Source: a virus. Taken from it: a DNA stretch of 64,000 nt. The translations under genes and the position numbers were made by a program. Within the stretch, counting starts at the first letter, position 1; the number at the start of each line of letters is the position of its first letter. Under the pieces are notes generated by a model. It saw nothing but the letters and a program-made list of their open reading frames with translations, ran no database searches and was not told the origin of the DNA. The stretch lies in the IMG/VR virus record IMGVR_UViG_3300009082_000017, positions 64,001 to 128,000 of that record; one strand, 5' to 3'. This document shows positions 1 to 64,000 of the stretch, in pieces.

Positions 1-301
1 AAGTTATGATGCGGAATATGTATCAGAAAAAGATATTGTTTATTGGTTGCAGGATTGCACAAAAACATGGTTTGCTAAAAATCCTCAACGTTTTTATGAT
101 CTTATTGAATCATGGAGAAAAGGCGAAAACATTATTGACTCATTCCTTTCATTCATTAGAATTATGCCTGTTGATGCCTTTGAATTTGAAATTGGTAATC
201 CTGATGAAAATATTCTACCATTACATAAGCACACAATGATTGATTCTAATATGAAAGTCGTTGAACAAAAATCAGTTTAATGAATAAGAAAGGATAACCC
301 T

Positions 302-526
302 ATGAATAACAAAACCGAACAAGAACAATTTCTCAAAGATTTAACCCAAAACATTCTGGATGATATTCTTGGTCACTTATCAGATGGCGATATCCCCGAA
401 AATTGGGATGGTATTGAACTCCGGTGGTTGTTGGCTGAAAAGTTTGCAGACTCCGCTAGTCTTGGAGACAAGGCAACAAAACGTTGGAAGGATTATAAAA
501 ATTGGATGTTAATTAATAACCTATAA
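302..526 (+). CDS. hypothetical phage protein
   Basis: ORF with upstream AAGGA Shine-Dalgarno. Confidence 0.7.
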   Translation: MNNKTEQEQFLKDLTQNILDDILGHLSDGDIPENWDGIELRWLLAEKFADSASLGDKATKRWKDYKNWMLINNL

Positions 527-543
527 CAGAAAGGACTAATAAT

Positions 544-747
544 ATGAAGGTTGAACTTTGGCAAACAACAGATGAAGACGGTCATTATGAAACCGAAGCA
601 GTCTATACTAACGTTGAATCTTTTACCGTTGAAGTAGGTACAACAGAAAAATATTTTAGTCTTCACATAACAGAAAAAGATGGAGCGATACGGACTTGTG
701 GAAATTTTAATGTGGAGTGGCAAAAAGTTGTAGTATCACCAGATTGA
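544..747 (+). CDS. hypothetical phage protein
   Basis: AAAGGA SD; ends just before dyad at 756. Confidence 0.7.
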   Translation: MKVELWQTTDEDGHYETEAVYTNVESFTVEVGTTEKYFSLHITEKDGAIRTCGNFNVEWQKVVVSPD

Positions 748-815
748 CCACACCAATAAAACATCTATTTCATGGCACTTAACAGATAATCATATTTAAA
801 TAAAAGGAGAAAATA

Positions 816-1439
816 ATGCACACACATGCAGAGATTTACTTGGAAAGCAACGAAAATTGGCAAGAACAGGTCGAAGATATTTTGTCACAGTATGATGCAA
901 ATTTAGAAATTCAAGAAGAAAAAGATGAAGATGGCAACCTTTATTGGTGCAACCCTAACGGAATTTTTGATTGGTATGAAATTGGTGGTAGATGGACTGG
1001 ATCACATGGCAATTATAATCCTGAAGAAGATATTAGGAATTATGAGAAGTGTAGACTTTGTGATGGTACAGGATTACGCAATGATGAAATTGGACTAAAA
1101 CACAGACAAGAAAATCCTGATTACAAATGTAACGGATGCTATCATTATAACAGAGATACCGGAGTGGATGAGCCAGGATTCTTTGGTGTCGGAATGGCCT
1201 TGAAGTGGCCTACTGATTGGTTCAATCATGAAAGTAATATTATTCCGATTGAAGAAATTGACGAAAAATTAGATTGTGGCACTATCTTTTTCAATGGTGA
1301 TTATTGGGAAAATGAAGAATGGGATTATGACAATAAAAAATTCAAACCAAACAAAGATTTTAACGGAAACGTAAAAGAATTTTTAACTAAAAATAATATT
1401 ACTACCGGCTTTTTGGTAACAGTTGATTATCACTGGTAG
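816..1439 (+). CDS. hypothetical protein with DnaJ-like CxxCxGxG zinc-finger insert
   Basis: CRLCDGTG...CNGC; DWYEIGGRW motif; AAGGAG SD; bounded by dyads 756 and 1446. Confidence 0.75.
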   Translation: MHTHAEIYLESNENWQEQVEDILSQYDANLEIQEEKDEDGNLYWCNPNGIFDWYEIGGRWTGSHGNYNPEEDIRNYEKCRLCDGTGLRNDEIGLKHRQENPDYKCNGCYHYNRDTGVDEPGFFGVGMALKWPTDWFNHESNIIPIEEIDEKLDCGTIFFNGDYWENEEWDYDNKKFKPNKDFNGNVKEFLTKNNITTGFLVTVDYHW

Positions 1440-1492
1440 TACCCCATGAAATTTCCATTTCATTAGACTATATAACAGAAGGAGACAAATAG

Positions 1493-2047
1493 ATGAGCGA
1501 AGAAATGATTTTACGAAAAGAAATGTGTGGTTCACACCTTATTCAAAGAATTGAAAAGCCTTATGGTGTTCCTAGTGATATTGACTTTTCTAACACTATA
1601 TCAGTTGATGGGTTATCAACGGAAGCAAAAACAATATTAAAAACTATTTATCGTTTTGATTATATGGGATCGGCAGAATTTGAATTTGGTGCAATCCCAA
1701 CCGCTTTTAGATTTATGGCAAAACAAGCGCACGCTAAGAACCTTGTTGCTGGAAGTGTAGGAAATGTTTATTATATTACTCCTAAACCTTATGAGCAAGA
1801 AGTAAAGGTACGCATTGAAAGACTGAGACAAGATGAATATAGTTTTAGATTAAAAGAATGGTGTGGACTAAAAGACGCTTTACTTCCAACAAAAGAATCT
1901 TTTGGCAGTAAGTCTATTGGATGGTTTGAAATTGATAATGGTTTTATGTTTTTCGTTGATAAAGAAATGTTTGAAAATAGTTGTAATTTATTTGGGATTA
2001 AAGTAAAACAATTACCCCATGAAACAGCAATTTCATTGATTTTTTAA
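1493..2047 (+). CDS. hypothetical phage protein
   Basis: 184 aa, AAGGAG SD, DYMGSAEFEFG motif; C-terminus reads through the dyad at 2019. Confidence 0.75.
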   Translation: MSEEMILRKEMCGSHLIQRIEKPYGVPSDIDFSNTISVDGLSTEAKTILKTIYRFDYMGSAEFEFGAIPTAFRFMAKQAHAKNLVAGSVGNVYYITPKPYEQEVKVRIERLRQDEYSFRLKEWCGLKDALLPTKESFGSKSIGWFEIDNGFMFFVDKEMFENSCNLFGIKVKQLPHETAISLIF

Positions 2048-2294
2048 AAGGAGATTACAATGGAAGAAAAAGGCGATTGGTCACAAACTGATATAACCAA
2101 AGTCACAGATGATACATTAGACTTATGGAAAAGAATGCTAGATAAAGCCAGAGGCGACGATCCAGATTGTAAATTTGGTCTAATTCCTTTTAGTAGATAT
2201 GAAGTTTATCAAGAATTATTACGCAGAATTTAAAACTCCCTATTGACTTTAATAAAATGTCGTGCAATAATATATATTAGAAAGGAAAATAAAA

Positions 2295-2549
2295 ATGAGA
2301 ATCAATAAGCACACAGAAAAATTAAAAGCTGGTGATAAAATTACTACTGATTTTTTTGAGGGTGAAGAAAGTGTAGTAAGAACAATTATTTGGATTGAAG
2401 ATAATGCAAGGATGGGATCAGGCAGAGAAGTATTTTTCGATGGAGGTAATGAATGTCCTTGTTGTCATAGACTTCTTGGAACACCATTATCTGAACATGT
2501 AAGAGTCGGTGGCATTGATGCGGCTTGGGCTATTGCCATGAAACAATGA
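2295..2549 (+). CDS. hypothetical protein
   Basis: SD AAAGGA; stop lies inside the dyad at 2538. Confidence 0.7.
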   Translation: MRINKHTEKLKAGDKITTDFFEGEESVVRTIIWIEDNARMGSGREVFFDGGNECPCCHRLLGTPLSEHVRVGGIDAAWAIAMKQ

Positions 2550-2571
2550 TTTCATTGAAAGGAAATGAATT

Positions 2572-2781
2572 ATGGCACTACGAATAAGACAAAATGGTAG
2601 AATCTTTTGTGCCGCTATTTGTCCAGCAGAGGATGGTGATACATATATCAATGACGATCTACACTATGAGATGTCAGTTATACACCGTGTAATCGTTACA
2701 GAGCCATCAGAAAGACATTTACTTCATGGTGAATGGTGGTGGGCAAATAATGTTCCAAAAGGGATTGTGATTGAACATTAG
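2572..2781 (+). CDS. hypothetical protein
   Basis: SD AAAGGA directly after dyad. Confidence 0.65.
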   Translation: MALRIRQNGRIFCAAICPAEDGDTYINDDLHYEMSVIHRVIVTEPSERHLLHGEWWWANNVPKGIVIEH

Positions 2782-2816
2782 AATTGGATTAGAATTCTTA
2801 AATTAACTGAAAATGC

Positions 2817-2845
2817 TTGACTTTTCAATTTTATAACTGTATAAT
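2817..2845 (+). promoter_or_regulatory. sigma70-type promoter
   Basis: TTGACT-17 bp-TATAAT. Confidence 0.85.
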
Positions 2846-4447
2846 ATTACTATAACGAATAAAGAAAAGGAGATAATATTATGAAACAAACTTTAGTAAA
2901 TGTTACAGTAAGACTCGTGATCAATCATGATACTGATCTTGATGAAATTATTGACAATATGGATTATGACTTTTCAAATAAATTTATCACTGGGGCGGAA
3001 ATTGTAGATACTGAAATTTTAGACTATGAAGTTATTAATCCAGAAGAAGAGGAATAACATGAAAAAATATAGTAAAAAAGACACTATTATTATTACAGTG
3101 GATCAGGGATTAATTACAGAATTATTTTATGCCCCCAAAAGCATTAAGAATGTATTACAAATTGATTATAATGAAATTATGGAAAATCCAGAGGCTTATT
3201 GCCCCTCTTGCGAAGAAAGAGTAAAATGGACTGACGATTTGATTTGTCCTAATTGTGGATTTGATGCGATGGAACTTGAAAACAACTTAAAGTAACAACC
3301 ACATGAAATACAATTTTCATGGCAATGAAAGGACATAAATAAAATGAGAAGAAGATTGCCCAAAAACACTAAAATTGTTATTAGAAAAACTCAAATTAGG
3401 AGTTCTCAATTATGTCACAAATGTAATTCTAATATTGAAAAATTAAGCGAAGTGATCCTAGTCAGTAATGGTCGTGGTCAAAATAGAAAGTATTATCATC
3501 TTAAGTGTGCAGAATTAGAAGGGATTAAAAATGACAGAGAATGAAGAAGATAAATTAATGGTGGTATTAGAACATTTTTTATCGTTGCATGAAGCCGATG
3601 AAATTTACAATGCAATATTTGATATAACAGTTGACGAAAAACAGTTGAGTGCGATTCTGGATAGTTATAAAGAACCATGAAATTCTACTTTCATTGGAAA
3701 ACAAAAAGGAGATAATAATGGAACTAAAAATTAACGCTGATAGATGGAATAATCGTGATATGGAAAGCGTAACTGGAATTTATATTCGTGCTATGACCCC
3801 TGACGGAAAATGGGATAACGCCGATCTTGCTCAACTTGATAGGGATTCTATTATTGAGTGGACTAAAACCAGAGAAAATGGCGCATTGAACACTTTACTA
3901 ATTTTGCTCGGATACGATCAAGTAACAAACTAAACCCATGAAATGTAACTTTCATTAGAAAGGAGAATAAAATGAAATTTTTAAACAAATACGAAATAGA
4001 ACACGCTGGCAATTACATTTATTGGAGACCAGATTGGATAAAAGGAAGTCCAGTTTATGTTACTGGTCATCAAGCGAATTTTGATGTGCATTTTGACAAA
4101 AATACTTATCCTACTTTATTAAGAGATGTTCCTGAAGATGCAATATTTATGAGATTACATTCTTCTAATGTTTTCCCTGAACTATAACAGAAAGGACACT
4201 CAACAATGACCTGCAAACAAAAGAATCTACTCGAACACTACTTTTATCAAATACTCACTCGTCAAGGTATTGCTCCAAAGTTTTCTTTTATCCATAGCAA
4301 ATATAAAGACGATGGTTCAGAACTTATTCAAACCATTGTAACAAAAGATAATAAACCTGTGGCAGTATTTGATAGGGTTTATATTGACTCAAAAGGTTAT
4401 GTGCTTAATTATGAAATGATGTTGGCTTAACAGAAAGGACTATAACA

Positions 4448-4816
4448 ATGAAACTCAACATTAACCCTAAAACTAACCCTGATCTCTTAGGTGAAACCCT
4501 ACGTGATGAATTTTTCAAACAAGAACTCAAACATACTAGATATGGTGATTACCGTCAATTAGGGTGCTATGATACATTTGAACTCAAAGACGATGTAACA
4601 CCACTGCCTGACGAGTTGCTAGACGAAGGATATCCTGAAGATGGTTCGTACCATGTATTCAAGAAAGTGGTGAATGGTCAAGAAATTATTATGAAATATT
4701 TTTGGGATGGAGATGGTGAATTGGAGTTTTTCTTCAAAGGTGGTATGATTAGTAATGATGATTGCAAAAAGACTTATGGCTGGACGTTTTATGATGAAAA
4801 GCCGATTGAGTATTAA
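4448..4816 (+). CDS. hypothetical protein
   Basis: 122 aa ORF with AAAGGA SD. Confidence 0.7.
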   Translation: MKLNINPKTNPDLLGETLRDEFFKQELKHTRYGDYRQLGCYDTFELKDDVTPLPDELLDEGYPEDGSYHVFKKVVNGQEIIMKYFWDGDGELEFFFKGGMISNDDCKKTYGWTFYDEKPIEY

Positions 4817-5363
4817 CAGAAAGGGAAAAATAAAATGAGATGTAAACATCCAACCAAAGAAATTTTTAGTAGATGGGTAGATATGAATGGGCGTTCAATC
4901 AACTTCAGCGCCGGTATAGGAGAAGTCAAGAAAGAATATACTTGCCTAGCTTGTGGTAAAGTCGTAAGAAAGCCCAAATCAGAATAACAGTCAACGAAAT
5001 ACCACTTTCATGTGGTTAACAGAAAAGGAGAATAGAATGACAACTTATACAGTTTCGTTTGTAAAAGATGCTTATGTAACAGTAGAAGCAGATAGTGTGG
5101 AAGAGGCGGAAGAATTGGCAACGAAAGAAGTCAATGATCGTGGAGTTGATTGTGAAAGTAAATGGCAATTAGATGAAGTTATTGATGAGTAACACTCAAT
5201 AAAATTTATATTTCATGGTGAAGTAAACCCAAACATCTATTATAAATAGATCAGGGTCTAGAGATTGCGATTTACAATCAGTTTGAATAAATTCAAACAA
5301 AGGAGTGAAATTGCTCCAATAAATTATATCATTCATGGGAAAAATAAAAAGAAAGGAGGTCAA

Positions 5364-6575
5364 TTGATTGTTAATCGCATTGAAAAACATTGCATTAAAA
5401 GGAACACTCCATTATGGAAAGTTATAGATCAAAAATGTTGGGAAGCCAAAAGTTTATATAATTGTGCTAATTATATTATCACACAAGAATTTAAATCTAC
5501 TGGAAAGTGGATTAGATATTATAGTCTTGACAATATGATGCAAAGTACTTTACAATACAAACGATTAGGTTCTCAGGCTGCGCAGAACACATTGGTTTTA
5601 CTTGATAGAGACTGGCGTTCATTTTTTAAAGGAATCAAACAATGGTCTAAAAAGAAAGGAGAAGGATTTTTTGGTAAACCAGAAATGCCTTTCTATAAAA
5701 AGAAAAATGGTAGAAGTGTTTTAATGATAAAAAATATTCAATGTAGAATAGAAGGGAATAAACTTATTTTTTCTTGGCTACCATTAAGAAAATTTAGTGG
5801 TATTCCCACAAAAGCAACAGGAAAATTAATGCAAGTGCGTTTTGTTCCAAAAGGATCATGTTATTATATGGAGATAGTTTATCAAATAAACATTCCTGAC
5901 CAAAAGAAATTTAATAATCGCATTGCAGGAATAGATTTAGGCGTTAATAATTTTGCCACTATTGTAAACAATATCGGTCTTAGACCAATTTTTGTTAAGG
6001 GTAATATTATTAAATCTATGAATCAGTATTATAATAAAGAACGTGCTGAAATATCTAGATCAACTGGAATGGTCTGGAATAATAGAATGAGGAGATTAAC
6101 AGATAAACATTTGAAAAAATTAGATACTTACACCCATACAGTTAGCAAAAGAATTATAGAATATTGTTTAGAAAATAATATAGATACACTTATTGTTGGG
6201 CTTACTAAAGAATGGAAGGATGGAATTAATCTAGGACACGTTAATAATCAAAATTTTGTATGTATTCCTTATGATAAATTTATTCTTCAGTTACAATATA
6301 AATGTGAAAACATTGGAATAAGATTTATTATGAATGAAGAAAACTTTACATCTGGTACAAGTTTTCTTGATAATGAATTACCTATTGAGGAAAACTATAA
6401 TATTAAGCGTAGGATTAAAAGAGGTTTATTTAAATCTAACAATGGCGCAGTTATTAATTCCGATGTTAATGGTGCATATCAAATTGTTAAGAAAGTATAC
6501 CCAAACGCTTTTACAGAAATGTTTAGCAGAGGGATTAGAGGGTGTGATTTACACCCAATTAAGCTAGTAATCTAG
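5364..6575 (+). CDS. tnpB: IS200/IS605-family RNA-guided nuclease TnpB (no TnpA)
   Basis: RuvC-I GIDLG, WKDGINLG..NNQNF, EENFTS, RuvC-III NSDVNGA; probable TTG start at 5364 after AAGGAGG, matching the start of the paralogue at 33399. Confidence 0.9.
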   Translation: MIVNRIEKHCIKRNTPLWKVIDQKCWEAKSLYNCANYIITQEFKSTGKWIRYYSLDNMMQSTLQYKRLGSQAAQNTLVLLDRDWRSFFKGIKQWSKKKGEGFFGKPEMPFYKKKNGRSVLMIKNIQCRIEGNKLIFSWLPLRKFSGIPTKATGKLMQVRFVPKGSCYYMEIVYQINIPDQKKFNNRIAGIDLGVNNFATIVNNIGLRPIFVKGNIIKSMNQYYNKERAEISRSTGMVWNNRMRRLTDKHLKKLDTYTHTVSKRIIEYCLENNIDTLIVGLTKEWKDGINLGHVNNQNFVCIPYDKFILQLQYKCENIGIRFIMNEENFTSGTSFLDNELPIEENYNIKRRIKRGLFKSNNGAVINSDVNGAYQIVKKVYPNAFTEMFSRGIRGCDLHPIKLVI

Positions 6576-6622
6576 ATAATAAAGAAGTGATTTTTTGCTT
6601 CGTAAATTCTTCGTTTTATGAA
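6535..6622 (+). ncRNA. putative omegaRNA / right end of TnpB element 1
   Basis: Hairpins GGGTGT-gattt-ACACCC, CTAG-taat-CTAG and GAAG..CTTC, conserved with compensatory changes in the paralogue at 34558-34644. Confidence 0.6.
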
Positions 6623-6664
6623 AAATAATAAAAAGGAAATAATTATGAAAGCTATATTAACCTT

Positions 6665-7072
6665 ATGAATGACCTTACAAGATATGTAAACATAAACGAT
6701 ACCTATATCCATTGCGCCAAATACCTATCCCCACAAACAACCCTGGTATGGTTATGTTTGAATACCTATTGGTTCAATAAGAAGGATAAGGGTGAACGCA
6801 TCAATGATTATGTCAAACCGTCTATAAACAGCATTGTAGCCGGTACTGGGCTATCTAAAAACACTATCAGGAAGTGTATCAAAGAATTAAATATATTAGG
6901 GTTTATCTCTAAAATTGAAAAAATATATGATAAAGAGACTGGAATGAATAGATCAAATCTTTATTATATGGACGAAAACCCTGAAAACCTTATTGAAAAC
7001 ATGGTAAAATTGAAGGAATTTAGAAGTGTAAAACGGTCAAAAGATACAATAAGTGAGGATGGATTTGACTAA
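6665..7072 (+). CDS. helix-turn-helix (HTH_36 / replisome-organiser-like) DNA-binding protein
   Basis: PSINSIVAGTGLSKNTIRKCIKEL...G.I...NRSNLY pattern typical of the N-terminal wHTH of phage replication initiators. Confidence 0.7.
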   Translation: MNDLTRYVNINDTYIHCAKYLSPQTTLVWLCLNTYWFNKKDKGERINDYVKPSINSIVAGTGLSKNTIRKCIKELNILGFISKIEKIYDKETGMNRSNLYYMDENPENLIENMVKLKEFRSVKRSKDTISEDGFD

Positions 7073-7084
7073 AAAATCTTGTCT

Positions 7085-7142
7085 AAACTCACTATTTGAC
7101 CCACCTAGTTCAAATAGTGAGTTTAGGTAGTTCAAATAGTGA
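7085..7142. repeat. 15-bp inverted repeat plus direct repeat (iteron-like)
   Basis: AAACTCACTATTTGA 7085-7099 / TCAAATAGTGAGTTT 7110-7124; TAGTTCAAATAGTGA at 7106 and 7128. Confidence 0.85.
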
Positions 7143-7440
7143 AGGAGGGGTGGTTCACGGTTTGAACCCGAATAATTACTAAGTATTAATAACTACTAAG
7201 TAGTTAAATAAATACTAATAAATAATCAATCAAAATCAAAAAGGCAAAAACCAAGAGCGCCTTTTTGATTTATGAACACAAATTTTTAATGCTTTTAATT
7301 TAAAGGAGTAAACAGTTTACAACCATGAAACTATTGTTTCATTGAAAATAATTTTAGATTAATTTAAGGTAATGTTCTATTGTAATTAAAAAATTAGGAC
7401 TGTATACTATTAGTATAAATAAATAAGAAAGGAATAAAAA

Positions 7441-8022
7441 ATGATAACTCATGAAAAATATGGTCAATGTACACAGTCCTTTAATCCTTGGCGTGACGCT
7501 ATTGAAAGAAAAGATTTTCTAAATAGATCATGCGGAGAATCAAAAATTACAGACAATGAAGATGGGTCTTATACGGTTGTAAGTGATAGTTACTGGAGTA
7601 CCTTTACTTATTTGCCTAATAACTGGGAGGAACCTTTACAATTTATTGATCCTCAGATTTTTCCATGTATTCAAAAATGTTCAATCCAAATAACAAAATG
7701 GCCTTGGGATGAAGTTGAAGATTACTTCCCACCAAAATTTTATAACAGAAATTTTTACACCGTTTCTATAAAATTATATGATGGTTATGATGAAAAAGGC
7801 AATCCTGAAAATTTGTCTGAATTTGACAATTATTTCTATCCAGAGTATATTTCTAATTTTGATATGTCTGTTTACAAAGAATTTGGATTTTGTACCGACA
7901 AAGACGATCATGATTTTGGAACTTTCAATAAACAATTTGCTATAAAATTAGCAAAGTATGTAAAAACAGAATTAGAAAAATCAGGATTTATTGTTTTTAA
8001 AACCGAACTTCATGAAGCTTAA
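7441..8022 (+). CDS. hypothetical protein
   Basis: 193 aa; own promoter (TTGTAA..TATACT) and SD; bounded by dyads 7325 and 8030. Confidence 0.75.
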   Translation: MITHEKYGQCTQSFNPWRDAIERKDFLNRSCGESKITDNEDGSYTVVSDSYWSTFTYLPNNWEEPLQFIDPQIFPCIQKCSIQITKWPWDEVEDYFPPKFYNRNFYTVSIKLYDGYDEKGNPENLSEFDNYFYPEYISNFDMSVYKEFGFCTDKDDHDFGTFNKQFAIKLAKYVKTELEKSGFIVFKTELHEA

Positions 8023-8339
8023 TTCACCCATGAAAGTTCTATTTCATGGTGTTATAAGAAAGGATTAAAATGAAAATCTTAAAAATTCAAGATATTACAC
8101 CCTTTCGTGGTAAAGAACCTAATGATATGGATTTATTAAATTGTTTGGTAGAATATAACGATGGAGTTACTGGAAATTCATATATGTATCGTGCTAAATA
8201 CGATAAACTTATTTTTCAAGCAGACCTAATTAAAAAATATAATATCACGGAATATGAATTAAATGTGTTTACAGATTTGATCAGAGATGAAATTGATACT
8301 GAACATTTTTATAATGAAACTTAAAGAATAGGAGAAAAA

Positions 8340-8741
8340 ATGAAAGGTAAAATTACTATTTCAAAAACTTATGGCAATTATGACAATCCAAGGCCAGTTC
8401 GTATTACTATTACAGACACAGATGCCAATATTGATTTTGCTGAAATTAATTTAAGTCTGGAAGAAATTGCCGAAGCATTACTTGGATTGGCTCATGTGGA
8501 ATGTGAAATAACAACACATGATTTAAAAAACGTTGGAAAAACAAGGGAAATGGATACATTAATTGTAAAGTTCCCTGAAGAAATTAACTATCCTACCAAA
8601 CAAGATGCTCATGACTTTGCAATTCAACAAATGCCTGAAACTTGGGAATTACGAGACAGTTTTACTTCGCAAAAATCTTTCTTTGAAGAAAATGGTAAAA
8701 AATATGCAAGAGCCAATATTATAAGATGGGTAGAAAAATAG
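8340..8741 (+). CDS. hypothetical protein
   Basis: 133 aa, AGGAG SD. Confidence 0.7.
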   Translation: MKGKITISKTYGNYDNPRPVRITITDTDANIDFAEINLSLEEIAEALLGLAHVECEITTHDLKNVGKTREMDTLIVKFPEEINYPTKQDAHDFAIQQMPETWELRDSFTSQKSFFEENGKKYARANIIRWVEK

Positions 8742-8783
8742 TACCCATGAATTTACCGTTTCATTAGAAAAGGAGAAAAAGAT

Positions 8784-8981
8784 ATGTATAATAAAAATGC
8801 AGAAACAAAAATAAGCGATCATGTTCCTATGTTAATGCTTGCATCTTTTTTAAGTCCACTCGTTCTTGGAATAGCAACAGGAATGATTATAAATGACTTT
8901 AGTGCAGGTGGAGGATTAGGAGTATTTATTATGATTGGTTTATGGGTTTTATGTTTTCTATCAATGGCATTTGATTTTTAA
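8784..8981 (+). CDS. small membrane protein
   Basis: two hydrophobic segments; AAGGAG SD. Confidence 0.65.
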   Translation: MYNKNAETKISDHVPMLMLASFLSPLVLGIATGMIINDFSAGGGLGVFIMIGLWVLCFLSMAFDF

Positions 8982-9250
8982 TAAAGAGGTTGAAAAAATG
9001 AGCAAATATGAATATTTAATAGGGGAAACTGTGTCTTGGAAGGAACATATTGATACAGGTGGAGGCACATATAATTATTGCGAAGGAAAAGTTTTAAACG
9101 TAATTGGTAAAAATGTATTTTTTGAATCAGATGTTAAGTGGATTCCTTATATGCACGAATTAAAAATTATTGAAAAGACGACACAAATAACCCCATGAAA
9201 TTGCTCTTTTATTGAAAACATTAGAATTCTTAAAATTTCTAAAAAAACTA

Positions 9251-9279
9251 TTGTAATTGTGTTTTTCTCGTGGTATACT
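9251..9279 (+). promoter_or_regulatory. sigma70-type promoter
   Basis: TTGTAA-17 bp-TATACT with TG extension. Confidence 0.7.
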
Positions 9280-10400
9280 ATTGCTAGAAAAGGAGATGAA
9301 ATATGACAGATAAAATTAAAACATTAAAATTGTGGTCAAGTGAGTCATATAGTGTAGAATGGCATGAAAACACTATTGATATGGGTGATTATAACCCCGA
9401 AGAACAAGTAAATGTTTTATTGGGGCTAATATATAATCAATTACCAGGAGATGTTTTTGAGGCATTAGCAAAAAGATTGGGCATTACAGAGGAACGTTTA
9501 GCAGATGTTTGTCCATAATTCCCATGAAATAAGGTTTTTCATTGGGTAGTAAATAAAATTTTAAATATACAAAGAAGGAGATAAAATGGAAAAAAGTTAC
9601 GGTTCGGGTTATAATTGGGTTGTCACGGATAATGGGAAAGTCGCTCGTTTCGCAGTAGGCGATCATTATGCTGGTGGTTTGTGGGATTTACAAAAAGAAG
9701 GAACACAAGACTCTTTAGAGAATAAAAGTACTCGTGCGTATCTTTTTGAAGCAATTTATAGTATTTCGCCTAGAGAGTATTTTGAATTAAAAGAAGATGT
9801 TGGAAAAGATTTTATAGAACTATTAGAAAAACAAATATCAAATGATTTAAAAAATGAAAAATAATCCCCATGAAATGAGACATTCATGGGAATAAAGAAA
9901 GGATAATGAAATGGACAAAAAAGAATTGAAAGAATATTTACGCAATAACTTAGGCGTGACAGTTTTTATCAATGATGGCGATCTTCAAGTGGATATTACT
10001 TTAGAGGATGAAGTTATTGCCAGCGCAGGAACTTGTATGCCGTTTGAAAATGCTCGTTATGATGATTATGGTAATCGAATTTAACCCCATAAAACAACGC
10101 TTTCATGTGGAAAGGATAAAATGAAAATAAAAGGAAAGCAAATAGTTGAAGTAGAAATTACTGAAAGAGAATTGGCTTATGCTCTTATGGACATAGTGCG
10201 TAAAAAATTGAAACTTGATAATAGTTTTGATGATGCCGGTTGTGATTGGGTTACCGATAAAGACAAAACATATATTGGAAATAATAAATGGTTAATATCA
10301 AATAATCCTGAAATAGCAAGCATGATCAACACAGTAAATTTATTGATCTATAATCAAACTTTGGGAATATAATATCCAACCTTAAAAAATCTCAAAACGC

Positions 10401-10429
10401 TTGACTTTCGTATTTTATCGTGCTATACT
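10401..10429 (+). promoter_or_regulatory. sigma70-type promoter
   Basis: TTGACT-17 bp-TATACT, extended -10 TG. Confidence 0.85.
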
Positions 10430-10471
10430 ATATACAAGGAATTAAATAAAGCACGTAAAAAGGAGATAATA

Positions 10472-10846
10472 ATGAAAGAAACTGGTGAATATGTAACTTT
10501 CAGTCTTGACAATGATAAGGATTTAGTTATTTCTTTAAATAAAAATATCACTAAAAAATCAAGAAAAGAATTTTTAGATGATACAAAAGATTATCATAGT
10601 GACCAAAGATTTATGGAACTTATTGAAGACTTTTTGTGTAACGGTTGGGATTGGGTTAATGCGGAAGATATTGGAGCTTTAACAGAAGCGCCTTTGTTGA
10701 CCAACGATATTGAAATTGACGATCAAGGTAATGTAATAAAAGTTGGTATAATTTATAAATATGAAATGTATCAGGTTTATGATCCTGTGGAAGAAATTTT
10801 TAGTGAAGGAAAGATTATTTTAACAAAACATGAACCAGAGAATTAA
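10472..10846 (+). CDS. hypothetical protein
   Basis: 124 aa, AAGGAG SD. Confidence 0.7.
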   Translation: MKETGEYVTFSLDNDKDLVISLNKNITKKSRKEFLDDTKDYHSDQRFMELIEDFLCNGWDWVNAEDIGALTEAPLLTNDIEIDDQGNVIKVGIIYKYEMYQVYDPVEEIFSEGKIILTKHEPEN

Positions 10847-11334
10847 TTCCTAATAAAACGTTCATTTCATGTAGTAGAAAGGTAGGATAAAATGGAACTA
10901 ATCAAATCTAGATTAAATTTTGCTATAACACTAGAAGAATTAAAAGTTCTAGTAAAATTATTGGGCAGTATGAGTAGATCAGATGCCACCAAATTAGGTC
11001 TGACTCATGAAGAAGATGACTTAATTCTAAATATTTTTAGAAAGATTGATGAAATACTTATAAAAACACGATGAAATCACTATTTTATTAGAATAAAAGG
11101 AGAAAATATGTTAATTTTTATGGTTTCTGTAAATATTGTTGTTGGATTTGCAATTTTATTAGCATTTTATGGTATGATGAAGGCATGGATTGACACTGAC
11201 AATACGTTAGGATTGGTAATATTGAAAATCATTGGGTCAGTTTGTTGCCTTGCAATAATTCCTTGTTACATTAGTTTATGGTTGGCTACACCGCTATAAA
11301 ATTTCCATGAAATTCGCATTTCGTTGAGAATTTT

Positions 11335-11410
11335 GCCCTTGTAGCTCAGTTGGATTAAGAGCAATTCTCTTCTAAAGAATAGGTCGCGTGTTCGAGCCAC
11401 GCCAAGGGCG
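11335..11410 (+). tRNA. tRNA-Arg (anticodon TCT)
   Basis: Acceptor stem GCCCTTG/CAAGGGC, D arm TAGCTCAGTTGG, anticodon stem ATTCT/AGAAT with loop CT-TCT-AA, T arm GCGTG-TTCGAGC-CACGC; no encoded CCA. Confidence 0.93.
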
Positions 11411-11723
11411 CTAGGTAAAATTATTGAAAGGAGATATAACACAATGCCATTAACAGATGCCGAAGTAATCAAACTAATACCAAAAAAGGCTTTCCTAGAA
11501 TACGAAGAAGCAAAGAAATCAAAGAAGGTAAACTTCTACGACTACAACGCAATGAGGCAATACGCAAAACAAAATAACCTACTACGATTATATAAATTGG
11601 ATTGGAGCGACTACATGGATATGGTCGCAGGTTACAAAGTGCTGATGTACCATTACGGATTGGAATTATGGTTCGATAATAGGTGTGATGAGAAACCTAA
11701 AAAATCAAGAAAGGTGGTAGAAA

Positions 11724-11957
11724 ATGTCTAAATCTCAAAAAGTTGTAATTGTAATAATTGTTGTTATGGCTGTTATTGGAGCGGGAGTTATTGGTTTGTC
11801 TTATGGTAGATCATTAAATCAACAAACCGTGACTCATGTAGAACAAGTTTTTGCAGACGTAAATGGTGATGGAACTCTTGACCTTATCTTAAAAGGTGAT
11901 GTTATTATTAACACTGGACAATCAAATTTAGCAACCAGCCAGTTGAGCAACAATTAA
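11724..11957 (+). CDS. membrane-anchored protein with DxNxDG Ca-binding-like loop
   Basis: N-terminal TM helix; ADVNGDGTLD. Confidence 0.6.
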   Translation: MSKSQKVVIVIIVVMAVIGAGVIGLSYGRSLNQQTVTHVEQVFADVNGDGTLDLILKGDVIINTGQSNLATSQLSNN

Positions 11958-12022
11958 TTGAACCGGTTTCTAGTAACATAGAACAATCACAAGAAAACGT
12001 TTCAACTGGCACAAAAATATTA

Positions 12023-12325
12023 GTGAGAATATCGCACTATACGCCTTGGGTTGGTGGAATTAATTGTTTCAATTTTGTAAATGGTGAATGTGTTAGCAAA
12101 ATGTCAAATGGAGAACGATGGCAGGATTGGATGAATAAGGCTATTGCTTGCCCTCCAGAAATACCATTTGAATCAAAAATAATTGTTGATAATATAGAAT
12201 GGATATGTAAGGATCGTGGTGGAGCTATAACGTATGATGGATACGCTTATTGGATAGACCAATTGACAGCAAGTCCACAATATAGTTATGGTCAAGTAGT
12301 TGAAGCGATATTAATAGAACCATGA
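12023..12325 (+). CDS. 3D-domain-like (peptidoglycan-related) protein
   Basis: IACPPEIPFESKIIV...CKDRGGAI...WID resembles the 3D/DPBB signature; true start may be upstream. Confidence 0.55.
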   Translation: MRISHYTPWVGGINCFNFVNGECVSKMSNGERWQDWMNKAIACPPEIPFESKIIVDNIEWICKDRGGAITYDGYAYWIDQLTASPQYSYGQVVEAILIEP

Positions 12326-13090
12326 TAAATAAAAAAGGAGATTAATATGAAAATTACAGAATTGATCGAGAAGTTAGAACAAATTGCCGTTGATAATGGT
12401 GATATGGAAGTAGTATTACCACAGTCTTGTACCGATGAAATTACTTTGGAAGAAAGAGCATGGAACGCAGATATTAGTGAAGTAGAAACTTCTGGTACTG
12501 GTGCTGATAAAGTAACATTAATCTATTAAATCAAAAGGAGAATATAAAAATGAAAAACTTAAAACTCACACAGGATTCACAACGTAAGTGGAACGTCATT
12601 AACACAATCACTGGTTTGGTTGTGACTGGTCACTTCACCAATAAGTCTCTTGCTCTGGACGCTATGAAGAATTATAAAGAAGATGTTGTAACAGCAACCA
12701 AAAAGTCGATCACGATGTCACGCAAAGACCAGATCCGTCATGCTCGTGCAAAGGCACAGGGTATTAGTTATGCTGACTATGTTGCAAAATATGTGGTTGG
12801 AGGGTAAGATGAAAATCAATTGGAAAGCGATTTTTGGGCGTTTACTAATTTTGGTAGTTTTAGGGACTTTAACCTTTTTGTCATTTTCCCTTGGATGGGA
12901 TCTTTATGCCAAAGCATTAAGTACAGTTTTTACGGCGATTTTCCTTATTGCCATTGGCTTTGAACTGATGTTTTCATGAAATTAGTATTTCGTGGGATTG
13001 GGCAAATTAAAATTTACATTATAGGAGATTAAATGCTATTTTTCTGGATTGTGATATTGATTTTGTTTGCGGGTTGTAAGTAATTGGGTA

Positions 13091-13119
13091 TTGACAGTTT
13101 GAAATAAATATGATAGTAT
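13091..13119 (+). promoter_or_regulatory. sigma70-type promoter
   Basis: TTGACA-17 bp-TAGTAT with TG extension. Confidence 0.75.
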
Positions 13120-13340
13120 TAGTAAAGAAAAGGAGATTTAAATGGATATAAATATTCAAAAAAGTATTTTGCTTGGATTGTTTGGAATGGCATATGCTAT
13201 AAGAAGTTTGCGCCTATATATGTATACTAAATCAAAATGGGATTTATTGGGAATTTTATTTGGGGTTATAAGTATTGTATACAGTTTTACCCCATGAAAC
13301 CTGAATTTCATTGGGTTGTATAACAGAAAAGGAGAATAAA

Positions 13341-13772
13341 ATGGAAGTTGTGATTAATAAATGTTTTGGTGGATTTAGTTTATCTCCAAAAGGAATGATT
13401 GAGTATTACGGGAGAAAAGGGAAAAAAGTTTATTTTTATAAACAGACGGAATATCGTTTCAATACCGGCAAAGACCATTATGTAAAAGTTGATGAAAATA
13501 CGAACGATGGACTTTTTATCAATAGTGTCTTTGAAGACCTTGGAGATTCATTTGATAATTGGCCTGAAAACCACAATGATTTGTGGGCAGATTCAAGACC
13601 TGATCAAAGAGATGATCCTGATTTGGTAGCTACTGTGAAAAGTTTAGGTGAAAAAGCTAATGGTGCTTGCGCGTCTTTAGAGATTGTAGAAATACCTAAT
13701 GGTGTTAATTATGAAATTGATGAATATGACGGAATGGAATCAATTCATGAGTCCCATAGAAGTTGGGGATAA
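13341..13772 (+). CDS. conserved phage hypothetical protein
   Basis: VVINKCFGGFSLS...RDDPDLV...IDEYDGME; ATG at 13341 after AAGGAG. Confidence 0.75.
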   Translation: MEVVINKCFGGFSLSPKGMIEYYGRKGKKVYFYKQTEYRFNTGKDHYVKVDENTNDGLFINSVFEDLGDSFDNWPENHNDLWADSRPDQRDDPDLVATVKSLGEKANGACASLEIVEIPNGVNYEIDEYDGMESIHESHRSWG

Positions 13773-14263
13773 TTATGAATTTACAAGATTTTTTTAGTAA
13801 AACAAATAAAGTTATTGATCTTGAAAATTCACATTATCGTTTTCAAGAAATTAGACCTAGAATAATTTGTCGGGATGGTGTTTCATTATCTGTTCAAGGA
13901 AGCGAAACACATTATTGCCAACCGCGCATTAATGATTATGCCAATTATTATGAAGTAGAAGTTGGATATCCATCAATAAGACCACCTGAAACATGGAAAC
14001 AATATTTTGATGGTGAATGGCAACAAGTAGGAATTATTGGATGGATTAAAAGAGTTTGGAAAGAAAGGTCTAACATTTTCTATTCCTTGAAAAATTTGAA
14101 GGGATTAGGCAAGTGGAAGATTAAAGATATTCTTTCTTTGGAAGATAATGCAACAAGGAGTGTTTATGGTTATATTCTTAGTAGTTTAGTTGAAGATTTT
14201 ATTAATACTCATGGTGGAATAGATGAAGAAGAAACTTTTAAAAAATCTACCATGAAAGAGTAG
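13763..14263 (+). CDS. conserved phage hypothetical protein
   Basis: CRDGVSLSVQ..HYCQPR..VEVGYPS; stop inside dyad at 14252. Confidence 0.7.
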   Translation: MGIIMNLQDFFSKTNKVIDLENSHYRFQEIRPRIICRDGVSLSVQGSETHYCQPRINDYANYYEVEVGYPSIRPPETWKQYFDGEWQQVGIIGWIKRVWKERSNIFYSLKNLKGLGKWKIKDILSLEDNATRSVYGYILSSLVEDFINTHGGIDEEETFKKSTMKE

Positions 14264-14533
14264 ATTCATGTGGTTGGTGGAAAGGACAGTTATGAAAAAA
14301 TTTATATCAACACAGGGCGACTTAACAGTCGAATTAAGTCAGAACACAATCTTTATTGAAGGCACATATATTTTCAATGGTGATATTCATAACCTTCGTG
14401 TTTGGTTGGATGGTGTGGACAGCTTACTTAACAGTAATAGAAATATAGATGCCGATGAAGATATGTGGTTGCCTGAAGATATTTATGGTACTTCGGATAA
14501 TGTGGAATAATAACCCAATGAAACGAGGATTTT

Positions 14534-14917
14534 ATGGGAATGTTTGATAGTGTTGGTTTAGAATGTAATTTGCCAGAAAATATTGAACCATATAGAAAAG
14601 GTTGGTGGCAGACAAAAAGCCTTGGTAGACATATGGATCAATATTATATTGACAATGATCATATTTATAAAGAATTGTGTCATTATGAAGATGTCCCAGA
14701 GCAAGAAAGAACATTCTATGGAGAACCGGAGTGGGATAAAGATGATTTTTATAAATTAATAGGATCACAAAAACGAATAGTAGATAAAACTGTTGTGGTT
14801 GACTATACTGGCGAAATAGAATGCCATGCATATGTTGAAGAAAAACAATTAATGGTTCGATTATTATTTACTTTTGTAAACGGAAATTTATTGAAAAAAG
14901 AAGTTTTGACACCATAA
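14534..14917 (+). CDS. hypothetical protein
   Basis: MGMFD start lies in the right arm of dyad 14518; TAA stop lies in the left arm of dyad 14914. Confidence 0.75.
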   Translation: MGMFDSVGLECNLPENIEPYRKGWWQTKSLGRHMDQYYIDNDHIYKELCHYEDVPEQERTFYGEPEWDKDDFYKLIGSQKRIVDKTVVVDYTGEIECHAYVEEKQLMVRLLFTFVNGNLLKKEVLTP

Positions 14918-15204
14918 AATAATGGTTTCATGGAGAAAAAATGAAAACAAAAATGTATGAAGTATTTTTTGAAATTATTGGAAAGCATTTAGATGCTCAT
15001 AAATTTCTGAACGCTAATGAAGATTGGCTTCTAGAAATGTATAAGGATTTGTCTAATAATATTCCCAATTCTACAATCAAAGATATTAAACGACTTGACC
15101 TATATAACATGGGTCACATTGACTATCATCATAAATTCGCTCTGCATTGTGATGAATTATATCAGAAAAACACCCCATAAATTATGTATTTCATGGGAAA
15201 TTAC

Positions 15205-15233
15205 TTGACTTTTTGCAATAAATATGATAATAT
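15205..15233 (+). promoter_or_regulatory. sigma70-type promoter of the NAD operon
   Basis: TTGACT-17 bp-TAATAT with TG extension. Confidence 0.8.
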
Positions 15234-15250
15234 TATAAAAAAGGAGCATT

Positions 15251-16024
15251 ATGAAAATATTCGCAATAGATAATGGAGCAAATTTAAAACTAACCACATT
15301 CCCAGACGGACAACCTCATATCCAGGTTATTGATTTTGATCCTCCAGATGAGGCTATGGTAGTTTGTTCAATCACATCACCATCAAAACTTTTGCAATTA
15401 TTAGAATTGTCAAATGCATTACAATACCTAAAAACAAAAAGAACTTGTTTGAGTATTCCATATCTTATGTGCGCAAGATCAGATAGGCATATGTTGGAAG
15501 GTGATAGTTTTGATTTGGAAGTAATGGCGATATTAATTAATCTTTGCGATTTTGAAGAAGTTTTGTTATGTGATGTTCATTCTGAAGTTGCAACAAAACT
15601 AATCAAAAACTCTAAAAATATTGTTCCTAACTTATTAGAAAAATATGATAAAGAAAACCCTTTATATATTTGCCCAGACAAGGGAGCAATTAACAGAGTC
15701 CCAAAAGATGTAGAAGTGATTTATTGCGAAAAGTCTAGGGATTTATCAACAGGAAAAATTACACTCAAAGTAAATACTCCAGAAAAAGCGTGGGGTAGAA
15801 ATTGTATTATTGTTGATGACATTTGCGATGGAGGAGGAACATTTATTGCAATAGCCGAACAAATTAATCCAAATCATTTAACGCTTGCTGTGACCCATGG
15901 AATTTTTTCAAAAGGGTTAGACATATTATTTGAATATTTTGATGAAATTATTACTACCAATAGTTATGCCTGTTTTGACTTACAAGAAAAATATAAAAAT
16001 TTAAAAATGATCAGGGTATCATAA
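15251..16024 (+). CDS. ribose-phosphate pyrophosphokinase-like protein (possible ADPR-PP synthetase, Adps)
   Basis: FPDGQ, PYLMCARSDR, DVHS, CPDKGA, PRPP loop IVDDICDGGGTF, VTHGIFS. Confidence 0.9.
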   Translation: MKIFAIDNGANLKLTTFPDGQPHIQVIDFDPPDEAMVVCSITSPSKLLQLLELSNALQYLKTKRTCLSIPYLMCARSDRHMLEGDSFDLEVMAILINLCDFEEVLLCDVHSEVATKLIKNSKNIVPNLLEKYDKENPLYICPDKGAINRVPKDVEVIYCEKSRDLSTGKITLKVNTPEKAWGRNCIIVDDICDGGGTFIAIAEQINPNHLTLAVTHGIFSKGLDILFEYFDEIITTNSYACFDLQEKYKNLKMIRVS

Positions 16025-16049
16025 TAAAAAAGAAAAGGAGAAATATAAT

Positions 16050-17510
16050 ATGAAAGAAATTAATCCATTTTTACTTACCGACTTCTATAAGGTTGGACAT
16101 GTGTTTCAATATCCAAAAGGAACTACCCTTGTTTATTCAAATATGACACCAAGGCAATCACGCTTAAAAGGTGTTGATAAGATGGTGGTTTTTGGTATTC
16201 AGTGGTTTATTAAACGATACTTATTAGAATATTTTAATGAGAATTTCTTCAATCGTCCGAAAGAAGAAGTTATGGCTGAATACAAACGTATGATTTTTTA
16301 TACATTGGGTGGTGATTTGCCATCCTATGAACATATTGCTAAAATCCATGATTTAGGATTTTTGCCAATCGAAATTAAAGCATTACCAGAAGGATCAACA
16401 GTCTCTATGCGTATTCCTTTTCTTACGATTGTAAATACTAAACCAGAATTTTATTGGTTAACTAATTTTATTGAATCTTTGATTTCTTCTGTTATTTGGC
16501 AACCCTGTACAAGTGCCACTATTGCTTACGAATATCGTAAGATTTTGAATAAGTATGGCACAATTACAGGAATGTCTCCAGATACAGTTCAATGGCAAGG
16601 ACATGATTTCTCATTTCGTGGAATGAGCAGTCCTGAAAGTGCTGCGACTAGTGGTATGGCTCATTTGCTTTCCTTTACTGGAACCGATGGTATCCCTGCT
16701 ATTGCAAGACTTGAACAGTACTATAATGCAAATGTTGAAAAAGAACTTGTAGGTGCTAGTATTTCTGCTACGGAGCATTCTGTAATGAGTGCCGGTGGAT
16801 TTGAAAATCAATTCGATACATACAAACGATTGATTACGGAAATCTATCCAAATGGTATGCTTGCTATTGTTAGTGACACCTGGAATCTTTGGGATGTATT
16901 AACTGATTTTATGCCAAGGCTTAAGAATGACATTATGTCTCGTGATGGTAAAATTGTTATTCGTCCTGATAGTGGAGATCCTGTTTTAATTATTTGTGGA
17001 AATCCTGCTGGAAAAACTGAAGAAGAGCGTAAAGGTGTTGTTGAGCTTCTTTGGGAAGTGTTTGGTGGAACTCTTACTTCTACCGGCTATAAACTGCTTG
17101 ATTCTCATATTGGAACCATTTATGGCGATAGTATTACACGAGAACGTTGTGAAGAAATTTGCTCACGTTTAGAGAAAAAAGGTTTTGCTTCTCAGGCGGT
17201 TTTAGGAATTGGTAGTTATACTTACCAATACAATACTCGTGATACTTTTGGAACAGCAATGAAGTCAACTTATGTTGAAATTAAAAATATTGGTATGGCA
17301 ATTTTTAAACATCCTGTTACAGACGATGGAACCAAGTTTTCTGCAACTGGTTTGTTAGAAGTTGTAAAAGATGGTAATAGAGAATTTGTGTTGAAAGAAA
17401 ATGTAACTTGGGATGAAGAAAAACAAGGCGAATTAAAAACTGTATTTTTGGATGGAAAGTTGACAAAAGATTTTACTCTGGCAGAAATTAGAAATAATCT
17501 TTGGGGTTAG
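16050..17510 (+). CDS. nicotinamide phosphoribosyltransferase-like protein (NadV/Namat-like)
   Basis: TDFYKVGH, HDFSFRG, ATEHSVM, VSDTW, IRPDSGDP, IYGDSIT, GIGSYTYQ..TRDT. Confidence 0.93.
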   Translation: MKEINPFLLTDFYKVGHVFQYPKGTTLVYSNMTPRQSRLKGVDKMVVFGIQWFIKRYLLEYFNENFFNRPKEEVMAEYKRMIFYTLGGDLPSYEHIAKIHDLGFLPIEIKALPEGSTVSMRIPFLTIVNTKPEFYWLTNFIESLISSVIWQPCTSATIAYEYRKILNKYGTITGMSPDTVQWQGHDFSFRGMSSPESAATSGMAHLLSFTGTDGIPAIARLEQYYNANVEKELVGASISATEHSVMSAGGFENQFDTYKRLITEIYPNGMLAIVSDTWNLWDVLTDFMPRLKNDIMSRDGKIVIRPDSGDPVLIICGNPAGKTEEERKGVVELLWEVFGGTLTSTGYKLLDSHIGTIYGDSITRERCEEICSRLEKKGFASQAVLGIGSYTYQYNTRDTFGTAMKSTYVEIKNIGMAIFKHPVTDDGTKFSATGLLEVVKDGNREFVLKENVTWDEEKQGELKTVFLDGKLTKDFTLAEIRNNLWG

Positions 17511-17516
17511 GGCACA

Positions 17517-18032
17517 TTGAAAAGATATATTGTATATCTTAAGAAAGTATTGACGCATAAATGGTTTGTGTTTTTGGCTTGTCTAAATTTAGGAGTACCG
17601 TTTTATTTAGCGGTACTCCATGACATTTCAAAATTTAGTTCAGTTGAATTTGTTCCTTACGCAAAATATTTTTATAATAAAAAAGGAGAGTCTAATCAAA
17701 TTAGAAATGCTCATGGATCATACGATCCTGCAAAGCAAGCTGACAGTTTTAGATACGCTTGGTTACACCATCAAAATCATAACAAACATCATTTTGGATA
17801 TTGGTGTATAATTGGGAATGATAGTGTCATAAGCCCGATGCAGATTCCAGATATTTATGTGAGAGAAATGATTGCTGATTGGATTGGAGCAGGGAAGGCG
17901 TATTCTAGTAAATCTACTCCGCAAGAATGGTATGATAAAGAAAAAGGTAATTTGATATTACATGAAAAAACCAGGATTCGAATTGAAGAGTTATTAGGAG
18001 AATTAGATGGAACTACCACAAGAATATTATGA
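17517..18032 (+). CDS. HD-like phosphohydrolase-fold protein (DUF5662-like)
   Basis: HKWFV, HDISK, AWLHH..N.HH, EMIADW; paralogue at 42910. Confidence 0.75.
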   Translation: MKRYIVYLKKVLTHKWFVFLACLNLGVPFYLAVLHDISKFSSVEFVPYAKYFYNKKGESNQIRNAHGSYDPAKQADSFRYAWLHHQNHNKHHFGYWCIIGNDSVISPMQIPDIYVREMIADWIGAGKAYSSKSTPQEWYDKEKGNLILHEKTRIRIEELLGELDGTTTRIL

Positions 18033-18257
18033 TTTCTGTCATCAATTTAAAACAGGTGTAAAATTTAGAATCAACCGATGGAATGTTCAAAATGGCGAAC
18101 GCTTGTTGCATGTCTTAGATAATTATGACGAAGATCATATTGCTATCAAATTCTTTGGCAAACATAAACAATATTGGCATTATGATTTTATGGATGGTTA
18201 TTTGTTATGGGAATGTGATAAAGCTGGTTGGTTAGAGTTTGTTAAATAAAGGAGAAA

Positions 18258-18791
18258 ATGGCAAAGAAAAAAGAATTTAATGAATATGTGATCGAAGGTG
18301 ACACAACTAAAATAAAAGTTAGTTATAAACAACTTACATTGTGGACAATTATTGACACCGAAGATTTACAGAAATTAATCAGTTTAGGTTATCATTGGTA
18401 TGCAAGATATAGAAAATATTTAAATAATTATTACATCCAATGCAATACTTATTTTGATGGAATACATAAAAATGTTTTATTGCACCAATTTGTTTTAAAT
18501 TATTTTGACCCATATGGTATAGATCATATTGATAACAATAGTCTGAATAATACAAAAAATAATTTAAGAATAAGCGATCATAGACAAAATCATAGGAACA
18601 GGAAGTCACGAAATAGTAATAATAAAACAGGGTATCGGAATGTTTCTTTTTCGCATGATAAATATATTGTCACATTACAAGTTGATGGAAAACAGAAAAC
18701 GTTAGGAACTTTTGACGATGTAGACGAAGCAGGCAGGTTCGCGGAAGAGATGAGATTGAAATATTACGGTGATTGGGCAGGGAAGAATTAG
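18258..18791 (+). CDS. HNH homing endonuclease with AP2-like C-terminus
   Basis: IDHIDNNSLNNTKNNLR; NKTGYRNV...LGTFDDVDEA. Confidence 0.85.
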   Translation: MAKKKEFNEYVIEGDTTKIKVSYKQLTLWTIIDTEDLQKLISLGYHWYARYRKYLNNYYIQCNTYFDGIHKNVLLHQFVLNYFDPYGIDHIDNNSLNNTKNNLRISDHRQNHRNRKSRNSNNKTGYRNVSFSHDKYIVTLQVDGKQKTLGTFDDVDEAGRFAEEMRLKYYGDWAGKN

Positions 18792-18827
18792 TTTCAATGA
18801 ATGGAACATTTCATGTGAAATTGGCAC

Positions 18828-18856
18828 TTGACAAAAATCAAGAATAGGTGTATAAA
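18828..18856 (+). promoter_or_regulatory. sigma70-type promoter
   Basis: TTGACA-17 bp-TATAAA. Confidence 0.75.
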
Positions 18857-18876
18857 TATAGAAAGGAGAAAATATT

Positions 18877-19503
18877 ATGTATGCGAGAATAACATTCAAT
18901 AATGGACAACAATTTACATTAAAGAGAATTCAAGAAATTGAAAAAACTATTGCAGACCAATTAGATAAATCGCAAATGTGCAAAGATCCAGAAGGACGAA
19001 TTACCTCTTATAATACATGGAGGTATTCTGATGATCCCGAAAGCGAAGAAGTAAAATCTGGTAAGAAAAAGTTAGTAACTTTTGTTGATTTATATGAGAT
19101 TGGTTCTTCAAAAGAATATATCGTTGATTTAGATTTATTTTTATCAAAACATCCAGAATTAAAAGTGGGATTACGTGGAACTCCTCCAAATGCAACACAG
19201 GATTATTCTTCTTTGATTCAACAAATTATTGGTATTCAAGATAAATTTGAAAATGCTTTAAAAATGTTTGATCAACAAATTGAGTTTAATCAAAAATGTG
19301 ATGTACATGTTGTCAACTTAGGACTATTAAATATTAATCAATTGGGTTATGCTGTTGATTATTGTACAGAGCAATTGCAAGAAATTGTTAATCAAGGTTG
19401 GAGAATTATTGCTTGCTGTGTTCAACCAGATGGACGTAGACCAGATTATATTCTTGGTCGATATGTCGCTGAAGGTAAAGATTTTGAGTGTGTTAAGTTT
19501 TAA
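18877..19503 (+). CDS. hypothetical phage protein
   Basis: 208 aa; own promoter and SD; bounded by dyads 18797 and 19509. Confidence 0.75.
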   Translation: MYARITFNNGQQFTLKRIQEIEKTIADQLDKSQMCKDPEGRITSYNTWRYSDDPESEEVKSGKKKLVTFVDLYEIGSSKEYIVDLDLFLSKHPELKVGLRGTPPNATQDYSSLIQQIIGIQDKFENALKMFDQQIEFNQKCDVHVVNLGLLNINQLGYAVDYCTEQLQEIVNQGWRIIACCVQPDGRRPDYILGRYVAEGKDFECVKF

Positions 19504-19550
19504 TCCCCATGAAAAACTTATTTCATGTGGTATAAAAGAGAGGATAATGA

Positions 19551-19955
19551 ATGGATGGTTATATAGATCATGTAGCAATTTATGCAAAGCAATTAAATGA
19601 TGAATGGCAAAAAGAATTACAATCAAATTTCAAATTAGAATTAGAAAAGGAGATTTATAAAAAAATGGAATACACACCGATTTTTAGTACTTTATATAGT
19701 TATGGGACATCTACACAACAATTTAAGAAATCAGATTTGGTTCCAACAAAGATTATTTACAATGACAAAACCACTGTTTGCTATTTTAAAGATGGTAGTA
19801 AAGAAATGGTTCATTGCGCTGAAGATGAACAATTTGTAAAAGAAGTTGGTGTGATGAGTTGTATTATGAAGAAGTTATTTGATAGCAGGAATGATTTCAA
19901 ACGGCTAGTCAATTCTGGTTATGTACAACCTCAAAAGGTTGAAAAGAAAGACTAA
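19551..19955 (+). CDS. hypothetical phage protein
   Basis: KIIYNDKTTVCYFKDG...EVGVMSCIMKK, similar to 31650-31898; bounded by dyads. Confidence 0.7.
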   Translation: MDGYIDHVAIYAKQLNDEWQKELQSNFKLELEKEIYKKMEYTPIFSTLYSYGTSTQQFKKSDLVPTKIIYNDKTTVCYFKDGSKEMVHCAEDEQFVKEVGVMSCIMKKLFDSRNDFKRLVNSGYVQPQKVEKKD

Positions 19956-20013
19956 CTACCACATGAAATCTGGCTTTCATGGTGTAGTATAAATATAATA
20001 AAAGGAGAATGAA

Positions 20014-20487
20014 ATGATTGTAGTAGTTGGATTTGTAACACTTATTGGTACAATTGCTTTGTCTTGTGCGGCGTTTGAAGGCTGGAATAAAAAATGGTTA
20101 GGAATATTATCTTTAGTAGTGGGAGTATTGCTCATTGCGGGAGAAATTACTTTAGGAGTTATTTCTTGTGATACATATTCGGAAAATAATATTCCCTTAT
20201 ATGCCGGATATAATAATTCAGAAATTAATGCGCACTTCTTTTTGGGGTCTGGATCAATTAATGACACCGACATGGTATATTTCTGGATAGACCAAAATGG
20301 AGTAAAATCAAAGCATGAAGCAAGAATGAGTGACAGTGTATTTATTGAAGATGGTAAAAATACTTTGGTTTTAAAAGAGACTGATTGTAAAGATAATCTG
20401 CATTGGTTATTTATTTGTGACGAAACATTTGAGTATGAATTTCATGTTCCAGAAAATTCAATTGTTCAAATGTATCAATATCATTAA
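20014..20487 (+). CDS. membrane protein
   Basis: two N-terminal TM helices, FFLGSGSI motif; bounded by dyads. Confidence 0.7.
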   Translation: MIVVVGFVTLIGTIALSCAAFEGWNKKWLGILSLVVGVLLIAGEITLGVISCDTYSENNIPLYAGYNNSEINAHFFLGSGSINDTDMVYFWIDQNGVKSKHEARMSDSVFIEDGKNTLVLKETDCKDNLHWLFICDETFEYEFHVPENSIVQMYQYH

Positions 20488-21388
20488 CTCCATGAAACTG
20501 CGCTTTCATGGGAAGATCAGAAAGGATTGATATGAAATCTACAAAAGATATTTCTCAAAAGTTAAAAGAAGCTGAATTGCTTCTTGAAAAATTTAATTTA
20601 GAATATATGGACAAATATGATTATGGCGACCCAGAATGTGGCGAAGAAGAAGTGTCGCTAAAGAAGGAAATAGAAATTTTAAAATGGGTTCTTGGTAAGT
20701 AATACGGGGTAATGAAAGGACGATTTCATGGGAAAACAAGCAGTAATTTATTTCAAAAATGGAACTAAAGATTGGGTTGATCCGATTGACGATGAATCTA
20801 GAGATATATTTTATGGAGATTCTGTTATAATTGTTACCAATGGAGCGAATAATAAATATGTTTATGATAAGTTGTCAGTTGAAAAGATTGAATTTATTGA
20901 ATTGGATAATATAGAATGACAAAAATGATTTGTACTTGTAAAGAATTTACTGAAAATATGTCGAAATTAAATGACTCGACAATGTATGCGTTCCTTCATG
21001 GACATCAACTTGGAGCAGGGTTTGTATATTTTAGATTTTGTCCATGGTGTAGCAAAAAATTATTTGATGACGATATTAATACTTGGTCTGGTTCTGGCGA
21101 AGATAAACAAGGTGAACTAAATTATTAATTGAGAAAGGAATAAAAATGGTACAAAATTCAAATTTGGGATTAAAGATTGATGGTCTCGAAGGTTGCCCTT
21201 GGTGTGGCAGTCATGTTTTGAAACATTATGAGAACAATCAATTTAAGGCATTACAATGTCAATATTGTTTAGCTATTGGAGGAATATTGCCACATATTCA
21301 TTTTGCAGATAGTGAATATTTAGATTCCAGTAGGTGGCAATTAGTATATTCAAGATGGAATAAAAGATTACAATAAAATAACAATTTC

Positions 21389-21823
21389 GTGGGAACAATA
21401 GGTGATAAAATGTTTGACAAATGGTATGTGCAATATTGTTTTAATAATATATTAAAAGAAGCTGGAGATCCTCCATTAAGACTTGTATCAAGAAAATTTT
21501 TTGAAGAACAAGTTGGTAAGGGATTTAAGGGATCTTTTGGTATGGCATCAAATTCTATTAATGTTATTTGGATTAATAAAAATCATCCCGATACACTAGA
21601 ATTACAAGATACTATTTGGCATGAAATCCTTCATTGTTTATTCCCAAGAACGGCCGAATGGTGGATAGAGCTTTCTGCAAAAAGATTATCAAAAAATATA
21701 TTTAGTGACTATGGGTTCCATGCAGAAAAATTAAATAAATGCTTAGAAGATGTTCCATCTCGAACACAATTATTAAAAATGGTAAAAGCAACGTCTGATG
21801 CAATGAATGGTTGTGTAAAATAA
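21389..21823 (+). CDS. putative HExxH metallopeptidase-like protein
   Basis: TIWHEILHC; start uncertain (probably the downstream ATG). Confidence 0.55.
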   Translation: MGTIGDKMFDKWYVQYCFNNILKEAGDPPLRLVSRKFFEEQVGKGFKGSFGMASNSINVIWINKNHPDTLELQDTIWHEILHCLFPRTAEWWIELSAKRLSKNIFSDYGFHAEKLNKCLEDVPSRTQLLKMVKATSDAMNGCVK

Positions 21824-22182
21824 TACCTAATGAAATGTAGGTTTCATGGTAATAAGAAAGGAGAAGTTCTATGCCAGATAACGAATCATTAAAATATTCT
21901 GGTCTTTCAAATACAGATATAAATATGATGATTGCCAAGTTGTTAAAACTAGATTTTACTAGATTTAATGATGTTGATAATCCAGACTCATGTGGCGATT
22001 GGGCGTATACTGGGTCAATTTTAGACGAAGTTATGTCTAAACATCCTATTGAAATTCATAATGTAGAAGCAGGATTTTTAATTTATGTGGATTGTTGCAG
22101 AGAGTTTTCAGGGGAAGATTTAAAAAGATTGTTATGTGAAGTGTGGTTGTCAGATTATGATTAATGAGATTTATATTCCATC

Positions 22183-22211
22183 TTGACAAATTCTTATAAC
22201 TATGATAAACT
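22183..22211 (+). promoter_or_regulatory. sigma70-type promoter
   Basis: TTGACA-17 bp-TAAACT with TG extension. Confidence 0.8.
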
Positions 22212-22240
22212 TGTATTATCTTAGTTATAAGGAGGCATTA

Positions 22241-22597
22241 ATGAGGATGTGGCAATTACCAACGAATTTGCTTTGCAGAAATCATTTGCTTGGGGAGCAT
22301 TCAGAATTGCATAAGCATAAACATAATTTTGAAAAACATCATAGTATTTCTGGGCGTATCAGCCCAATTGTACTGATAGAGCCAGAAAACATGCAGAAAC
22401 GACATGATGAACTGGCACAAGAAATGCTTCGTAGAGGATACAACCATCAAAGTCCATATGAACAACCAGATTTATCATATTTGCCAGATAATGAACGATA
22501 TGCAAAAGTTGACATGGATTATAATATTAGGGATTTAATGGATAGGTGTGTTGAGTGTAGGAAAAGGATTGAGAAATATTATGAAAATTTGGCGTAA
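22241..22597 (+). CDS. pyrimidine-dimer DNA glycosylase / T4 endonuclease V family protein
   Basis: MRMW...LCRNHLLGEHSELH...RHDELAQEMLRRGYNH; ATG 22241 after AAGGAGG. Confidence 0.75.
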   Translation: MRMWQLPTNLLCRNHLLGEHSELHKHKHNFEKHHSISGRISPIVLIEPENMQKRHDELAQEMLRRGYNHQSPYEQPDLSYLPDNERYAKVDMDYNIRDLMDRCVECRKRIEKYYENLA

Positions 22598-22796
22598 AGA
22601 TAAAAGAGTACGATGTTTAAACTGTTATCATGAGTTTTGGATGGATGCGAAATTGCCTAAAAAAATGTCGTGGTGTCCTCGTTGCAACAGCTTAAATATT
22701 GAGTTCGCCAAAGAATATGGCAAACAAGTAATTGAGTTAAGAGAATATGGAGTCTAATAAAATGGGGATTTCATGGAATTTTAGAAGGAGTAAGTA

Positions 22797-23582
22797 TTGA
22801 AACTATATTATAAAGACGAATATTGCACTTTACTTCAAGGTGATTGTCTTGAAGGCATGCAGAAAATGGCAGAAAAGGGTTTGAAATTTGATGCAATCAT
22901 AACAGACCTTCCCTATGGAACTACTGCTTGTAAATGGGATACAATTATTCCTTTTGATAAAATGTGGGAATGTTTGAATAATTTAAGAAAAGATAATTCA
23001 CCAATTATTTTGTTTGGAAGCGAGCCATTTAGTAGCTTGTTGAGATGTAGTAATCTGAAGGAATTCAAGTATGATTGGATTTGGAGGAAAAATACAGGGA
23101 CAGGGTTTGCAACGGCAAAATATCAACCATTAAAATATCATGAAATTATATCAATATTTTCAATTGGCAAAATAAAATATAACCCCATCCCAACTGAAAG
23201 ATTTAGCGAAGCAAGTAAAAGGGTATGTAAAAATCCAGTAAGAGGTGGCGGGAAAACAACAAGCAACCATGTTCCAATGAATATTGTGAAAGTCCAATAT
23301 GATAGCGAAACAAAAACGCCAGAAAGCGTTTTAGAATTTAAAAGTGTTCCTAATGCTGGAGGAAATAAATTGCATCCAACGCAGAAACCAATTGAACTAT
23401 TAGAGTATCTTATAAAAACATATACAAATGAAGGTGATATAATTTTAGATTTTACTTGTGGATCTGGAACTACTTTATTAGCAAGTAAAAAATTAAATCG
23501 TAAATGTTATGGTGTTGAATTAGAAAAGAAATATTGTGAAGTTACCAAAAATAGATTAATTGAGTTAGATAATACCCCATGA
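22797..23582 (+). CDS. N4-cytosine/N6-adenine DNA methyltransferase (beta class)
   Basis: TDLPY, HPTQKP, LDFTCGSGTT. Confidence 0.92.
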   Translation: MKLYYKDEYCTLLQGDCLEGMQKMAEKGLKFDAIITDLPYGTTACKWDTIIPFDKMWECLNNLRKDNSPIILFGSEPFSSLLRCSNLKEFKYDWIWRKNTGTGFATAKYQPLKYHEIISIFSIGKIKYNPIPTERFSEASKRVCKNPVRGGGKTTSNHVPMNIVKVQYDSETKTPESVLEFKSVPNAGGNKLHPTQKPIELLEYLIKTYTNEGDIILDFTCGSGTTLLASKKLNRKCYGVELEKKYCEVTKNRLIELDNTP

Positions 23583-23887
23583 AACTGTTGTTTCATTGAA
23601 AATTTAAAGGAGAGAAAATGAAATACTACAAATATGATTACGGTGCGATTGGCGCTTATTGCTTTGGATTTTCAAATTTGATTGAATCTGATTCTCTTGG
23701 AAATGCAATAAATGAAATTACAAAGAAATCAGAGAGGTTATTTAATCATTATGAGTATGGTGGTTTTGGTGAAGCATCTAGATTCGAAATTAATGAAATT
23801 TCTGAAAGATTATATAACGAGTTGTCAGAAGGAAATAAAAGATTTACCCAATGAAATGTCCAATTCATGTGGTAGAAAGGTTTAGGC

Positions 23888-24421
23888 ATGCCAAGACCAA
23901 TAGAATTTAATGATTATATAACTGAAGGTAATATTACAATAATAAAATTGAATCATAAACCAAACATTCTTTGGGCAATTATAGATACGGAAGATTTGCC
24001 AAAATTAATTGATTTAGAGTATAGATGGTGCGCCAGATATAGAAAATATTTAGATGATTATTATGTTCAATGCAACACATATTTTGGCGGAGTTCATAAA
24101 ACTTTTACATTACATCAGTTTGTTTTAAATTATTTTGAAAAATCAGGAATAGATCACATTAATGGTGATACATTAGATAATAGAAAATCAAATTTGAGAA
24201 TTAGTGATAAAAGGCAAAATCATCAAAATAGGAAATCAAAAAACGCAAACAATAAAACAGGATACAGAAATGTATGCTTTATAAAAGGCAAATATGTTGT
24301 AACATTGCAAATAGATGGAAAGCAAAAAACTTTAGGTAGATTTGATGATGTTGATAAAGCGGGTGCTTTTGCCGAAGAAATGAGACAAGATCACTATAAA
24401 GATTGGGCTGGTAATAATTAA
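23888..24421 (+). CDS. HNH homing endonuclease with AP2-like C-terminus
   Basis: IDHINGDTLDNRKSNLR; close paralogue of 18258-18791. Confidence 0.85.
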   Translation: MPRPIEFNDYITEGNITIIKLNHKPNILWAIIDTEDLPKLIDLEYRWCARYRKYLDDYYVQCNTYFGGVHKTFTLHQFVLNYFEKSGIDHINGDTLDNRKSNLRISDKRQNHQNRKSKNANNKTGYRNVCFIKGKYVVTLQIDGKQKTLGRFDDVDKAGAFAEEMRQDHYKDWAGNN

Positions 24422-24440
24422 TTAAAAAAGGAGAATCCAA

Positions 24441-25580
24441 ATGAACCAAACCCTATACCAAAAAGATTCAAGTGATAGAATTCGTTCCTGGCAAATTGAG
24501 GTTATTCAACATTCTGATTCTAGCGATATTGTTATTAGCACAGGATTATTAGATGGTGCTAAAGTAAAAACTGTAACTCAAATTACAGAAGGAAAGAATA
24601 TTGGTAAGTCCAATGGCACAGATCATTATTCTCAGGCCATATTAGAAGCCAATAGTAAAATTGAATCACAACTTAAAAAGGGATATGTTAAGGATTTTGA
24701 TAATATCCAGAGTAAAGATGTTTTGGGGAGTGGTGTGCTTGCGCCGATGCTTGCCCACAAACATCATCCTACTGGTGCGCAAAAGAGTAGTAAAACTTTA
24801 GCACAGATGGGTATTTTGGGGAAGAAGATATTCTGCCAGCCGAAGCTAGATGGGAATAGATGCCTAATTAAAGTTGAAAATGGTGTAGCGACTATGTACA
24901 CGAGAAGCGGCGATGTTATGCCGGTGCAGCTTAAAAATATTTTAGATGATGTTCTTAAGGGTCGTACTCAAGTAGAATCTTTTATTTTAGATGGCGAATT
25001 GTTTTCAAACAAATTTTCTTTCAATAAATTAAATGGATTGATCAAACGTCAAACGGTATCAAAAGAGGATATTGAAGAACGAAAAAACATCAAGTATCAT
25101 TTGTATGACGTTATGACAGATGAAGGTTATGAAAAGCGTTATGACTTTATTAAAAACTTCGCCTCTGATAATATCGAAGTAATCCCTAATTTTGAGATTA
25201 TTGCAACAGATGAAAATATTCAAAAATATCTTGAACAATTCCTTGCCGCAGGGAACGAAGGGTTGATGATCCGGCAACTTGGAATGCCTTACGATCATAA
25301 ACGTAGTTGGCAATTGGTTAAGGTTAAGGTGTTTGAAGATGAAGAGTTTGAATTAATTGGGTTCGAGGAAGATAAGAGAAAAGGCTTTGTTGGAGCGTTT
25401 GTTATGTTGAATAAAGATGGAAATACTTTTAATGCTGGAGCTTCAGGACAGGGTGAGCAGGAACGAACTTATATGTGGAGCCATCCAGAAGAATTTATTG
25501 GTAAAATGGCGACAGTGTGTTATTTTGGCATGTCTGAGTACAATGTGCCCCGATTCCCCAAATTCAAAGGGCCAAAGTAA
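24441..25580 (+). CDS. ATP-dependent DNA ligase
   Basis: motif I QPKLDGNR, LDGEL, YDV, EGLMIR, KVK, C-terminal OB PRFP. Confidence 0.92.
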   Translation: MNQTLYQKDSSDRIRSWQIEVIQHSDSSDIVISTGLLDGAKVKTVTQITEGKNIGKSNGTDHYSQAILEANSKIESQLKKGYVKDFDNIQSKDVLGSGVLAPMLAHKHHPTGAQKSSKTLAQMGILGKKIFCQPKLDGNRCLIKVENGVATMYTRSGDVMPVQLKNILDDVLKGRTQVESFILDGELFSNKFSFNKLNGLIKRQTVSKEDIEERKNIKYHLYDVMTDEGYEKRYDFIKNFASDNIEVIPNFEIIATDENIQKYLEQFLAAGNEGLMIRQLGMPYDHKRSWQLVKVKVFEDEEFELIGFEEDKRKGFVGAFVMLNKDGNTFNAGASGQGEQERTYMWSHPEEFIGKMATVCYFGMSEYNVPRFPKFKGPK

Positions 25581-25623
25581 ATCCCAATGAATCGTTGATT
25601 TTGTTGGCTAAAAAAGGAGTAAA

Positions 25624-26001
25624 ATGGCAAAAAGACTTGCAGAATTTCAAAAATATAAATTCATCAATCCAGATCCAACCCTACGAAACAATCTTATGGC
25701 TTTTGGGTTTGAAATTGGTGACGGTTGGATTCCTATCATGCGAGAACTGTGTGAGAAAATTCAAGCAGAAATTGATTCTGATCCTGAAGCTTATAAGGAC
25801 TTAGAATTTACACAAGTGAAAGAAAAATGGGGTGGGTTAAGGGTATATTTAACTTATTATTATCCTAAGATTGAAGAATTGGTGGATGATGCTGAAGCGA
25901 AGTCTTTTGAAACTTGTGAAATTTGTGGTAAACCAGGGGAATTAAGAGACAGAGGTTGGATGTCAACTTTATGTAATGAGTGTAACGAAAAGGAGAAATA
26001 A
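25624..26001 (+). CDS. conserved phage hypothetical protein
   Basis: GDGW...QVKEKWGGLRVY...CEICG. Confidence 0.75.
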   Translation: MAKRLAEFQKYKFINPDPTLRNNLMAFGFEIGDGWIPIMRELCEKIQAEIDSDPEAYKDLEFTQVKEKWGGLRVYLTYYYPKIEELVDDAEAKSFETCEICGKPGELRDRGWMSTLCNECNEKEK

Positions 26002-26255
26002 TATGAAAGGCAAATTCAGGAAAGACCATGACGATCACAACTATTTTATTCCAGAAATCTCTCTAGAAGCTTTTGACGATTATCAGACTAGGCTTGGATT
26101 ACTTGATTTTTATGGAGATGAGTGGGAGGCTTTGAATGATGAGTTTTTAGAAAGATTTGAGAAACTTGTTTTGAAGTACCCGCCCAATCATTATTTAATT
26201 GAAATGTCATTACCATGAAATGCCAGTTTTATTAGAATGACGGAAAGGATAAATT

Positions 26256-26696
26256 ATGTGTAGACCAGAACCAGAAAGGACACCTATGGCTGTTTATGAA
26301 AGACCAGAACCAACTACACTACCTCCAACATCAAGACCAACTATTCATAATGAGAATTGTTGTTCACATTGCGGAAGTGGAATTGATGCAGAAGACAAAA
26401 ATTGTACAAGATGTGGTGCCCCAAATGAAAATTATATGCAAAATAATATCAAAAAACAAACATATAATAAGGTTGTATGGATGGATGAATGTTTATATTT
26501 TGATTCAAATGGGTTTACACGGCTTAGTCATAAGGCGAAAAATGGAATTGTTGGAATTGTAGACAAAAGTAATGAAAATTCTTATACATATTACAGAATG
26601 GATACATATATGCCTCATGAAACCTATGACATTATTGGTTGTAGTGATTTGAAAAATAAAACAGTTTTAGTAAGTTACAACCCCATGAATGTGTAA
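26256..26696 (+). CDS. zinc-ribbon protein
   Basis: CSHCG...CTRCG; bounded by dyads 26215 and 26685. Confidence 0.65.
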   Translation: MCRPEPERTPMAVYERPEPTTLPPTSRPTIHNENCCSHCGSGIDAEDKNCTRCGAPNENYMQNNIKKQTYNKVVWMDECLYFDSNGFTRLSHKAKNGIVGIVDKSNENSYTYYRMDTYMPHETYDIIGCSDLKNKTVLVSYNPMNV

Positions 26697-28095
26697 TTTT
26701 ATGGAAAAGAAATGGTGGATAAATATTAAAAAGATGAATAATGATATAAATGTATTGCCCGTTGGTGATATAAAATCGCATATCGAAGATGCAACTTGCC
26801 CCTGCAATCCGAGAATTGAAGTTATAAGGGCTAATTTATTAATTGTTCATCATGCTTGGGATAATAGAGAATTATTTGAGGAAATTGATGCTGCTATAAA
26901 AGATGGTAGTTTAATGAAATAGTGCTTTCATGGATAAAATTAAGGAGAAATAATGGATTATAAAAAGGTTTACGGGCACGTTGATAAGTTTGGTGATTTT
27001 TATGAGGATAAAGAAGAGGCATCAGATGAACCGGATTTGATTATTAATTTTGACGAATATTTTCGATGGTTTTATGTTATGAAAATTGTCAAATTTTTCA
27101 AGAAACTATTACACATAAAATGAGCAATTCATGGAGTACAAATGAATAGTAAAAATAAAAACATACAGACAATAATTTGGATTCTAGGAATCATATTATT
27201 CCTTATAATTACTTTTGGAGAAAGTTTTAGGTGGTGGTAAAGTGACAAAAGAAAAGAAAATTTTACATAATCGTGCTCAATGCAAAAAATGCAACGATAT
27301 TATTGAATCAAAAACTGTTCATAATTTTGTTTCTTGTAAATGTGGTGAAATTTTTATTGATGGTGGTTTAGAATATTGCCATTGGGGAGCTAATGATTTG
27401 GATAATATTATTGATATGTGTGAATATGAAAGCGAAGAATCTAATGGGTAAACTTGGAATACAATTAGTTTTTAAGCCAACATCCGAAGATTATGAAGAT
27501 GATGAATTTTATCGTTTTGATAATTTAAATTGGGGACTATCTGATTACAGTTTCTTTGGAAACGATACTTCTGCTGGAGACTGGTATATAGAATCTATTG
27601 GATTTTCAGATTTATATGAAGGTTATTTAAAAGAAGTTATTGATCCTATTGCTATAGAAAGAATAAGAGAATATTCGCAAAATACAAATTATGATAGACT
27701 CTATGATAAGAAAATACAGATTCCAATTCTTGTTGATGCTTGGTGGGAAGAAGAAATTGATTGGGAGTCAGGTGTAGATGAAGGCTCATATGAATTTCAG
27801 TTTGATAGAATTTTAGATATATAATTAGTATGGAAGGAATGAAAATGTATAAAGATATTTGTACAATAGCGACAGTATTATTGCGAGATGGAACTTTCTT
27901 ACGGGCAGTAATATTTGATGATAATAATCCCAAAGAAAGATCAATCCAAGACGAAGCGATAATTCGTCAAAAGTTTACTGAAGATAAATTAATAGCATTT
28001 CAAACCGCAAATATCAATGGTCATTTCCATCCTATTAATGTTTTGTGGTATGATATTATTTTTGAAGAGTTTTAACCCCATAAAAGGAGAATTTC

Positions 28096-28371
28096 ATGGA
28101 TTACAGAGATGAGATACAAGAATTTTTAAAAGAGTTTGAAAAAGAATTTAAATTAAATTTACAACAACTAAATTGGGTAGACCAAAGACTAGAGGAAGTA
28201 TATAGTTTTGGTTTAGACGATGGTCAAAATTCTAGATCTGAAAAAGATTATGACGAAGGCTATAGTGACGCTAAAGATTATTTTACAAACGAAGATAGAG
28301 AAGATGAATTTTATGACGATGGATATAAAAAAGGATATGAAGAAGCAAAAAGGGATTATGGGATCGAATGA
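28096..28371 (+). CDS. acidic hypothetical protein
   Basis: ATG in the right arm of dyad 28080; SD (AAGGAG) formed by the left arm plus spacer. Confidence 0.7.
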   Translation: MDYRDEIQEFLKEFEKEFKLNLQQLNWVDQRLEEVYSFGLDDGQNSRSEKDYDEGYSDAKDYFTNEDREDEFYDDGYKKGYEEAKRDYGIE

Positions 28372-29345
28372 AAATTAACACTGAAGAATATTATGATTAT
28401 GACGATCTTGTTATTAAACCGAAACCATCATCTATCCCATCAAGGGATGATGTTGATATTTCTGTTAATGTGCTAGATAGATTCACATTAAAATTTCCAG
28501 TTTTTGCAAGCCCAATGAGGGCAATTGTAAACGCTGATTTTTGTAAATTGTTTGCTGATTTAGGAGGTTGTGGAATCCTTCATCGTTTCTATGACACAAA
28601 AGACGAATGGTATCTAGAAGCAGAAAAAATATCTGAAGCAAAAATATTTGGTTTGTCTATTGGCATGAATGATTATGCAGTTGCCATGGATTTTCTTAAA
28701 TTTAATCCTCATGTGATTTTATTAGATGTCGCAAATGGCTACACCGACTCTGTTATTAATTTTTGTAAAAGTTTGCGAAAGTTAATTGATAAGGAAAGTC
28801 CTAGTACGTTATTAATGGCTGGCAATATTGCAAGTTATGAAGGAGCCGAAAATCTTTATAAAGCAGGTGTTGATATGGTTCGCTGCGGAATTGGGGGTGG
28901 CGGTCTTTGCTCAACTAGGAATAAAACTGGTGTGGCGGTTCCTCAACTTTCAGCAGTTATGGATTCATCTAAATCTGATGTGTTTATTGTAAATGATGGT
29001 GGAATTAGAAATGCTGGTGATGCAACAAAAGCATTTATAGCAGGAGCAGATGCAATTATGTGTGGCAGTATCCTTGCACAAACTTATGAAAGTCCAGCCG
29101 AGAATACCATTTTCGGTATGGCCTCAAGAAAGTTACAGGATTTGCGTCACACACAAGTAAAATCTGTTGAAGGAATTGAAAAGTTTATTGAAAAGAAAAT
29201 GTCTCTAAAAGATTTTGTGGAAGAATTTTCTTGGGATATGCGATCTACTGGAACAATGATTAATGCTAGAAGTCTTCAAGAAATGCGAAATAATGGCGAA
29301 TTTCTTAAGGTTGGCAAAGGTACATTGAGTCTTGACAAGAATTAG
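28368..29345 (+). CDS. GMP reductase / IMP dehydrogenase family enzyme (no CBS domains)
   Basis: ASPM, DVANG, AGNIA, GIGGGGLCSTR (catalytic Cys), DGGIR, GMAS, VEG. Confidence 0.9.
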   Translation: MKINTEEYYDYDDLVIKPKPSSIPSRDDVDISVNVLDRFTLKFPVFASPMRAIVNADFCKLFADLGGCGILHRFYDTKDEWYLEAEKISEAKIFGLSIGMNDYAVAMDFLKFNPHVILLDVANGYTDSVINFCKSLRKLIDKESPSTLLMAGNIASYEGAENLYKAGVDMVRCGIGGGGLCSTRNKTGVAVPQLSAVMDSSKSDVFIVNDGGIRNAGDATKAFIAGADAIMCGSILAQTYESPAENTIFGMASRKLQDLRHTQVKSVEGIEKFIEKKMSLKDFVEEFSWDMRSTGTMINARSLQEMRNNGEFLKVGKGTLSLDKN

Positions 29346-29360
29346 TTTATGTGATATAGT
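29332..29360 (+). promoter_or_regulatory. sigma70-type promoter of the RNA-repair operon
   Basis: TTGACA-17 bp-TATAGT with TG extension. Confidence 0.8.
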
Positions 29361-29393
29361 TATGGTATAAAATAAATAAACCAAGGAGATAAT

Positions 29394-30482
29394 ATGAGCA
29401 CATTGATTGTAGAAATTTGCGAAATTGAAAACGTCCAGAAGCATCCTAACGCTGACCGATTATCGGTAGCCCAAGTGAAGGGTTGGAACGTGATCATCGG
29501 ATTAGACCAATATAAAAATGGAGACCTCGTAACATTTATCCCTCCAGATTGCATCATACCTCCTAACCTTATTGAAGAACATAAGTTGGAATATTTACGT
29601 AGCGATGGTCGCACCAAAAGTGTTAAACTTCGTGGGTATTTGTCTCAAGGTCTTGTGTTAGATGTACCTAAAGGAAAATTCAAATTAGGAGATGATGTAT
29701 CTTCTGTTTTGGGTATTACAAAATGGCAACCTCCTGAACCAAAATATTCTGCACAAAATCAAACAAAGAAAACTTCTAAAAAGAAAATTAATCCTTTGTT
29801 TGATAAATATACTGATATTGAGAATATCAAACATTATAATGATGTTTTCAAAGATGGTGATATTGTTGCGATAACCGAAAAGATCCATGGCGCGAATTCA
29901 CGTTACGCCAATCTTGAAATTTCTATCAATAAAAACCAACCATTCTTTGATAGGATTGAATCATTTATTAAAAAATATATTTTAAAACATACTCATGAAT
30001 TTGTATATGGTTCACACAATGTTCAAATTACTTATCATTCAAACAGAAAGTCTTTCTATGGAGAAGATGTTTGGGGGAGTATTGCAAAGAAATATAATTT
30101 GGCAAATATTATTCCTCAAGATTATATTGTTTATGGTGAGGTGTATGGGCAAGGAATTCAAGATTTGACCTATGGGCTTTCTAGTGTTGATTTAGTAGTA
30201 TTTGATATTAAATATAAAAATCAATATTTAGATTGGGAAGTTGTAAAAGATTTATGCCAGCAATGGAATTTAAAGACTGTCCCACAATTATATGTAGGAG
30301 AATTTTCAAATGAAATCCTAAGACTGACTGATGGGAATTCTATGGTTTGCCCATATCAAATTCGTGAGGGAATTGTAATCAAGATGCTTCATGAAGAAAA
30401 TGATCCTATAATTGGGAGGAAAATTTTGAAGAGTGTTAGTGCTGATTATTTGACCCGTAAGGGAGCGACGGAATACCAATGA
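29394..30482 (+). CDS. RNA ligase, DRB0094/Rnl5-like family
   Basis: N-terminal HPNADRL tRNA-binding-like domain, KLRGYLSQG, motif I TEKIHGAN, YGEVYG, FDI, REGIV, LKSVS. Confidence 0.88.
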   Translation: MSTLIVEICEIENVQKHPNADRLSVAQVKGWNVIIGLDQYKNGDLVTFIPPDCIIPPNLIEEHKLEYLRSDGRTKSVKLRGYLSQGLVLDVPKGKFKLGDDVSSVLGITKWQPPEPKYSAQNQTKKTSKKKINPLFDKYTDIENIKHYNDVFKDGDIVAITEKIHGANSRYANLEISINKNQPFFDRIESFIKKYILKHTHEFVYGSHNVQITYHSNRKSFYGEDVWGSIAKKYNLANIIPQDYIVYGEVYGQGIQDLTYGLSSVDLVVFDIKYKNQYLDWEVVKDLCQQWNLKTVPQLYVGEFSNEILRLTDGNSMVCPYQIREGIVIKMLHEENDPIIGRKILKSVSADYLTRKGATEYQ

Positions 30483-31312
30483 AAAAAGTTATTCTCACTA
30501 AGGGACTCCAAGGTTGCGGGAAAACAACTTGGGCAAAACAGATGCAAGCAGATTTTCCTAATCAGTATAAGCGCGTCAATAAGGACGATCTTAGACTCAT
30601 GCTTGATAATTCTATTTGGAGCAAAGGAAATGAAAAGTTTGTTTTAAAACTTCGTGATCATATTATTTTACAAGCATTAGAAGATGGAAAGCATGTGATT
30701 GTGGACGACACTAATTTAAATGTCGTCCACGAAAACCATATCAAAGAATTAGTAAAGGGTTTGGCAGAAGTAGAAATAAAAGACTTCACGGACATTGATA
30801 TTGAAACTTGTATCAAAAATGATACTAAACGTGCTAATCCTGTTGGAGAAAAGATTATTCGTCAAACCTATAAACAATGGTTGTATAAAGAACCGGTTAA
30901 GCCAGAATATATAAACGATGCTCCAGATGTGATTATTTGTGACATGGATGGTACACTATCATTATTCGGTGATAAGAATCCATACGAAAGAGATTTTGAA
31001 AATGATATATTAAATAATGTTATTTATGATATTATCAAAAATAAAAACTTACTTTTCGTTTCTGGACGTAAAAATAAATATAGAAATAAAACATTAGAAT
31101 TTTTGCAAAACAATAATATTAAATTTATTTCTTTGTTTATGCGAGGCGATGAGGATGATAGAAAAGATTCTATTGTCAAAAAAGAAATTTACGAGAAATA
31201 TATCTTAGGGAAATATAATGTTCAATTTGTTTTAGATGATCGAACACAGGTTGTAAAATTATGGCGTTCTTTAGGACTGACATGTCTACAAGTAGCAGAT
31301 GGTGATTTTTAA
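30479..31312 (+). CDS. polynucleotide 5'-kinase / 3'-phosphatase (T4 PseT-like)
   Basis: P-loop GLQGCGKTT, NKDDLR, HAD DMDGT, SGR, DDRTQVV. Confidence 0.92.
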   Translation: MKKVILTKGLQGCGKTTWAKQMQADFPNQYKRVNKDDLRLMLDNSIWSKGNEKFVLKLRDHIILQALEDGKHVIVDDTNLNVVHENHIKELVKGLAEVEIKDFTDIDIETCIKNDTKRANPVGEKIIRQTYKQWLYKEPVKPEYINDAPDVIICDMDGTLSLFGDKNPYERDFENDILNNVIYDIIKNKNLLFVSGRKNKYRNKTLEFLQNNNIKFISLFMRGDEDDRKDSIVKKEIYEKYILGKYNVQFVLDDRTQVVKLWRSLGLTCLQVADGDF

Positions 31313-32381
31313 CCCCATGAAATAACCCTTTTATTGGGATTTTTCAATCAATTATTAGTAAAAAGGAGAGAAAATGGACGCAAAATGATGTTGGATTTAG
31401 GAAAAGAAAACGGACTACAAACTATGCGCGAATGTTATGAATCTGTTATGACAGACTATAAAAAGTTTTTCTCAGATGAAAATTATTTGAATGAAGAAGC
31501 TACTTTTGAAAATGATATTGATAAATATGGTCTAGAATTGACTGACACTATTAAAGAAGCTTATGTTAAACTTGGTGTTGAAGAATCTGTTTGGAATGAA
31601 GTAGAAGATTCACAAAATAAAAATTTATTAGGATGTTAAAGGATAAAATATGACAAATAAAATCACCATCACCTCAATAACTATAACTCCTCCTAAAACT
31701 ATTGTTCGTTGGAGTGATAAAACACGCACAGAAGTAAACTGCGATACAGATCCTTTTGATGAAGAAAAAGGTGTATTGTTATGTATTTGTAAGAAATTTT
31801 TAGGGTCATATTCTGAAGTTATGAAGGCAGTGGATATGGGCAAGAATGATGTTAAGGAAAGTATTAAGAAGTTTAATGAGAGTAGGAAATTACTCTAATG
31901 AAATCTCTGTTTCATGGAGTAAGGAAAATTATGGACTGGATATTTAAAAGATTAACTTGTTTCTTTAAAGGATGCAATAAAACATATTGGCACGAAAATG
32001 AATATGTTGGAGGAACTGATTGCTCTAGATGCGAAGCGGGGATTGAAAGTACAGGATATAAAACTTCACATAAATTATTTGAAGGCAATCTTATTGCTAG
32101 ATTGTTTCCTAGATTTTGGATGGATTATTTTGAATAGGAGAAAATAAAATGGAAGTATCTTTTTATGGCATACATGGAAACTCTGGTATGATTGGATTTT
32201 CTTTAAATTGGGAAGATCCAAAATTTGGGTTTGGGCAAATTGAGATCAATCAAGGTAATGCAGATGGGAAGATTTTTATTGATTCAGAATCAATGTCGCC
32301 AGAATTTGTAAAATCGGTATTGTGTGCGTTGGTTGATAATAGCACCATGAAATAGCATTTTCATGTGGTTAAAAAGGAGTA

Positions 32382-32780
32382 ATGATGATAGATTTTTGGG
32401 ATAGCGATTATATAAAAAAATCAAGAAAAGATCATGTGTGTGAATTTTGCCATGGTAAAATCTTGCAAAGTAGTTCGTGTTATCATGAACATGGCAAATA
32501 TGACGGAGAATTTCAAGATTATTATTTATGTGAAAGATGCAGAGAATTGATTGATAGCCGAGATGAAAGATGGGAATGGTATGATTCTGGAGAGCTTGGA
32601 GAATTTCATGAATTATTTATAGATGGCGGTTATATTAAATGCCCCAAATGTGGATCTAATAATTATGATGAAATAGACTATTCTGGAGATGCGCTGTCTT
32701 GCACAATTTCTTGTGATAACTGTGAAAACGAATATAAATTAAATTTATCAGCAGAAAATCTTTTGGGACAAAACAAATGA
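32382..32780 (+). CDS. Cys-rich zinc-binding hypothetical protein
   Basis: four CxxC pairs. Confidence 0.65.
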   Translation: MMIDFWDSDYIKKSRKDHVCEFCHGKILQSSSCYHEHGKYDGEFQDYYLCERCRELIDSRDERWEWYDSGELGEFHELFIDGGYIKCPKCGSNNYDEIDYSGDALSCTISCDNCENEYKLNLSAENLLGQNK

Positions 32781-33038
32781 ACATAAATGAATCTTTTGGT
32801 AAAGAGTTTGATGCTTTATCTGTTGAAAGCAATCAATTAATGACTTACGTGACAGAGATTAGAAATAAAATTAATGATATTCCTCAGATAACAGACTTAA
32901 ATGTTTGTTTAGAATTAGAAAAAGAATATGGTAATCTTGGAGAATATACTAGGCTTTTAGGAGATACGTTTTTCAAATTATCACAAATGTATCATTATGT
33001 TAGACTAGTGAACAAAGTTGCTTTGGACGAACAATAAT

Positions 33039-33362
33039 ATGAAAATAAATAGACAACAAGTTTTAGATAAATATAACGGTCATTGCGCTTATTGCGGATG
33101 TGGAATAACACTAAAGACAATGCAAGTAGATCATAAAAAGTCAAAAGCATATGGTGGAACAGACGAATACCAAAATCTTATGCCATCATGTAGATTGTGT
33201 AATCATTATAAACGAGCCAATAACTTAGAAACGTTTCGAAGATATATTATAGAAATGTATAAAAAATTATCAAAGGTTTATATTTTCAGAGTAGCCGAGA
33301 AATATGGAATGTTTGTATGGAAAGATTGGGATGGAAAGTTTTATTTTGAGAGATTGCCATGA
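33039..33362 (+). CDS. HNH endonuclease
   Basis: CAYCG...VDH...NLMPSCRLCNHYK. Confidence 0.85.
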   Translation: MKINRQQVLDKYNGHCAYCGCGITLKTMQVDHKKSKAYGGTDEYQNLMPSCRLCNHYKRANNLETFRRYIIEMYKKLSKVYIFRVAEKYGMFVWKDWDGKFYFERLP

Positions 33363-33398
33363 AAGTTATTTTATAATGTTGATAAAAGGATAAAATCT

Positions 33399-34598
33399 TT
33401 GATTGTAAATAGAACCGAAAGACATATTATTAAAAACACCGATGCTATGTGGAAAATCATAGATCGAAAATCTTTTTTAGCTAAAAATTTGTATAACGAA
33501 GCCACATATGCCGTTAGACAGGAATTTTTCGCAACGGGAAGTTGGATTAGAGACCACGAACTAGATAAATTGTTGCAAAGTAGTGAAAATTATAAACAAT
33601 TGGGTTCGCAAGCATCACAAAAAACAATTCAACTTGTAGACAAGAACTTTAAATCATATTTTAAGGGAATTAAAGACTGGTCTAAGAAAAGCGGGAAAGG
33701 TTATTTTGGCAAACCATCTCTTCCTAATTACAAAAAGAAAGATGGACGCAGTATTGTAATAATTAAAAATATTCAGTGTAGGATACAAAATGGAGAAATT
33801 TATTTTTCTTGGAAGCCTTTACGAGAATTTACAGGTATTAAAACTAGTATATTAGGAGGATTACAACAAATTCGTTTTGTGCCCATGGGTTCAACTTATG
33901 TAATGGAAATTGTTTATCAAATTAAAGTGCCAAAAGTGAAAAATTTTACTAATAGAATTATGGGAATAGACCTAGGAGTTAATAATCTTGCAACTATTTC
34001 AAACAATATTGGTATTCAACCAATTATTGTTAAGGGTGGGGTTATTAAGTCTATGAATAGATACTATAATAAAGAGAGAAAGAATATTTCAATAGAGACA
34101 GGTATGATTTGGAACAAGAGGATGCGTTTACTAACTGACAAACATATGCGAAAGATGGACAGCTATATGCATTTAGTAAGTCGAAGGATTGTGGAATATT
34201 GCCAGAAATATGACGTGGGTACTTTGGTAATTGGCTTGACAAAAGAATGGAAAGATGGTATAAATATTGGACACGTAAATAATCAAAATTTTGTATCAAT
34301 CCCTCATGAGAAATTGATCCAACAATTGCAATATAAGTGTGAGAATGTTGGAATTAATTGTGTTGTTACAGAGGAAAAGTTTACATCAGGGACAAGTTTT
34401 TTGGATAATGAGCTTCCTACAGAGGATAATTATAATATAAAGAGAAGAGTCAAAAGAGGAGTATTTAAATCTAATGATGGTATAAAATTGAATTCTGATG
34501 TTAATGCGGCATTTCAAATTATTAAAAAAGTATTCCCAGACGCTTTCAAGCAATGGGATAGAGGTTGTGGTTTACAGCCGGTTGCGCTAGAAATCTAG
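33399..34598 (+). CDS. tnpB: IS200/IS605-family TnpB (no TnpA), paralogue of 5364-6575
   Basis: GIDLG, WKDGINIG..NNQNF, EEKFTS, NSDVNAA. Confidence 0.9.
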   Translation: MIVNRTERHIIKNTDAMWKIIDRKSFLAKNLYNEATYAVRQEFFATGSWIRDHELDKLLQSSENYKQLGSQASQKTIQLVDKNFKSYFKGIKDWSKKSGKGYFGKPSLPNYKKKDGRSIVIIKNIQCRIQNGEIYFSWKPLREFTGIKTSILGGLQQIRFVPMGSTYVMEIVYQIKVPKVKNFTNRIMGIDLGVNNLATISNNIGIQPIIVKGGVIKSMNRYYNKERKNISIETGMIWNKRMRLLTDKHMRKMDSYMHLVSRRIVEYCQKYDVGTLVIGLTKEWKDGINIGHVNNQNFVSIPHEKLIQQLQYKCENVGINCVVTEEKFTSGTSFLDNELPTEDNYNIKRRVKRGVFKSNDGIKLNSDVNAAFQIIKKVFPDAFKQWDRGCGLQPVALEI

Positions 34599-34644
34599 AC
34601 AGCAAAGGGATGATTCTATCCCATAAATTGATACTTTTATGAGG
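34558..34644 (+). ncRNA. putative omegaRNA / right end of TnpB element 2
   Basis: GGTTGT-ggttt-ACAGCC, CTAG-aaat-CTAG, GGGAT..ATCCC hairpins parallel those at 6535-6622. Confidence 0.6.
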
Positions 34645-35097
34645 CAAACAATGAACAAAGGTTACATAGCAGATCAACAAATCATGGACAAATACAACCA
34701 CCTCTTATCTTATAAAAAAGATTTAGGCGAAATATCAATACAATATCGTAGAACCAATAATGCGTTTTGTCAAAACCTTATTCATAATAATAAAAATGTT
34801 GGTAGGATTTATATCTTTGGGCTACAAGAGAAAAACAATAATATCCATGGTTATGTTGCAAGAGTTCATTTGAATCCTAAGTTTAGGGTAAATGGTTATG
34901 CAATACAAATGATGTCTGATATTATTAAACATTTTGGAAATTGTGTTTTACATATTACATCTGCTAGTCCAAACAGAATTGAAGGGCTTACGGATGATAA
35001 TAGGGAAATTTATAGAGACAAATTATATAAATTTTATGGTAGGTTTGGGTTTGTGAGAACGAGTGAAGAACATACTGGAATGATAAGGAGAATATGA
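34639..35097 (+). CDS. GNAT-fold acetyltransferase-like protein
   Basis: V.LNPKFRVNGYA and LYKFYGRFGF motifs; start possibly 34651. Confidence 0.6.
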   Translation: MRQTMNKGYIADQQIMDKYNHLLSYKKDLGEISIQYRRTNNAFCQNLIHNNKNVGRIYIFGLQEKNNNIHGYVARVHLNPKFRVNGYAIQMMSDIIKHFGNCVLHITSASPNRIEGLTDDNREIYRDKLYKFYGRFGFVRTSEEHTGMIRRI

Positions 35098-35385
35098 TGT
35101 TATTGGAAACACATTTTACTGTTTCAAAAAATTTACAAGATATGCCAGATCATATTGAAAGATTAAAAGAAAATTCAATATTAACATTAAAAGATTTACT
35201 TTTTAATTTGATCAAAGATGGTGGTAGATTTGAATTTGGTGAAGCAATTGAAAAATCACATTATAATGAATATAGTAAAGAAACTCAATATGATTTTTAT
35301 ATTACTTATGAGAATTTAGATATTCATTTGCGTCCGTTGTATAAAGAATAGTTTCCATGAAAGAGGGATTTCATGGGGAATTCGC

Positions 35386-35414
35386 TTGACAAAAATACAA
35401 TAGTGTGATAATAT
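35386..35414 (+). promoter_or_regulatory. sigma70-type promoter
   Basis: TTGACA-17 bp-TAATAT with TG extension. Confidence 0.8.
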
Positions 35415-35655
35415 TATTATATAAAAAAATAAAAAGGAGATATAAAATGAGTGGATTAACAGATATTGATGATGGAGCAGTACAATTAAATGATGGTTCA
35501 TACAGCATTAAACAAGAAGATATTGATAGGGAACATCTAAAATATTCTATTTGGAATATTTTAGATAAAGTCATTCCAATTGTTTTTCTTTTATTAGTGG
35601 TTATTGTAGGATCATTCTTTTTATCTAATTTATTTGCACACCCAAAATAAAAATA

Positions 35656-36645
35656 ATGAAAATATTATTAGTTGATGTTGATAGCAAAATACCCAATTTA
35701 GCATTAATGAAAATATCAACATATCATAAACAATTGGGCAATAATGTTGTCTTAAAGAAAATAGGATTGGATGGGTATCCAAAGAAGAAACATATTGTAG
35801 TAGATGCATTCGGGTATGATAACGTTTATGCATCTACGTTGTTTGTTGCAAATCAAAAATGTTATGAAATAAAAAATTGTAAAAATATTGAAATTGGTGG
35901 TACGGGATATGATATTGAGAAAAAACTTCCAATCATTATAGATGATCTAGATCCCGATTATTCAATTTATCCTGAAAACGATACAAGTGTAGGGTTTATA
36001 ACCAGAGGATGTGTTAGGGATTGTTATTTTTGTGTTGTCAGAAAAAAAGAAGGTTTGATATATAAGTATAGGGATATAAATCAAATTGTCAAACATAAAA
36101 AAGTTGATTTCCTAGATAATAATATATTAGCATACAATAAACATTTAGAAATTTTACAAGAATTAATAGATAAAAAAATATATTGTTGGTTTAATTCTGG
36201 ATTAGATATTAGGCTTATTAATGATAAAAATGCTGAACTATTATCTAAACTAAAATATTTAGGAGAATATACTTTTGCTTTTGATCTTATTGAAAATGAA
36301 GAAATTATAAATAAAAAATTACAAATATTGAAAAAATATATTGATAAAGATTGGAAATTAAAATTTGATTTATATGTCAATCCAAAAGATGATATTAGTG
36401 ATATTTTATTTAGAATAAATTGGTGTAGAAAAAATAAAGTTTTGCCTTATGTAATGCGAGACAAATCTTGTTGGGAAAGTGAAAATAATGAGTTCTATGT
36501 TGATTTGGCGGCTTACTGTAATCAACCAAATATTTTTAAAAAAATGAGTTGGGAAGAATTTTTAAATAAAAGACATACAAAGCAAGAGCGCATTCAATCA
36601 AGTTTAAACTTATGGAGAGAAGGAATAAAAAATGTTCAAATATGA
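35656..36645 (+). CDS. radical SAM protein
   Basis: TRGCVRDCYFC (CxxxCxxC); N-terminal PNLALMKIS..GGTG domain. Confidence 0.85.
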   Translation: MKILLVDVDSKIPNLALMKISTYHKQLGNNVVLKKIGLDGYPKKKHIVVDAFGYDNVYASTLFVANQKCYEIKNCKNIEIGGTGYDIEKKLPIIIDDLDPDYSIYPENDTSVGFITRGCVRDCYFCVVRKKEGLIYKYRDINQIVKHKKVDFLDNNILAYNKHLEILQELIDKKIYCWFNSGLDIRLINDKNAELLSKLKYLGEYTFAFDLIENEEIINKKLQILKKYIDKDWKLKFDLYVNPKDDISDILFRINWCRKNKVLPYVMRDKSCWESENNEFYVDLAAYCNQPNIFKKMSWEEFLNKRHTKQERIQSSLNLWREGIKNVQI

Positions 36646-36991
36646 TGTTTTTTTAATTTGTCCAGTTCGGAATGCTACTGAAGATCAAAAAGAAAAAATG
36701 CAACAATATATAAATGAAATAGAGAATCAAGGAAAAACTATTTATTATCCCGCCAGAGATACAGATCAAAATGACACTATTGGATTTAGGATTTGTACAG
36801 ATAATAAAAATGCTATTAAAAATTCTAAAGAAATTCATATTTTTTGGGACAAAAATAGTACTGGGAGTTTATTTGATTTGGGTATGGCGTTTGCTACTGA
36901 TAAAAAATTAAAGATTGTGAATTTAGATGATGCGCCTTTGACTGAAGGAAAAAGCTTTACAAATATGATTCGTTATTGGAGTGAACAATAA
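36632..36991 (+). CDS. nucleoside 2-deoxyribosyltransferase/TIR-like fold protein
   Basis: VFLICPV...YYPARD...STGSLFDLGMAFA. Confidence 0.6.
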   Translation: MFKYDVFLICPVRNATEDQKEKMQQYINEIENQGKTIYYPARDTDQNDTIGFRICTDNKNAIKNSKEIHIFWDKNSTGSLFDLGMAFATDKKLKIVNLDDAPLTEGKSFTNMIRYWSEQ

Positions 36992-37549
36992 TACACCATG
37001 AAACACAGATTTCATGAACAAATAAAGGAGTAAAATGTTAACAAATATTGTAGGAGACATACATAGACATATGGCATATTTCGGAACAGTTCCGAAATTA
37101 GTAATTGGCAAATTTACTTTAGAGACCATAAGAAAAGAATTTGGCAACTTAATTATTGATGCTGATTTAGATAATCAAAGAGGACAAACTATTGCCGGAT
37201 GTGAATTTGAAGAAGCCGATTTTTGGTGGGGATATTATTTGAAAAAGTTTATATCATGAAACTTGTATTTCATTAGGGAAGAAAGGATAATTTATGATAG
37301 ATGCGATTATTGCGATTGTAGTAGGATTGTTGCTTTTATATTTTGGCATATCATCAATAATATTGTTTATAAAAAATGTTAATAAAAATGATGGAATATG
37401 GATTATAGCGAGTGCATTAATTTGTTCCATTGGATTATTTTTATTTGGTGGTGGAATTTTACAAATAATAAAAATTATTTTACCATGAAACTAGAATTTC
37501 ATGGTGTATTACAAATAAGATAATATTAGTATAGTGTAAGGAGATAAAT

Positions 37550-38584
37550 TTGGGAATAAACGTACTTTCATGTTTTGATGGAATTTCTGCCGGTCAATTG
37601 GCATTACAAAGAGCAGGAATTAAAGTAGACAATTATTTTGCATCAGAAATTGACAAATATGCAATTCAAATTACACAGAAGAATTTTCCTAATACTATTC
37701 AACTAGGAAGTATTAATGATTATAAAGACTGGGATTTGCCTAAAATTGATTTGGTTATTGGCGGTAGTCCATGTCAAGGCTTTAGCAATGCAGGGAAAGG
37801 ATTAAATTTTGAAGACCCAAGAAGCAAATTGTTTTTCACATTTTCTGATATTATCAAATATTATAACCCTAAATATTTTTTGTTAGAAAATGTAAAAATG
37901 AAAAAAGAATGGCAAGATGTTATTAGTGAATATATGGGTGTTGGCCCTATTGAAATTAATTCATCTTTAGTTTCTGCTCAAAATAGAAAACGCTTATACT
38001 GGACAAATATTAATTCTGTTGAAGTCCCCTTGGATAAAAATATTTATATTGCAGATATTGCCGAAGAAGATGCAGAGCCTATCATATTACATAATTTATA
38101 TGGTGGTTTTGGAGAATCAAAACCAAGAGTTTTTACAGAAAAATCTCCAACAATAAGAACTGCAAGTGGTAGAGGTCATATTCCAAGCGTTGTTCGTAAA
38201 GATATTTATTGGAAAGACGTTCAGGAAACTGATGCCAAAGATGTTTTTTATTATACTGATAAATCATTTAATTGGATAAATAAGTCAGAAGAACGAAAAG
38301 CAAAATTTAAGATTTATGATAAAAATACTGAAGAAAAAATGCAAATGGTTGAGGCATCACATTATAAATTGTATAGTAATCAACGTTGTTTTGGCATAAG
38401 AGATAAAGGTGGAATTAGGTATATTTCAAATATTGAATGTGAAAGATTACAAACGTTTCCAGATAATTATACGGAAGGCGTATCCAAAACTCAACGATAC
38501 AAAGCAATTGGTAATTCCTGGACGGTAGATGTAATTGCTCATATTTTTTCATATTTGCCTGAAAACTGGAAAGTCACCACATAA
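37550..38584 (+). CDS. C5 cytosine DNA methyltransferase
   Basis: FDGISAG, GGSPCQGFS, LENV, QNRKR, ERLQTFP, IGNSW. Confidence 0.93.
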   Translation: MGINVLSCFDGISAGQLALQRAGIKVDNYFASEIDKYAIQITQKNFPNTIQLGSINDYKDWDLPKIDLVIGGSPCQGFSNAGKGLNFEDPRSKLFFTFSDIIKYYNPKYFLLENVKMKKEWQDVISEYMGVGPIEINSSLVSAQNRKRLYWTNINSVEVPLDKNIYIADIAEEDAEPIILHNLYGGFGESKPRVFTEKSPTIRTASGRGHIPSVVRKDIYWKDVQETDAKDVFYYTDKSFNWINKSEERKAKFKIYDKNTEEKMQMVEASHYKLYSNQRCFGIRDKGGIRYISNIECERLQTFPDNYTEGVSKTQRYKAIGNSWTVDVIAHIFSYLPENWKVTT

Positions 38585-38621
38585 AAGTGTCATTTCATTG
38601 GAAATTGATATTGATTTACTC

Positions 38622-38650
38622 TTGACAGATTTATAAAACTGTGTTATAAA
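38622..38650 (+). promoter_or_regulatory. sigma70-type promoter
   Basis: TTGACA-17 bp-TATAAA with TG extension. Confidence 0.75.
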
Positions 38651-38673
38651 TAAAAGAAAAAAGGAGATTTAAA

Positions 38674-39189
38674 ATGGCCTATAGTAATCCTAATAATATT
38701 ATTACAAAAGGAAAAGAATTGTCTCATTCATCAGAGAATAAAATTGAAGCTATTAATGCTCTTGAAAAAGCATTAAGCACATTAAATGAAACAATAAGAA
38801 GTGCTTGTGATCTTGGTATTTTCCCAAAAGTGGAAGTTAGGCAACAGATGTCCTTTTATGAATCTAATCCCGATTCTATTATGGGAATTATTCATTATCT
38901 TTCAGCAGATTCCGTATTTTTAGAATATTTAGAAATGTATGATAATGCTCAAGGTTTAGTTGGTATGGCACTTCCTCATGGCGAAACCGCAAAGCATAGA
39001 CTTTCAATATATGAAAGCTCATATAATGAAAGAAAAGAATTTTTAGAAAAATCTGAATTAGAAGATAAAAAAGATCAATTATTAAAGTTGGAAGATTGGT
39101 GGACAAATACAAAAGATACTTTTGAATCCAGAATGGAAAAAACAGAAAAAGATATTATTAAAGAGTCTTGTGTAGAAGTTACCCCATGA
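38674..39189 (+). CDS. hypothetical protein
   Basis: 171 aa; bounded by dyads 38581 and 39186. Confidence 0.7.
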   Translation: MAYSNPNNIITKGKELSHSSENKIEAINALEKALSTLNETIRSACDLGIFPKVEVRQQMSFYESNPDSIMGIIHYLSADSVFLEYLEMYDNAQGLVGMALPHGETAKHRLSIYESSYNERKEFLEKSELEDKKDQLLKLEDWWTNTKDTFESRMEKTEKDIIKESCVEVTP

Positions 39190-39235
39190 AAGATTTGTTT
39201 CATGGTATAAAAATTAGATAAGAAGGAGATTAAAC

Positions 39236-39409
39236 ATGCAAACAAAGCAAATTATTGGAATTGTTTTGGGAATTTTAATATTGTTGGGATTTTTGTCAAT
39301 CCCTATTTTTATAGCAGGATGGGTAATAGGTCTTTTATCAGATTTAATTATCATTGTAGCTTTAGGAATTATTGTTGTTGTGACGGGTTTAGCTAGTGGC
39401 GCATTGTAA
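39236..39409 (+). CDS. small membrane protein (not in ORF track)
   Basis: AAGGAG SD, MQTKQIIGIVLGIL..., 57 aa, two TM helices; bounded by dyads. Confidence 0.65.
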   Translation: MQTKQIIGIVLGILILLGFLSIPIFIAGWVIGLLSDLIIIVALGIIVVVTGLASGAL

Positions 39410-39469
39410 TTATTTGTCACATGAAATCAATATTTTATGGTGCTAAACACCATAGAAAGGATAAATCTA

Positions 39470-40300
39470 TTGAAAGAATTACAACCGGCAATCAAATGGT
39501 CAGGAAGTAAACGTCCTATTGCAAAAGAAATTGTAGAATCATTTCCAGATAATATTGAAACATATTATGAACCTTTTTGTGGCGGATGTTCTGTACTGTA
39601 TTATTTATTGAATAGCAATAAACTTGGTGCAAAACGATATGTTTGTTCAGATATCAATAATGATTTAATAGATTTGTGGAATACAATTAAATCTAATCCA
39701 AGTCAAGTTATTAATAATTATTCGAGAATGTGGAATGAGTTACAAGTTTTAAGTATTGCAGATCGCAGACAATATTTCTACGATGTTCGAAGTAGATTCA
39801 ATAAAGAAAAATCACCTTATGACTTTATGTTTATTATGAGAACTACAACCAATGGTATGCCTAGATATAATAAATTAGGAGAATTTAATAATTCTTTTCA
39901 TATTACAAGAGATGGTATTAATCCAAAAGAATTTACAACTACGATTGATAAATGGTCTAGTTTATTAAATAATTATGAAGTAGAATTTGTTTGTCAAGAT
40001 TATATTAATATTGTTTCAGATAGCGAAGATGTGATTTATTTAGACCCGCCTTATGCTGGGACAAAAGGAATGTATTATGGAGTAATTGATTATAATAAAT
40101 TATGGGAATGGGTGAAGATTCAAAAAGGATTTGTCGCACTAAGTTTTGATGGAAGAACCACAAGCACAGAATATTCTGATTTAGTTCCAAAGGATATTTT
40201 TAGTAATCATAAATTGATTTGTTCTGGTAATTCTTCATTCAGAAGGACTATCGGAAAATCAAGATCAGAGTATGTTTATGAAAGTTTATATACCCAATGA
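39470..40300 (+). CDS. Dam-like (D12 class) N6-adenine DNA methyltransferase
   Basis: KWSGSK, EPFCGG, SDIN, YLDPPY; probable TTG start at 39470. Confidence 0.92.
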   Translation: MKELQPAIKWSGSKRPIAKEIVESFPDNIETYYEPFCGGCSVLYYLLNSNKLGAKRYVCSDINNDLIDLWNTIKSNPSQVINNYSRMWNELQVLSIADRRQYFYDVRSRFNKEKSPYDFMFIMRTTTNGMPRYNKLGEFNNSFHITRDGINPKEFTTTIDKWSSLLNNYEVEFVCQDYINIVSDSEDVIYLDPPYAGTKGMYYGVIDYNKLWEWVKIQKGFVALSFDGRTTSTEYSDLVPKDIFSNHKLICSGNSSFRRTIGKSRSEYVYESLYTQ

Positions 40301-41167
40301 AAGAACTATTTCATGGAGAATAAACATTTGAAAACTAAAAATTTGGTATATTATTTATTTGGGGCAAATGATCTAGTTTCTTTATGGAAGTTGTTTCTTG
40401 CCACTATCTCAATAAAATATTTTTTGCCTAATAGACGATCCAAAAAAATGTTAAGAGAAAAGATAAAATATCTTAAAATATTAGAAAACATAAATAAGGA
40501 GAATAAAAATGAGTAAATATCTTGTAAATATTATGGTTCCTGTAACTTTTCAAATTAAAATTGAAGCTGAAAATGAAGATGAAGCGTGGGATATTGCAGA
40601 AAAAGAAGGCTATGATCGTATTGATTTTTCTAGTGATGCAATTGATGACGATAAGGGTGGCAGTGAAGTATATGATGTAATGCTTGATAGTGATTAACCC
40701 AATGAAAGGACTCTTTCATGGGAGAAAGGACAAATTATGAATAAAAAACAATGGTTTTTGAATATTGAAGGAAGCAAACAAAAGTGGGATATCCCAATCG
40801 AGATCAATGAAAAATATCTTTCTGACTACACATCAGATAATCTCAAAATTCATTATCAATACATCCCTATAAAATTTTCTTTATCTAAAAAATATGTATA
40901 TGGCATTGATGTTAGAGGCAAGTATAAGCAATGGGGACTCCCTGTTGAGGCTACACCTAAAGAAGTAGAAGCATGGAGAGAAGATGGTATAGAGATTAAT
41001 CGAATTATAAATTCTATCCCATCTTGGTGGGTAGATATGGGATTCTCTGTTAGGGTTTGGTGCTTTTGGCAGGATGTGTTTAATTTTAATAATCCGTTTG
41101 TAAATAAGTAATTATCACAAAACAAACTAATCGTATTATTAATTACATTATAGGAGGATTTTTTCTA

Positions 41168-41962
41168 TTGAACAAAAAAATAAAAATTTATAATTTGAAA
41201 TATTTTTTTATTACCATTTGTTTGTTAATTTTTATATTCTTTATTTTTCAAAAACAGTCTAGTGTTGTTGCGGTATTCTCAACTCCTACTTCAATCCCAT
41301 TCCCAGAAAAGACTCCTATGGTTTTTGATCATTCTGAAATAAACAATGATAATTATAAATATAATGGATATTGGGAAGGGAACTATTGGATAAAAGGAGT
41401 CCCCTCATATGAAACTCTTATGCTTAGAATGCCAATGGTTGCCGGTGGTTCGGCAGTTACTTACGATCCTTATTTAATGGAAGTCACTGCAAATAAAGCG
41501 GGATTTGATATTGAAAAATATGTTGGAACCGTCGCTGTTTCTTTTTGGTCAGAAGTGGGGCATGAAGTGTGGATATATCATCCTAATTATGGTTGGGAAG
41601 GCCCATTTTTAGTAGTAGATGTGTCTCGACAAATTGATGTTTATCGTCAAATTGTATATCAAAATCAAGTTGTTGAATTAGATTTTGAAACAGCAAAAAG
41701 ATGGGAGATGTGGGAAGTGGTTAATGGAAATAATATTTTGGTAAATGGCAGGGTTGATGGAGTTATTGTATCAAAAGTTCCACCAGAAAAAGTAAATAGG
41801 TATCCTGTTGTACAATTATCAGATTTCTTTTTAGAGAATGTGAAATATATAACTTCTTATGAAAAAACGCCAGTATATAATCCTCCTAAAAATACGGGGC
41901 TACCACTTCCTATCTGGAAAATAGGTGATTATTGGGTAATATTCCCAACAGAAAAATATTAA
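41168..41962 (+). CDS. membrane-anchored protein, possibly DPBB/RlpA-like
   Basis: N-terminal TM; GHEVWI...WEGPFLVVD...VVELDFETA. Confidence 0.55.
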   Translation: MNKKIKIYNLKYFFITICLLIFIFFIFQKQSSVVAVFSTPTSIPFPEKTPMVFDHSEINNDNYKYNGYWEGNYWIKGVPSYETLMLRMPMVAGGSAVTYDPYLMEVTANKAGFDIEKYVGTVAVSFWSEVGHEVWIYHPNYGWEGPFLVVDVSRQIDVYRQIVYQNQVVELDFETAKRWEMWEVVNGNNILVNGRVDGVIVSKVPPEKVNRYPVVQLSDFFLENVKYITSYEKTPVYNPPKNTGLPLPIWKIGDYWVIFPTEKY

Positions 41963-42136
41963 ATTGTTTATACCACTATATGTGATGGTATAAAAAGTAA
42001 CGACACACTATATGATGTATATATAATTCAACGGAAAATTGTGAATGGCATATGATTATATATCCAAGTGTAGGATAATTACTTCATGAAATATAACCTT
42101 CATGGAAACTAGTTCAAAATTGGTATCAATTTACCC

Positions 42137-42165
42137 TTGACAAAAATCAAATTATGTGATAGACT
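42137..42165 (+). promoter_or_regulatory. sigma70-type promoter
   Basis: TTGACA-17 bp-TAGACT with TG extension. Confidence 0.75.
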
Positions 42166-42909
42166 TGTATAGTCTTGGTACGCGGATATACTTTTGGAGA
42201 TGAAGGAGATGGGGTCGCGGTTGGGATTGCTGGGCGACTAACCAAAAGAAATTTAGCATAAGATAGAAGCAAAATAAAGTGTATGAATATGCTTCAAAAA
42301 ATCTTGGTGAGATTAATTATATAATAATATGTATAAGATTCCTAGAAATAAACTCACAAAATACTAGGATTAAAAAAACTTATAAAGGAGAAAAACAAAA
42401 TTGAAAGATTATAGAAAAACACATAGTAAAATTCGAATCCCCGCAAAACAAAATAATAACATTATTGTTTCACCTCTATCTACCTCCAAAGAAGAAACTT
42501 CTGTCGAAGGCTTAGAACCTAAAATCATTCCCGATAACGGCAAACGTTTTACAGTTAAATCCAATCAATGGGTTATGGAGAAGTTTCAAAACCAAGACAC
42601 TCCTACTAGAAAAATTATTGATTTAGGTAAAGATTTGACCTGGCAGGAAGCCAAGAAAATGAAGAAAGAAAATAAGAATTCGTGGATTATTTAATTCCCC
42701 ATAAAACGAATATTTCATGTGATAAGAGAGACGTAAATGTGTTTTAAAAAGAAAAATAATAAATATATGAAATGCCCATTATGTAGAGGGAAAGGTTATA
42801 CGGGAATTATAATACATGAAAAGTGTCCAAGGTGTGAAGGCGATAAAAAAGTATTAAAATCAGAAGACGAATCAAAAACTTGTGGAACTTGTGGTGGAAG
42901 ATTAGATTG

Positions 42910-43422
42910 ATGCGTTATCTCGTACATTTAAAAAATATTTTGCTTCATAAATATTATGTTTTTTTTGCTTGTTTGAAATTAAAAGTCCCTTTGTATTTAG
43001 CAATTTTTCACGATATTTCAAAATTTAAATTATCTGAATTTATTCCATATGCTAAATATTATTATAATAAAGACGGATCTCATGCCGATGTAAAAGACAA
43101 ACACGGTGAATTAGAATACACTAAAGAAGCAAACAATATTAAAGTGGCGTGGCTATATCATTCTCATACAAACAGGCATCATTGGAACTATTGGATTACT
43201 ATTAGGTCTGATGGATTAATTTATCCAAATATAATTCCCGATAAATATATAAAAGAAATGGTTGCAGATTGGATAGGTGCATCTAAAGCTTATAATCTAA
43301 ATATTAAGGTTATTGATTGGTATAATAAGGAAAAAGAAAACTTAATATTACATCAAGATACTAGAACAAAAATAGAAAAAATATTACAAATATTGGAGTA
43401 TAATGGAAATAATAGAAACTGA
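42910..43422 (+). CDS. HD-like protein (DUF5662-like), paralogue of 17517
   Basis: HKYYV, HDISK, EMVADW. Confidence 0.75.
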   Translation: MRYLVHLKNILLHKYYVFFACLKLKVPLYLAIFHDISKFKLSEFIPYAKYYYNKDGSHADVKDKHGELEYTKEANNIKVAWLYHSHTNRHHWNYWITIRSDGLIYPNIIPDKYIKEMVADWIGASKAYNLNIKVIDWYNKEKENLILHQDTRTKIEKILQILEYNGNNRN

Positions 43423-43945
43423 AATCCCAGAAGTTGTTATTTTTAATCCCATTATTTATGGAGATAATAGAGGTTTTTTTGCAGAGATATTTGTTTATAA
43501 AGAATTTGAAAATAGATGTGGGAATTATTTATTTGTTCAAGAAAATTATTCAAAATCTATTAAGAATACTTTACGTGGACTTCATTATCAATTACAAAAA
43601 GAGCAAGGCAAATTGGTATCTTGTATTAATGGTGAAATATTTGATGTGGCTGTGGATATTAGAAAAAATTCGCCCACTTATAAAAAATATGTATCTGTTT
43701 TATTATCAGATAAAAACAAAAAAATGGTTTGGATTCCACCTGGATTTGCTCACGGGTTTTTTACTTTAAGCGATATTGCCGAAATAGAATATCGTTGTAC
43801 AAATTATTATAGCAAAGAAAATGAAAGAGGTATTAGGTGGGATGATCCGAGTGTTGGAATTAATTGGCCTATACAAGATGGAGAATTGCCTATATTGTCT
43901 GAAAAAGATAGTAAATTAAATTTTATTAATAGTGAGGAGAATTGA
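43403..43945 (+). CDS. rmlC: dTDP-4-dehydrorhamnose 3,5-epimerase
   Basis: DNRGFF, LRGLHYQ, QGKLV, DVAVDIR, IPPGFAHGF, WDDP, LSEKD. Confidence 0.93.
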   Translation: MEIIETEIPEVVIFNPIIYGDNRGFFAEIFVYKEFENRCGNYLFVQENYSKSIKNTLRGLHYQLQKEQGKLVSCINGEIFDVAVDIRKNSPTYKKYVSVLLSDKNKKMVWIPPGFAHGFFTLSDIAEIEYRCTNYYSKENERGIRWDDPSVGINWPIQDGELPILSEKDSKLNFINSEEN

Positions 43946-45081
43946 TGCAAAAAGGTAATACGTTGAAAGTTCCAGTTACTGGGCAAGTTACAGGCGATGA
44001 AGAAACTGAAGCAATTATAGAAGTTGCAAAATCAAAGCAATATGCTCCTAATAAAAAAGTTGAGCAATTTGAGCATGATTTTGCAAAATTTGTTAAAAAA
44101 AGATATGGTTTATTTGTAAATAGTGGATCTTCTGCTAATTTATTAGCGACAACTGCTTGGGCGAAATATCATGAAAAAGAAACAAAAGCATTGGAATGTA
44201 CTCTTCCTGCTTTAATGTTTCCTACTACCTTGAATCCCTATCTCCAAAATAATTTTACTATAAAATTAATAGACGTAGAAGTTGAAACTCTGCAAGCAAA
44301 AAGCCCAGAAAAACATGGTGTGCATACATTAGGGAATTATGCGGATTTGTCAAATATAGAGGACAGTTGTGACGCCATGCTTCCAGGTCATTACAAGGGA
44401 GAGATACAAACCTTTTCTTTCTTCCCCGCACATTTTTTGTGTACCGGCGAAGGGGGAATGGTCACTACAGATAATCCTGAATTATATAAGTTGATGCGTT
44501 CAATTATGCATTGGGGTAAGGATTGCTGGTGCCCTCTTGGTAGCGACAATACTTGTGGTAAAAGATTTGAACATCAATTTGGAGAAATGCCTTATGGGTA
44601 TGATCATAAATATATTTATACCAATATTGGATATAATTTAGCCAATACTGAAATGGCTGCTGCAATGGGAATTGAACAATTGAAAAAACTTCCTTATTTT
44701 CTTGAAACTAGAAAAAATAATTTTAAGAAATTATATGAAGGATTGTCTAAATTTTCTGATAGCTTTATTCTTCCAAAAACAGTTTTACCAGATACTCCAT
44801 GGTTTGCATTTCCTATTACCGTCAAAAGAGAATCAAAAATTTCAAGACGAGATATGGTAGAATTTCTTAATAATGAAGGTGTTGCTTCAAGACCTATCAT
44901 GGGTGGAAATTTAAAGAGACAACCTGCATATTTAAATATAAAATTTAAGTATGGTGGGATATTAGAAAATTCTGATCTCATCACAGATAATTCATTTTAT
45001 ATTGGTTTATGGCATGGATTGTTCGAAGAACAAATTGAATATAGTATTAATACTATTGAAAGATTTATGGAAATGCAATGA
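43945..45081 (+). CDS. RfbH/DdhC-like NDP-4-keto-6-deoxyglucose 3-dehydratase (DegT family)
   Basis: NSGSSANL, SFFPAHFLCTGEGG (His where aminotransferases have Lys), Fe-S motif DCWC...NTC, YDHKY. Confidence 0.88.
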   Translation: MQKGNTLKVPVTGQVTGDEETEAIIEVAKSKQYAPNKKVEQFEHDFAKFVKKRYGLFVNSGSSANLLATTAWAKYHEKETKALECTLPALMFPTTLNPYLQNNFTIKLIDVEVETLQAKSPEKHGVHTLGNYADLSNIEDSCDAMLPGHYKGEIQTFSFFPAHFLCTGEGGMVTTDNPELYKLMRSIMHWGKDCWCPLGSDNTCGKRFEHQFGEMPYGYDHKYIYTNIGYNLANTEMAAAMGIEQLKKLPYFLETRKNNFKKLYEGLSKFSDSFILPKTVLPDTPWFAFPITVKRESKISRRDMVEFLNNEGVASRPIMGGNLKRQPAYLNIKFKYGGILENSDLITDNSFYIGLWHGLFEEQIEYSINTIERFMEMQ

Positions 45082-45788
45082 AAATATTAGCATTAGGATA
45101 CGGAAAGTTAGGACAAGAAATTGTTAAACAATCTGGTTGGGATTATATTAGCCGAGAAAAAAATAATTTTGATTTCAACAATATAAATTCTTACAATAAA
45201 TATCTTTACAATTATGACACAATAATAAATTGTATAGCAAACACATATACTTATTCTGACGACAAACAATCAATGATCGATACTAACTTCAAAGCAGTTG
45301 TGAACCTAATAGAATTCTCAAATTTGTATAATAAGAAGTTAATCCAAATAGGAACGGATTACATTTATGATGGGTCAGTAGAAAATGCTTCAGAAGAAGA
45401 TATTCCTGTCCATGCAAGAAATTGGTATTCTTATTCAAAACTTTTAATAGATGGATATATACAAAGCTTTTGTGAAAATTATTTATTAATAAGAACATCG
45501 TTCAAGTCCAATCCATTTCCTTATCCAAAAGCAATCACTACGCAAAAAGGTAATTTTGATTATACAGATAAAATTGTTGAAAAAATAATTAACTTAATAA
45601 ACAATAATGCAATCGGTGTTTACAATGTTGGACATAATACACCATGGACTATTTACGAAATGGCTTTAGAAACAAATAAAGATGTTGTACCTTGTGATGA
45701 TATTTTAAATGAATCAATGCCTACAAATATTACAATGAATATGGAGAAGTATAATGAGTTTATTAGAAATCTTAATACCGGTTTATAA
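45078..45788 (+). CDS. RmlD-like NAD-dependent sugar-nucleotide reductase
   Basis: GYGKLG, GTDYIYDG, YSYSK. Confidence 0.8.
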   Translation: MKILALGYGKLGQEIVKQSGWDYISREKNNFDFNNINSYNKYLYNYDTIINCIANTYTYSDDKQSMIDTNFKAVVNLIEFSNLYNKKLIQIGTDYIYDGSVENASEEDIPVHARNWYSYSKLLIDGYIQSFCENYLLIRTSFKSNPFPYPKAITTQKGNFDYTDKIVEKIINLINNNAIGVYNVGHNTPWTIYEMALETNKDVVPCDDILNESMPTNITMNMEKYNEFIRNLNTGL

Positions 45789-46446
45789 TATGCAAGGTAA
45801 GGGACTGGAAATGCTTGCATACAGTTTTAAACAACTTAAGTTGCAGCGTTTTAAAGATTTTAGCGTTCTTATTTCTGATGATTCAGAAGATGAAACAATT
45901 AAAACTTATGTAAGTGGGATCAAAGACCTAGAAATAAAATATGTAAAAAATGAAGGGATGCATAGTATTGCTGGCAATATGAATAATGCCATTAAAAATG
46001 CAACTGGAGAAATTCTTCAAGTAATGTGTCAAGATGATTATTTTTACAATAAAGATTCTTTACAAAAAATTGTAGATAATTTTGATAGGGGTAAGGGTTG
46101 GATGTGTAGTATGTATATGCATACAAAAGACAGGCTAGGGTTATTCAATCAACAAATTCCCAAATGGAATCCTAAGATTTGTTTGGATAATACTTTGGGC
46201 ACACCTTCTTGTTTGTCATTTTTGAACGATAAAGACGTTCCTTTATTGGATGAAAATTTAAAATGGTATGTTGATTGTGACCATTATTATCGGTTATTCA
46301 AAAAATGGGGCGAACCTAAGATTTTGAAAGAATTAATTTTTGTTCAGTTATTATGGGAAGGACAAACGACTCAAGGAATTACTCAAGAAATTGTTAATAC
46401 TGAAGTTGCATATATTAATGATAAGTATGTAGGAGAGTTGGGTTGA
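45754..46446 (+). CDS. glycosyltransferase family 2
   Basis: LIPVYN, ISDDS, QDD. Confidence 0.85.
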   Translation: MSLLEILIPVYNMQGKGLEMLAYSFKQLKLQRFKDFSVLISDDSEDETIKTYVSGIKDLEIKYVKNEGMHSIAGNMNNAIKNATGEILQVMCQDDYFYNKDSLQKIVDNFDRGKGWMCSMYMHTKDRLGLFNQQIPKWNPKICLDNTLGTPSCLSFLNDKDVPLLDENLKWYVDCDHYYRLFKKWGEPKILKELIFVQLLWEGQTTQGITQEIVNTEVAYINDKYVGELG

Positions 46447-47096
46447 AAAAATATTTAAAAGATGTTACTCTCCTTGCATATGATACTCGCCCAGATAAAA
46501 TTGAAGGGACTATTTGGGCACTACAAAAATGTTGTGAGGGATTAGATTTTTATGAGGTTAAGTTGTTGACAGATATAATGCCTGATAATTTACCTGAAAA
46601 TATTAAATTGGAATATGCTCCACACATTAATCATATTAATGATTTTAATTTGTATATGTTCTTAGAGTTAGGGAAACACATAGATAGTTCACATTGTTTG
46701 TATGTACAGGATCATGGGTTTGTTATTTCGCCTCAGATTTGGCGTGATGAGTGGTTAGAATACGATTATATTGGGGCTGGATGGAATTGGATGCCTGATG
46801 CTTATGTTTGTCATGAAACGGGTGAACATGTTCGACAGGGCAATGGGGGATTTTCACTTCGCAGTTCTCAAATTTTAAATTTGCCTAAAGAAAAAGGGTG
46901 GTATTTGAAAGAAGAACAAGGCTGGAAAAATGAAGATGGACAAGTGTGTGTTTATTGGCGCAAAGATATGTTAAAAAATGGAATAAAATATGCCCCTATT
47001 GAAGTTGCATCTGTTTTTTCTTATGAAAAAGATACCCCAGAGAATATGAATATTAAAGAATTTTTCGGATATCATAGAAATATGCCTAGGAGATAA
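46443..47096 (+). CDS. DUF5672-like putative glycosyltransferase
   Basis: YDYIGA.W, GNGGFSLRS, ED, FGYH. Confidence 0.7.
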   Translation: MKKYLKDVTLLAYDTRPDKIEGTIWALQKCCEGLDFYEVKLLTDIMPDNLPENIKLEYAPHINHINDFNLYMFLELGKHIDSSHCLYVQDHGFVISPQIWRDEWLEYDYIGAGWNWMPDAYVCHETGEHVRQGNGGFSLRSSQILNLPKEKGWYLKEEQGWKNEDGQVCVYWRKDMLKNGIKYAPIEVASVFSYEKDTPENMNIKEFFGYHRNMPRR

Positions 47097-47098
47097 TA

Positions 47099-47755
47099 TT
47101 GAATAAACTTTTTATAATTAGTCGATATAATGAAGATTATTCTTGGATAAAAGAATATACTAAAAATTATCTTATTTATAATAAAGGTGATCTAATTTTA
47201 GATGATTCTCACGTTATCAATACCGAAAATATTGGTGGAAATCAACGAGACATATCCAAATTTGCTTTTGAAAATTATAATAATTTACCAGATATTATGA
47301 TATTTATTCAGTCGTTTGTTTGGGATCATTGTAAAAAAGATATTTTTGACAACCTAATCCAAAATACAACATTTACCCCTTTGGAATATTATGGAAGTAT
47401 TCCGGCAAATGGATGGGAACAAAGAGATGAATTTGGAGGGTTCCTTGAGACGAATAATAATTGGTACATTTCTGCACATAATTCAACTTATAATTTAACT
47501 TGCAGATATGAATCTTTTGATCAGTTTATGAATAAATATTTTGAAGACTACCAACATTTAGATTTTATTCGTTTTGCTCCAGGTTCACAATATATCATTA
47601 CACCAAAAGAAATTTTACAATATCCAAAAACATTTTGGAAATGCTTGATGGAAGAATTGACAACAAAAAATTCAACTGAAGCGCACATCGTAGAAAGAAG
47701 TTTATATTATATTCTTAATGGTGATTATAATTTGAGAAAGGATTTTTATGGATAA
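47099..47755 (+). CDS. DUF3431-like protein
   Basis: ISRYNED..W, IYNKG, F.PG.QY, HIVER. Confidence 0.65.
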   Translation: MNKLFIISRYNEDYSWIKEYTKNYLIYNKGDLILDDSHVINTENIGGNQRDISKFAFENYNNLPDIMIFIQSFVWDHCKKDIFDNLIQNTTFTPLEYYGSIPANGWEQRDEFGGFLETNNNWYISAHNSTYNLTCRYESFDQFMNKYFEDYQHLDFIRFAPGSQYIITPKEILQYPKTFWKCLMEELTTKNSTEAHIVERSLYYILNGDYNLRKDFYG

Positions 47756-48683
47756 TTTTTCACAATACAAACCAGGTTTACATAAATTGGTTCATCATTT
47801 AGATCATTTAAAAAAATTACAAAACAGAGAACCATCCTCCCCTTTACATTTATCTGTTTTCCCTACAAATTTTTGCCAATTAGAATGTCCTTATTGTGGA
47901 TTTAGAAAAGTAAAAAGAAATAACACAGAATTATCTTTTGAAGATTTTAGCAAAGCAATTGATGTTTTAGTAAAGTATGGGTTGAAAGCTATGGAACAAT
48001 CAGGTGGTGGTGATCCTCTTTTATGGTCTCATTTTGATAAGGCAACAGAATATGCATATAACAAAGGTTTGAAATTATCACTAGTCACTAATGGATTGGA
48101 ATTAGGTCACATGTCATCAAAAACTTTATCTTTATTTTCTTGGATACGAGTTTCAATACAATCAGAAGCATATGCAAGAAAAATAGATTTGAGTAAAATT
48201 CCAAATAATATAAAAAGAAGTATGTCATTTATTGTTCACGATGAAAAATCTTTTAATGAATTGGATAAAATACATGAATTTGCAAAAGAAAAAAATATTC
48301 TTATTAGGATTGCACCAAATAGACCTTGCGACAAAAGTTGGGCAAATAAAGTAAAAGATAAAGCAGAAAATTTAGGACACCCATTTTTGTTTTTTGAAAA
48401 ATCTAATGAAACTCCTAACGGATGCTACATGGCTTGGATAAGAGCAGCATTAGATTGGGAAGGTAATTTTCTTCCTTGCCCATCAATTGAATTGACACCA
48501 GAATGTGCTGGATATATTCCTGATAATTTTAAATTATGCAAAGTGTCGGAATTGGAAGAATGGATTTTAAATAACCCTGTACACGATTTAGGACATCGTT
48601 GTAAATTCTGCAATTGTGGTAAAGACACAAATGATTTTGTGTATGGGATGCTTCAAGATATAGAGGATGTGGATTTTGTATAA
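47748..48683 (+). CDS. radical SAM protein with C-terminal SPASM/twitch-like cysteines
   Basis: CQLECPYC, SGGGDPL, VTNG, C..C..CKFC. Confidence 0.85.
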   Translation: MDNFSQYKPGLHKLVHHLDHLKKLQNREPSSPLHLSVFPTNFCQLECPYCGFRKVKRNNTELSFEDFSKAIDVLVKYGLKAMEQSGGGDPLLWSHFDKATEYAYNKGLKLSLVTNGLELGHMSSKTLSLFSWIRVSIQSEAYARKIDLSKIPNNIKRSMSFIVHDEKSFNELDKIHEFAKEKNILIRIAPNRPCDKSWANKVKDKAENLGHPFLFFEKSNETPNGCYMAWIRAALDWEGNFLPCPSIELTPECAGYIPDNFKLCKVSELEEWILNNPVHDLGHRCKFCNCGKDTNDFVYGMLQDIEDVDFV

Positions 48684-49314
48684 TATTGATGGGAATTTTT
48701 TTGATAAAGATTATTTTGAAAATGGGAAACAAACCAATAAAAGTTTCTATGAAAATTATCATTGGATGCCTCAAAGAAGTTTTAGAGAAGCGTTAGCTTT
48801 TATTGACTGTTTGCAACTCAATGAAAATTCTTATGTTCTAGAAATTGGCTGTGCGAAAGGTTTTCTTATTCGTGCATTAAGAGAATTAGAAATTAAAGTA
48901 GATGGTGCAGATATCAGCAATTATGCCTTGTCGTTTGCACCGGAAGGATGTTGGAATTGCTCGAATGATTCTTCTTGGGATAACCATGCTAATTTTGGAT
49001 ACACAAATATAATTATCAAAGATATGTTGGAACACTTGAATAAAGAACAATTGGGAATATCTTTAAATAATTTTTCAAAAGTTTCAAATAAAATGATATG
49101 TGTTGTTCCAATTGGAAGCAATGGTAAATATCGAATCCCAGAATATGAATGTGATCAGAGCCACGTCATACGAGAAAACGAGTCATTCTGGTATTGTTTT
49201 TTTGAAATGAATGGTTGGAAAGTTATAAATCATTTTCCACATTTAAAAGGGATAAAAGATAATTGGACTCATTATCCTGATGGCAACCATGTTTTTGTAT
49301 TGGAGTATAAATAA
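48667..49314 (+). CDS. class I SAM-dependent methyltransferase
   Basis: VLEIGCAKG, GADIS, DMLEH. Confidence 0.85.
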   Translation: MWILYNIDGNFFDKDYFENGKQTNKSFYENYHWMPQRSFREALAFIDCLQLNENSYVLEIGCAKGFLIRALRELEIKVDGADISNYALSFAPEGCWNCSNDSSWDNHANFGYTNIIIKDMLEHLNKEQLGISLNNFSKVSNKMICVVPIGSNGKYRIPEYECDQSHVIRENESFWYCFFEMNGWKVINHFPHLKGIKDNWTHYPDGNHVFVLEYK

Positions 49315-50168
49315 TGTTGAGTATTGATTTAACCGGTAACTGCGGAGACCAAATCCTACGCTACTGTATTTGCAGAAGTGTAGCTGAAAAAAACAATTAT
49401 AGGTATGGGATAAATTCAATTACTAGTAATGATTATTATAATGGAAAAGGACAATTATATTTTTTTAAGGGTATTGATTATGGTGAACCTAACAATACAC
49501 CCTTTAGTCAATTGCCCCCAAACACAGACAATGTTTGGGAAGAAAAAAGAGAGTTTTATCAAGGATATAATTTTCATCCTTTCCAACCAGATATTTTTGA
49601 TGTTACACCTAATACTAAATTGATAGTTTATTGTGGACAAGATGCATTCTATCTGGATAAAGAAAAAGTTTCGAAATGGTTAGAGATTAAAGATGAATAT
49701 GCGGAAGAATCTAAAAGGTTATTAGAAGGATCAGAAATTGAATTAAATGAAAATACTTGTGTGATTAATTGTCGTGGTGGAGAATATAAATCAGTTCCAT
49801 CTTTATTTTTAACACATAATTATTGGGACAAAGCAATTGCTTTTATGAAACAAAAAAATCCTAACTTTAAATTTATTGTTGTTACGGAAGATCCAGAATT
49901 TTATAAAACATTTTTTGATGTACCTGTTTATCATTTTAATATTCATACTGATTACTATATTCTTAATAATGCAAAAAATATTATCGCTTCAAATTCTGGG
50001 TTTGGAATATTTCCGATTTGGACTAATAAAAATAATCCATATGTTATCGCCCCTTATTTATGGGCGAATCATAACTACGGTGAGAATGAGGAGTGGGCAA
50101 ATTCGAATATGAGAAGTTGGGATTGTTTTAATTTTATGGATAGGGATGGAGAGTTGTATGACAAATGA
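49314..50168 (+). CDS. GT11-like (alpha-1,2-fucosyltransferase family) glycosyltransferase
   Basis: GNCGDQ, INCRGGEY, VTED, IASNSGF. Confidence 0.75.
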   Translation: MLSIDLTGNCGDQILRYCICRSVAEKNNYRYGINSITSNDYYNGKGQLYFFKGIDYGEPNNTPFSQLPPNTDNVWEEKREFYQGYNFHPFQPDIFDVTPNTKLIVYCGQDAFYLDKEKVSKWLEIKDEYAEESKRLLEGSEIELNENTCVINCRGGEYKSVPSLFLTHNYWDKAIAFMKQKNPNFKFIVVTEDPEFYKTFFDVPVYHFNIHTDYYILNNAKNIIASNSGFGIFPIWTNKNNPYVIAPYLWANHNYGENEEWANSNMRSWDCFNFMDRDGELYDK

Positions 50169-50186
50169 GTTGCATAAGGGCGGAGT

Positions 50187-50906
50187 ATGTTTATTTATAA
50201 AACGACAAACTTAGTTAATGGTAAAATTTATATAGGGCAATCTCAGCACGACATTAGTTTTGATTATTTAGGTTCTGGAGTATTGTTTACAAAAGCTATA
50301 AAAAAATATGGAAAGAAAAATTTTAAAAGAGAAATTTTAGAAGACGGTATTGTTGATATAAAAACATTAAATGATAGAGAAATTTATTGGATAGAATATT
50401 TTCATGCGACGGATATAAATATAGGATATAATATTTCTATAGGAGGATTCGGTACAATAGATCCTACTGGAAGAGTTGCAAAAAGAATATCTGAAGGAAG
50501 AAAAGGGGTTAGGTTATCTGAAGAGTCTAAAAAAATATTATCAGATGCACATCTTGGAATAAGACAAACAGAAGAAAGTAAAGTGAAAATATCAAAAACA
50601 TGCAAAGAGAATATAGAAAAATTTGGTCATCCTCAAGCGGGGATACCTAAACCTGAAGAATTAAAAGAAATTATGCGGAGAAATTCTCAAGGCAAAATTC
50701 GTGGAGGGGCATCCAAATATATAGGTGTTCAAAAAGGAAGAAGAAAAAAGTGGAAATCCCAAATAGTTTATAAGAAAAAGATTTATTATTTGGGAGAATT
50801 TGACGATGAAAAAGATGCGGCAAGAGCATATAATAATAAAGCATTAGAGCTTTATGGGACAACCGCTAGATTAAATATTATAGAAGAGGATGAGAATAAT
50901 GAATAA
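50187..50906 (+). CDS. GIY-YIG homing endonuclease with NUMOD3 and AP2 domains
   Basis: FIYKTTNLVNGKIYIGQS, YLGSG, SEESKKILS repeats, YLGEFDDEKDAARAYN. Confidence 0.88.
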   Translation: MFIYKTTNLVNGKIYIGQSQHDISFDYLGSGVLFTKAIKKYGKKNFKREILEDGIVDIKTLNDREIYWIEYFHATDINIGYNISIGGFGTIDPTGRVAKRISEGRKGVRLSEESKKILSDAHLGIRQTEESKVKISKTCKENIEKFGHPQAGIPKPEELKEIMRRNSQGKIRGGASKYIGVQKGRRKKWKSQIVYKKKIYYLGEFDDEKDAARAYNNKALELYGTTARLNIIEEDENNE

Positions 50907-51636
50907 TTTTAAAATTTATTTTAGAATTTCTAGCAAGGGCAATCCACTTGGACGCACAGAACTTTCTGGTACTGAATTAGATGGAATTACTAGACAAGAT
51001 TGTTTTAATAATTTATTAAGAGTTTTTGGTACAGAGAATTTAATAGTGATTGCAGATAATGCTGACGATGATGTAATATCATTTTTACAATCTAAAGGAA
51101 TAAAAAATATTGATAGAACATATTTTGGGAATACTCTTAGTTTTAGATATATTTTAGATCGAGCAGTTAGTGAATTAGATGAGGATGGCATTGTTTACTT
51201 TTTAGAAGATGACTATGCTCACAATTATAATGCCGAAACAATAATTAGGGAAGGGCTAGAAATTGGGGATTATGTATCCTTATATGACAGCATGGACAAA
51301 TACAAAGATACTGATAAAGGAGGATATAATCCCTTTATTCATAATGGAGGGGAAGATACGAGAGTGATGATTACAGATACTTGTCATTGGAAAATTACAA
51401 ATGCTACGACTATGAGTTTTGCTTCAAAAATAAAAACGTTGCGAGAAGATTATGGTGTAATTACAAAATATTGTCCTAATGGCGCACAGCATCCCATGGA
51501 TTTTTTGATGTTTAGAGAATTGGTTACGCAAAAAAACAGAAAATTAATCAATCCTATCCCTGGATATTCTGCACATATTGGGCTTGAAATGTCACCTTTT
51601 GTTCCATGGATTAAATTATTAAAAGGAGAATTATGA
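50890..51636 (+). CDS. GT-A fold putative glycosyltransferase
   Basis: VIADN, YFLEDDY. Confidence 0.7.
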   Translation: MRIMNNFKIYFRISSKGNPLGRTELSGTELDGITRQDCFNNLLRVFGTENLIVIADNADDDVISFLQSKGIKNIDRTYFGNTLSFRYILDRAVSELDEDGIVYFLEDDYAHNYNAETIIREGLEIGDYVSLYDSMDKYKDTDKGGYNPFIHNGGEDTRVMITDTCHWKITNATTMSFASKIKTLREDYGVITKYCPNGAQHPMDFLMFRELVTQKNRKLINPIPGYSAHIGLEMSPFVPWIKLLKGEL

Positions 51637-52256
51637 GTAAAGATATTGCTATTGAAGTACTTAAATATTTAGATTTTAATGATGGGGTGTACTTTGACGC
51701 AGGCGCGCAAAATGGCGAATTTCAGTCGAACACAGTCATTTTAGAAAGAGCAAAAAATTGGACAGGTATACTTGTGGAACCATCTCCAAAAGCATATAGT
51801 GATTGCTTGAAAAATAGAAGCCAAGAAAAAAATATTATTATTCATGGAGCATTAGTTTCTGCCGATTATGGTAAACCTACTATTATGGGGGATTTCTTTG
51901 GTCATCCTATGAATAGTATTGGTGGTAAAAGATTAAATAATGCAGGTAATTCTGTTATTGAAGTTCCCGCTTATACTATGAATGAAGTTTTGGAAAAATA
52001 TAACGTTGATAAAATTGATTTTCTAAGTTTGGATATCGAAGGGCTAGAATACTGGGTATTGAAAGATTTAAACTTTGATAAATGGGCACCAAAATGGGCA
52101 TTGATTGAATGGAACGAAGGGGAAGATGAATTATTTCCATTTATGAAAAGTAAAGGATATGACTGTGTTGGAAATATTTCTGATTTTAATTTAGTGGACG
52201 ACCCTCAATGGCCTCAAACACACCAAGACTGGCTCTTCAAATTAAAGGATAAATAA
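51633..52256 (+). CDS. FkbM family methyltransferase
   Basis: DAGAQNG..SNT, GILVEP, IDFLSLDIEGLE. Confidence 0.88.
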   Translation: MSKDIAIEVLKYLDFNDGVYFDAGAQNGEFQSNTVILERAKNWTGILVEPSPKAYSDCLKNRSQEKNIIIHGALVSADYGKPTIMGDFFGHPMNSIGGKRLNNAGNSVIEVPAYTMNEVLEKYNVDKIDFLSLDIEGLEYWVLKDLNFDKWAPKWALIEWNEGEDELFPFMKSKGYDCVGNISDFNLVDDPQWPQTHQDWLFKLKDK

Positions 52257-52260
52257 TATT

Positions 52261-53079
52261 ATGTCAAAAGTCTATGACGTTCAAACAGTCTTTAATGAAA
52301 TTGATACATGGATGCTCCGTTTCGAGGTCTTGAATGATTCAGTAGATTATTTTGTAGTTAACGAGGCACCGTTAACTTTTAGTGGCAAACCTAAACCTTT
52401 ATATTTCTGGGAGAATCGTGATAAGTTTGCAAAATTTTCAAACAAAATTATCTACAATGTTTTTGACGAAGAAAAACAAGGTTGGGATCAATGGGATAGG
52501 GATAGAGAACATAAAAATGGAGCGATGAAAGCTCTTGAAGGTGTCGCCAATGATGAAGATATAATTTTCTATTCCGATGCTGACGAAATCTGGAACCCTT
52601 CCAATATCAATTTTGATAATTTTAAAGATGACACTTTATATATTCTATACCAATCGGTATATTATTACTATCTAAATTGCCTTTGGGAAAATACTGTAGA
52701 CCCAACTGCCATTTGGAGAGGGAGCCGTTATAGCTCCTATGGTTTATTAAAAAATCATTCTTTTGATGCTTTTAGAGCATACGATGGGTATTTCTTCCAG
52801 AATCAATTATTTAAAAAAGAATATATTAATAAAGGTGGTTGGCACTTTTCATTCTTAGGAGGCGCTGAGAATATTAAATATAAAATAGATTCTTACGGCC
52901 ATCAAGAACTTAATGTACCTGTTATTAATGATAATGTTCAAAATAATATTGATGCTTTACGAGATCCATTTTTCAGACCAAATTTCAGAATTAGTCCCAT
53001 TGATATAACTTTAGAGACTCATCCTAAATATTTAGTTGATCATTTAAATGAATATAGTAAATATATTTATAAAAGTTAA
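52261..53079 (+). CDS. GT17-like (beta-1,4-GlcNAc transferase family) glycosyltransferase
   Basis: FNEID, TFSGKPKPL, SDADEI, GGWHFSF. Confidence 0.85.
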   Translation: MSKVYDVQTVFNEIDTWMLRFEVLNDSVDYFVVNEAPLTFSGKPKPLYFWENRDKFAKFSNKIIYNVFDEEKQGWDQWDRDREHKNGAMKALEGVANDEDIIFYSDADEIWNPSNINFDNFKDDTLYILYQSVYYYYLNCLWENTVDPTAIWRGSRYSSYGLLKNHSFDAFRAYDGYFFQNQLFKKEYINKGGWHFSFLGGAENIKYKIDSYGHQELNVPVINDNVQNNIDALRDPFFRPNFRISPIDITLETHPKYLVDHLNEYSKYIYKS

Positions 53080-53092
53080 TTTGTTTTAACCC

Positions 53093-53121
53093 TTGACAGA
53101 TTTTAGTTTATGTGTTATAGT
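53093..53121 (+). promoter_or_regulatory. sigma70-type promoter
   Basis: TTGACA-17 bp-TATAGT; upstream TTGTTTTAACCC is shared with the promoter at 57652. Confidence 0.8.
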
Positions 53122-53151
53122 AATAGAAATATATTGGGTTAGGAGGATAAG

Positions 53152-53787
53152 GTGAAATTAGACCAAATTTTTGAATTAGGATATTTAATCAATTTAAAAG
53201 AAAGAGTTGATCGTTGGGAATTATGCGATCATGAGTTCTATAAAATCAATTATTATCCACAACGATTTGAAGCAATTAAAAATGAAGTAGGTAGAGTTGG
53301 ATGCTTTCTTAGTCATTTAGAAATATTAAAAAAAGCACAAAGAGAAAATAAAAATGTTTTAATAATGGAGGATGATGTAGAGTTTGATGAAGATTGCAGA
53401 CAAGTATTGGAAGCGTCTCTAGACGAACTTTGTGATTTAAATTTTGATATGGCTTATTTCGGTGGGAATATTCTCCGTCCATTTTTCCAAGTCACAAAAC
53501 ATTGGGCAAGATTAAGCCATTGCCAATCAACCCATTGTTATAGTATTCATCGAAATTTTTTATCAACAATTATAAATTTTCTTGAAAATAATTCTACTCA
53601 AAAAACAGGATTGGCAATTGATCAATTATATGCAGACTATCTTATTCCTAATTGTAAAGCTTATATTATTATGCCCATAATCGCAAGACAACGTTCGGAT
53701 TTTTCAACTATTGAAAATAGAGAAGTAACTTATGATTTGCCGGTTAAAAGATATTGGCATTATTTGGTGAAAAATGAAAAAGTGTAA
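53152..53787 (+). CDS. GT25 family glycosyltransferase
   Basis: INLKERVDR, GCFLSH, IMEDDV. Confidence 0.85.
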   Translation: MKLDQIFELGYLINLKERVDRWELCDHEFYKINYYPQRFEAIKNEVGRVGCFLSHLEILKKAQRENKNVLIMEDDVEFDEDCRQVLEASLDELCDLNFDMAYFGGNILRPFFQVTKHWARLSHCQSTHCYSIHRNFLSTIINFLENNSTQKTGLAIDQLYADYLIPNCKAYIIMPIIARQRSDFSTIENREVTYDLPVKRYWHYLVKNEKV

Positions 53788-54619
53788 AACAATTATATTC
53801 TCTCGCAATCGTCCTCTTCAATTAACCTTATGCCTTAAAACATTATTAAATCATTGTACGGACATTTTACAACAATCAAACATTACAGTTTTATACAGAA
53901 ATGATGAGGAATATCGGCAGTCTTTTGACAATTTAATGTTGGAATTTCCCCAAATATCGTTCAAAAAGGAGGAAAATTTCAAAAAAGACCTGCTTTCTTT
54001 GCTACCACATGAAAGCAACATTTCATGGGGTAAAAATGAAGGTTTTGTCACTTTTGTTGTCGATGATCAGATTTTCACCGAAGATTTTTCAATGAAAGAA
54101 GTTATTTCAACACTTGTTGAAAATCAGGATTGTATAGGGTTTAGTTTACGTCTTGGCAAAAATTGTGTACGATGTTTCCCTTATGATTGTGAGCAAGCAA
54201 TTCCAAAGACAGAAAAAGTTTCAAAGAATGTTGTAAAATATAATTGGCAAGAAGCAGAGTATGACTTCAATTATTGTTTAGAGTTATCTGCAAGCGTTTA
54301 CAGGGTAAACGACCTTATAGAGATGTTTGAGATTTGCGATTATGACTCACCCAACCACCTCGAATCAATTATGAGTTCGTGTTTTTATAAGGACAAACCA
54401 AACCTTTTAATGTTTGAAAAATCGGCATCCTTCAGTTATCCGATGAATAAGGTTCAAACATCACACCCAAATAGGAGTGGAGATTTCAATCCTGACACTC
54501 TTAGATTAATTTATGAAAAGGGTGGAAGATTTGAAAATAAGCAATTTGATGGTTATATTAGTAATGGAGCACATGAGATTCCAGAAAGTATAAATTTGGT
54601 GGACACATATGGCAAATGA
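53774..54619 (+). CDS. GT-A fold putative glycosyltransferase containing an in-frame dyad site
   Basis: FSRNRPLQL, FVVDD, FSLRLG; dyad at 54005-54030. Confidence 0.7.
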   Translation: MKKCKTIIFSRNRPLQLTLCLKTLLNHCTDILQQSNITVLYRNDEEYRQSFDNLMLEFPQISFKKEENFKKDLLSLLPHESNISWGKNEGFVTFVVDDQIFTEDFSMKEVISTLVENQDCIGFSLRLGKNCVRCFPYDCEQAIPKTEKVSKNVVKYNWQEAEYDFNYCLELSASVYRVNDLIEMFEICDYDSPNHLESIMSSCFYKDKPNLLMFEKSASFSYPMNKVQTSHPNRSGDFNPDTLRLIYEKGGRFENKQFDGYISNGAHEIPESINLVDTYGK

Positions 54620-55391
54620 TCTAGTAAGTATCTTAACCCCCACATACAACCGTCCAGACTGGTTAGTATTAACATTGAAATCATTAATTGCACAAACCTA
54701 TACTAATTGGGAATGTATCGTGGTAAATGATGCTGGTATGGATGTTGGTAATATTATAAAAAATCTTGACGATAATAGAATAAAATATTATACAAACCCC
54801 GTTAATTTGGATTTGTCGGGTACGCGCAATGTGGCAACAGAAAAAGCAACTGGTGATTGGTTTATTATGCTTGACGATGATGATCAACTTTTTCCAGAAG
54901 CCATTGAATTTAGATTATGGAGAGCACATAAATTAAATGCAGAAATAGTTTATTCTAGGGTTTTGCAATGTTATTACGAAAAACGAGATAATGGTTATCA
55001 ATATATTGGAGAAAAGCTTTATTGGGACAGCATTTATGACCCAGATTTGATACTTTTGCAAAATGTTAGCCCTTGCAATGGAATAATGTATTCTAGGAAA
55101 GCGCAAGAAGTAGGAGGATTGTTTGATACCGAATTAAAAGCAGGAGAAGATTGGTCGCATTCAATTGCTATGTCAAGACATTATCCGTTTTATGAAACTA
55201 AAATTATTGACTGTAGTTGTAGTTTTCGGACAGACAATAACCAAATGACCGGTAGCCGCAATTTTGCAATAGATCAAGCAAAGATTTATAAAAGATGGCG
55301 TTCGACAGCAAAGAACTTATCTTGGGTAGTTGAGAATCAAAACAAATCATTATTAGCACGAGGGATTAATCCTTCTGACTTTGGACTATAG
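54609..55391 (+). CDS. glycosyltransferase family 2
   Basis: VSILTPTYNR, VVND, LDDDD, ED. Confidence 0.9.
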   Translation: MANDLVSILTPTYNRPDWLVLTLKSLIAQTYTNWECIVVNDAGMDVGNIIKNLDDNRIKYYTNPVNLDLSGTRNVATEKATGDWFIMLDDDDQLFPEAIEFRLWRAHKLNAEIVYSRVLQCYYEKRDNGYQYIGEKLYWDSIYDPDLILLQNVSPCNGIMYSRKAQEVGGLFDTELKAGEDWSHSIAMSRHYPFYETKIIDCSCSFRTDNNQMTGSRNFAIDQAKIYKRWRSTAKNLSWVVENQNKSLLARGINPSDFGL

Positions 55392-55402
55392 GAGAGAATA
55401 AA

Positions 55403-56515
55403 TTGACCCGTTTCGCAATGTTTTATTCAGACGACATTGGCTCGTTGAATTGCAGCCTTTATAATATTATTTATCCAGCAAAATATATTAATGAAAAATA
55501 TCCAGGAATTCATTCTGCTGACACTTTTAATATTAATCAATTAAATCAATGGACTCCAGAAGTTGTAGAGTCAATTGAAAAAGCAGATTTAGTATTGATT
55601 GAAAGAAATTTATTTGGCGATGCACTCATTCGAGAGATGCAACTTTTTTTACAAAATAAACCTGTCGCATTAATATGGGATGATTCTTATGAAAATATTT
55701 GCGAGGAGAACGCTAGTTTTTCGTTCTGGCACGATAGTCTTGTTCAACGTCAAAATGAAAAAGGAGTATTAGAAAATATAAAAATATTTCCGCATAATAT
55801 TACACAACTTCGTAAAGCAGCTAGATTGGCAAAAGCATATATTGGGCCATCTAGATTACTTGCAGAAGATTGGAGTAAATATACTGATTCTTATCGCATT
55901 TATAATTATTTAGATTTGGAACGTTATCCTGAAGATTCTAAACCATTGTTGCCTTTCAATGGAATTACTATTGGTTGGTGTGGATCTCTTTCTCATGTAT
56001 CATCTTTTACTGAAAGTGGAATTATTCCTGCTTTAACTTATATCGGTAGAAAATATGACAATGTTAGAATTATGACAGGTGGAGACAAAAGGATTTATGA
56101 TAAAATTAATCTTCCGAATACAAGAAAAATATTTTCATCATATGTTCCAGATGAACAATGGGCATCGTTACAAAAAAGTGTAGATATTGGTATTGCCCCA
56201 CTTACGTCATCTTTTGATCGTCGCAGATCACATATCAAAGTATTAGAATATATGCTTTTGAAAATTCCATGGATCGCCAGTAATTTTGAAACATATGAGG
56301 AATTGGGTGAATATGGGCATCTTATTGAAAATGGGGTTGACAATTGGAAGAAGGCTATGAGTGATGCAATTGAAAATATTGATAAGTATCGTGAGTTAGC
56401 GAATGGTAAAGCTTATGAGTTTGCCAAAGAACAAACCTATGAAAAGAATATTGATAAATTGATCGCTGTGTACCAACAGATTATAAGTTCTCCTGATAGA
56501 GATGACCCACAATGA
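55403..56515 (+). CDS. GT-B fold glycosyltransferase (GT4-like)
   Basis: IGWCGS..H, DIGIAPL...KVLEY...PWIAS. Confidence 0.85.
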   Translation: MTRFAMFYSDDIGSLNCSLYNIIYPAKYINEKYPGIHSADTFNINQLNQWTPEVVESIEKADLVLIERNLFGDALIREMQLFLQNKPVALIWDDSYENICEENASFSFWHDSLVQRQNEKGVLENIKIFPHNITQLRKAARLAKAYIGPSRLLAEDWSKYTDSYRIYNYLDLERYPEDSKPLLPFNGITIGWCGSLSHVSSFTESGIIPALTYIGRKYDNVRIMTGGDKRIYDKINLPNTRKIFSSYVPDEQWASLQKSVDIGIAPLTSSFDRRRSHIKVLEYMLLKIPWIASNFETYEELGEYGHLIENGVDNWKKAMSDAIENIDKYRELANGKAYEFAKEQTYEKNIDKLIAVYQQIISSPDRDDPQ

Positions 56516-57408
56516 TTGAAAGAATATCTGCAATTTATTCCATAAGAAATATTATTACAAATATGAGATATATTGGTGCATCTACAGATATTAAGAAAAG
56601 ATGGGATAAGCATAAAAGATATTTAAAGCACAACAAACATTGGAATTTTTTATTTCAAGAAGAATATAATATTTATGGTGAAAACGCATACGAATATACA
56701 ATTGTTCAATTGCTACCGTCAGACAAAGAATTACTAAAATTTATGGAAACATATTGGATTGTGTATTACGATTCTTTTGTTGATTGTGGGAAAGGATATA
56801 ATTTGACATATGGTTCTCCAAATTTTTGCCCATCAAATACTACGAGGGAGAGAAATAGAGAAGCCCAAAAGGGAAAAACAATGTCCGAAGAAACAAAAAA
56901 GAAAATATCTGATTTCATGTCCAGCGAAGACAATCCACATTTAGGAGCAAAAAGAAGTGAAGAAACAAAAAAGAAAATGTCAGATGCCGGAAAAGTAAAA
57001 ATATTTACAGAAGAACATAAAAAGCATTTATCAGAATCTTTATCTGGTGAAAATCATCCGTGGTTTAATAAACATTTACCAGAAGATACAAAAGAGAAAA
57101 TTGCAGAGGCTCAAAGAGGAGAGAAAAGCCCTAGGTTTAATTGGCAATACACAGAAGAGGAATTGGACTTAATTTCTAGAGGAAGACAGGGAATAAAAAA
57201 TAGCGGAGAACATACGAGTACTTATGTTGGAGTTTCTTTTTCAGATGCAACATGTGAATGGAGATCTTCTATCACTTTTAGAAAACAGGTTTATAATTTA
57301 GGCTTTTTTAATGATGAAATAAATGCAGCTAAAGCTTATGATAAAAAAGCTATTGAATTATATGGCGAGAATGCTAAAACAAATTTCCCAAAGGAAAATT
57401 ATAAATGA
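56512..57408 (+). CDS. GIY-YIG homing endonuclease with NUMOD3 repeats and AP2 domain
   Basis: AIYSIRN...YIGAS..R, SEETKKKIS/SEETKKKMS, LGFFNDEINAAKAYD. Confidence 0.88.
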   Translation: MIERISAIYSIRNIITNMRYIGASTDIKKRWDKHKRYLKHNKHWNFLFQEEYNIYGENAYEYTIVQLLPSDKELLKFMETYWIVYYDSFVDCGKGYNLTYGSPNFCPSNTTRERNREAQKGKTMSEETKKKISDFMSSEDNPHLGAKRSEETKKKMSDAGKVKIFTEEHKKHLSESLSGENHPWFNKHLPEDTKEKIAEAQRGEKSPRFNWQYTEEELDLISRGRQGIKNSGEHTSTYVGVSFSDATCEWRSSITFRKQVYNLGFFNDEINAAKAYDKKAIELYGENAKTNFPKENYK

Positions 57409-57651
57409 ACATCCCCGAAACCCTAACCTATCTCAACACAGAAATACAACTCAAAAAAGCGAGCCTCAAAAACTCGCTTTTTATTCTATCTATGGTTATT
57501 GAAGATACAAACGTTGGAAGTATAGAAGATGTTATTATAAATTATTATAATAGTCAAGGAATATCGTGTAAGGTAAAACGATGTAATTTGACAGGTGAAT
57601 TTGAGATTAGTATTTGGTGGTAATTTAATGTAACGAGTTTTGTTTTAACCC

Positions 57652-57680
57652 TTGACAAGATTTATATTTAATGATAAACT
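57652..57680 (+). promoter_or_regulatory. sigma70-type promoter
   Basis: TTGACA-17 bp-TAAACT with TG extension. Confidence 0.8.
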
Positions 57681-57714
57681 TCTTGCACAAATAAGAAAAA
57701 AGGAGAATAAAAAA

Positions 57715-58062
57715 ATGACTAGATCAACTCAATACATCGGACTAAACAATCTTGCTAGAACCTATATCAAAAACGCTCTTTCTGTCGAAAAATATGAAAT
57801 GACAGAAGGAATGTTTGACGAAAAAATTATGGGGTGTATTTATCATATGCCAGTTCCAGAAGGGCTAAATAAAGAATATATCTTTAAGGAAGTTGTTCAG
57901 TTTACTGCGTGGTCTTCTGGCCAGATGATCTTTACTCATTTGCAAGGTACTCTTATAAAAGAAATTGGTCAAGTCTGCGATATGGGTGAATATTTTTCAT
58001 GGATGAAAGTCCCTGATAATGATGTGGAATATGATCCTGATTTGGGTGTTTATAGTTTATAA
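57715..58062 (+). CDS. hypothetical protein
   Basis: ATG 57715 after AAGGAG. Confidence 0.7.
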   Translation: MTRSTQYIGLNNLARTYIKNALSVEKYEMTEGMFDEKIMGCIYHMPVPEGLNKEYIFKEVVQFTAWSSGQMIFTHLQGTLIKEIGQVCDMGEYFSWMKVPDNDVEYDPDLGVYSL

Positions 58063-58077
58063 GTTATTTAAGAATAT

Positions 58078-59253
58078 TTGAATTTCAAAAGGAAGGAGGA
58101 ATACATTATATATAAAACGATTTTTGTTCCAGTGAAATGCAATAAAAAAGATTTTGAATACATAAAAACTTTAAATAAAATTTCTGCAAATGTGTGGAAT
58201 TATTGTGTTGAAATAGACAAAGAAAATGGTCAAAAATTAACTTTATCGCAATTAGAATTTATGACTAAAAATAAATTTCCATTACATGCAAAAGGAATAC
58301 ATCATATTGTTTTTAAATATTTGAATGCAAGGAAGTCAATGTGGGAAGTTATTAAAAAGAATAAAGACAATGGAAATAAAATAACCTTACCATATAGATT
58401 AAAAGAATATATGCCCACTGGTTGGGATTCACAGGCAATACATCCAGAATATGACAATAATAAAATTAGGCTTACTTGCATTTTGGGTAGAGGACAAATT
58501 GTTTGCAAAGTTAAATCAATACCCAACAATATCGCAGAGATTGAATTGGTCTATAAAGACGAATATTATTTATCTATCAAATATAAAGAAGAAAATGATA
58601 CAAATTTAATTCAATCGGATAATATTGCTAGTATTGACCTTGGAGAAATTCATGCAATTACAAGCATTGACAAATTTGGGAATTGTGTTATAGTTACTAA
58701 TAGAAAGATTCGTAGTTTAATTAGATTAAAAGATAAAAGACAAGGCGAATTACAATCTTTAAGATCAAAATGCGTCAAAGGAAGCAAACAATCTAAAAAA
58801 TATACAAAAGCAATTTATGATATTAAATATGAGTTTGATAACAAAATTTTGGATGCGCTTCACAAACAAACAAATTTATACGTCAAATGGTGTAGAAGTC
58901 ATAAAATTTCGAAAGTTTATTATGGAGATTTAGATACCACTACTAGAAACAGCAAAGGCAAGAAAAGTCAAAAAATAAATCATAAATTAAGTATGTGGAG
59001 ATTTGGTATATTAATTAAACAACTTCAATATAAACTTTTTCAATATGGTATTGTAATGGAAGAAATAAGTGAAGCATATACAAGCCAAACTTGCCCAAAT
59101 TGTGGCAATAGAAAAAAGACGGGAAGTAGAAACTATTCTTGTAAGTGTGGATACATTCAACACAGAGATATTGTAGGTGCAATAAATATATTGAATTTTA
59201 ATACAGATACTGATTTAAAAATGTATAAAAACAAGGTATATCTACAAATCTAG
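58078..59253 (+). CDS. tnpB: TnpB family RNA-guided nuclease with C-terminal zinc ribbon (no transposase)
   Basis: SIDLG, YGDL, EAYTSQTCPNCG, CKCG, HRDIVGAINI; start uncertain (AAGGAGG near 58093 is followed by ATT/ATA). Confidence 0.88.
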   Translation: MNFKRKEEYIIYKTIFVPVKCNKKDFEYIKTLNKISANVWNYCVEIDKENGQKLTLSQLEFMTKNKFPLHAKGIHHIVFKYLNARKSMWEVIKKNKDNGNKITLPYRLKEYMPTGWDSQAIHPEYDNNKIRLTCILGRGQIVCKVKSIPNNIAEIELVYKDEYYLSIKYKEENDTNLIQSDNIASIDLGEIHAITSIDKFGNCVIVTNRKIRSLIRLKDKRQGELQSLRSKCVKGSKQSKKYTKAIYDIKYEFDNKILDALHKQTNLYVKWCRSHKISKVYYGDLDTTTRNSKGKKSQKINHKLSMWRFGILIKQLQYKLFQYGIVMEEISEAYTSQTCPNCGNRKKTGSRNYSCKCGYIQHRDIVGAINILNFNTDTDLKMYKNKVYLQI

Positions 59254-59375
59254 AAATAGTGAGTAGTAGAAGTTGACGTTATCAACCTAGTTTAAAGACT
59301 GGTGGTTTCTTATTAGAAAAAATTTGGCTATTGCCAAAAATAACGGAAGTGTTCTTTTGTTACATAACAAATAAA
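59245..59375 (+). ncRNA. putative omegaRNA of TnpB element 3
   Basis: Tandem hairpins GTTGA..TCAAC, CTAGTT..GACTGG, TTTGGC..GCCAAA, TTTGTTA..TAACAAA immediately 3' of tnpB. Confidence 0.5.
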
Positions 59376-61021
59376 AAGTAGCAAATATATTATTTGCTCA
59401 AATTATTTAAGGAGAAAATATGAACAACGAATATCAAGACTGGCGATCCATTCTCAATCCACCTACAAAAGATGGTGAGATTTGGATTTATGCTTATATT
59501 TGGGACGACGGATGGTGTATCATTAGAAAATATTATTACATGTCTGAGGGATTCAAAAAAGGTACGGCAAGATGGATGCCCATTATAGTTCCTCAACCAC
59601 CTACCGATGTAGATTTTAGTTTATATGAAACCCCATAAAACGACTGTTTCATGCGCAAAAAAAGGAAAATAAATGAAAAAATCTAAAAAAGCAAAATTAG
59701 TAATCACAGAAAAACAATATACTAAAAAAGAATGTCAACTTACTTGCCCACATTGTCATACTGAATTTCATTATATGAATGGATTTGATGAAAATATTTT
59801 ATTATACAAATGTACTCAATGTGGAAATTCTATTAGACTATATGATTAAGGATAAAATAAAATGCCCCTAGATAGAGACCTAGAAGATACTCGTGACGAA
59901 GAATCATATCAAAACTATTCTGATGAAAAAGAAGAAGCATTTTGGGATGAGGTTGATTATGAATATGATAGAATGATGGATGATAAAATGGATAAAGAAA
60001 ATTGGTGAAAAATATGACTGATCAACCGGCTGATAGTTATTGTAAAGGATGTAAATTTTTGAAATTAATTTATGAATTGGATGACAGGCAATATTATTTT
60101 GGATGTGAAAGCAAAATGACTTGTGATAAAATTAAAGAAAGTGAAGAAAACAAAAATGGCAGAGAAAACTAACCCTATCTATAAAATTTGTACTTGTTGC
60201 CAAACCCCATTCCACTATACTAAAAAATGGAATGACAAAATTCTCGAACAAGAAGCCATCAAACGATATGGTGATACTGTGGTGAAGCAAGAGGGTGTTG
60301 AAATTTGTAAGAAGTGTTGGGATGGGTTGGAGAAACCGGAAGGAAATAAAAATGATTGATGCTGAAAAATTAAGAATTATTACTAAAGAAGGTAGTATTA
60401 AAAAAGAAAAAACAATTTTGGAAAAAATCAATGATTTTATTGAATATGTAGAAAAAGAAATAAAATATAAAGCGTCAAATGGATTTTATTCTGCAAAAAT
60501 TGATCCTATTAATTTTGATAAAAATTTAATAGACACAAAAATAATCAATGAAATTAGAAAAAAACTAGAAAATTTTGGCTATAAAGTTGAAATGGATTAT
60601 ATTAGTGATGATATTTATATTAGTTGGTATAATTCATGAAACCGGTATTTCATGTGGTAAAAAGGATAAAAAATGACAAAAAATAAATGTATATATGAAA
60701 AATGGGGTGTATATTTTGCTCAGGGATGTACGGATCAACATATATCAGAGCACACTTGTAGTGATTGGTGCATATGCCCAAAATGCGGAAAAGAAATTGA
60801 ATTTTATGTTGAGCCAGAAGAGTACAGAGAAAAACAACCAGAAATTTATGAGGATGTAACTAGTGAAAAATGGTTCGCTGAAATAGTTTTTGAAGATGGA
60901 GAGCGCATTAAAGCTATTGGGAATTCTAAAATGGATGTTACTTTGAGATGGAATAGACTGCAAAGAGAATTATTATAACCCCACGAAAGAACCATTTCAT
61001 GAACTTGATTAAATTGGTATC

Positions 61022-61050
61022 TTGACAAGTACATCAAAGTATGATAAACT
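61022..61050 (+). promoter_or_regulatory. sigma70-type promoter
   Basis: TTGACA-17 bp-TAAACT with TG extension. Confidence 0.8.
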
Positions 61051-61592
61051 TATTAAAATTGAATTTACATTAAGGAGAAAATATTATGAGTAGCAATAAA
61101 GGTATGAAAAATTTAGATATTGAAAGTATGAAAGGCGATATTAATAGTGACGAGAATACAACAAATGCAATAGACGACTTTGAACCAACCGACGCAGAAT
61201 TACAAGAAATGATGAAAGAACTCCACATCGAAGAAGAAGCAGAAACCAAGAATAAAATTTTAGAAGACTGGTCGGAAGTGACTTGTATTTCTTGCTTAAA
61301 GCCAGTAGACTTAATGAAGGCAGTTTTCATTGATGAAGCACCTTACCATAAACATTGTGCAGAAGAAGAGTTGCGATATGAAGACTAGTATTACACAAAA
61401 CGAATACGAATTACTTACTTTTTTAAAATCGCAACAAGATCAATTGGAACGTATGTCTAACCGTATGTATTATTATGCAAAGAAACTCTTAGAATTAGAA
61501 GATGACAACTGGCTCACAGATTACTTTAATGATACTATTGGTGTTACGGCGTTTTTGAATCAAGTTGGTATTGATATTGATACGAAAAACCC

Positions 61593-61621
61593 TTGACAGA
61601 TAGCGAATAATGTAGTAAACT
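61593..61621 (+). promoter_or_regulatory. sigma70-type promoter of the tyrosine recombinase
   Basis: TTGACA-17 bp-TAAACT, followed by AAGGAGG. Confidence 0.8.
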
Positions 61622-61646
61622 TATCTTATAGAAAAGGAGGCATCAC

Positions 61647-62597
61647 ATGGTTACTGAAAAAAATAAAAAAGAACTCAAAATAATTGAGAAAAAAGAATTA
61701 GATAAATTCTTGCATCGCAAGTCTATTAAGTCTGAGCATACTAGGAAGTCATACAAAAATTGCATTGGACAATTGTTTGATCATTATAATATTGAAACGA
61801 TAGAAGATTATCAAAAACTCACATTGTCTAATTTCGAAGATTATCTTAATTCTTTACCAATCAAAGATGCCTCGTATAATCAACACCTTCGCTCTCTAAA
61901 GGTTTTCTCGTCTTGGTTAAAGAAGCATGATAAAATTCAAGAAGATATCCTCCAACCAATTAAATTGACTAAGGTAAACGCAGTTACTGGCGATAAAGAA
62001 TATGATAAGAAAAGACGAGCGAAAGAAAAGTTATATCTTACAGATAATGAAATTCAAAAAATGATTGCTGTGTCAAAAAATATAAATTCTAAATTAGCTA
62101 TTGCCCTTATGGGGTATATGGGACTTCGCAGAGAAGAACTTGTTGGTTTGACTATCACAGATGTTCATGGAGATTTCTTAGGGATTCCAGGGAAAGGCGG
62201 TACATACGAAGAAAGAAAAATGCCTCCTGCTGTAAAGTTTTTGGTAAATGAATATTTGAAAACCAGAAATAATAATTCTGAATATCTTATCGTTTCAAAA
62301 GTTGGGCAACATCAAATTACAAATACCAATTCTATTTATGAAAGGATCAAATCTGCCGGAAGAAAAGCTGGAATTGATGCCGAAAAAATGAAATTAGTTA
62401 CCCCACATACAATGAGACGAAGTACTGCTTGTAATGCTGTACTTAGGGGTGTTCCAAGTACTGTAGTCAAAGAGATGCTTAGGCATCAACGACAAGTTAC
62501 AACTGATATCTATTTGGAAGCGTTAAAAGGATCTGAGGCAGTTGATGCAGCTTTTGATTCACAACCAATGCCCGATATGTCAGTTTTGATGGTATAG
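61647..62597 (+). CDS. XerC/XerD-like tyrosine recombinase
   Basis: SAM-like N-domain (SEHTRKSY...LRSLKVFSSWL); catalytic GLRREE (R), GKGG (K), HTMRR (HxxR), LRH, TDIY (Y); 316 aa, no arm-binding domain. Confidence 0.93.
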   Translation: MVTEKNKKELKIIEKKELDKFLHRKSIKSEHTRKSYKNCIGQLFDHYNIETIEDYQKLTLSNFEDYLNSLPIKDASYNQHLRSLKVFSSWLKKHDKIQEDILQPIKLTKVNAVTGDKEYDKKRRAKEKLYLTDNEIQKMIAVSKNINSKLAIALMGYMGLRREELVGLTITDVHGDFLGIPGKGGTYEERKMPPAVKFLVNEYLKTRNNNSEYLIVSKVGQHQITNTNSIYERIKSAGRKAGIDAEKMKLVTPHTMRRSTACNAVLRGVPSTVVKEMLRHQRQVTTDIYLEALKGSEAVDAAFDSQPMPDMSVLMV

Positions 62598-63469
62598 GAG
62601 AATAACATGGAAATCGAATTATCTAAACTAGAATGGGAAAGATTTTTAACCTACCATGAAGAAAAATATGGTGAGTATGGATGGTATCCAAATTTAACCG
62701 GAGTAAACGTAGTAGATAGAAATACTGGTAAGTTGGTTGGATTTCGTCAAAATATTCCAGAGCGATGTTTTATTTTGGAAGAATGGTTAGTGGGGACACC
62801 ATGGGAAAAATTTGTAAGTGTAACCACGGTTACTAATTAAAAGGATAAAAAATGAATATTTTTAATATGTTGATAATTCTGTTCCTTGTGTTAATGTTTT
62901 TTATTAGTTTGACTATTGATTCAAAATATTATAATAAATCGACAGGGGAGTTGCCATAATGACACATGTTACGGTTCATCAACTTACAGCAAGAAATAGT
63001 GAGAAAGTTTTCTTAAATGTCGATAATGATGTTTATGGATGTGTTAGTGTTTGGGGATCTTGTTATCAAAGACGAACATTTTTAATTCAAAAAGATTGTG
63101 ATTTTTATCTTATGCAATTTGAAAATGATGAGTATTATAAAGAATGGCAAGAAAGCGAATCTGGTAAATTTTGGAAAGATGCAAGAATAACAGAAATTTT
63201 ACCAATTATTAAAGATGATTATTACACCATGAAATAGAGATTTCATTCGGTTGAAGAAAGATAAATTATGAGTAAACCTATTATTACAGAAATTAGTGAC
63301 GAAGATGGTCTTTATGAAATTAGAGAAGATTATTTGGGTAAAGAAATTATTCCTTGTAAAGACGTAGAAAAATGGGGGAATAATAGTTTTTTTGGAAATA
63401 AATTGAATGGATTTATGTCTGGCCATTTTATAGTGGATGGTAGAGAAACTTGTTTCTTTGCTGTAAAAT

Positions 63470-63967
63470 ATGGAAAGGGAAAATAATATGTCACAACACT
63501 ACGACTTAATTACAGAAATAAAAAATCTACCCTTTAACATCAAAAATATTTTTGATTGGTCAAAAGTACTCTGGAATAATTTCGATTGGAGTGGTGATTT
63601 TCTTCTTGAAATTATCGAGTATAAATTAAAGAGAATGAAGCAGTATATGGAAGTTGATACTTTTGTTTGCAAAGAATCGGCTAAAGAAGATATTGACCAG
63701 ATCAATTCTTGTTTAGAAGCATGTAGAAACTTGATATCAAATGATTTTGAAAGTGATTTGGCAATAAAACATTATGATAAATACCCAATTAAATATGAAC
63801 GTTACGTTGACGAAAAAGGACTTAGGCATACAGTTTGGAAGAATATGGGCGAACAAGAAAAAATAGAGTTTGATGAAATGACAAAATTAATTGATGAATA
63901 TCAAGAAAAATATAAACACCAATTATTCGACACCTTGCGTGAAAAATATAATTGGTGGGGAGATTAG
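63470..63967 (+). CDS. conserved phage hypothetical protein
   Basis: WNNFDW..FLLEI..KLKRM...WWGD; start probably the second Met. Confidence 0.7.
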   Translation: MERENNMSQHYDLITEIKNLPFNIKNIFDWSKVLWNNFDWSGDFLLEIIEYKLKRMKQYMEVDTFVCKESAKEDIDQINSCLEACRNLISNDFESDLAIKHYDKYPIKYERYVDEKGLRHTVWKNMGEQEKIEFDEMTKLIDEYQEKYKHQLFDTLREKYNWWGD

Positions 63968-64000
63968 TATGACACATTGGAATCACCGTGTAGTAAAGAA

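Follow-up and report, generated by a model that had tools for sequence, protein, structure and literature searches.

The window, a stretch of 64,000 nt, is part of the 160-kb genome of a large uncultured siphophage (G000) and carries rec1, a gene for a Xer-like tyrosine recombinase of 316 aa (61647..62597, plus strand). Our leading, though tentative, reading is that rec1 is a competent, early Xer-type core gene whose product acts on duplex dif-like dyads dispersed through the phage genome, exchanging genes in register. The gene appears to be a conserved core gene in a group of large Firmicutes-type siphophages. Its catalytic residues are complete, the spacers of the dyads are private within a genome and conserved between genomes, and in close relatives the exchanged cassettes end at dyads.

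The rec1 Recombinase

The assignment of rec1 draws on the ORF, profile matches, an AF2 model and Foldseek. The protein matches the Pfam family Phage_integrase (PF00589) at 3.5e-21 and the PHROG 1 integrase at 7.9e-34. All seven catalytic residues are present (R161, E164, K183, H254, R257, H280, Y289), in the order R, E/D, K, HxxR, H/W, Y that is found in the C-terminal domain across the tyrosine recombinase superfamily. They are invariant in 13 homologs at 47-80% identity and in a wider set of 22 relatives at 28-75%, which bears out the initial annotation, where an intact R-K-HxxR-H-Y set had been read. The enzyme is intact and under purifying selection. A catalytically dead repressor like MrpR was rejected, as every catalytic Arg and His is retained.

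The protein is laid out as a core-binding domain, a linker and a catalytic domain, i.e., as the two domains of a C-clamp. The AF2 model (mean pLDDT 84) is helical at residues 4-93 and 117-314. The best Foldseek matches are XerA (5hxy, 4a8e), and the probability is 1.00 to XerA, the lambda Int core, XerD, XerH and Cre over ~290-320 columns. MrpR, YopR and SroF are also among the fold matches. NCBIfam profile scores were used as a proxy for a phylogeny against XerC/D, XerA, XerS, IntI and Cre. By these scores rec1 falls below every Xer equivalog cut-off; XerA_Arch scores highest (125.5 bits, cut-off 220), followed by XerC (77.4, cut-off 335), XerD (66.5, cut-off 330) and XerS (32.8, cut-off 267).

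Residues 146-291 of rec1 align to XerD 131-279 with small gaps only, and the integron integrase profile TIGR02249 gives 40.8 bits against a cut-off of 265. Both agree with the earlier impression, gained by eye, that the integron-integrase insertion is missing. An assignment to IntI was rejected on this score, on the missing extra domain between K and HxxR, and on the absence of arm covariation at the sites (see below). The comparison supports rec1 as a duplex-type Xer-like enzyme and not an integron integrase. The protein starts directly with the core-binding domain, without an N-terminal arm-binding domain. A lysogeny integrase of the lambda Int type was rejected on that ground and for want of HTH_3 and HTH_17 genes in the genome.

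The rec1 Locus

A sigma-70-type promoter, TTGACA-17-TAAACT (61593..61621, plus strand), precedes rec1 and sits within the 3′ end of the preceding ORF. It matches 10/12 consensus positions. Exact TTGACA-N16-18-TAAACT sequences occur four times in the window against 0.06 expected. The Shine-Dalgarno sequence AAGGAGG (61634..61640, plus strand) lies 6 nt before the ATG and is also kept in relatives. The gene had been credited with a promoter of its own and a strong Shine-Dalgarno, and both hold. Of the span first given for it, 61593-62597, the end is right but the start is the -35 hexamer of the promoter, the ATG lying at 61647. Upstream of the orthologs in four other lineages (L003, L004, L044, L043), TTGACA is followed after 17 nt by TAAACT, TAATAT or TAGACT; counting this phage, the promoter is kept in five lineages. 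From this host-type promoter, rec1 is predicted to be expressed early.

A second TTGACA-17-TAAACT promoter (61022..61050, plus strand) is found 22 nt past the dyad at 60983. It serves two small overlapping ORFs of 100 and 88 aa that precede rec1 (61086..61596, plus strand), and their DNA is conserved in G004, a 143-kb relative (69% identity between G000 125182-125533 and G004 26199-26551). The neighbors of rec1 are, as first described, all small and all on the same strand. Pfam gave nothing significant on the six small ORFs neighboring rec1 (one match lay far below its cut-off). ORF C (62607..62840, plus strand), 77 aa of no known family, is conserved directly downstream of rec1, at 35-37% identity in L044, L004, L003 and L043. 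A complex prediction of rec1 with ORF C gave a weak signal (0.39 against 0.00 for the best control), and ORF C may be an accessory factor. Thus, rec1 has its own promoter but is not fully stand-alone, as it had been described, because ORF C is conserved beside it in four lineages.

In every relative, rec1 is located mid-array among early genes and never at a contig or prophage boundary. In many contigs, the replication module (AAA_24, Prim-Pol, DnaB) follows a few kb downstream of the rec1-family gene. An AAA_24 gene, of the Sak4 family, is called close to rec1 in G004 and on contigs of the wider family. Of the non-coding DNA beside rec1, only the promoter is conserved; no recombination site adjoins the gene. 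A TnpB-like ORF (58078-59253), 2.4 kb upstream with about eight genes between, was treated as unrelated to rec1. It is not beside rec1 in most relatives.

The initial annotation found no lysogeny module near rec1, and this extends to the whole 160-kb genome, where no HTH_3 repressor, HTH_17 excisionase, AAA_31-type ParA, ParB or serine recombinase was detected. A search for ParM (PF06406) was silent in control genomes too and is hence uninformative on ParM. When the region was compared by megablast with 50,697 phage records, no match resulted, so there is no annotated close relative among them. A pattern-based scan of one genome per species across 185,579 bacterial and archaeal species (GTDB) found no rec1 relative above 31% identity, and therefore no prophage form was seen. 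The genome is circularly permuted or circular, because the alignment with G004 runs across the ends of G000.

A Genome-Wide Array of Dyads

The window contains 54 dyads of the form ATGAAA-N6-TTTCAT with at most one mismatch (756..63246, unstranded), mostly at gene junctions. Only 2.08 are expected, and none of 100 shuffles reached 54. The whole genome has 94, with the consensus ATRAAA-N6-TTTYAT. They follow a stop codon and precede the next Shine-Dalgarno, and a TTGACA -35 box often lies 11-22 nt further on. The two nearest rec1 flank it at ~650 nt on each side, none being adjacent to the gene, and confirm its earlier placing between dyads: ACGAAA-GAACCA-TTTCAT upstream (60983..61000) and ATGAAA-TAGAGA-TTTCAT downstream (63229..63246). 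The spacers of both are shared with G004 at the syntenic place.

The symmetry of the dyads reaches ~10-11 bp per arm around a center fixed at 6 bp. No covariation is seen between the arms. Variable positions form Watson-Crick pairs no more often than independence predicts in three genomes, G-to-A and C-to-T arm variants are equal on both sides (21 vs 16), and no compensated ATAAAA/TTTTAT double change was found among the G000 dyads. An RNA hairpin, a terminator and an attC-like folded site were ruled out on these grounds. Because the arms do not covary, the dyads look like duplex sites bound by a dimer rather than hairpins. They behave as pairs of duplex half-sites with a fixed 6-bp center, in line with the original preference for duplex over attC-hairpin chemistry. 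The arm type and the 6-bp center are also those of Helicobacter pylori difH, TTATGAAAA-CTGCAC-TTTTCAAAC (PMC3325230).

Among the 94 spacers of G000 there are no identical pairs, against 2.1 expected. Inverted-repeat scans gave no other dif-like site of the dyad geometry. When positions 1-20000 of the window were compared with the one sequencing run that contains the sequence (probably its source sample, from freshwater sediment, as contigs at ~10x depth), the contigs were unbroken, with no informative joints at the dyads, a result that counts neither for nor against variant junctions there.

Shared Spacers and Exchanged Cassettes

G000 and G004 share 48 spacers that are identical and collinear, against 3.1 expected. 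The DNA around these shared-spacer dyads is not conserved: flanks more than 10 nt away have 34-38% identity, and in 22/47 dyad pairs neither side shows protein similarity. Flank identity was determined by anchored ungapped comparison together with protein searches; global alignment with free ends was discarded, as it gives ~0.75 identity even for unrelated AT-rich DNA. A second pair of phages, L066 and L067, are 99.6-100% identical and differ by a C5-methylase vs a Dam-methylase cassette and by the presence or absence of a 61-aa gene. Dyads bound both of these cassettes, with an offset of a few bases at most.

Judged by these genome comparisons, the dyads mark the boundaries of cassettes exchanged between relatives. 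Spacers that are private yet conserved, unrelated flanks, dyad-bounded cassettes and difH-like arms are, at the sequence level, hallmarks of tyrosine-recombinase core sites. The same cassette boundaries could also arise by homologous recombination over 18-26 bp of identity, and G004 and wider-family contigs have the Sak4-family gene noted above.

Distribution of rec1 and Dyads

Dyad arrays are present on 7/9 sampled contigs of the rec1 family, and the arm variant tracks lineage, being ATGAAA at identities to rec1 of at least 46% and ATAAAA in the clades at 29-31%. The two dyad-free contigs are L063 (8.4 kb, protein P0028, 39% identity) and L070 (10.4 kb, protein P0034, 33%); P0028 is the nearest outgroup homolog of rec1. 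Scans of IMG/VR with P0028, P0034 and P0030 for longer contigs gave 23-24% identical proteins or nothing. Dyads are also found in cultured phages. Bacillus phage Tsamsa has 14 in 50 kb, of the type ATAAAA-N6-TTTTAT and at gene junctions, and Alicyclobacillus phage KKP_3916 has 12. No member of the rec1 family was found in either: the best profile scores there are 62-67 bits, whereas the top 150 library matches all reach at least 102 bits. The initial annotation had expected the clade to co-occur with dispersed dyads and had taken close homologs in dyad-free genomes as evidence against its proposal. The co-occurrence is seen on the seven family contigs, but Tsamsa and KKP_3916 have dyads without the family, and P0028 and P0034 lie on short contigs without dyads; both observations count in part against the proposal.

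Proposed Function of rec1

As the sole recombinase within the window, rec1 remains the best in-window candidate for the protein acting on the dyads, as first suggested. We infer that rec1, rather than a second recombinase encoded outside the window (rec2) or another protein, binds and cuts them. The enzyme, as a homodimer or tetramer, would most likely act at duplex dif-like core sites of phage DNA. Only the ATRAAA-N6-TTTYAT dyads answer to that description in this genome, and they are its candidate substrates. Because a tyrosine recombinase requires 6-bp overlaps that are identical, recombination would be limited to copies of one "address," i.e., of the same spacer. Such copies would be met on sister genomes, in multimers and on a co-infecting relative. 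Through recombination between them, phage genomes would be resolved or joined in register, and two relatives would trade the genes enclosed by a pair of addresses while leaving the gene order unscrambled. The same gene occupies neighboring "slots" in G000 and G004, for which strict same-address exchange does not account.

A more far-reaching proposal, doubtful though with some chance of being right, is that of a natural address-coded system, in which ~100 dif-like sites have common arms and private 6-bp overlaps and rec1 (possibly with ORF C) pairs like with like. If true, co-infecting relatives would swap genes between any two addresses, in register, and the system would be a natural counterpart of cassette exchange with heterospecific lox sites. 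Such a system would also account for the turnover of hyperplastic regions in large phages with no loss of gene order. Fast gain and loss of genes with their order kept is an old open question for the accessory regions of large phages, and the usual answer is "illegitimate" or short-homology recombination. The genome of this phage offers a concrete and testable alternative: an intact recombinase without a lysogeny role, and sites with substrate-like geometry, arms and spacers. It is above all the spacers that behave as expected of tyrosine-recombinase substrates, being unique within a genome and conserved between genomes. Since Tsamsa and KKP_3916 are cultured, the question can go to the bench. 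If the link between rec1 and the dyads holds, the array would be a ready-made set of mutually orthogonal recombination sites.

Alternative Explanations

The strongest competing explanation, somewhat unlikely but to be taken seriously, is that rec1 acts at a single site (possibly one of the dyads) to resolve multimers or to circularize incoming terminally redundant DNA, and that some other protein binds the array. Cre/loxP in P1 and XerA/dif in archaea are the models for such a role. It would suit a circular or circularly permuted genome, early expression as predicted from the host-type promoter, the frequent location of the family upstream of the replication module, and the occurrence of dyads in phages without the family. 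The closest families of rec1, XerA, XerH and XerS, are moreover single-recombinase dimer-resolution systems. However, single-recombinase Xer systems keep their site beside the gene (PMC5357621), whereas only the promoter is conserved beside rec1, and the inverted-repeat scans offered no dif-like site other than the dyads.

It is improbable that the dyads are instead substrates of rec2, perhaps together with the adjoining RuvC-like resolvase, with rec1 in an unrelated role. rec2 (G000 15909-16943, minus strand) is an intact tyrosine recombinase of the Tyrovirus gp50 type that retains R, K, HxxR, W and Y and lies just before the tape-measure gene. Its start lies 73 nt downstream of a dyad, it has a RuvC-like gene as a neighbor, and G004 has rec2 as well; dyad-bearing Tsamsa has a gene of the rec2 type too, gp227 (25% identity). 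Yet between G000 and G004 the identity of rec2 is just 48%, compared to 76% for rec1, despite dyad arms that are the same in both. The distribution of the rec2 type also fits poorly: Lactococcus phage PMBT69 has it and just 1 dyad in 128 kb, and dyad-bearing KKP_3916 gave no rec2-type match. In Tyroviruses, a separate putative 11-6-11 site that does not resemble the dyads, GAAGATTAAGA-GTAACA-TCTTAATCTTC, is assigned to this recombinase (PMC9703825).

We consider it very improbable that the main role of rec1 is to bind the dyads and regulate transcription, as MrpR/YopR of SPbeta does at its repeats. MrpR is an experimentally shown precedent, a protein of tyrosine-recombinase fold that represses via dispersed SPBRE repeats (PMC10516654). 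The position of the dyads between stop codon and Shine-Dalgarno, often just before a TTGACA box, would be in keeping with regulation, as would the presence of MrpR, YopR and SroF among the fold matches and a weak MrpR_C_cat match in one family member. But MrpR has lost 4/7 catalytic residues (PMC10516654) and rec1 keeps 7/7 across 22 relatives, and regulation leaves unexplained the spacers, which do not recur within a genome but are conserved between relatives. Hardly to be expected, too, is a temperate phage that uses rec1 as its lysogeny integrase at the attB of an unsampled host: the family is named "integrase" by PHROG and Pfam, and the related giant siphophages (Tyroviruses) are described as temperate with several tyrosine recombinases (PMC9703825), but repressor, excisionase and partition genes were not detected in the genome, the 316-aa protein has no arm-binding domain, the 185,579-species scan gave no relative above 31%, and the gene is mid-array in every relative, never at a contig or prophage boundary.

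Comparison With Known Systems

Action of rec1 on the dyads, the reading preferred here, has its closest parallels in XerA/dif, XerH/difH (Helicobacter, Campylobacter) and XerS/difSL, which share with rec1 the two-domain Xer fold and the full catalytic set. XerA is the best match by sequence, profile and fold. The dyad arm core ATGAAA/TTTCAT resembles that of difH, TTATGAAAA-N6-TTTTCA; both sites are palindromic with a 6-bp center, and the dyad arms are ~11 bp (PMC3325230). These systems have one chromosomal dif, whereas the rec1 phage has ~100 candidate sites with differing centers and none beside the gene. In addition, rec1 is phage-encoded, scores under the equivalog cut-offs and has no sign of coupling to FtsK.

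Cre of phage P1 needs no arm sites and has one natural site, of 13-8-13 geometry. rec1 is likewise a phage-encoded tyrosine recombinase without need of arm sites, but its similarity to Cre is at the level of the fold only, and its phage would have ~100 natural heterospecific sites of ~10-6-10. Heterospecific lox sites such as lox511 and lox2272 are engineered and are used for cassette exchange. In the mode proposed for rec1, as in what is known of Cre with these sites, identical spacers would be required and two addresses would give ordered cassette exchange.

Integrons have been reported in phages (PMC9892861). The IntI/attC system is alike in combining a tyrosine recombinase with many imperfect palindromes 3′ of promoterless small genes, and in gaining and losing cassettes. 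An attC, however, travels with its cassette, whereas the dyads stay as fixed addresses while the genes change. The dyad arms are non-covarying, so they are not folded hairpins, and rec1 is without the IntI insertion. MrpR and its SPBRE repeats are similar in that a protein of tyrosine-recombinase fold and a dispersed intergenic repeat occur in a large Firmicutes siphophage (PMC10516654). MrpR is the catalytically dead repressor of a temperate phage, with V/S, N, V/R and V at the lost positions (PMC10516654); rec1 differs in that all catalytic residues are kept and lysogeny genes were not found in its genome.

Tyroviruses (Tsamsa and Thrax phages) are Firmicutes siphophages of 160-170 kb with three conserved Xer-like tyrosine recombinases, one of them just before the tape-measure gene as rec2 is in G000 (PMC9703825). 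None of their recombinases is a rec1-family member by profile score (67 bits at best). The passages of the Tyrovirus paper considered describe only a single putative attP (PMC9703825), and the Tsamsa paper makes no mention of palindromes, inverted repeats, stem-loops, hairpins or intergenic elements. The PeSLs of T4-type phages are units of a promoter and a stem-loop that are thought to act via homologous recombination (PMC2839356, PMC4122927). The dyads differ from them in being non-covarying palindromes with a fixed 6-bp center and a conserved sequence specific to each site. They are like PeSLs in being short conserved intergenic motifs that border inserted, deleted or replaced genes in hyperplastic regions.

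Recombinase gene and product

The Xer-like tyrosine recombinase gene (rec1) is a 316-aa ORF on the + strand of the window (61647-62597). The initial annotation had placed it at 61593-62597; the end stands, but position 61593 falls in the promoter, at its -35 hexamer, and the ORF begins at 61647. The promoter, TTGACA-17 nt-TAAACT (61593-61621), matches 10/12 consensus positions, and AAGGAGG lies 6 nt ahead of the ATG, which bears out the consensus promoter and strong Shine-Dalgarno sequence described earlier. Within the window, TTGACA-N16-18-TAAACT is matched exactly at four places (0.06 expected), each time with a 17-nt spacer (22183, 57652, 61022, and 61593), and 3/4 copies have an upstream TG. 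Orthologues in four other lineages (proteins down to 46% identical) are preceded by TTGACA, 17 nt, and then TAAACT, TAATAT or TAGACT, and thus the promoter's fit to the consensus is not mere chance.

The protein matches Pfam Phage_integrase (3.5e-21) and PHROG 1 'integrase' (7.9e-34). Residues R161, E164, K183, H254, R257, H280, and Y289 are invariant across 13 homologues (47-80% identity) and in a wider set (n = 22, 28-75% identity), so the R-K-HxxR-H-Y residues are indeed intact. The closest solved sequences are Pyrococcus XerA (4a8e, 3.9e-18), XerA 5hxy, and XerD 1a0p; IntI4 is a weak match. The fold of the AF2 model (mean pLDDT 84) best matches XerA; next in rank come the lambda Int core, IntI4, XerD, XerH, Tn1549 Int, and Cre, and MrpR, YopR, and SroF stand lower. 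NCBIfam bit scores (XerA 125, XerC 77, XerD 66, integron integrase 41, XerS 33) are all far under their cut-offs. Because residues 146-291 align to XerD 131-279 with small gaps only, rec1 does not have an IntI-type insertion, as had been judged by eye. Among phage Xer-like enzymes it forms a clade of its own. The clade is new, the kind of recombinase known, and the setting unusual.

The description of rec1 as stand-alone needs amending in that a 77-aa ORF (ORF C, 62607-62840) lies directly downstream and stays next to it in four lineages. A predicted complex of the two proteins scored 0.39, in a range (≤0.60) where passes are wrong more often than right, against 0.00 for the best control; the partner had a pLDDT of at least 83 and runs agreed in at least 97% of contacts. 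In calibration, the mark was reached by 58/80 solved complexes and 2/110 mismatched pairs. The prediction hints that rec1 and ORF C might form a complex.

Dyads and cassette exchange

The dif-like dyads (ATRAAA-N6-TTTYAT) consist of two arms around a 6-bp spacer. The window has 54 matches to ATGAAA-N6-TTTCAT with at most one mismatch (2.08 expected), and the whole record (G000) carries 94 dyads, most of them placed after a stop codon and ahead of the following Shine-Dalgarno sequence. The symmetry reaches about ccCC/GGgg beyond the arms, and the outer spacer positions follow a 'not A / not T' rule. Several TTGACA boxes are found 11-22 nt past a dyad (e.g., window 35357, 38581, and 60983). In three genomes, Watson-Crick complementarity between the arms at all variable positions is at or below the independence expectation; for pair -1/+18 in G000, 40 complementary cases were observed and 49 expected. 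Dyads altered in one arm only are similarly frequent on either side (ATAAAA...TTTCAT, 21; ATGAAA...TTTTAT, 16), and no compensated double change occurs. Since the arms do not covary and single-arm variants are balanced, the dyad is a duplex half-site pair, presumably bound by a dimer. The absent covariation, a test new here, rules out an RNA hairpin or attC-like hairpin and agrees with the duplex chemistry favored initially. The arms are of the same type as those of H. pylori difH, TTATGAAAA-CTGCAC-TTTTCAAAC (PMC3325230; PMC5357621), a resemblance also new here.

Each of the 94 spacers in G000 is unique there (2.1 identical pairs expected), and 48 are shared, perfectly collinear, with G004, a 143-kb relative (3.1 expected). 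This conservation is newly described. Flanks of the 48 pairs are 34-38% identical past 10 nt on either side, and genes common to both genomes have a DNA identity of only 64-91%. Protein similarity within 450 nt was found on neither side of 22/47 pairs and on one side only of 16/47; the arms differ in 27/48. Two contigs, L066 and L067, are 99.6-100% identical outside exchanged cassettes, and their breakpoints lie within a few bases of dyads, a resolution of the swaps that is new here. Between spacers TGGTGA and TAGCGA, one carries a C5 methylase (DNA_methylase, 409 aa, L066 3815-5086) and the other a Dam methylase (MethyltransfD12, 239 aa, L067 3456-4284), suggesting an exchange of cargo for anti-restriction or epigenetic purposes. 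A 61-aa gene between TGAGCT and TAATGC is present in one and absent in the other. As the spacers are unique and kept across genomes, and the cassettes are dyad-bounded, the dyads are fixed 'addresses' with exchangeable gene content between them, and a genuinely interesting recombination landmark.

Conservative site-specific recombination needs a matching overlap region, as known from Cre, Flp, Xer, and lambda Int. The dyad spacer has a constant length but no set sequence, differs from site to site, and is kept between genomes; by analogy, it would behave as a recombination overlap must. One gene (91% DNA identity) lies in adjacent slots in the two genomes, between CATCTA and TTTCCA in G000 (64753-65463) and between GAACGA and CATCTA in G004 (124964-125675). 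It has shifted by one 'slot', and strict same-address exchange does not account for this.

Candidate enzymes for the dyads

Action of rec1 on the dyads, same-site resolution included, is plausible, though we rate it somewhat short of an even chance. In its favor are the predicted early expression from a host-type promoter, the ATGAAA dyads on contigs of 5/5 sampled rec1-clade lineages (at least 46% identity), and the symmetric variant ATAAAA-N6-TTTTAT in the clades of the family members P0030 (31%) and P0176 (29%). Against it, the co-occurrence that had been proposed as a check is seen in all five of those lineages but not on two fragments, L063 (8.4 kb, P0028, 39% identity) and L070 (10.4 kb, P0034, 33%), which bear no dyad. 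Junction dyads of this kind are also present in two cultured phages. Bacillus phage Tsamsa (KC481682.1, L074, 1-50000) has 14 ATAAAA-N6-TTTTAT dyads (2 in the control), placed between stop codons and Shine-Dalgarno sequences, and the Tsamsa paper does not mention junction dyads. Alicyclobacillus phage KKP_3916 (OQ846916.1, L090-L101) has 12 exact ATRAAA-N6-TTTYAT dyads (0 in the control). Neither phage has a member of the rec1 family; dyads are found without the family, and the family without dyads, which is also new. The slot-shifted gene is a further point against rec1. Homologous recombination at 18-26 identical bases may operate at the dyads in place of rec1.

The initial annotation called rec1 the best in-window candidate; the window encodes no other recombinase, which counts in favor of rec1, but a second (rec2, G000 15909-16943, - strand) lies elsewhere in the genome. 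This intact tyrosine recombinase (R, K, HxxR, W, and Y present; 24% identical to rec1) sits, in locus L007 (G000 10226-17482), between an adjoining RuvC-like resolvase gene (17015-17482) and the tape-measure gene, which an HNH endonuclease ORF (13263-14558) splits into two pieces (14733-15845 and 10226-13051). It belongs to the Tyrovirus gp50 type (PMC9703825); gp50 occupies the same place just ahead of the tape-measure gene, and the Tyrovirus relatives of rec2 have their own putative site, unlike the dyads. Lactococcus phage PMBT69 has the rec2 type and a single dyad. Between G000 and G004, rec2 is 48% identical although both genomes use the same arms, and rec1 76%. Thus, rec2 is a weaker candidate than rec1.

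Genome context

The nominally 'linear' IMG/VR record is 160,042 bp (window, bases 64001-128000), 100% complete by CheckV and 31.8% G+C. G004 aligns unbroken across its end and start (G000 1 and 160042 vs. G004 63731-65044), and thus it is a complete circle or circularly permuted. The virus looks like a siphophage, with tape-measure and minor-tail proteins; counterparts of its Pol III alpha-type polymerase in Alicyclobacillus, Brevibacillus Sundance, and Moorella phages share 30-33% identity with it. Searches of the whole genome yielded no HTH_3 repressor, AAA_31 ParA, ParB, serine recombinase or HTH_17 excisionase, and a pattern-based scan of 185,579 bacterial and archaeal species (one genome each) returned no rec1 relative above 31% identity. 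All rec1 relatives lie mid-array among small co-oriented early genes, with a glycosyltransferase cluster upstream and replication genes a few kb downstream. The earlier observation of no lysogeny module beside rec1 therefore extends to the entire genome.

Window 43000-57400 holds about 16 overlapping ORFs of 200-380 aa, aminotransferase-like and glycosyltransferase-like genes among them, and relatives have glycosyltransferase calls in the corresponding region. Its sole dyad (54009) is inside a gene kept in G004; the region may encode a pathway for sugars or DNA modification that is passed on as a unit. Three TnpB-like ORFs (window 5265-6575, 33399-34598, and 58078-59253) match PHROG 506 'transposase', with no tnpA seen beside them; the last, which alone was compared with Pfam, has a Cas12f1-like_TNB match as well. 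In L044 and L045, the rec1 homologue has a TnpB gene 1.2 kb upstream. The window also encodes a nicotinamide phosphoribosyltransferase (16050-17510), an ATP-dependent DNA ligase (24441-25580), an RNA ligase (29394-30482), a radical-SAM protein (35656-36645), and one tRNA-Arg(TCT) (11335-11411).
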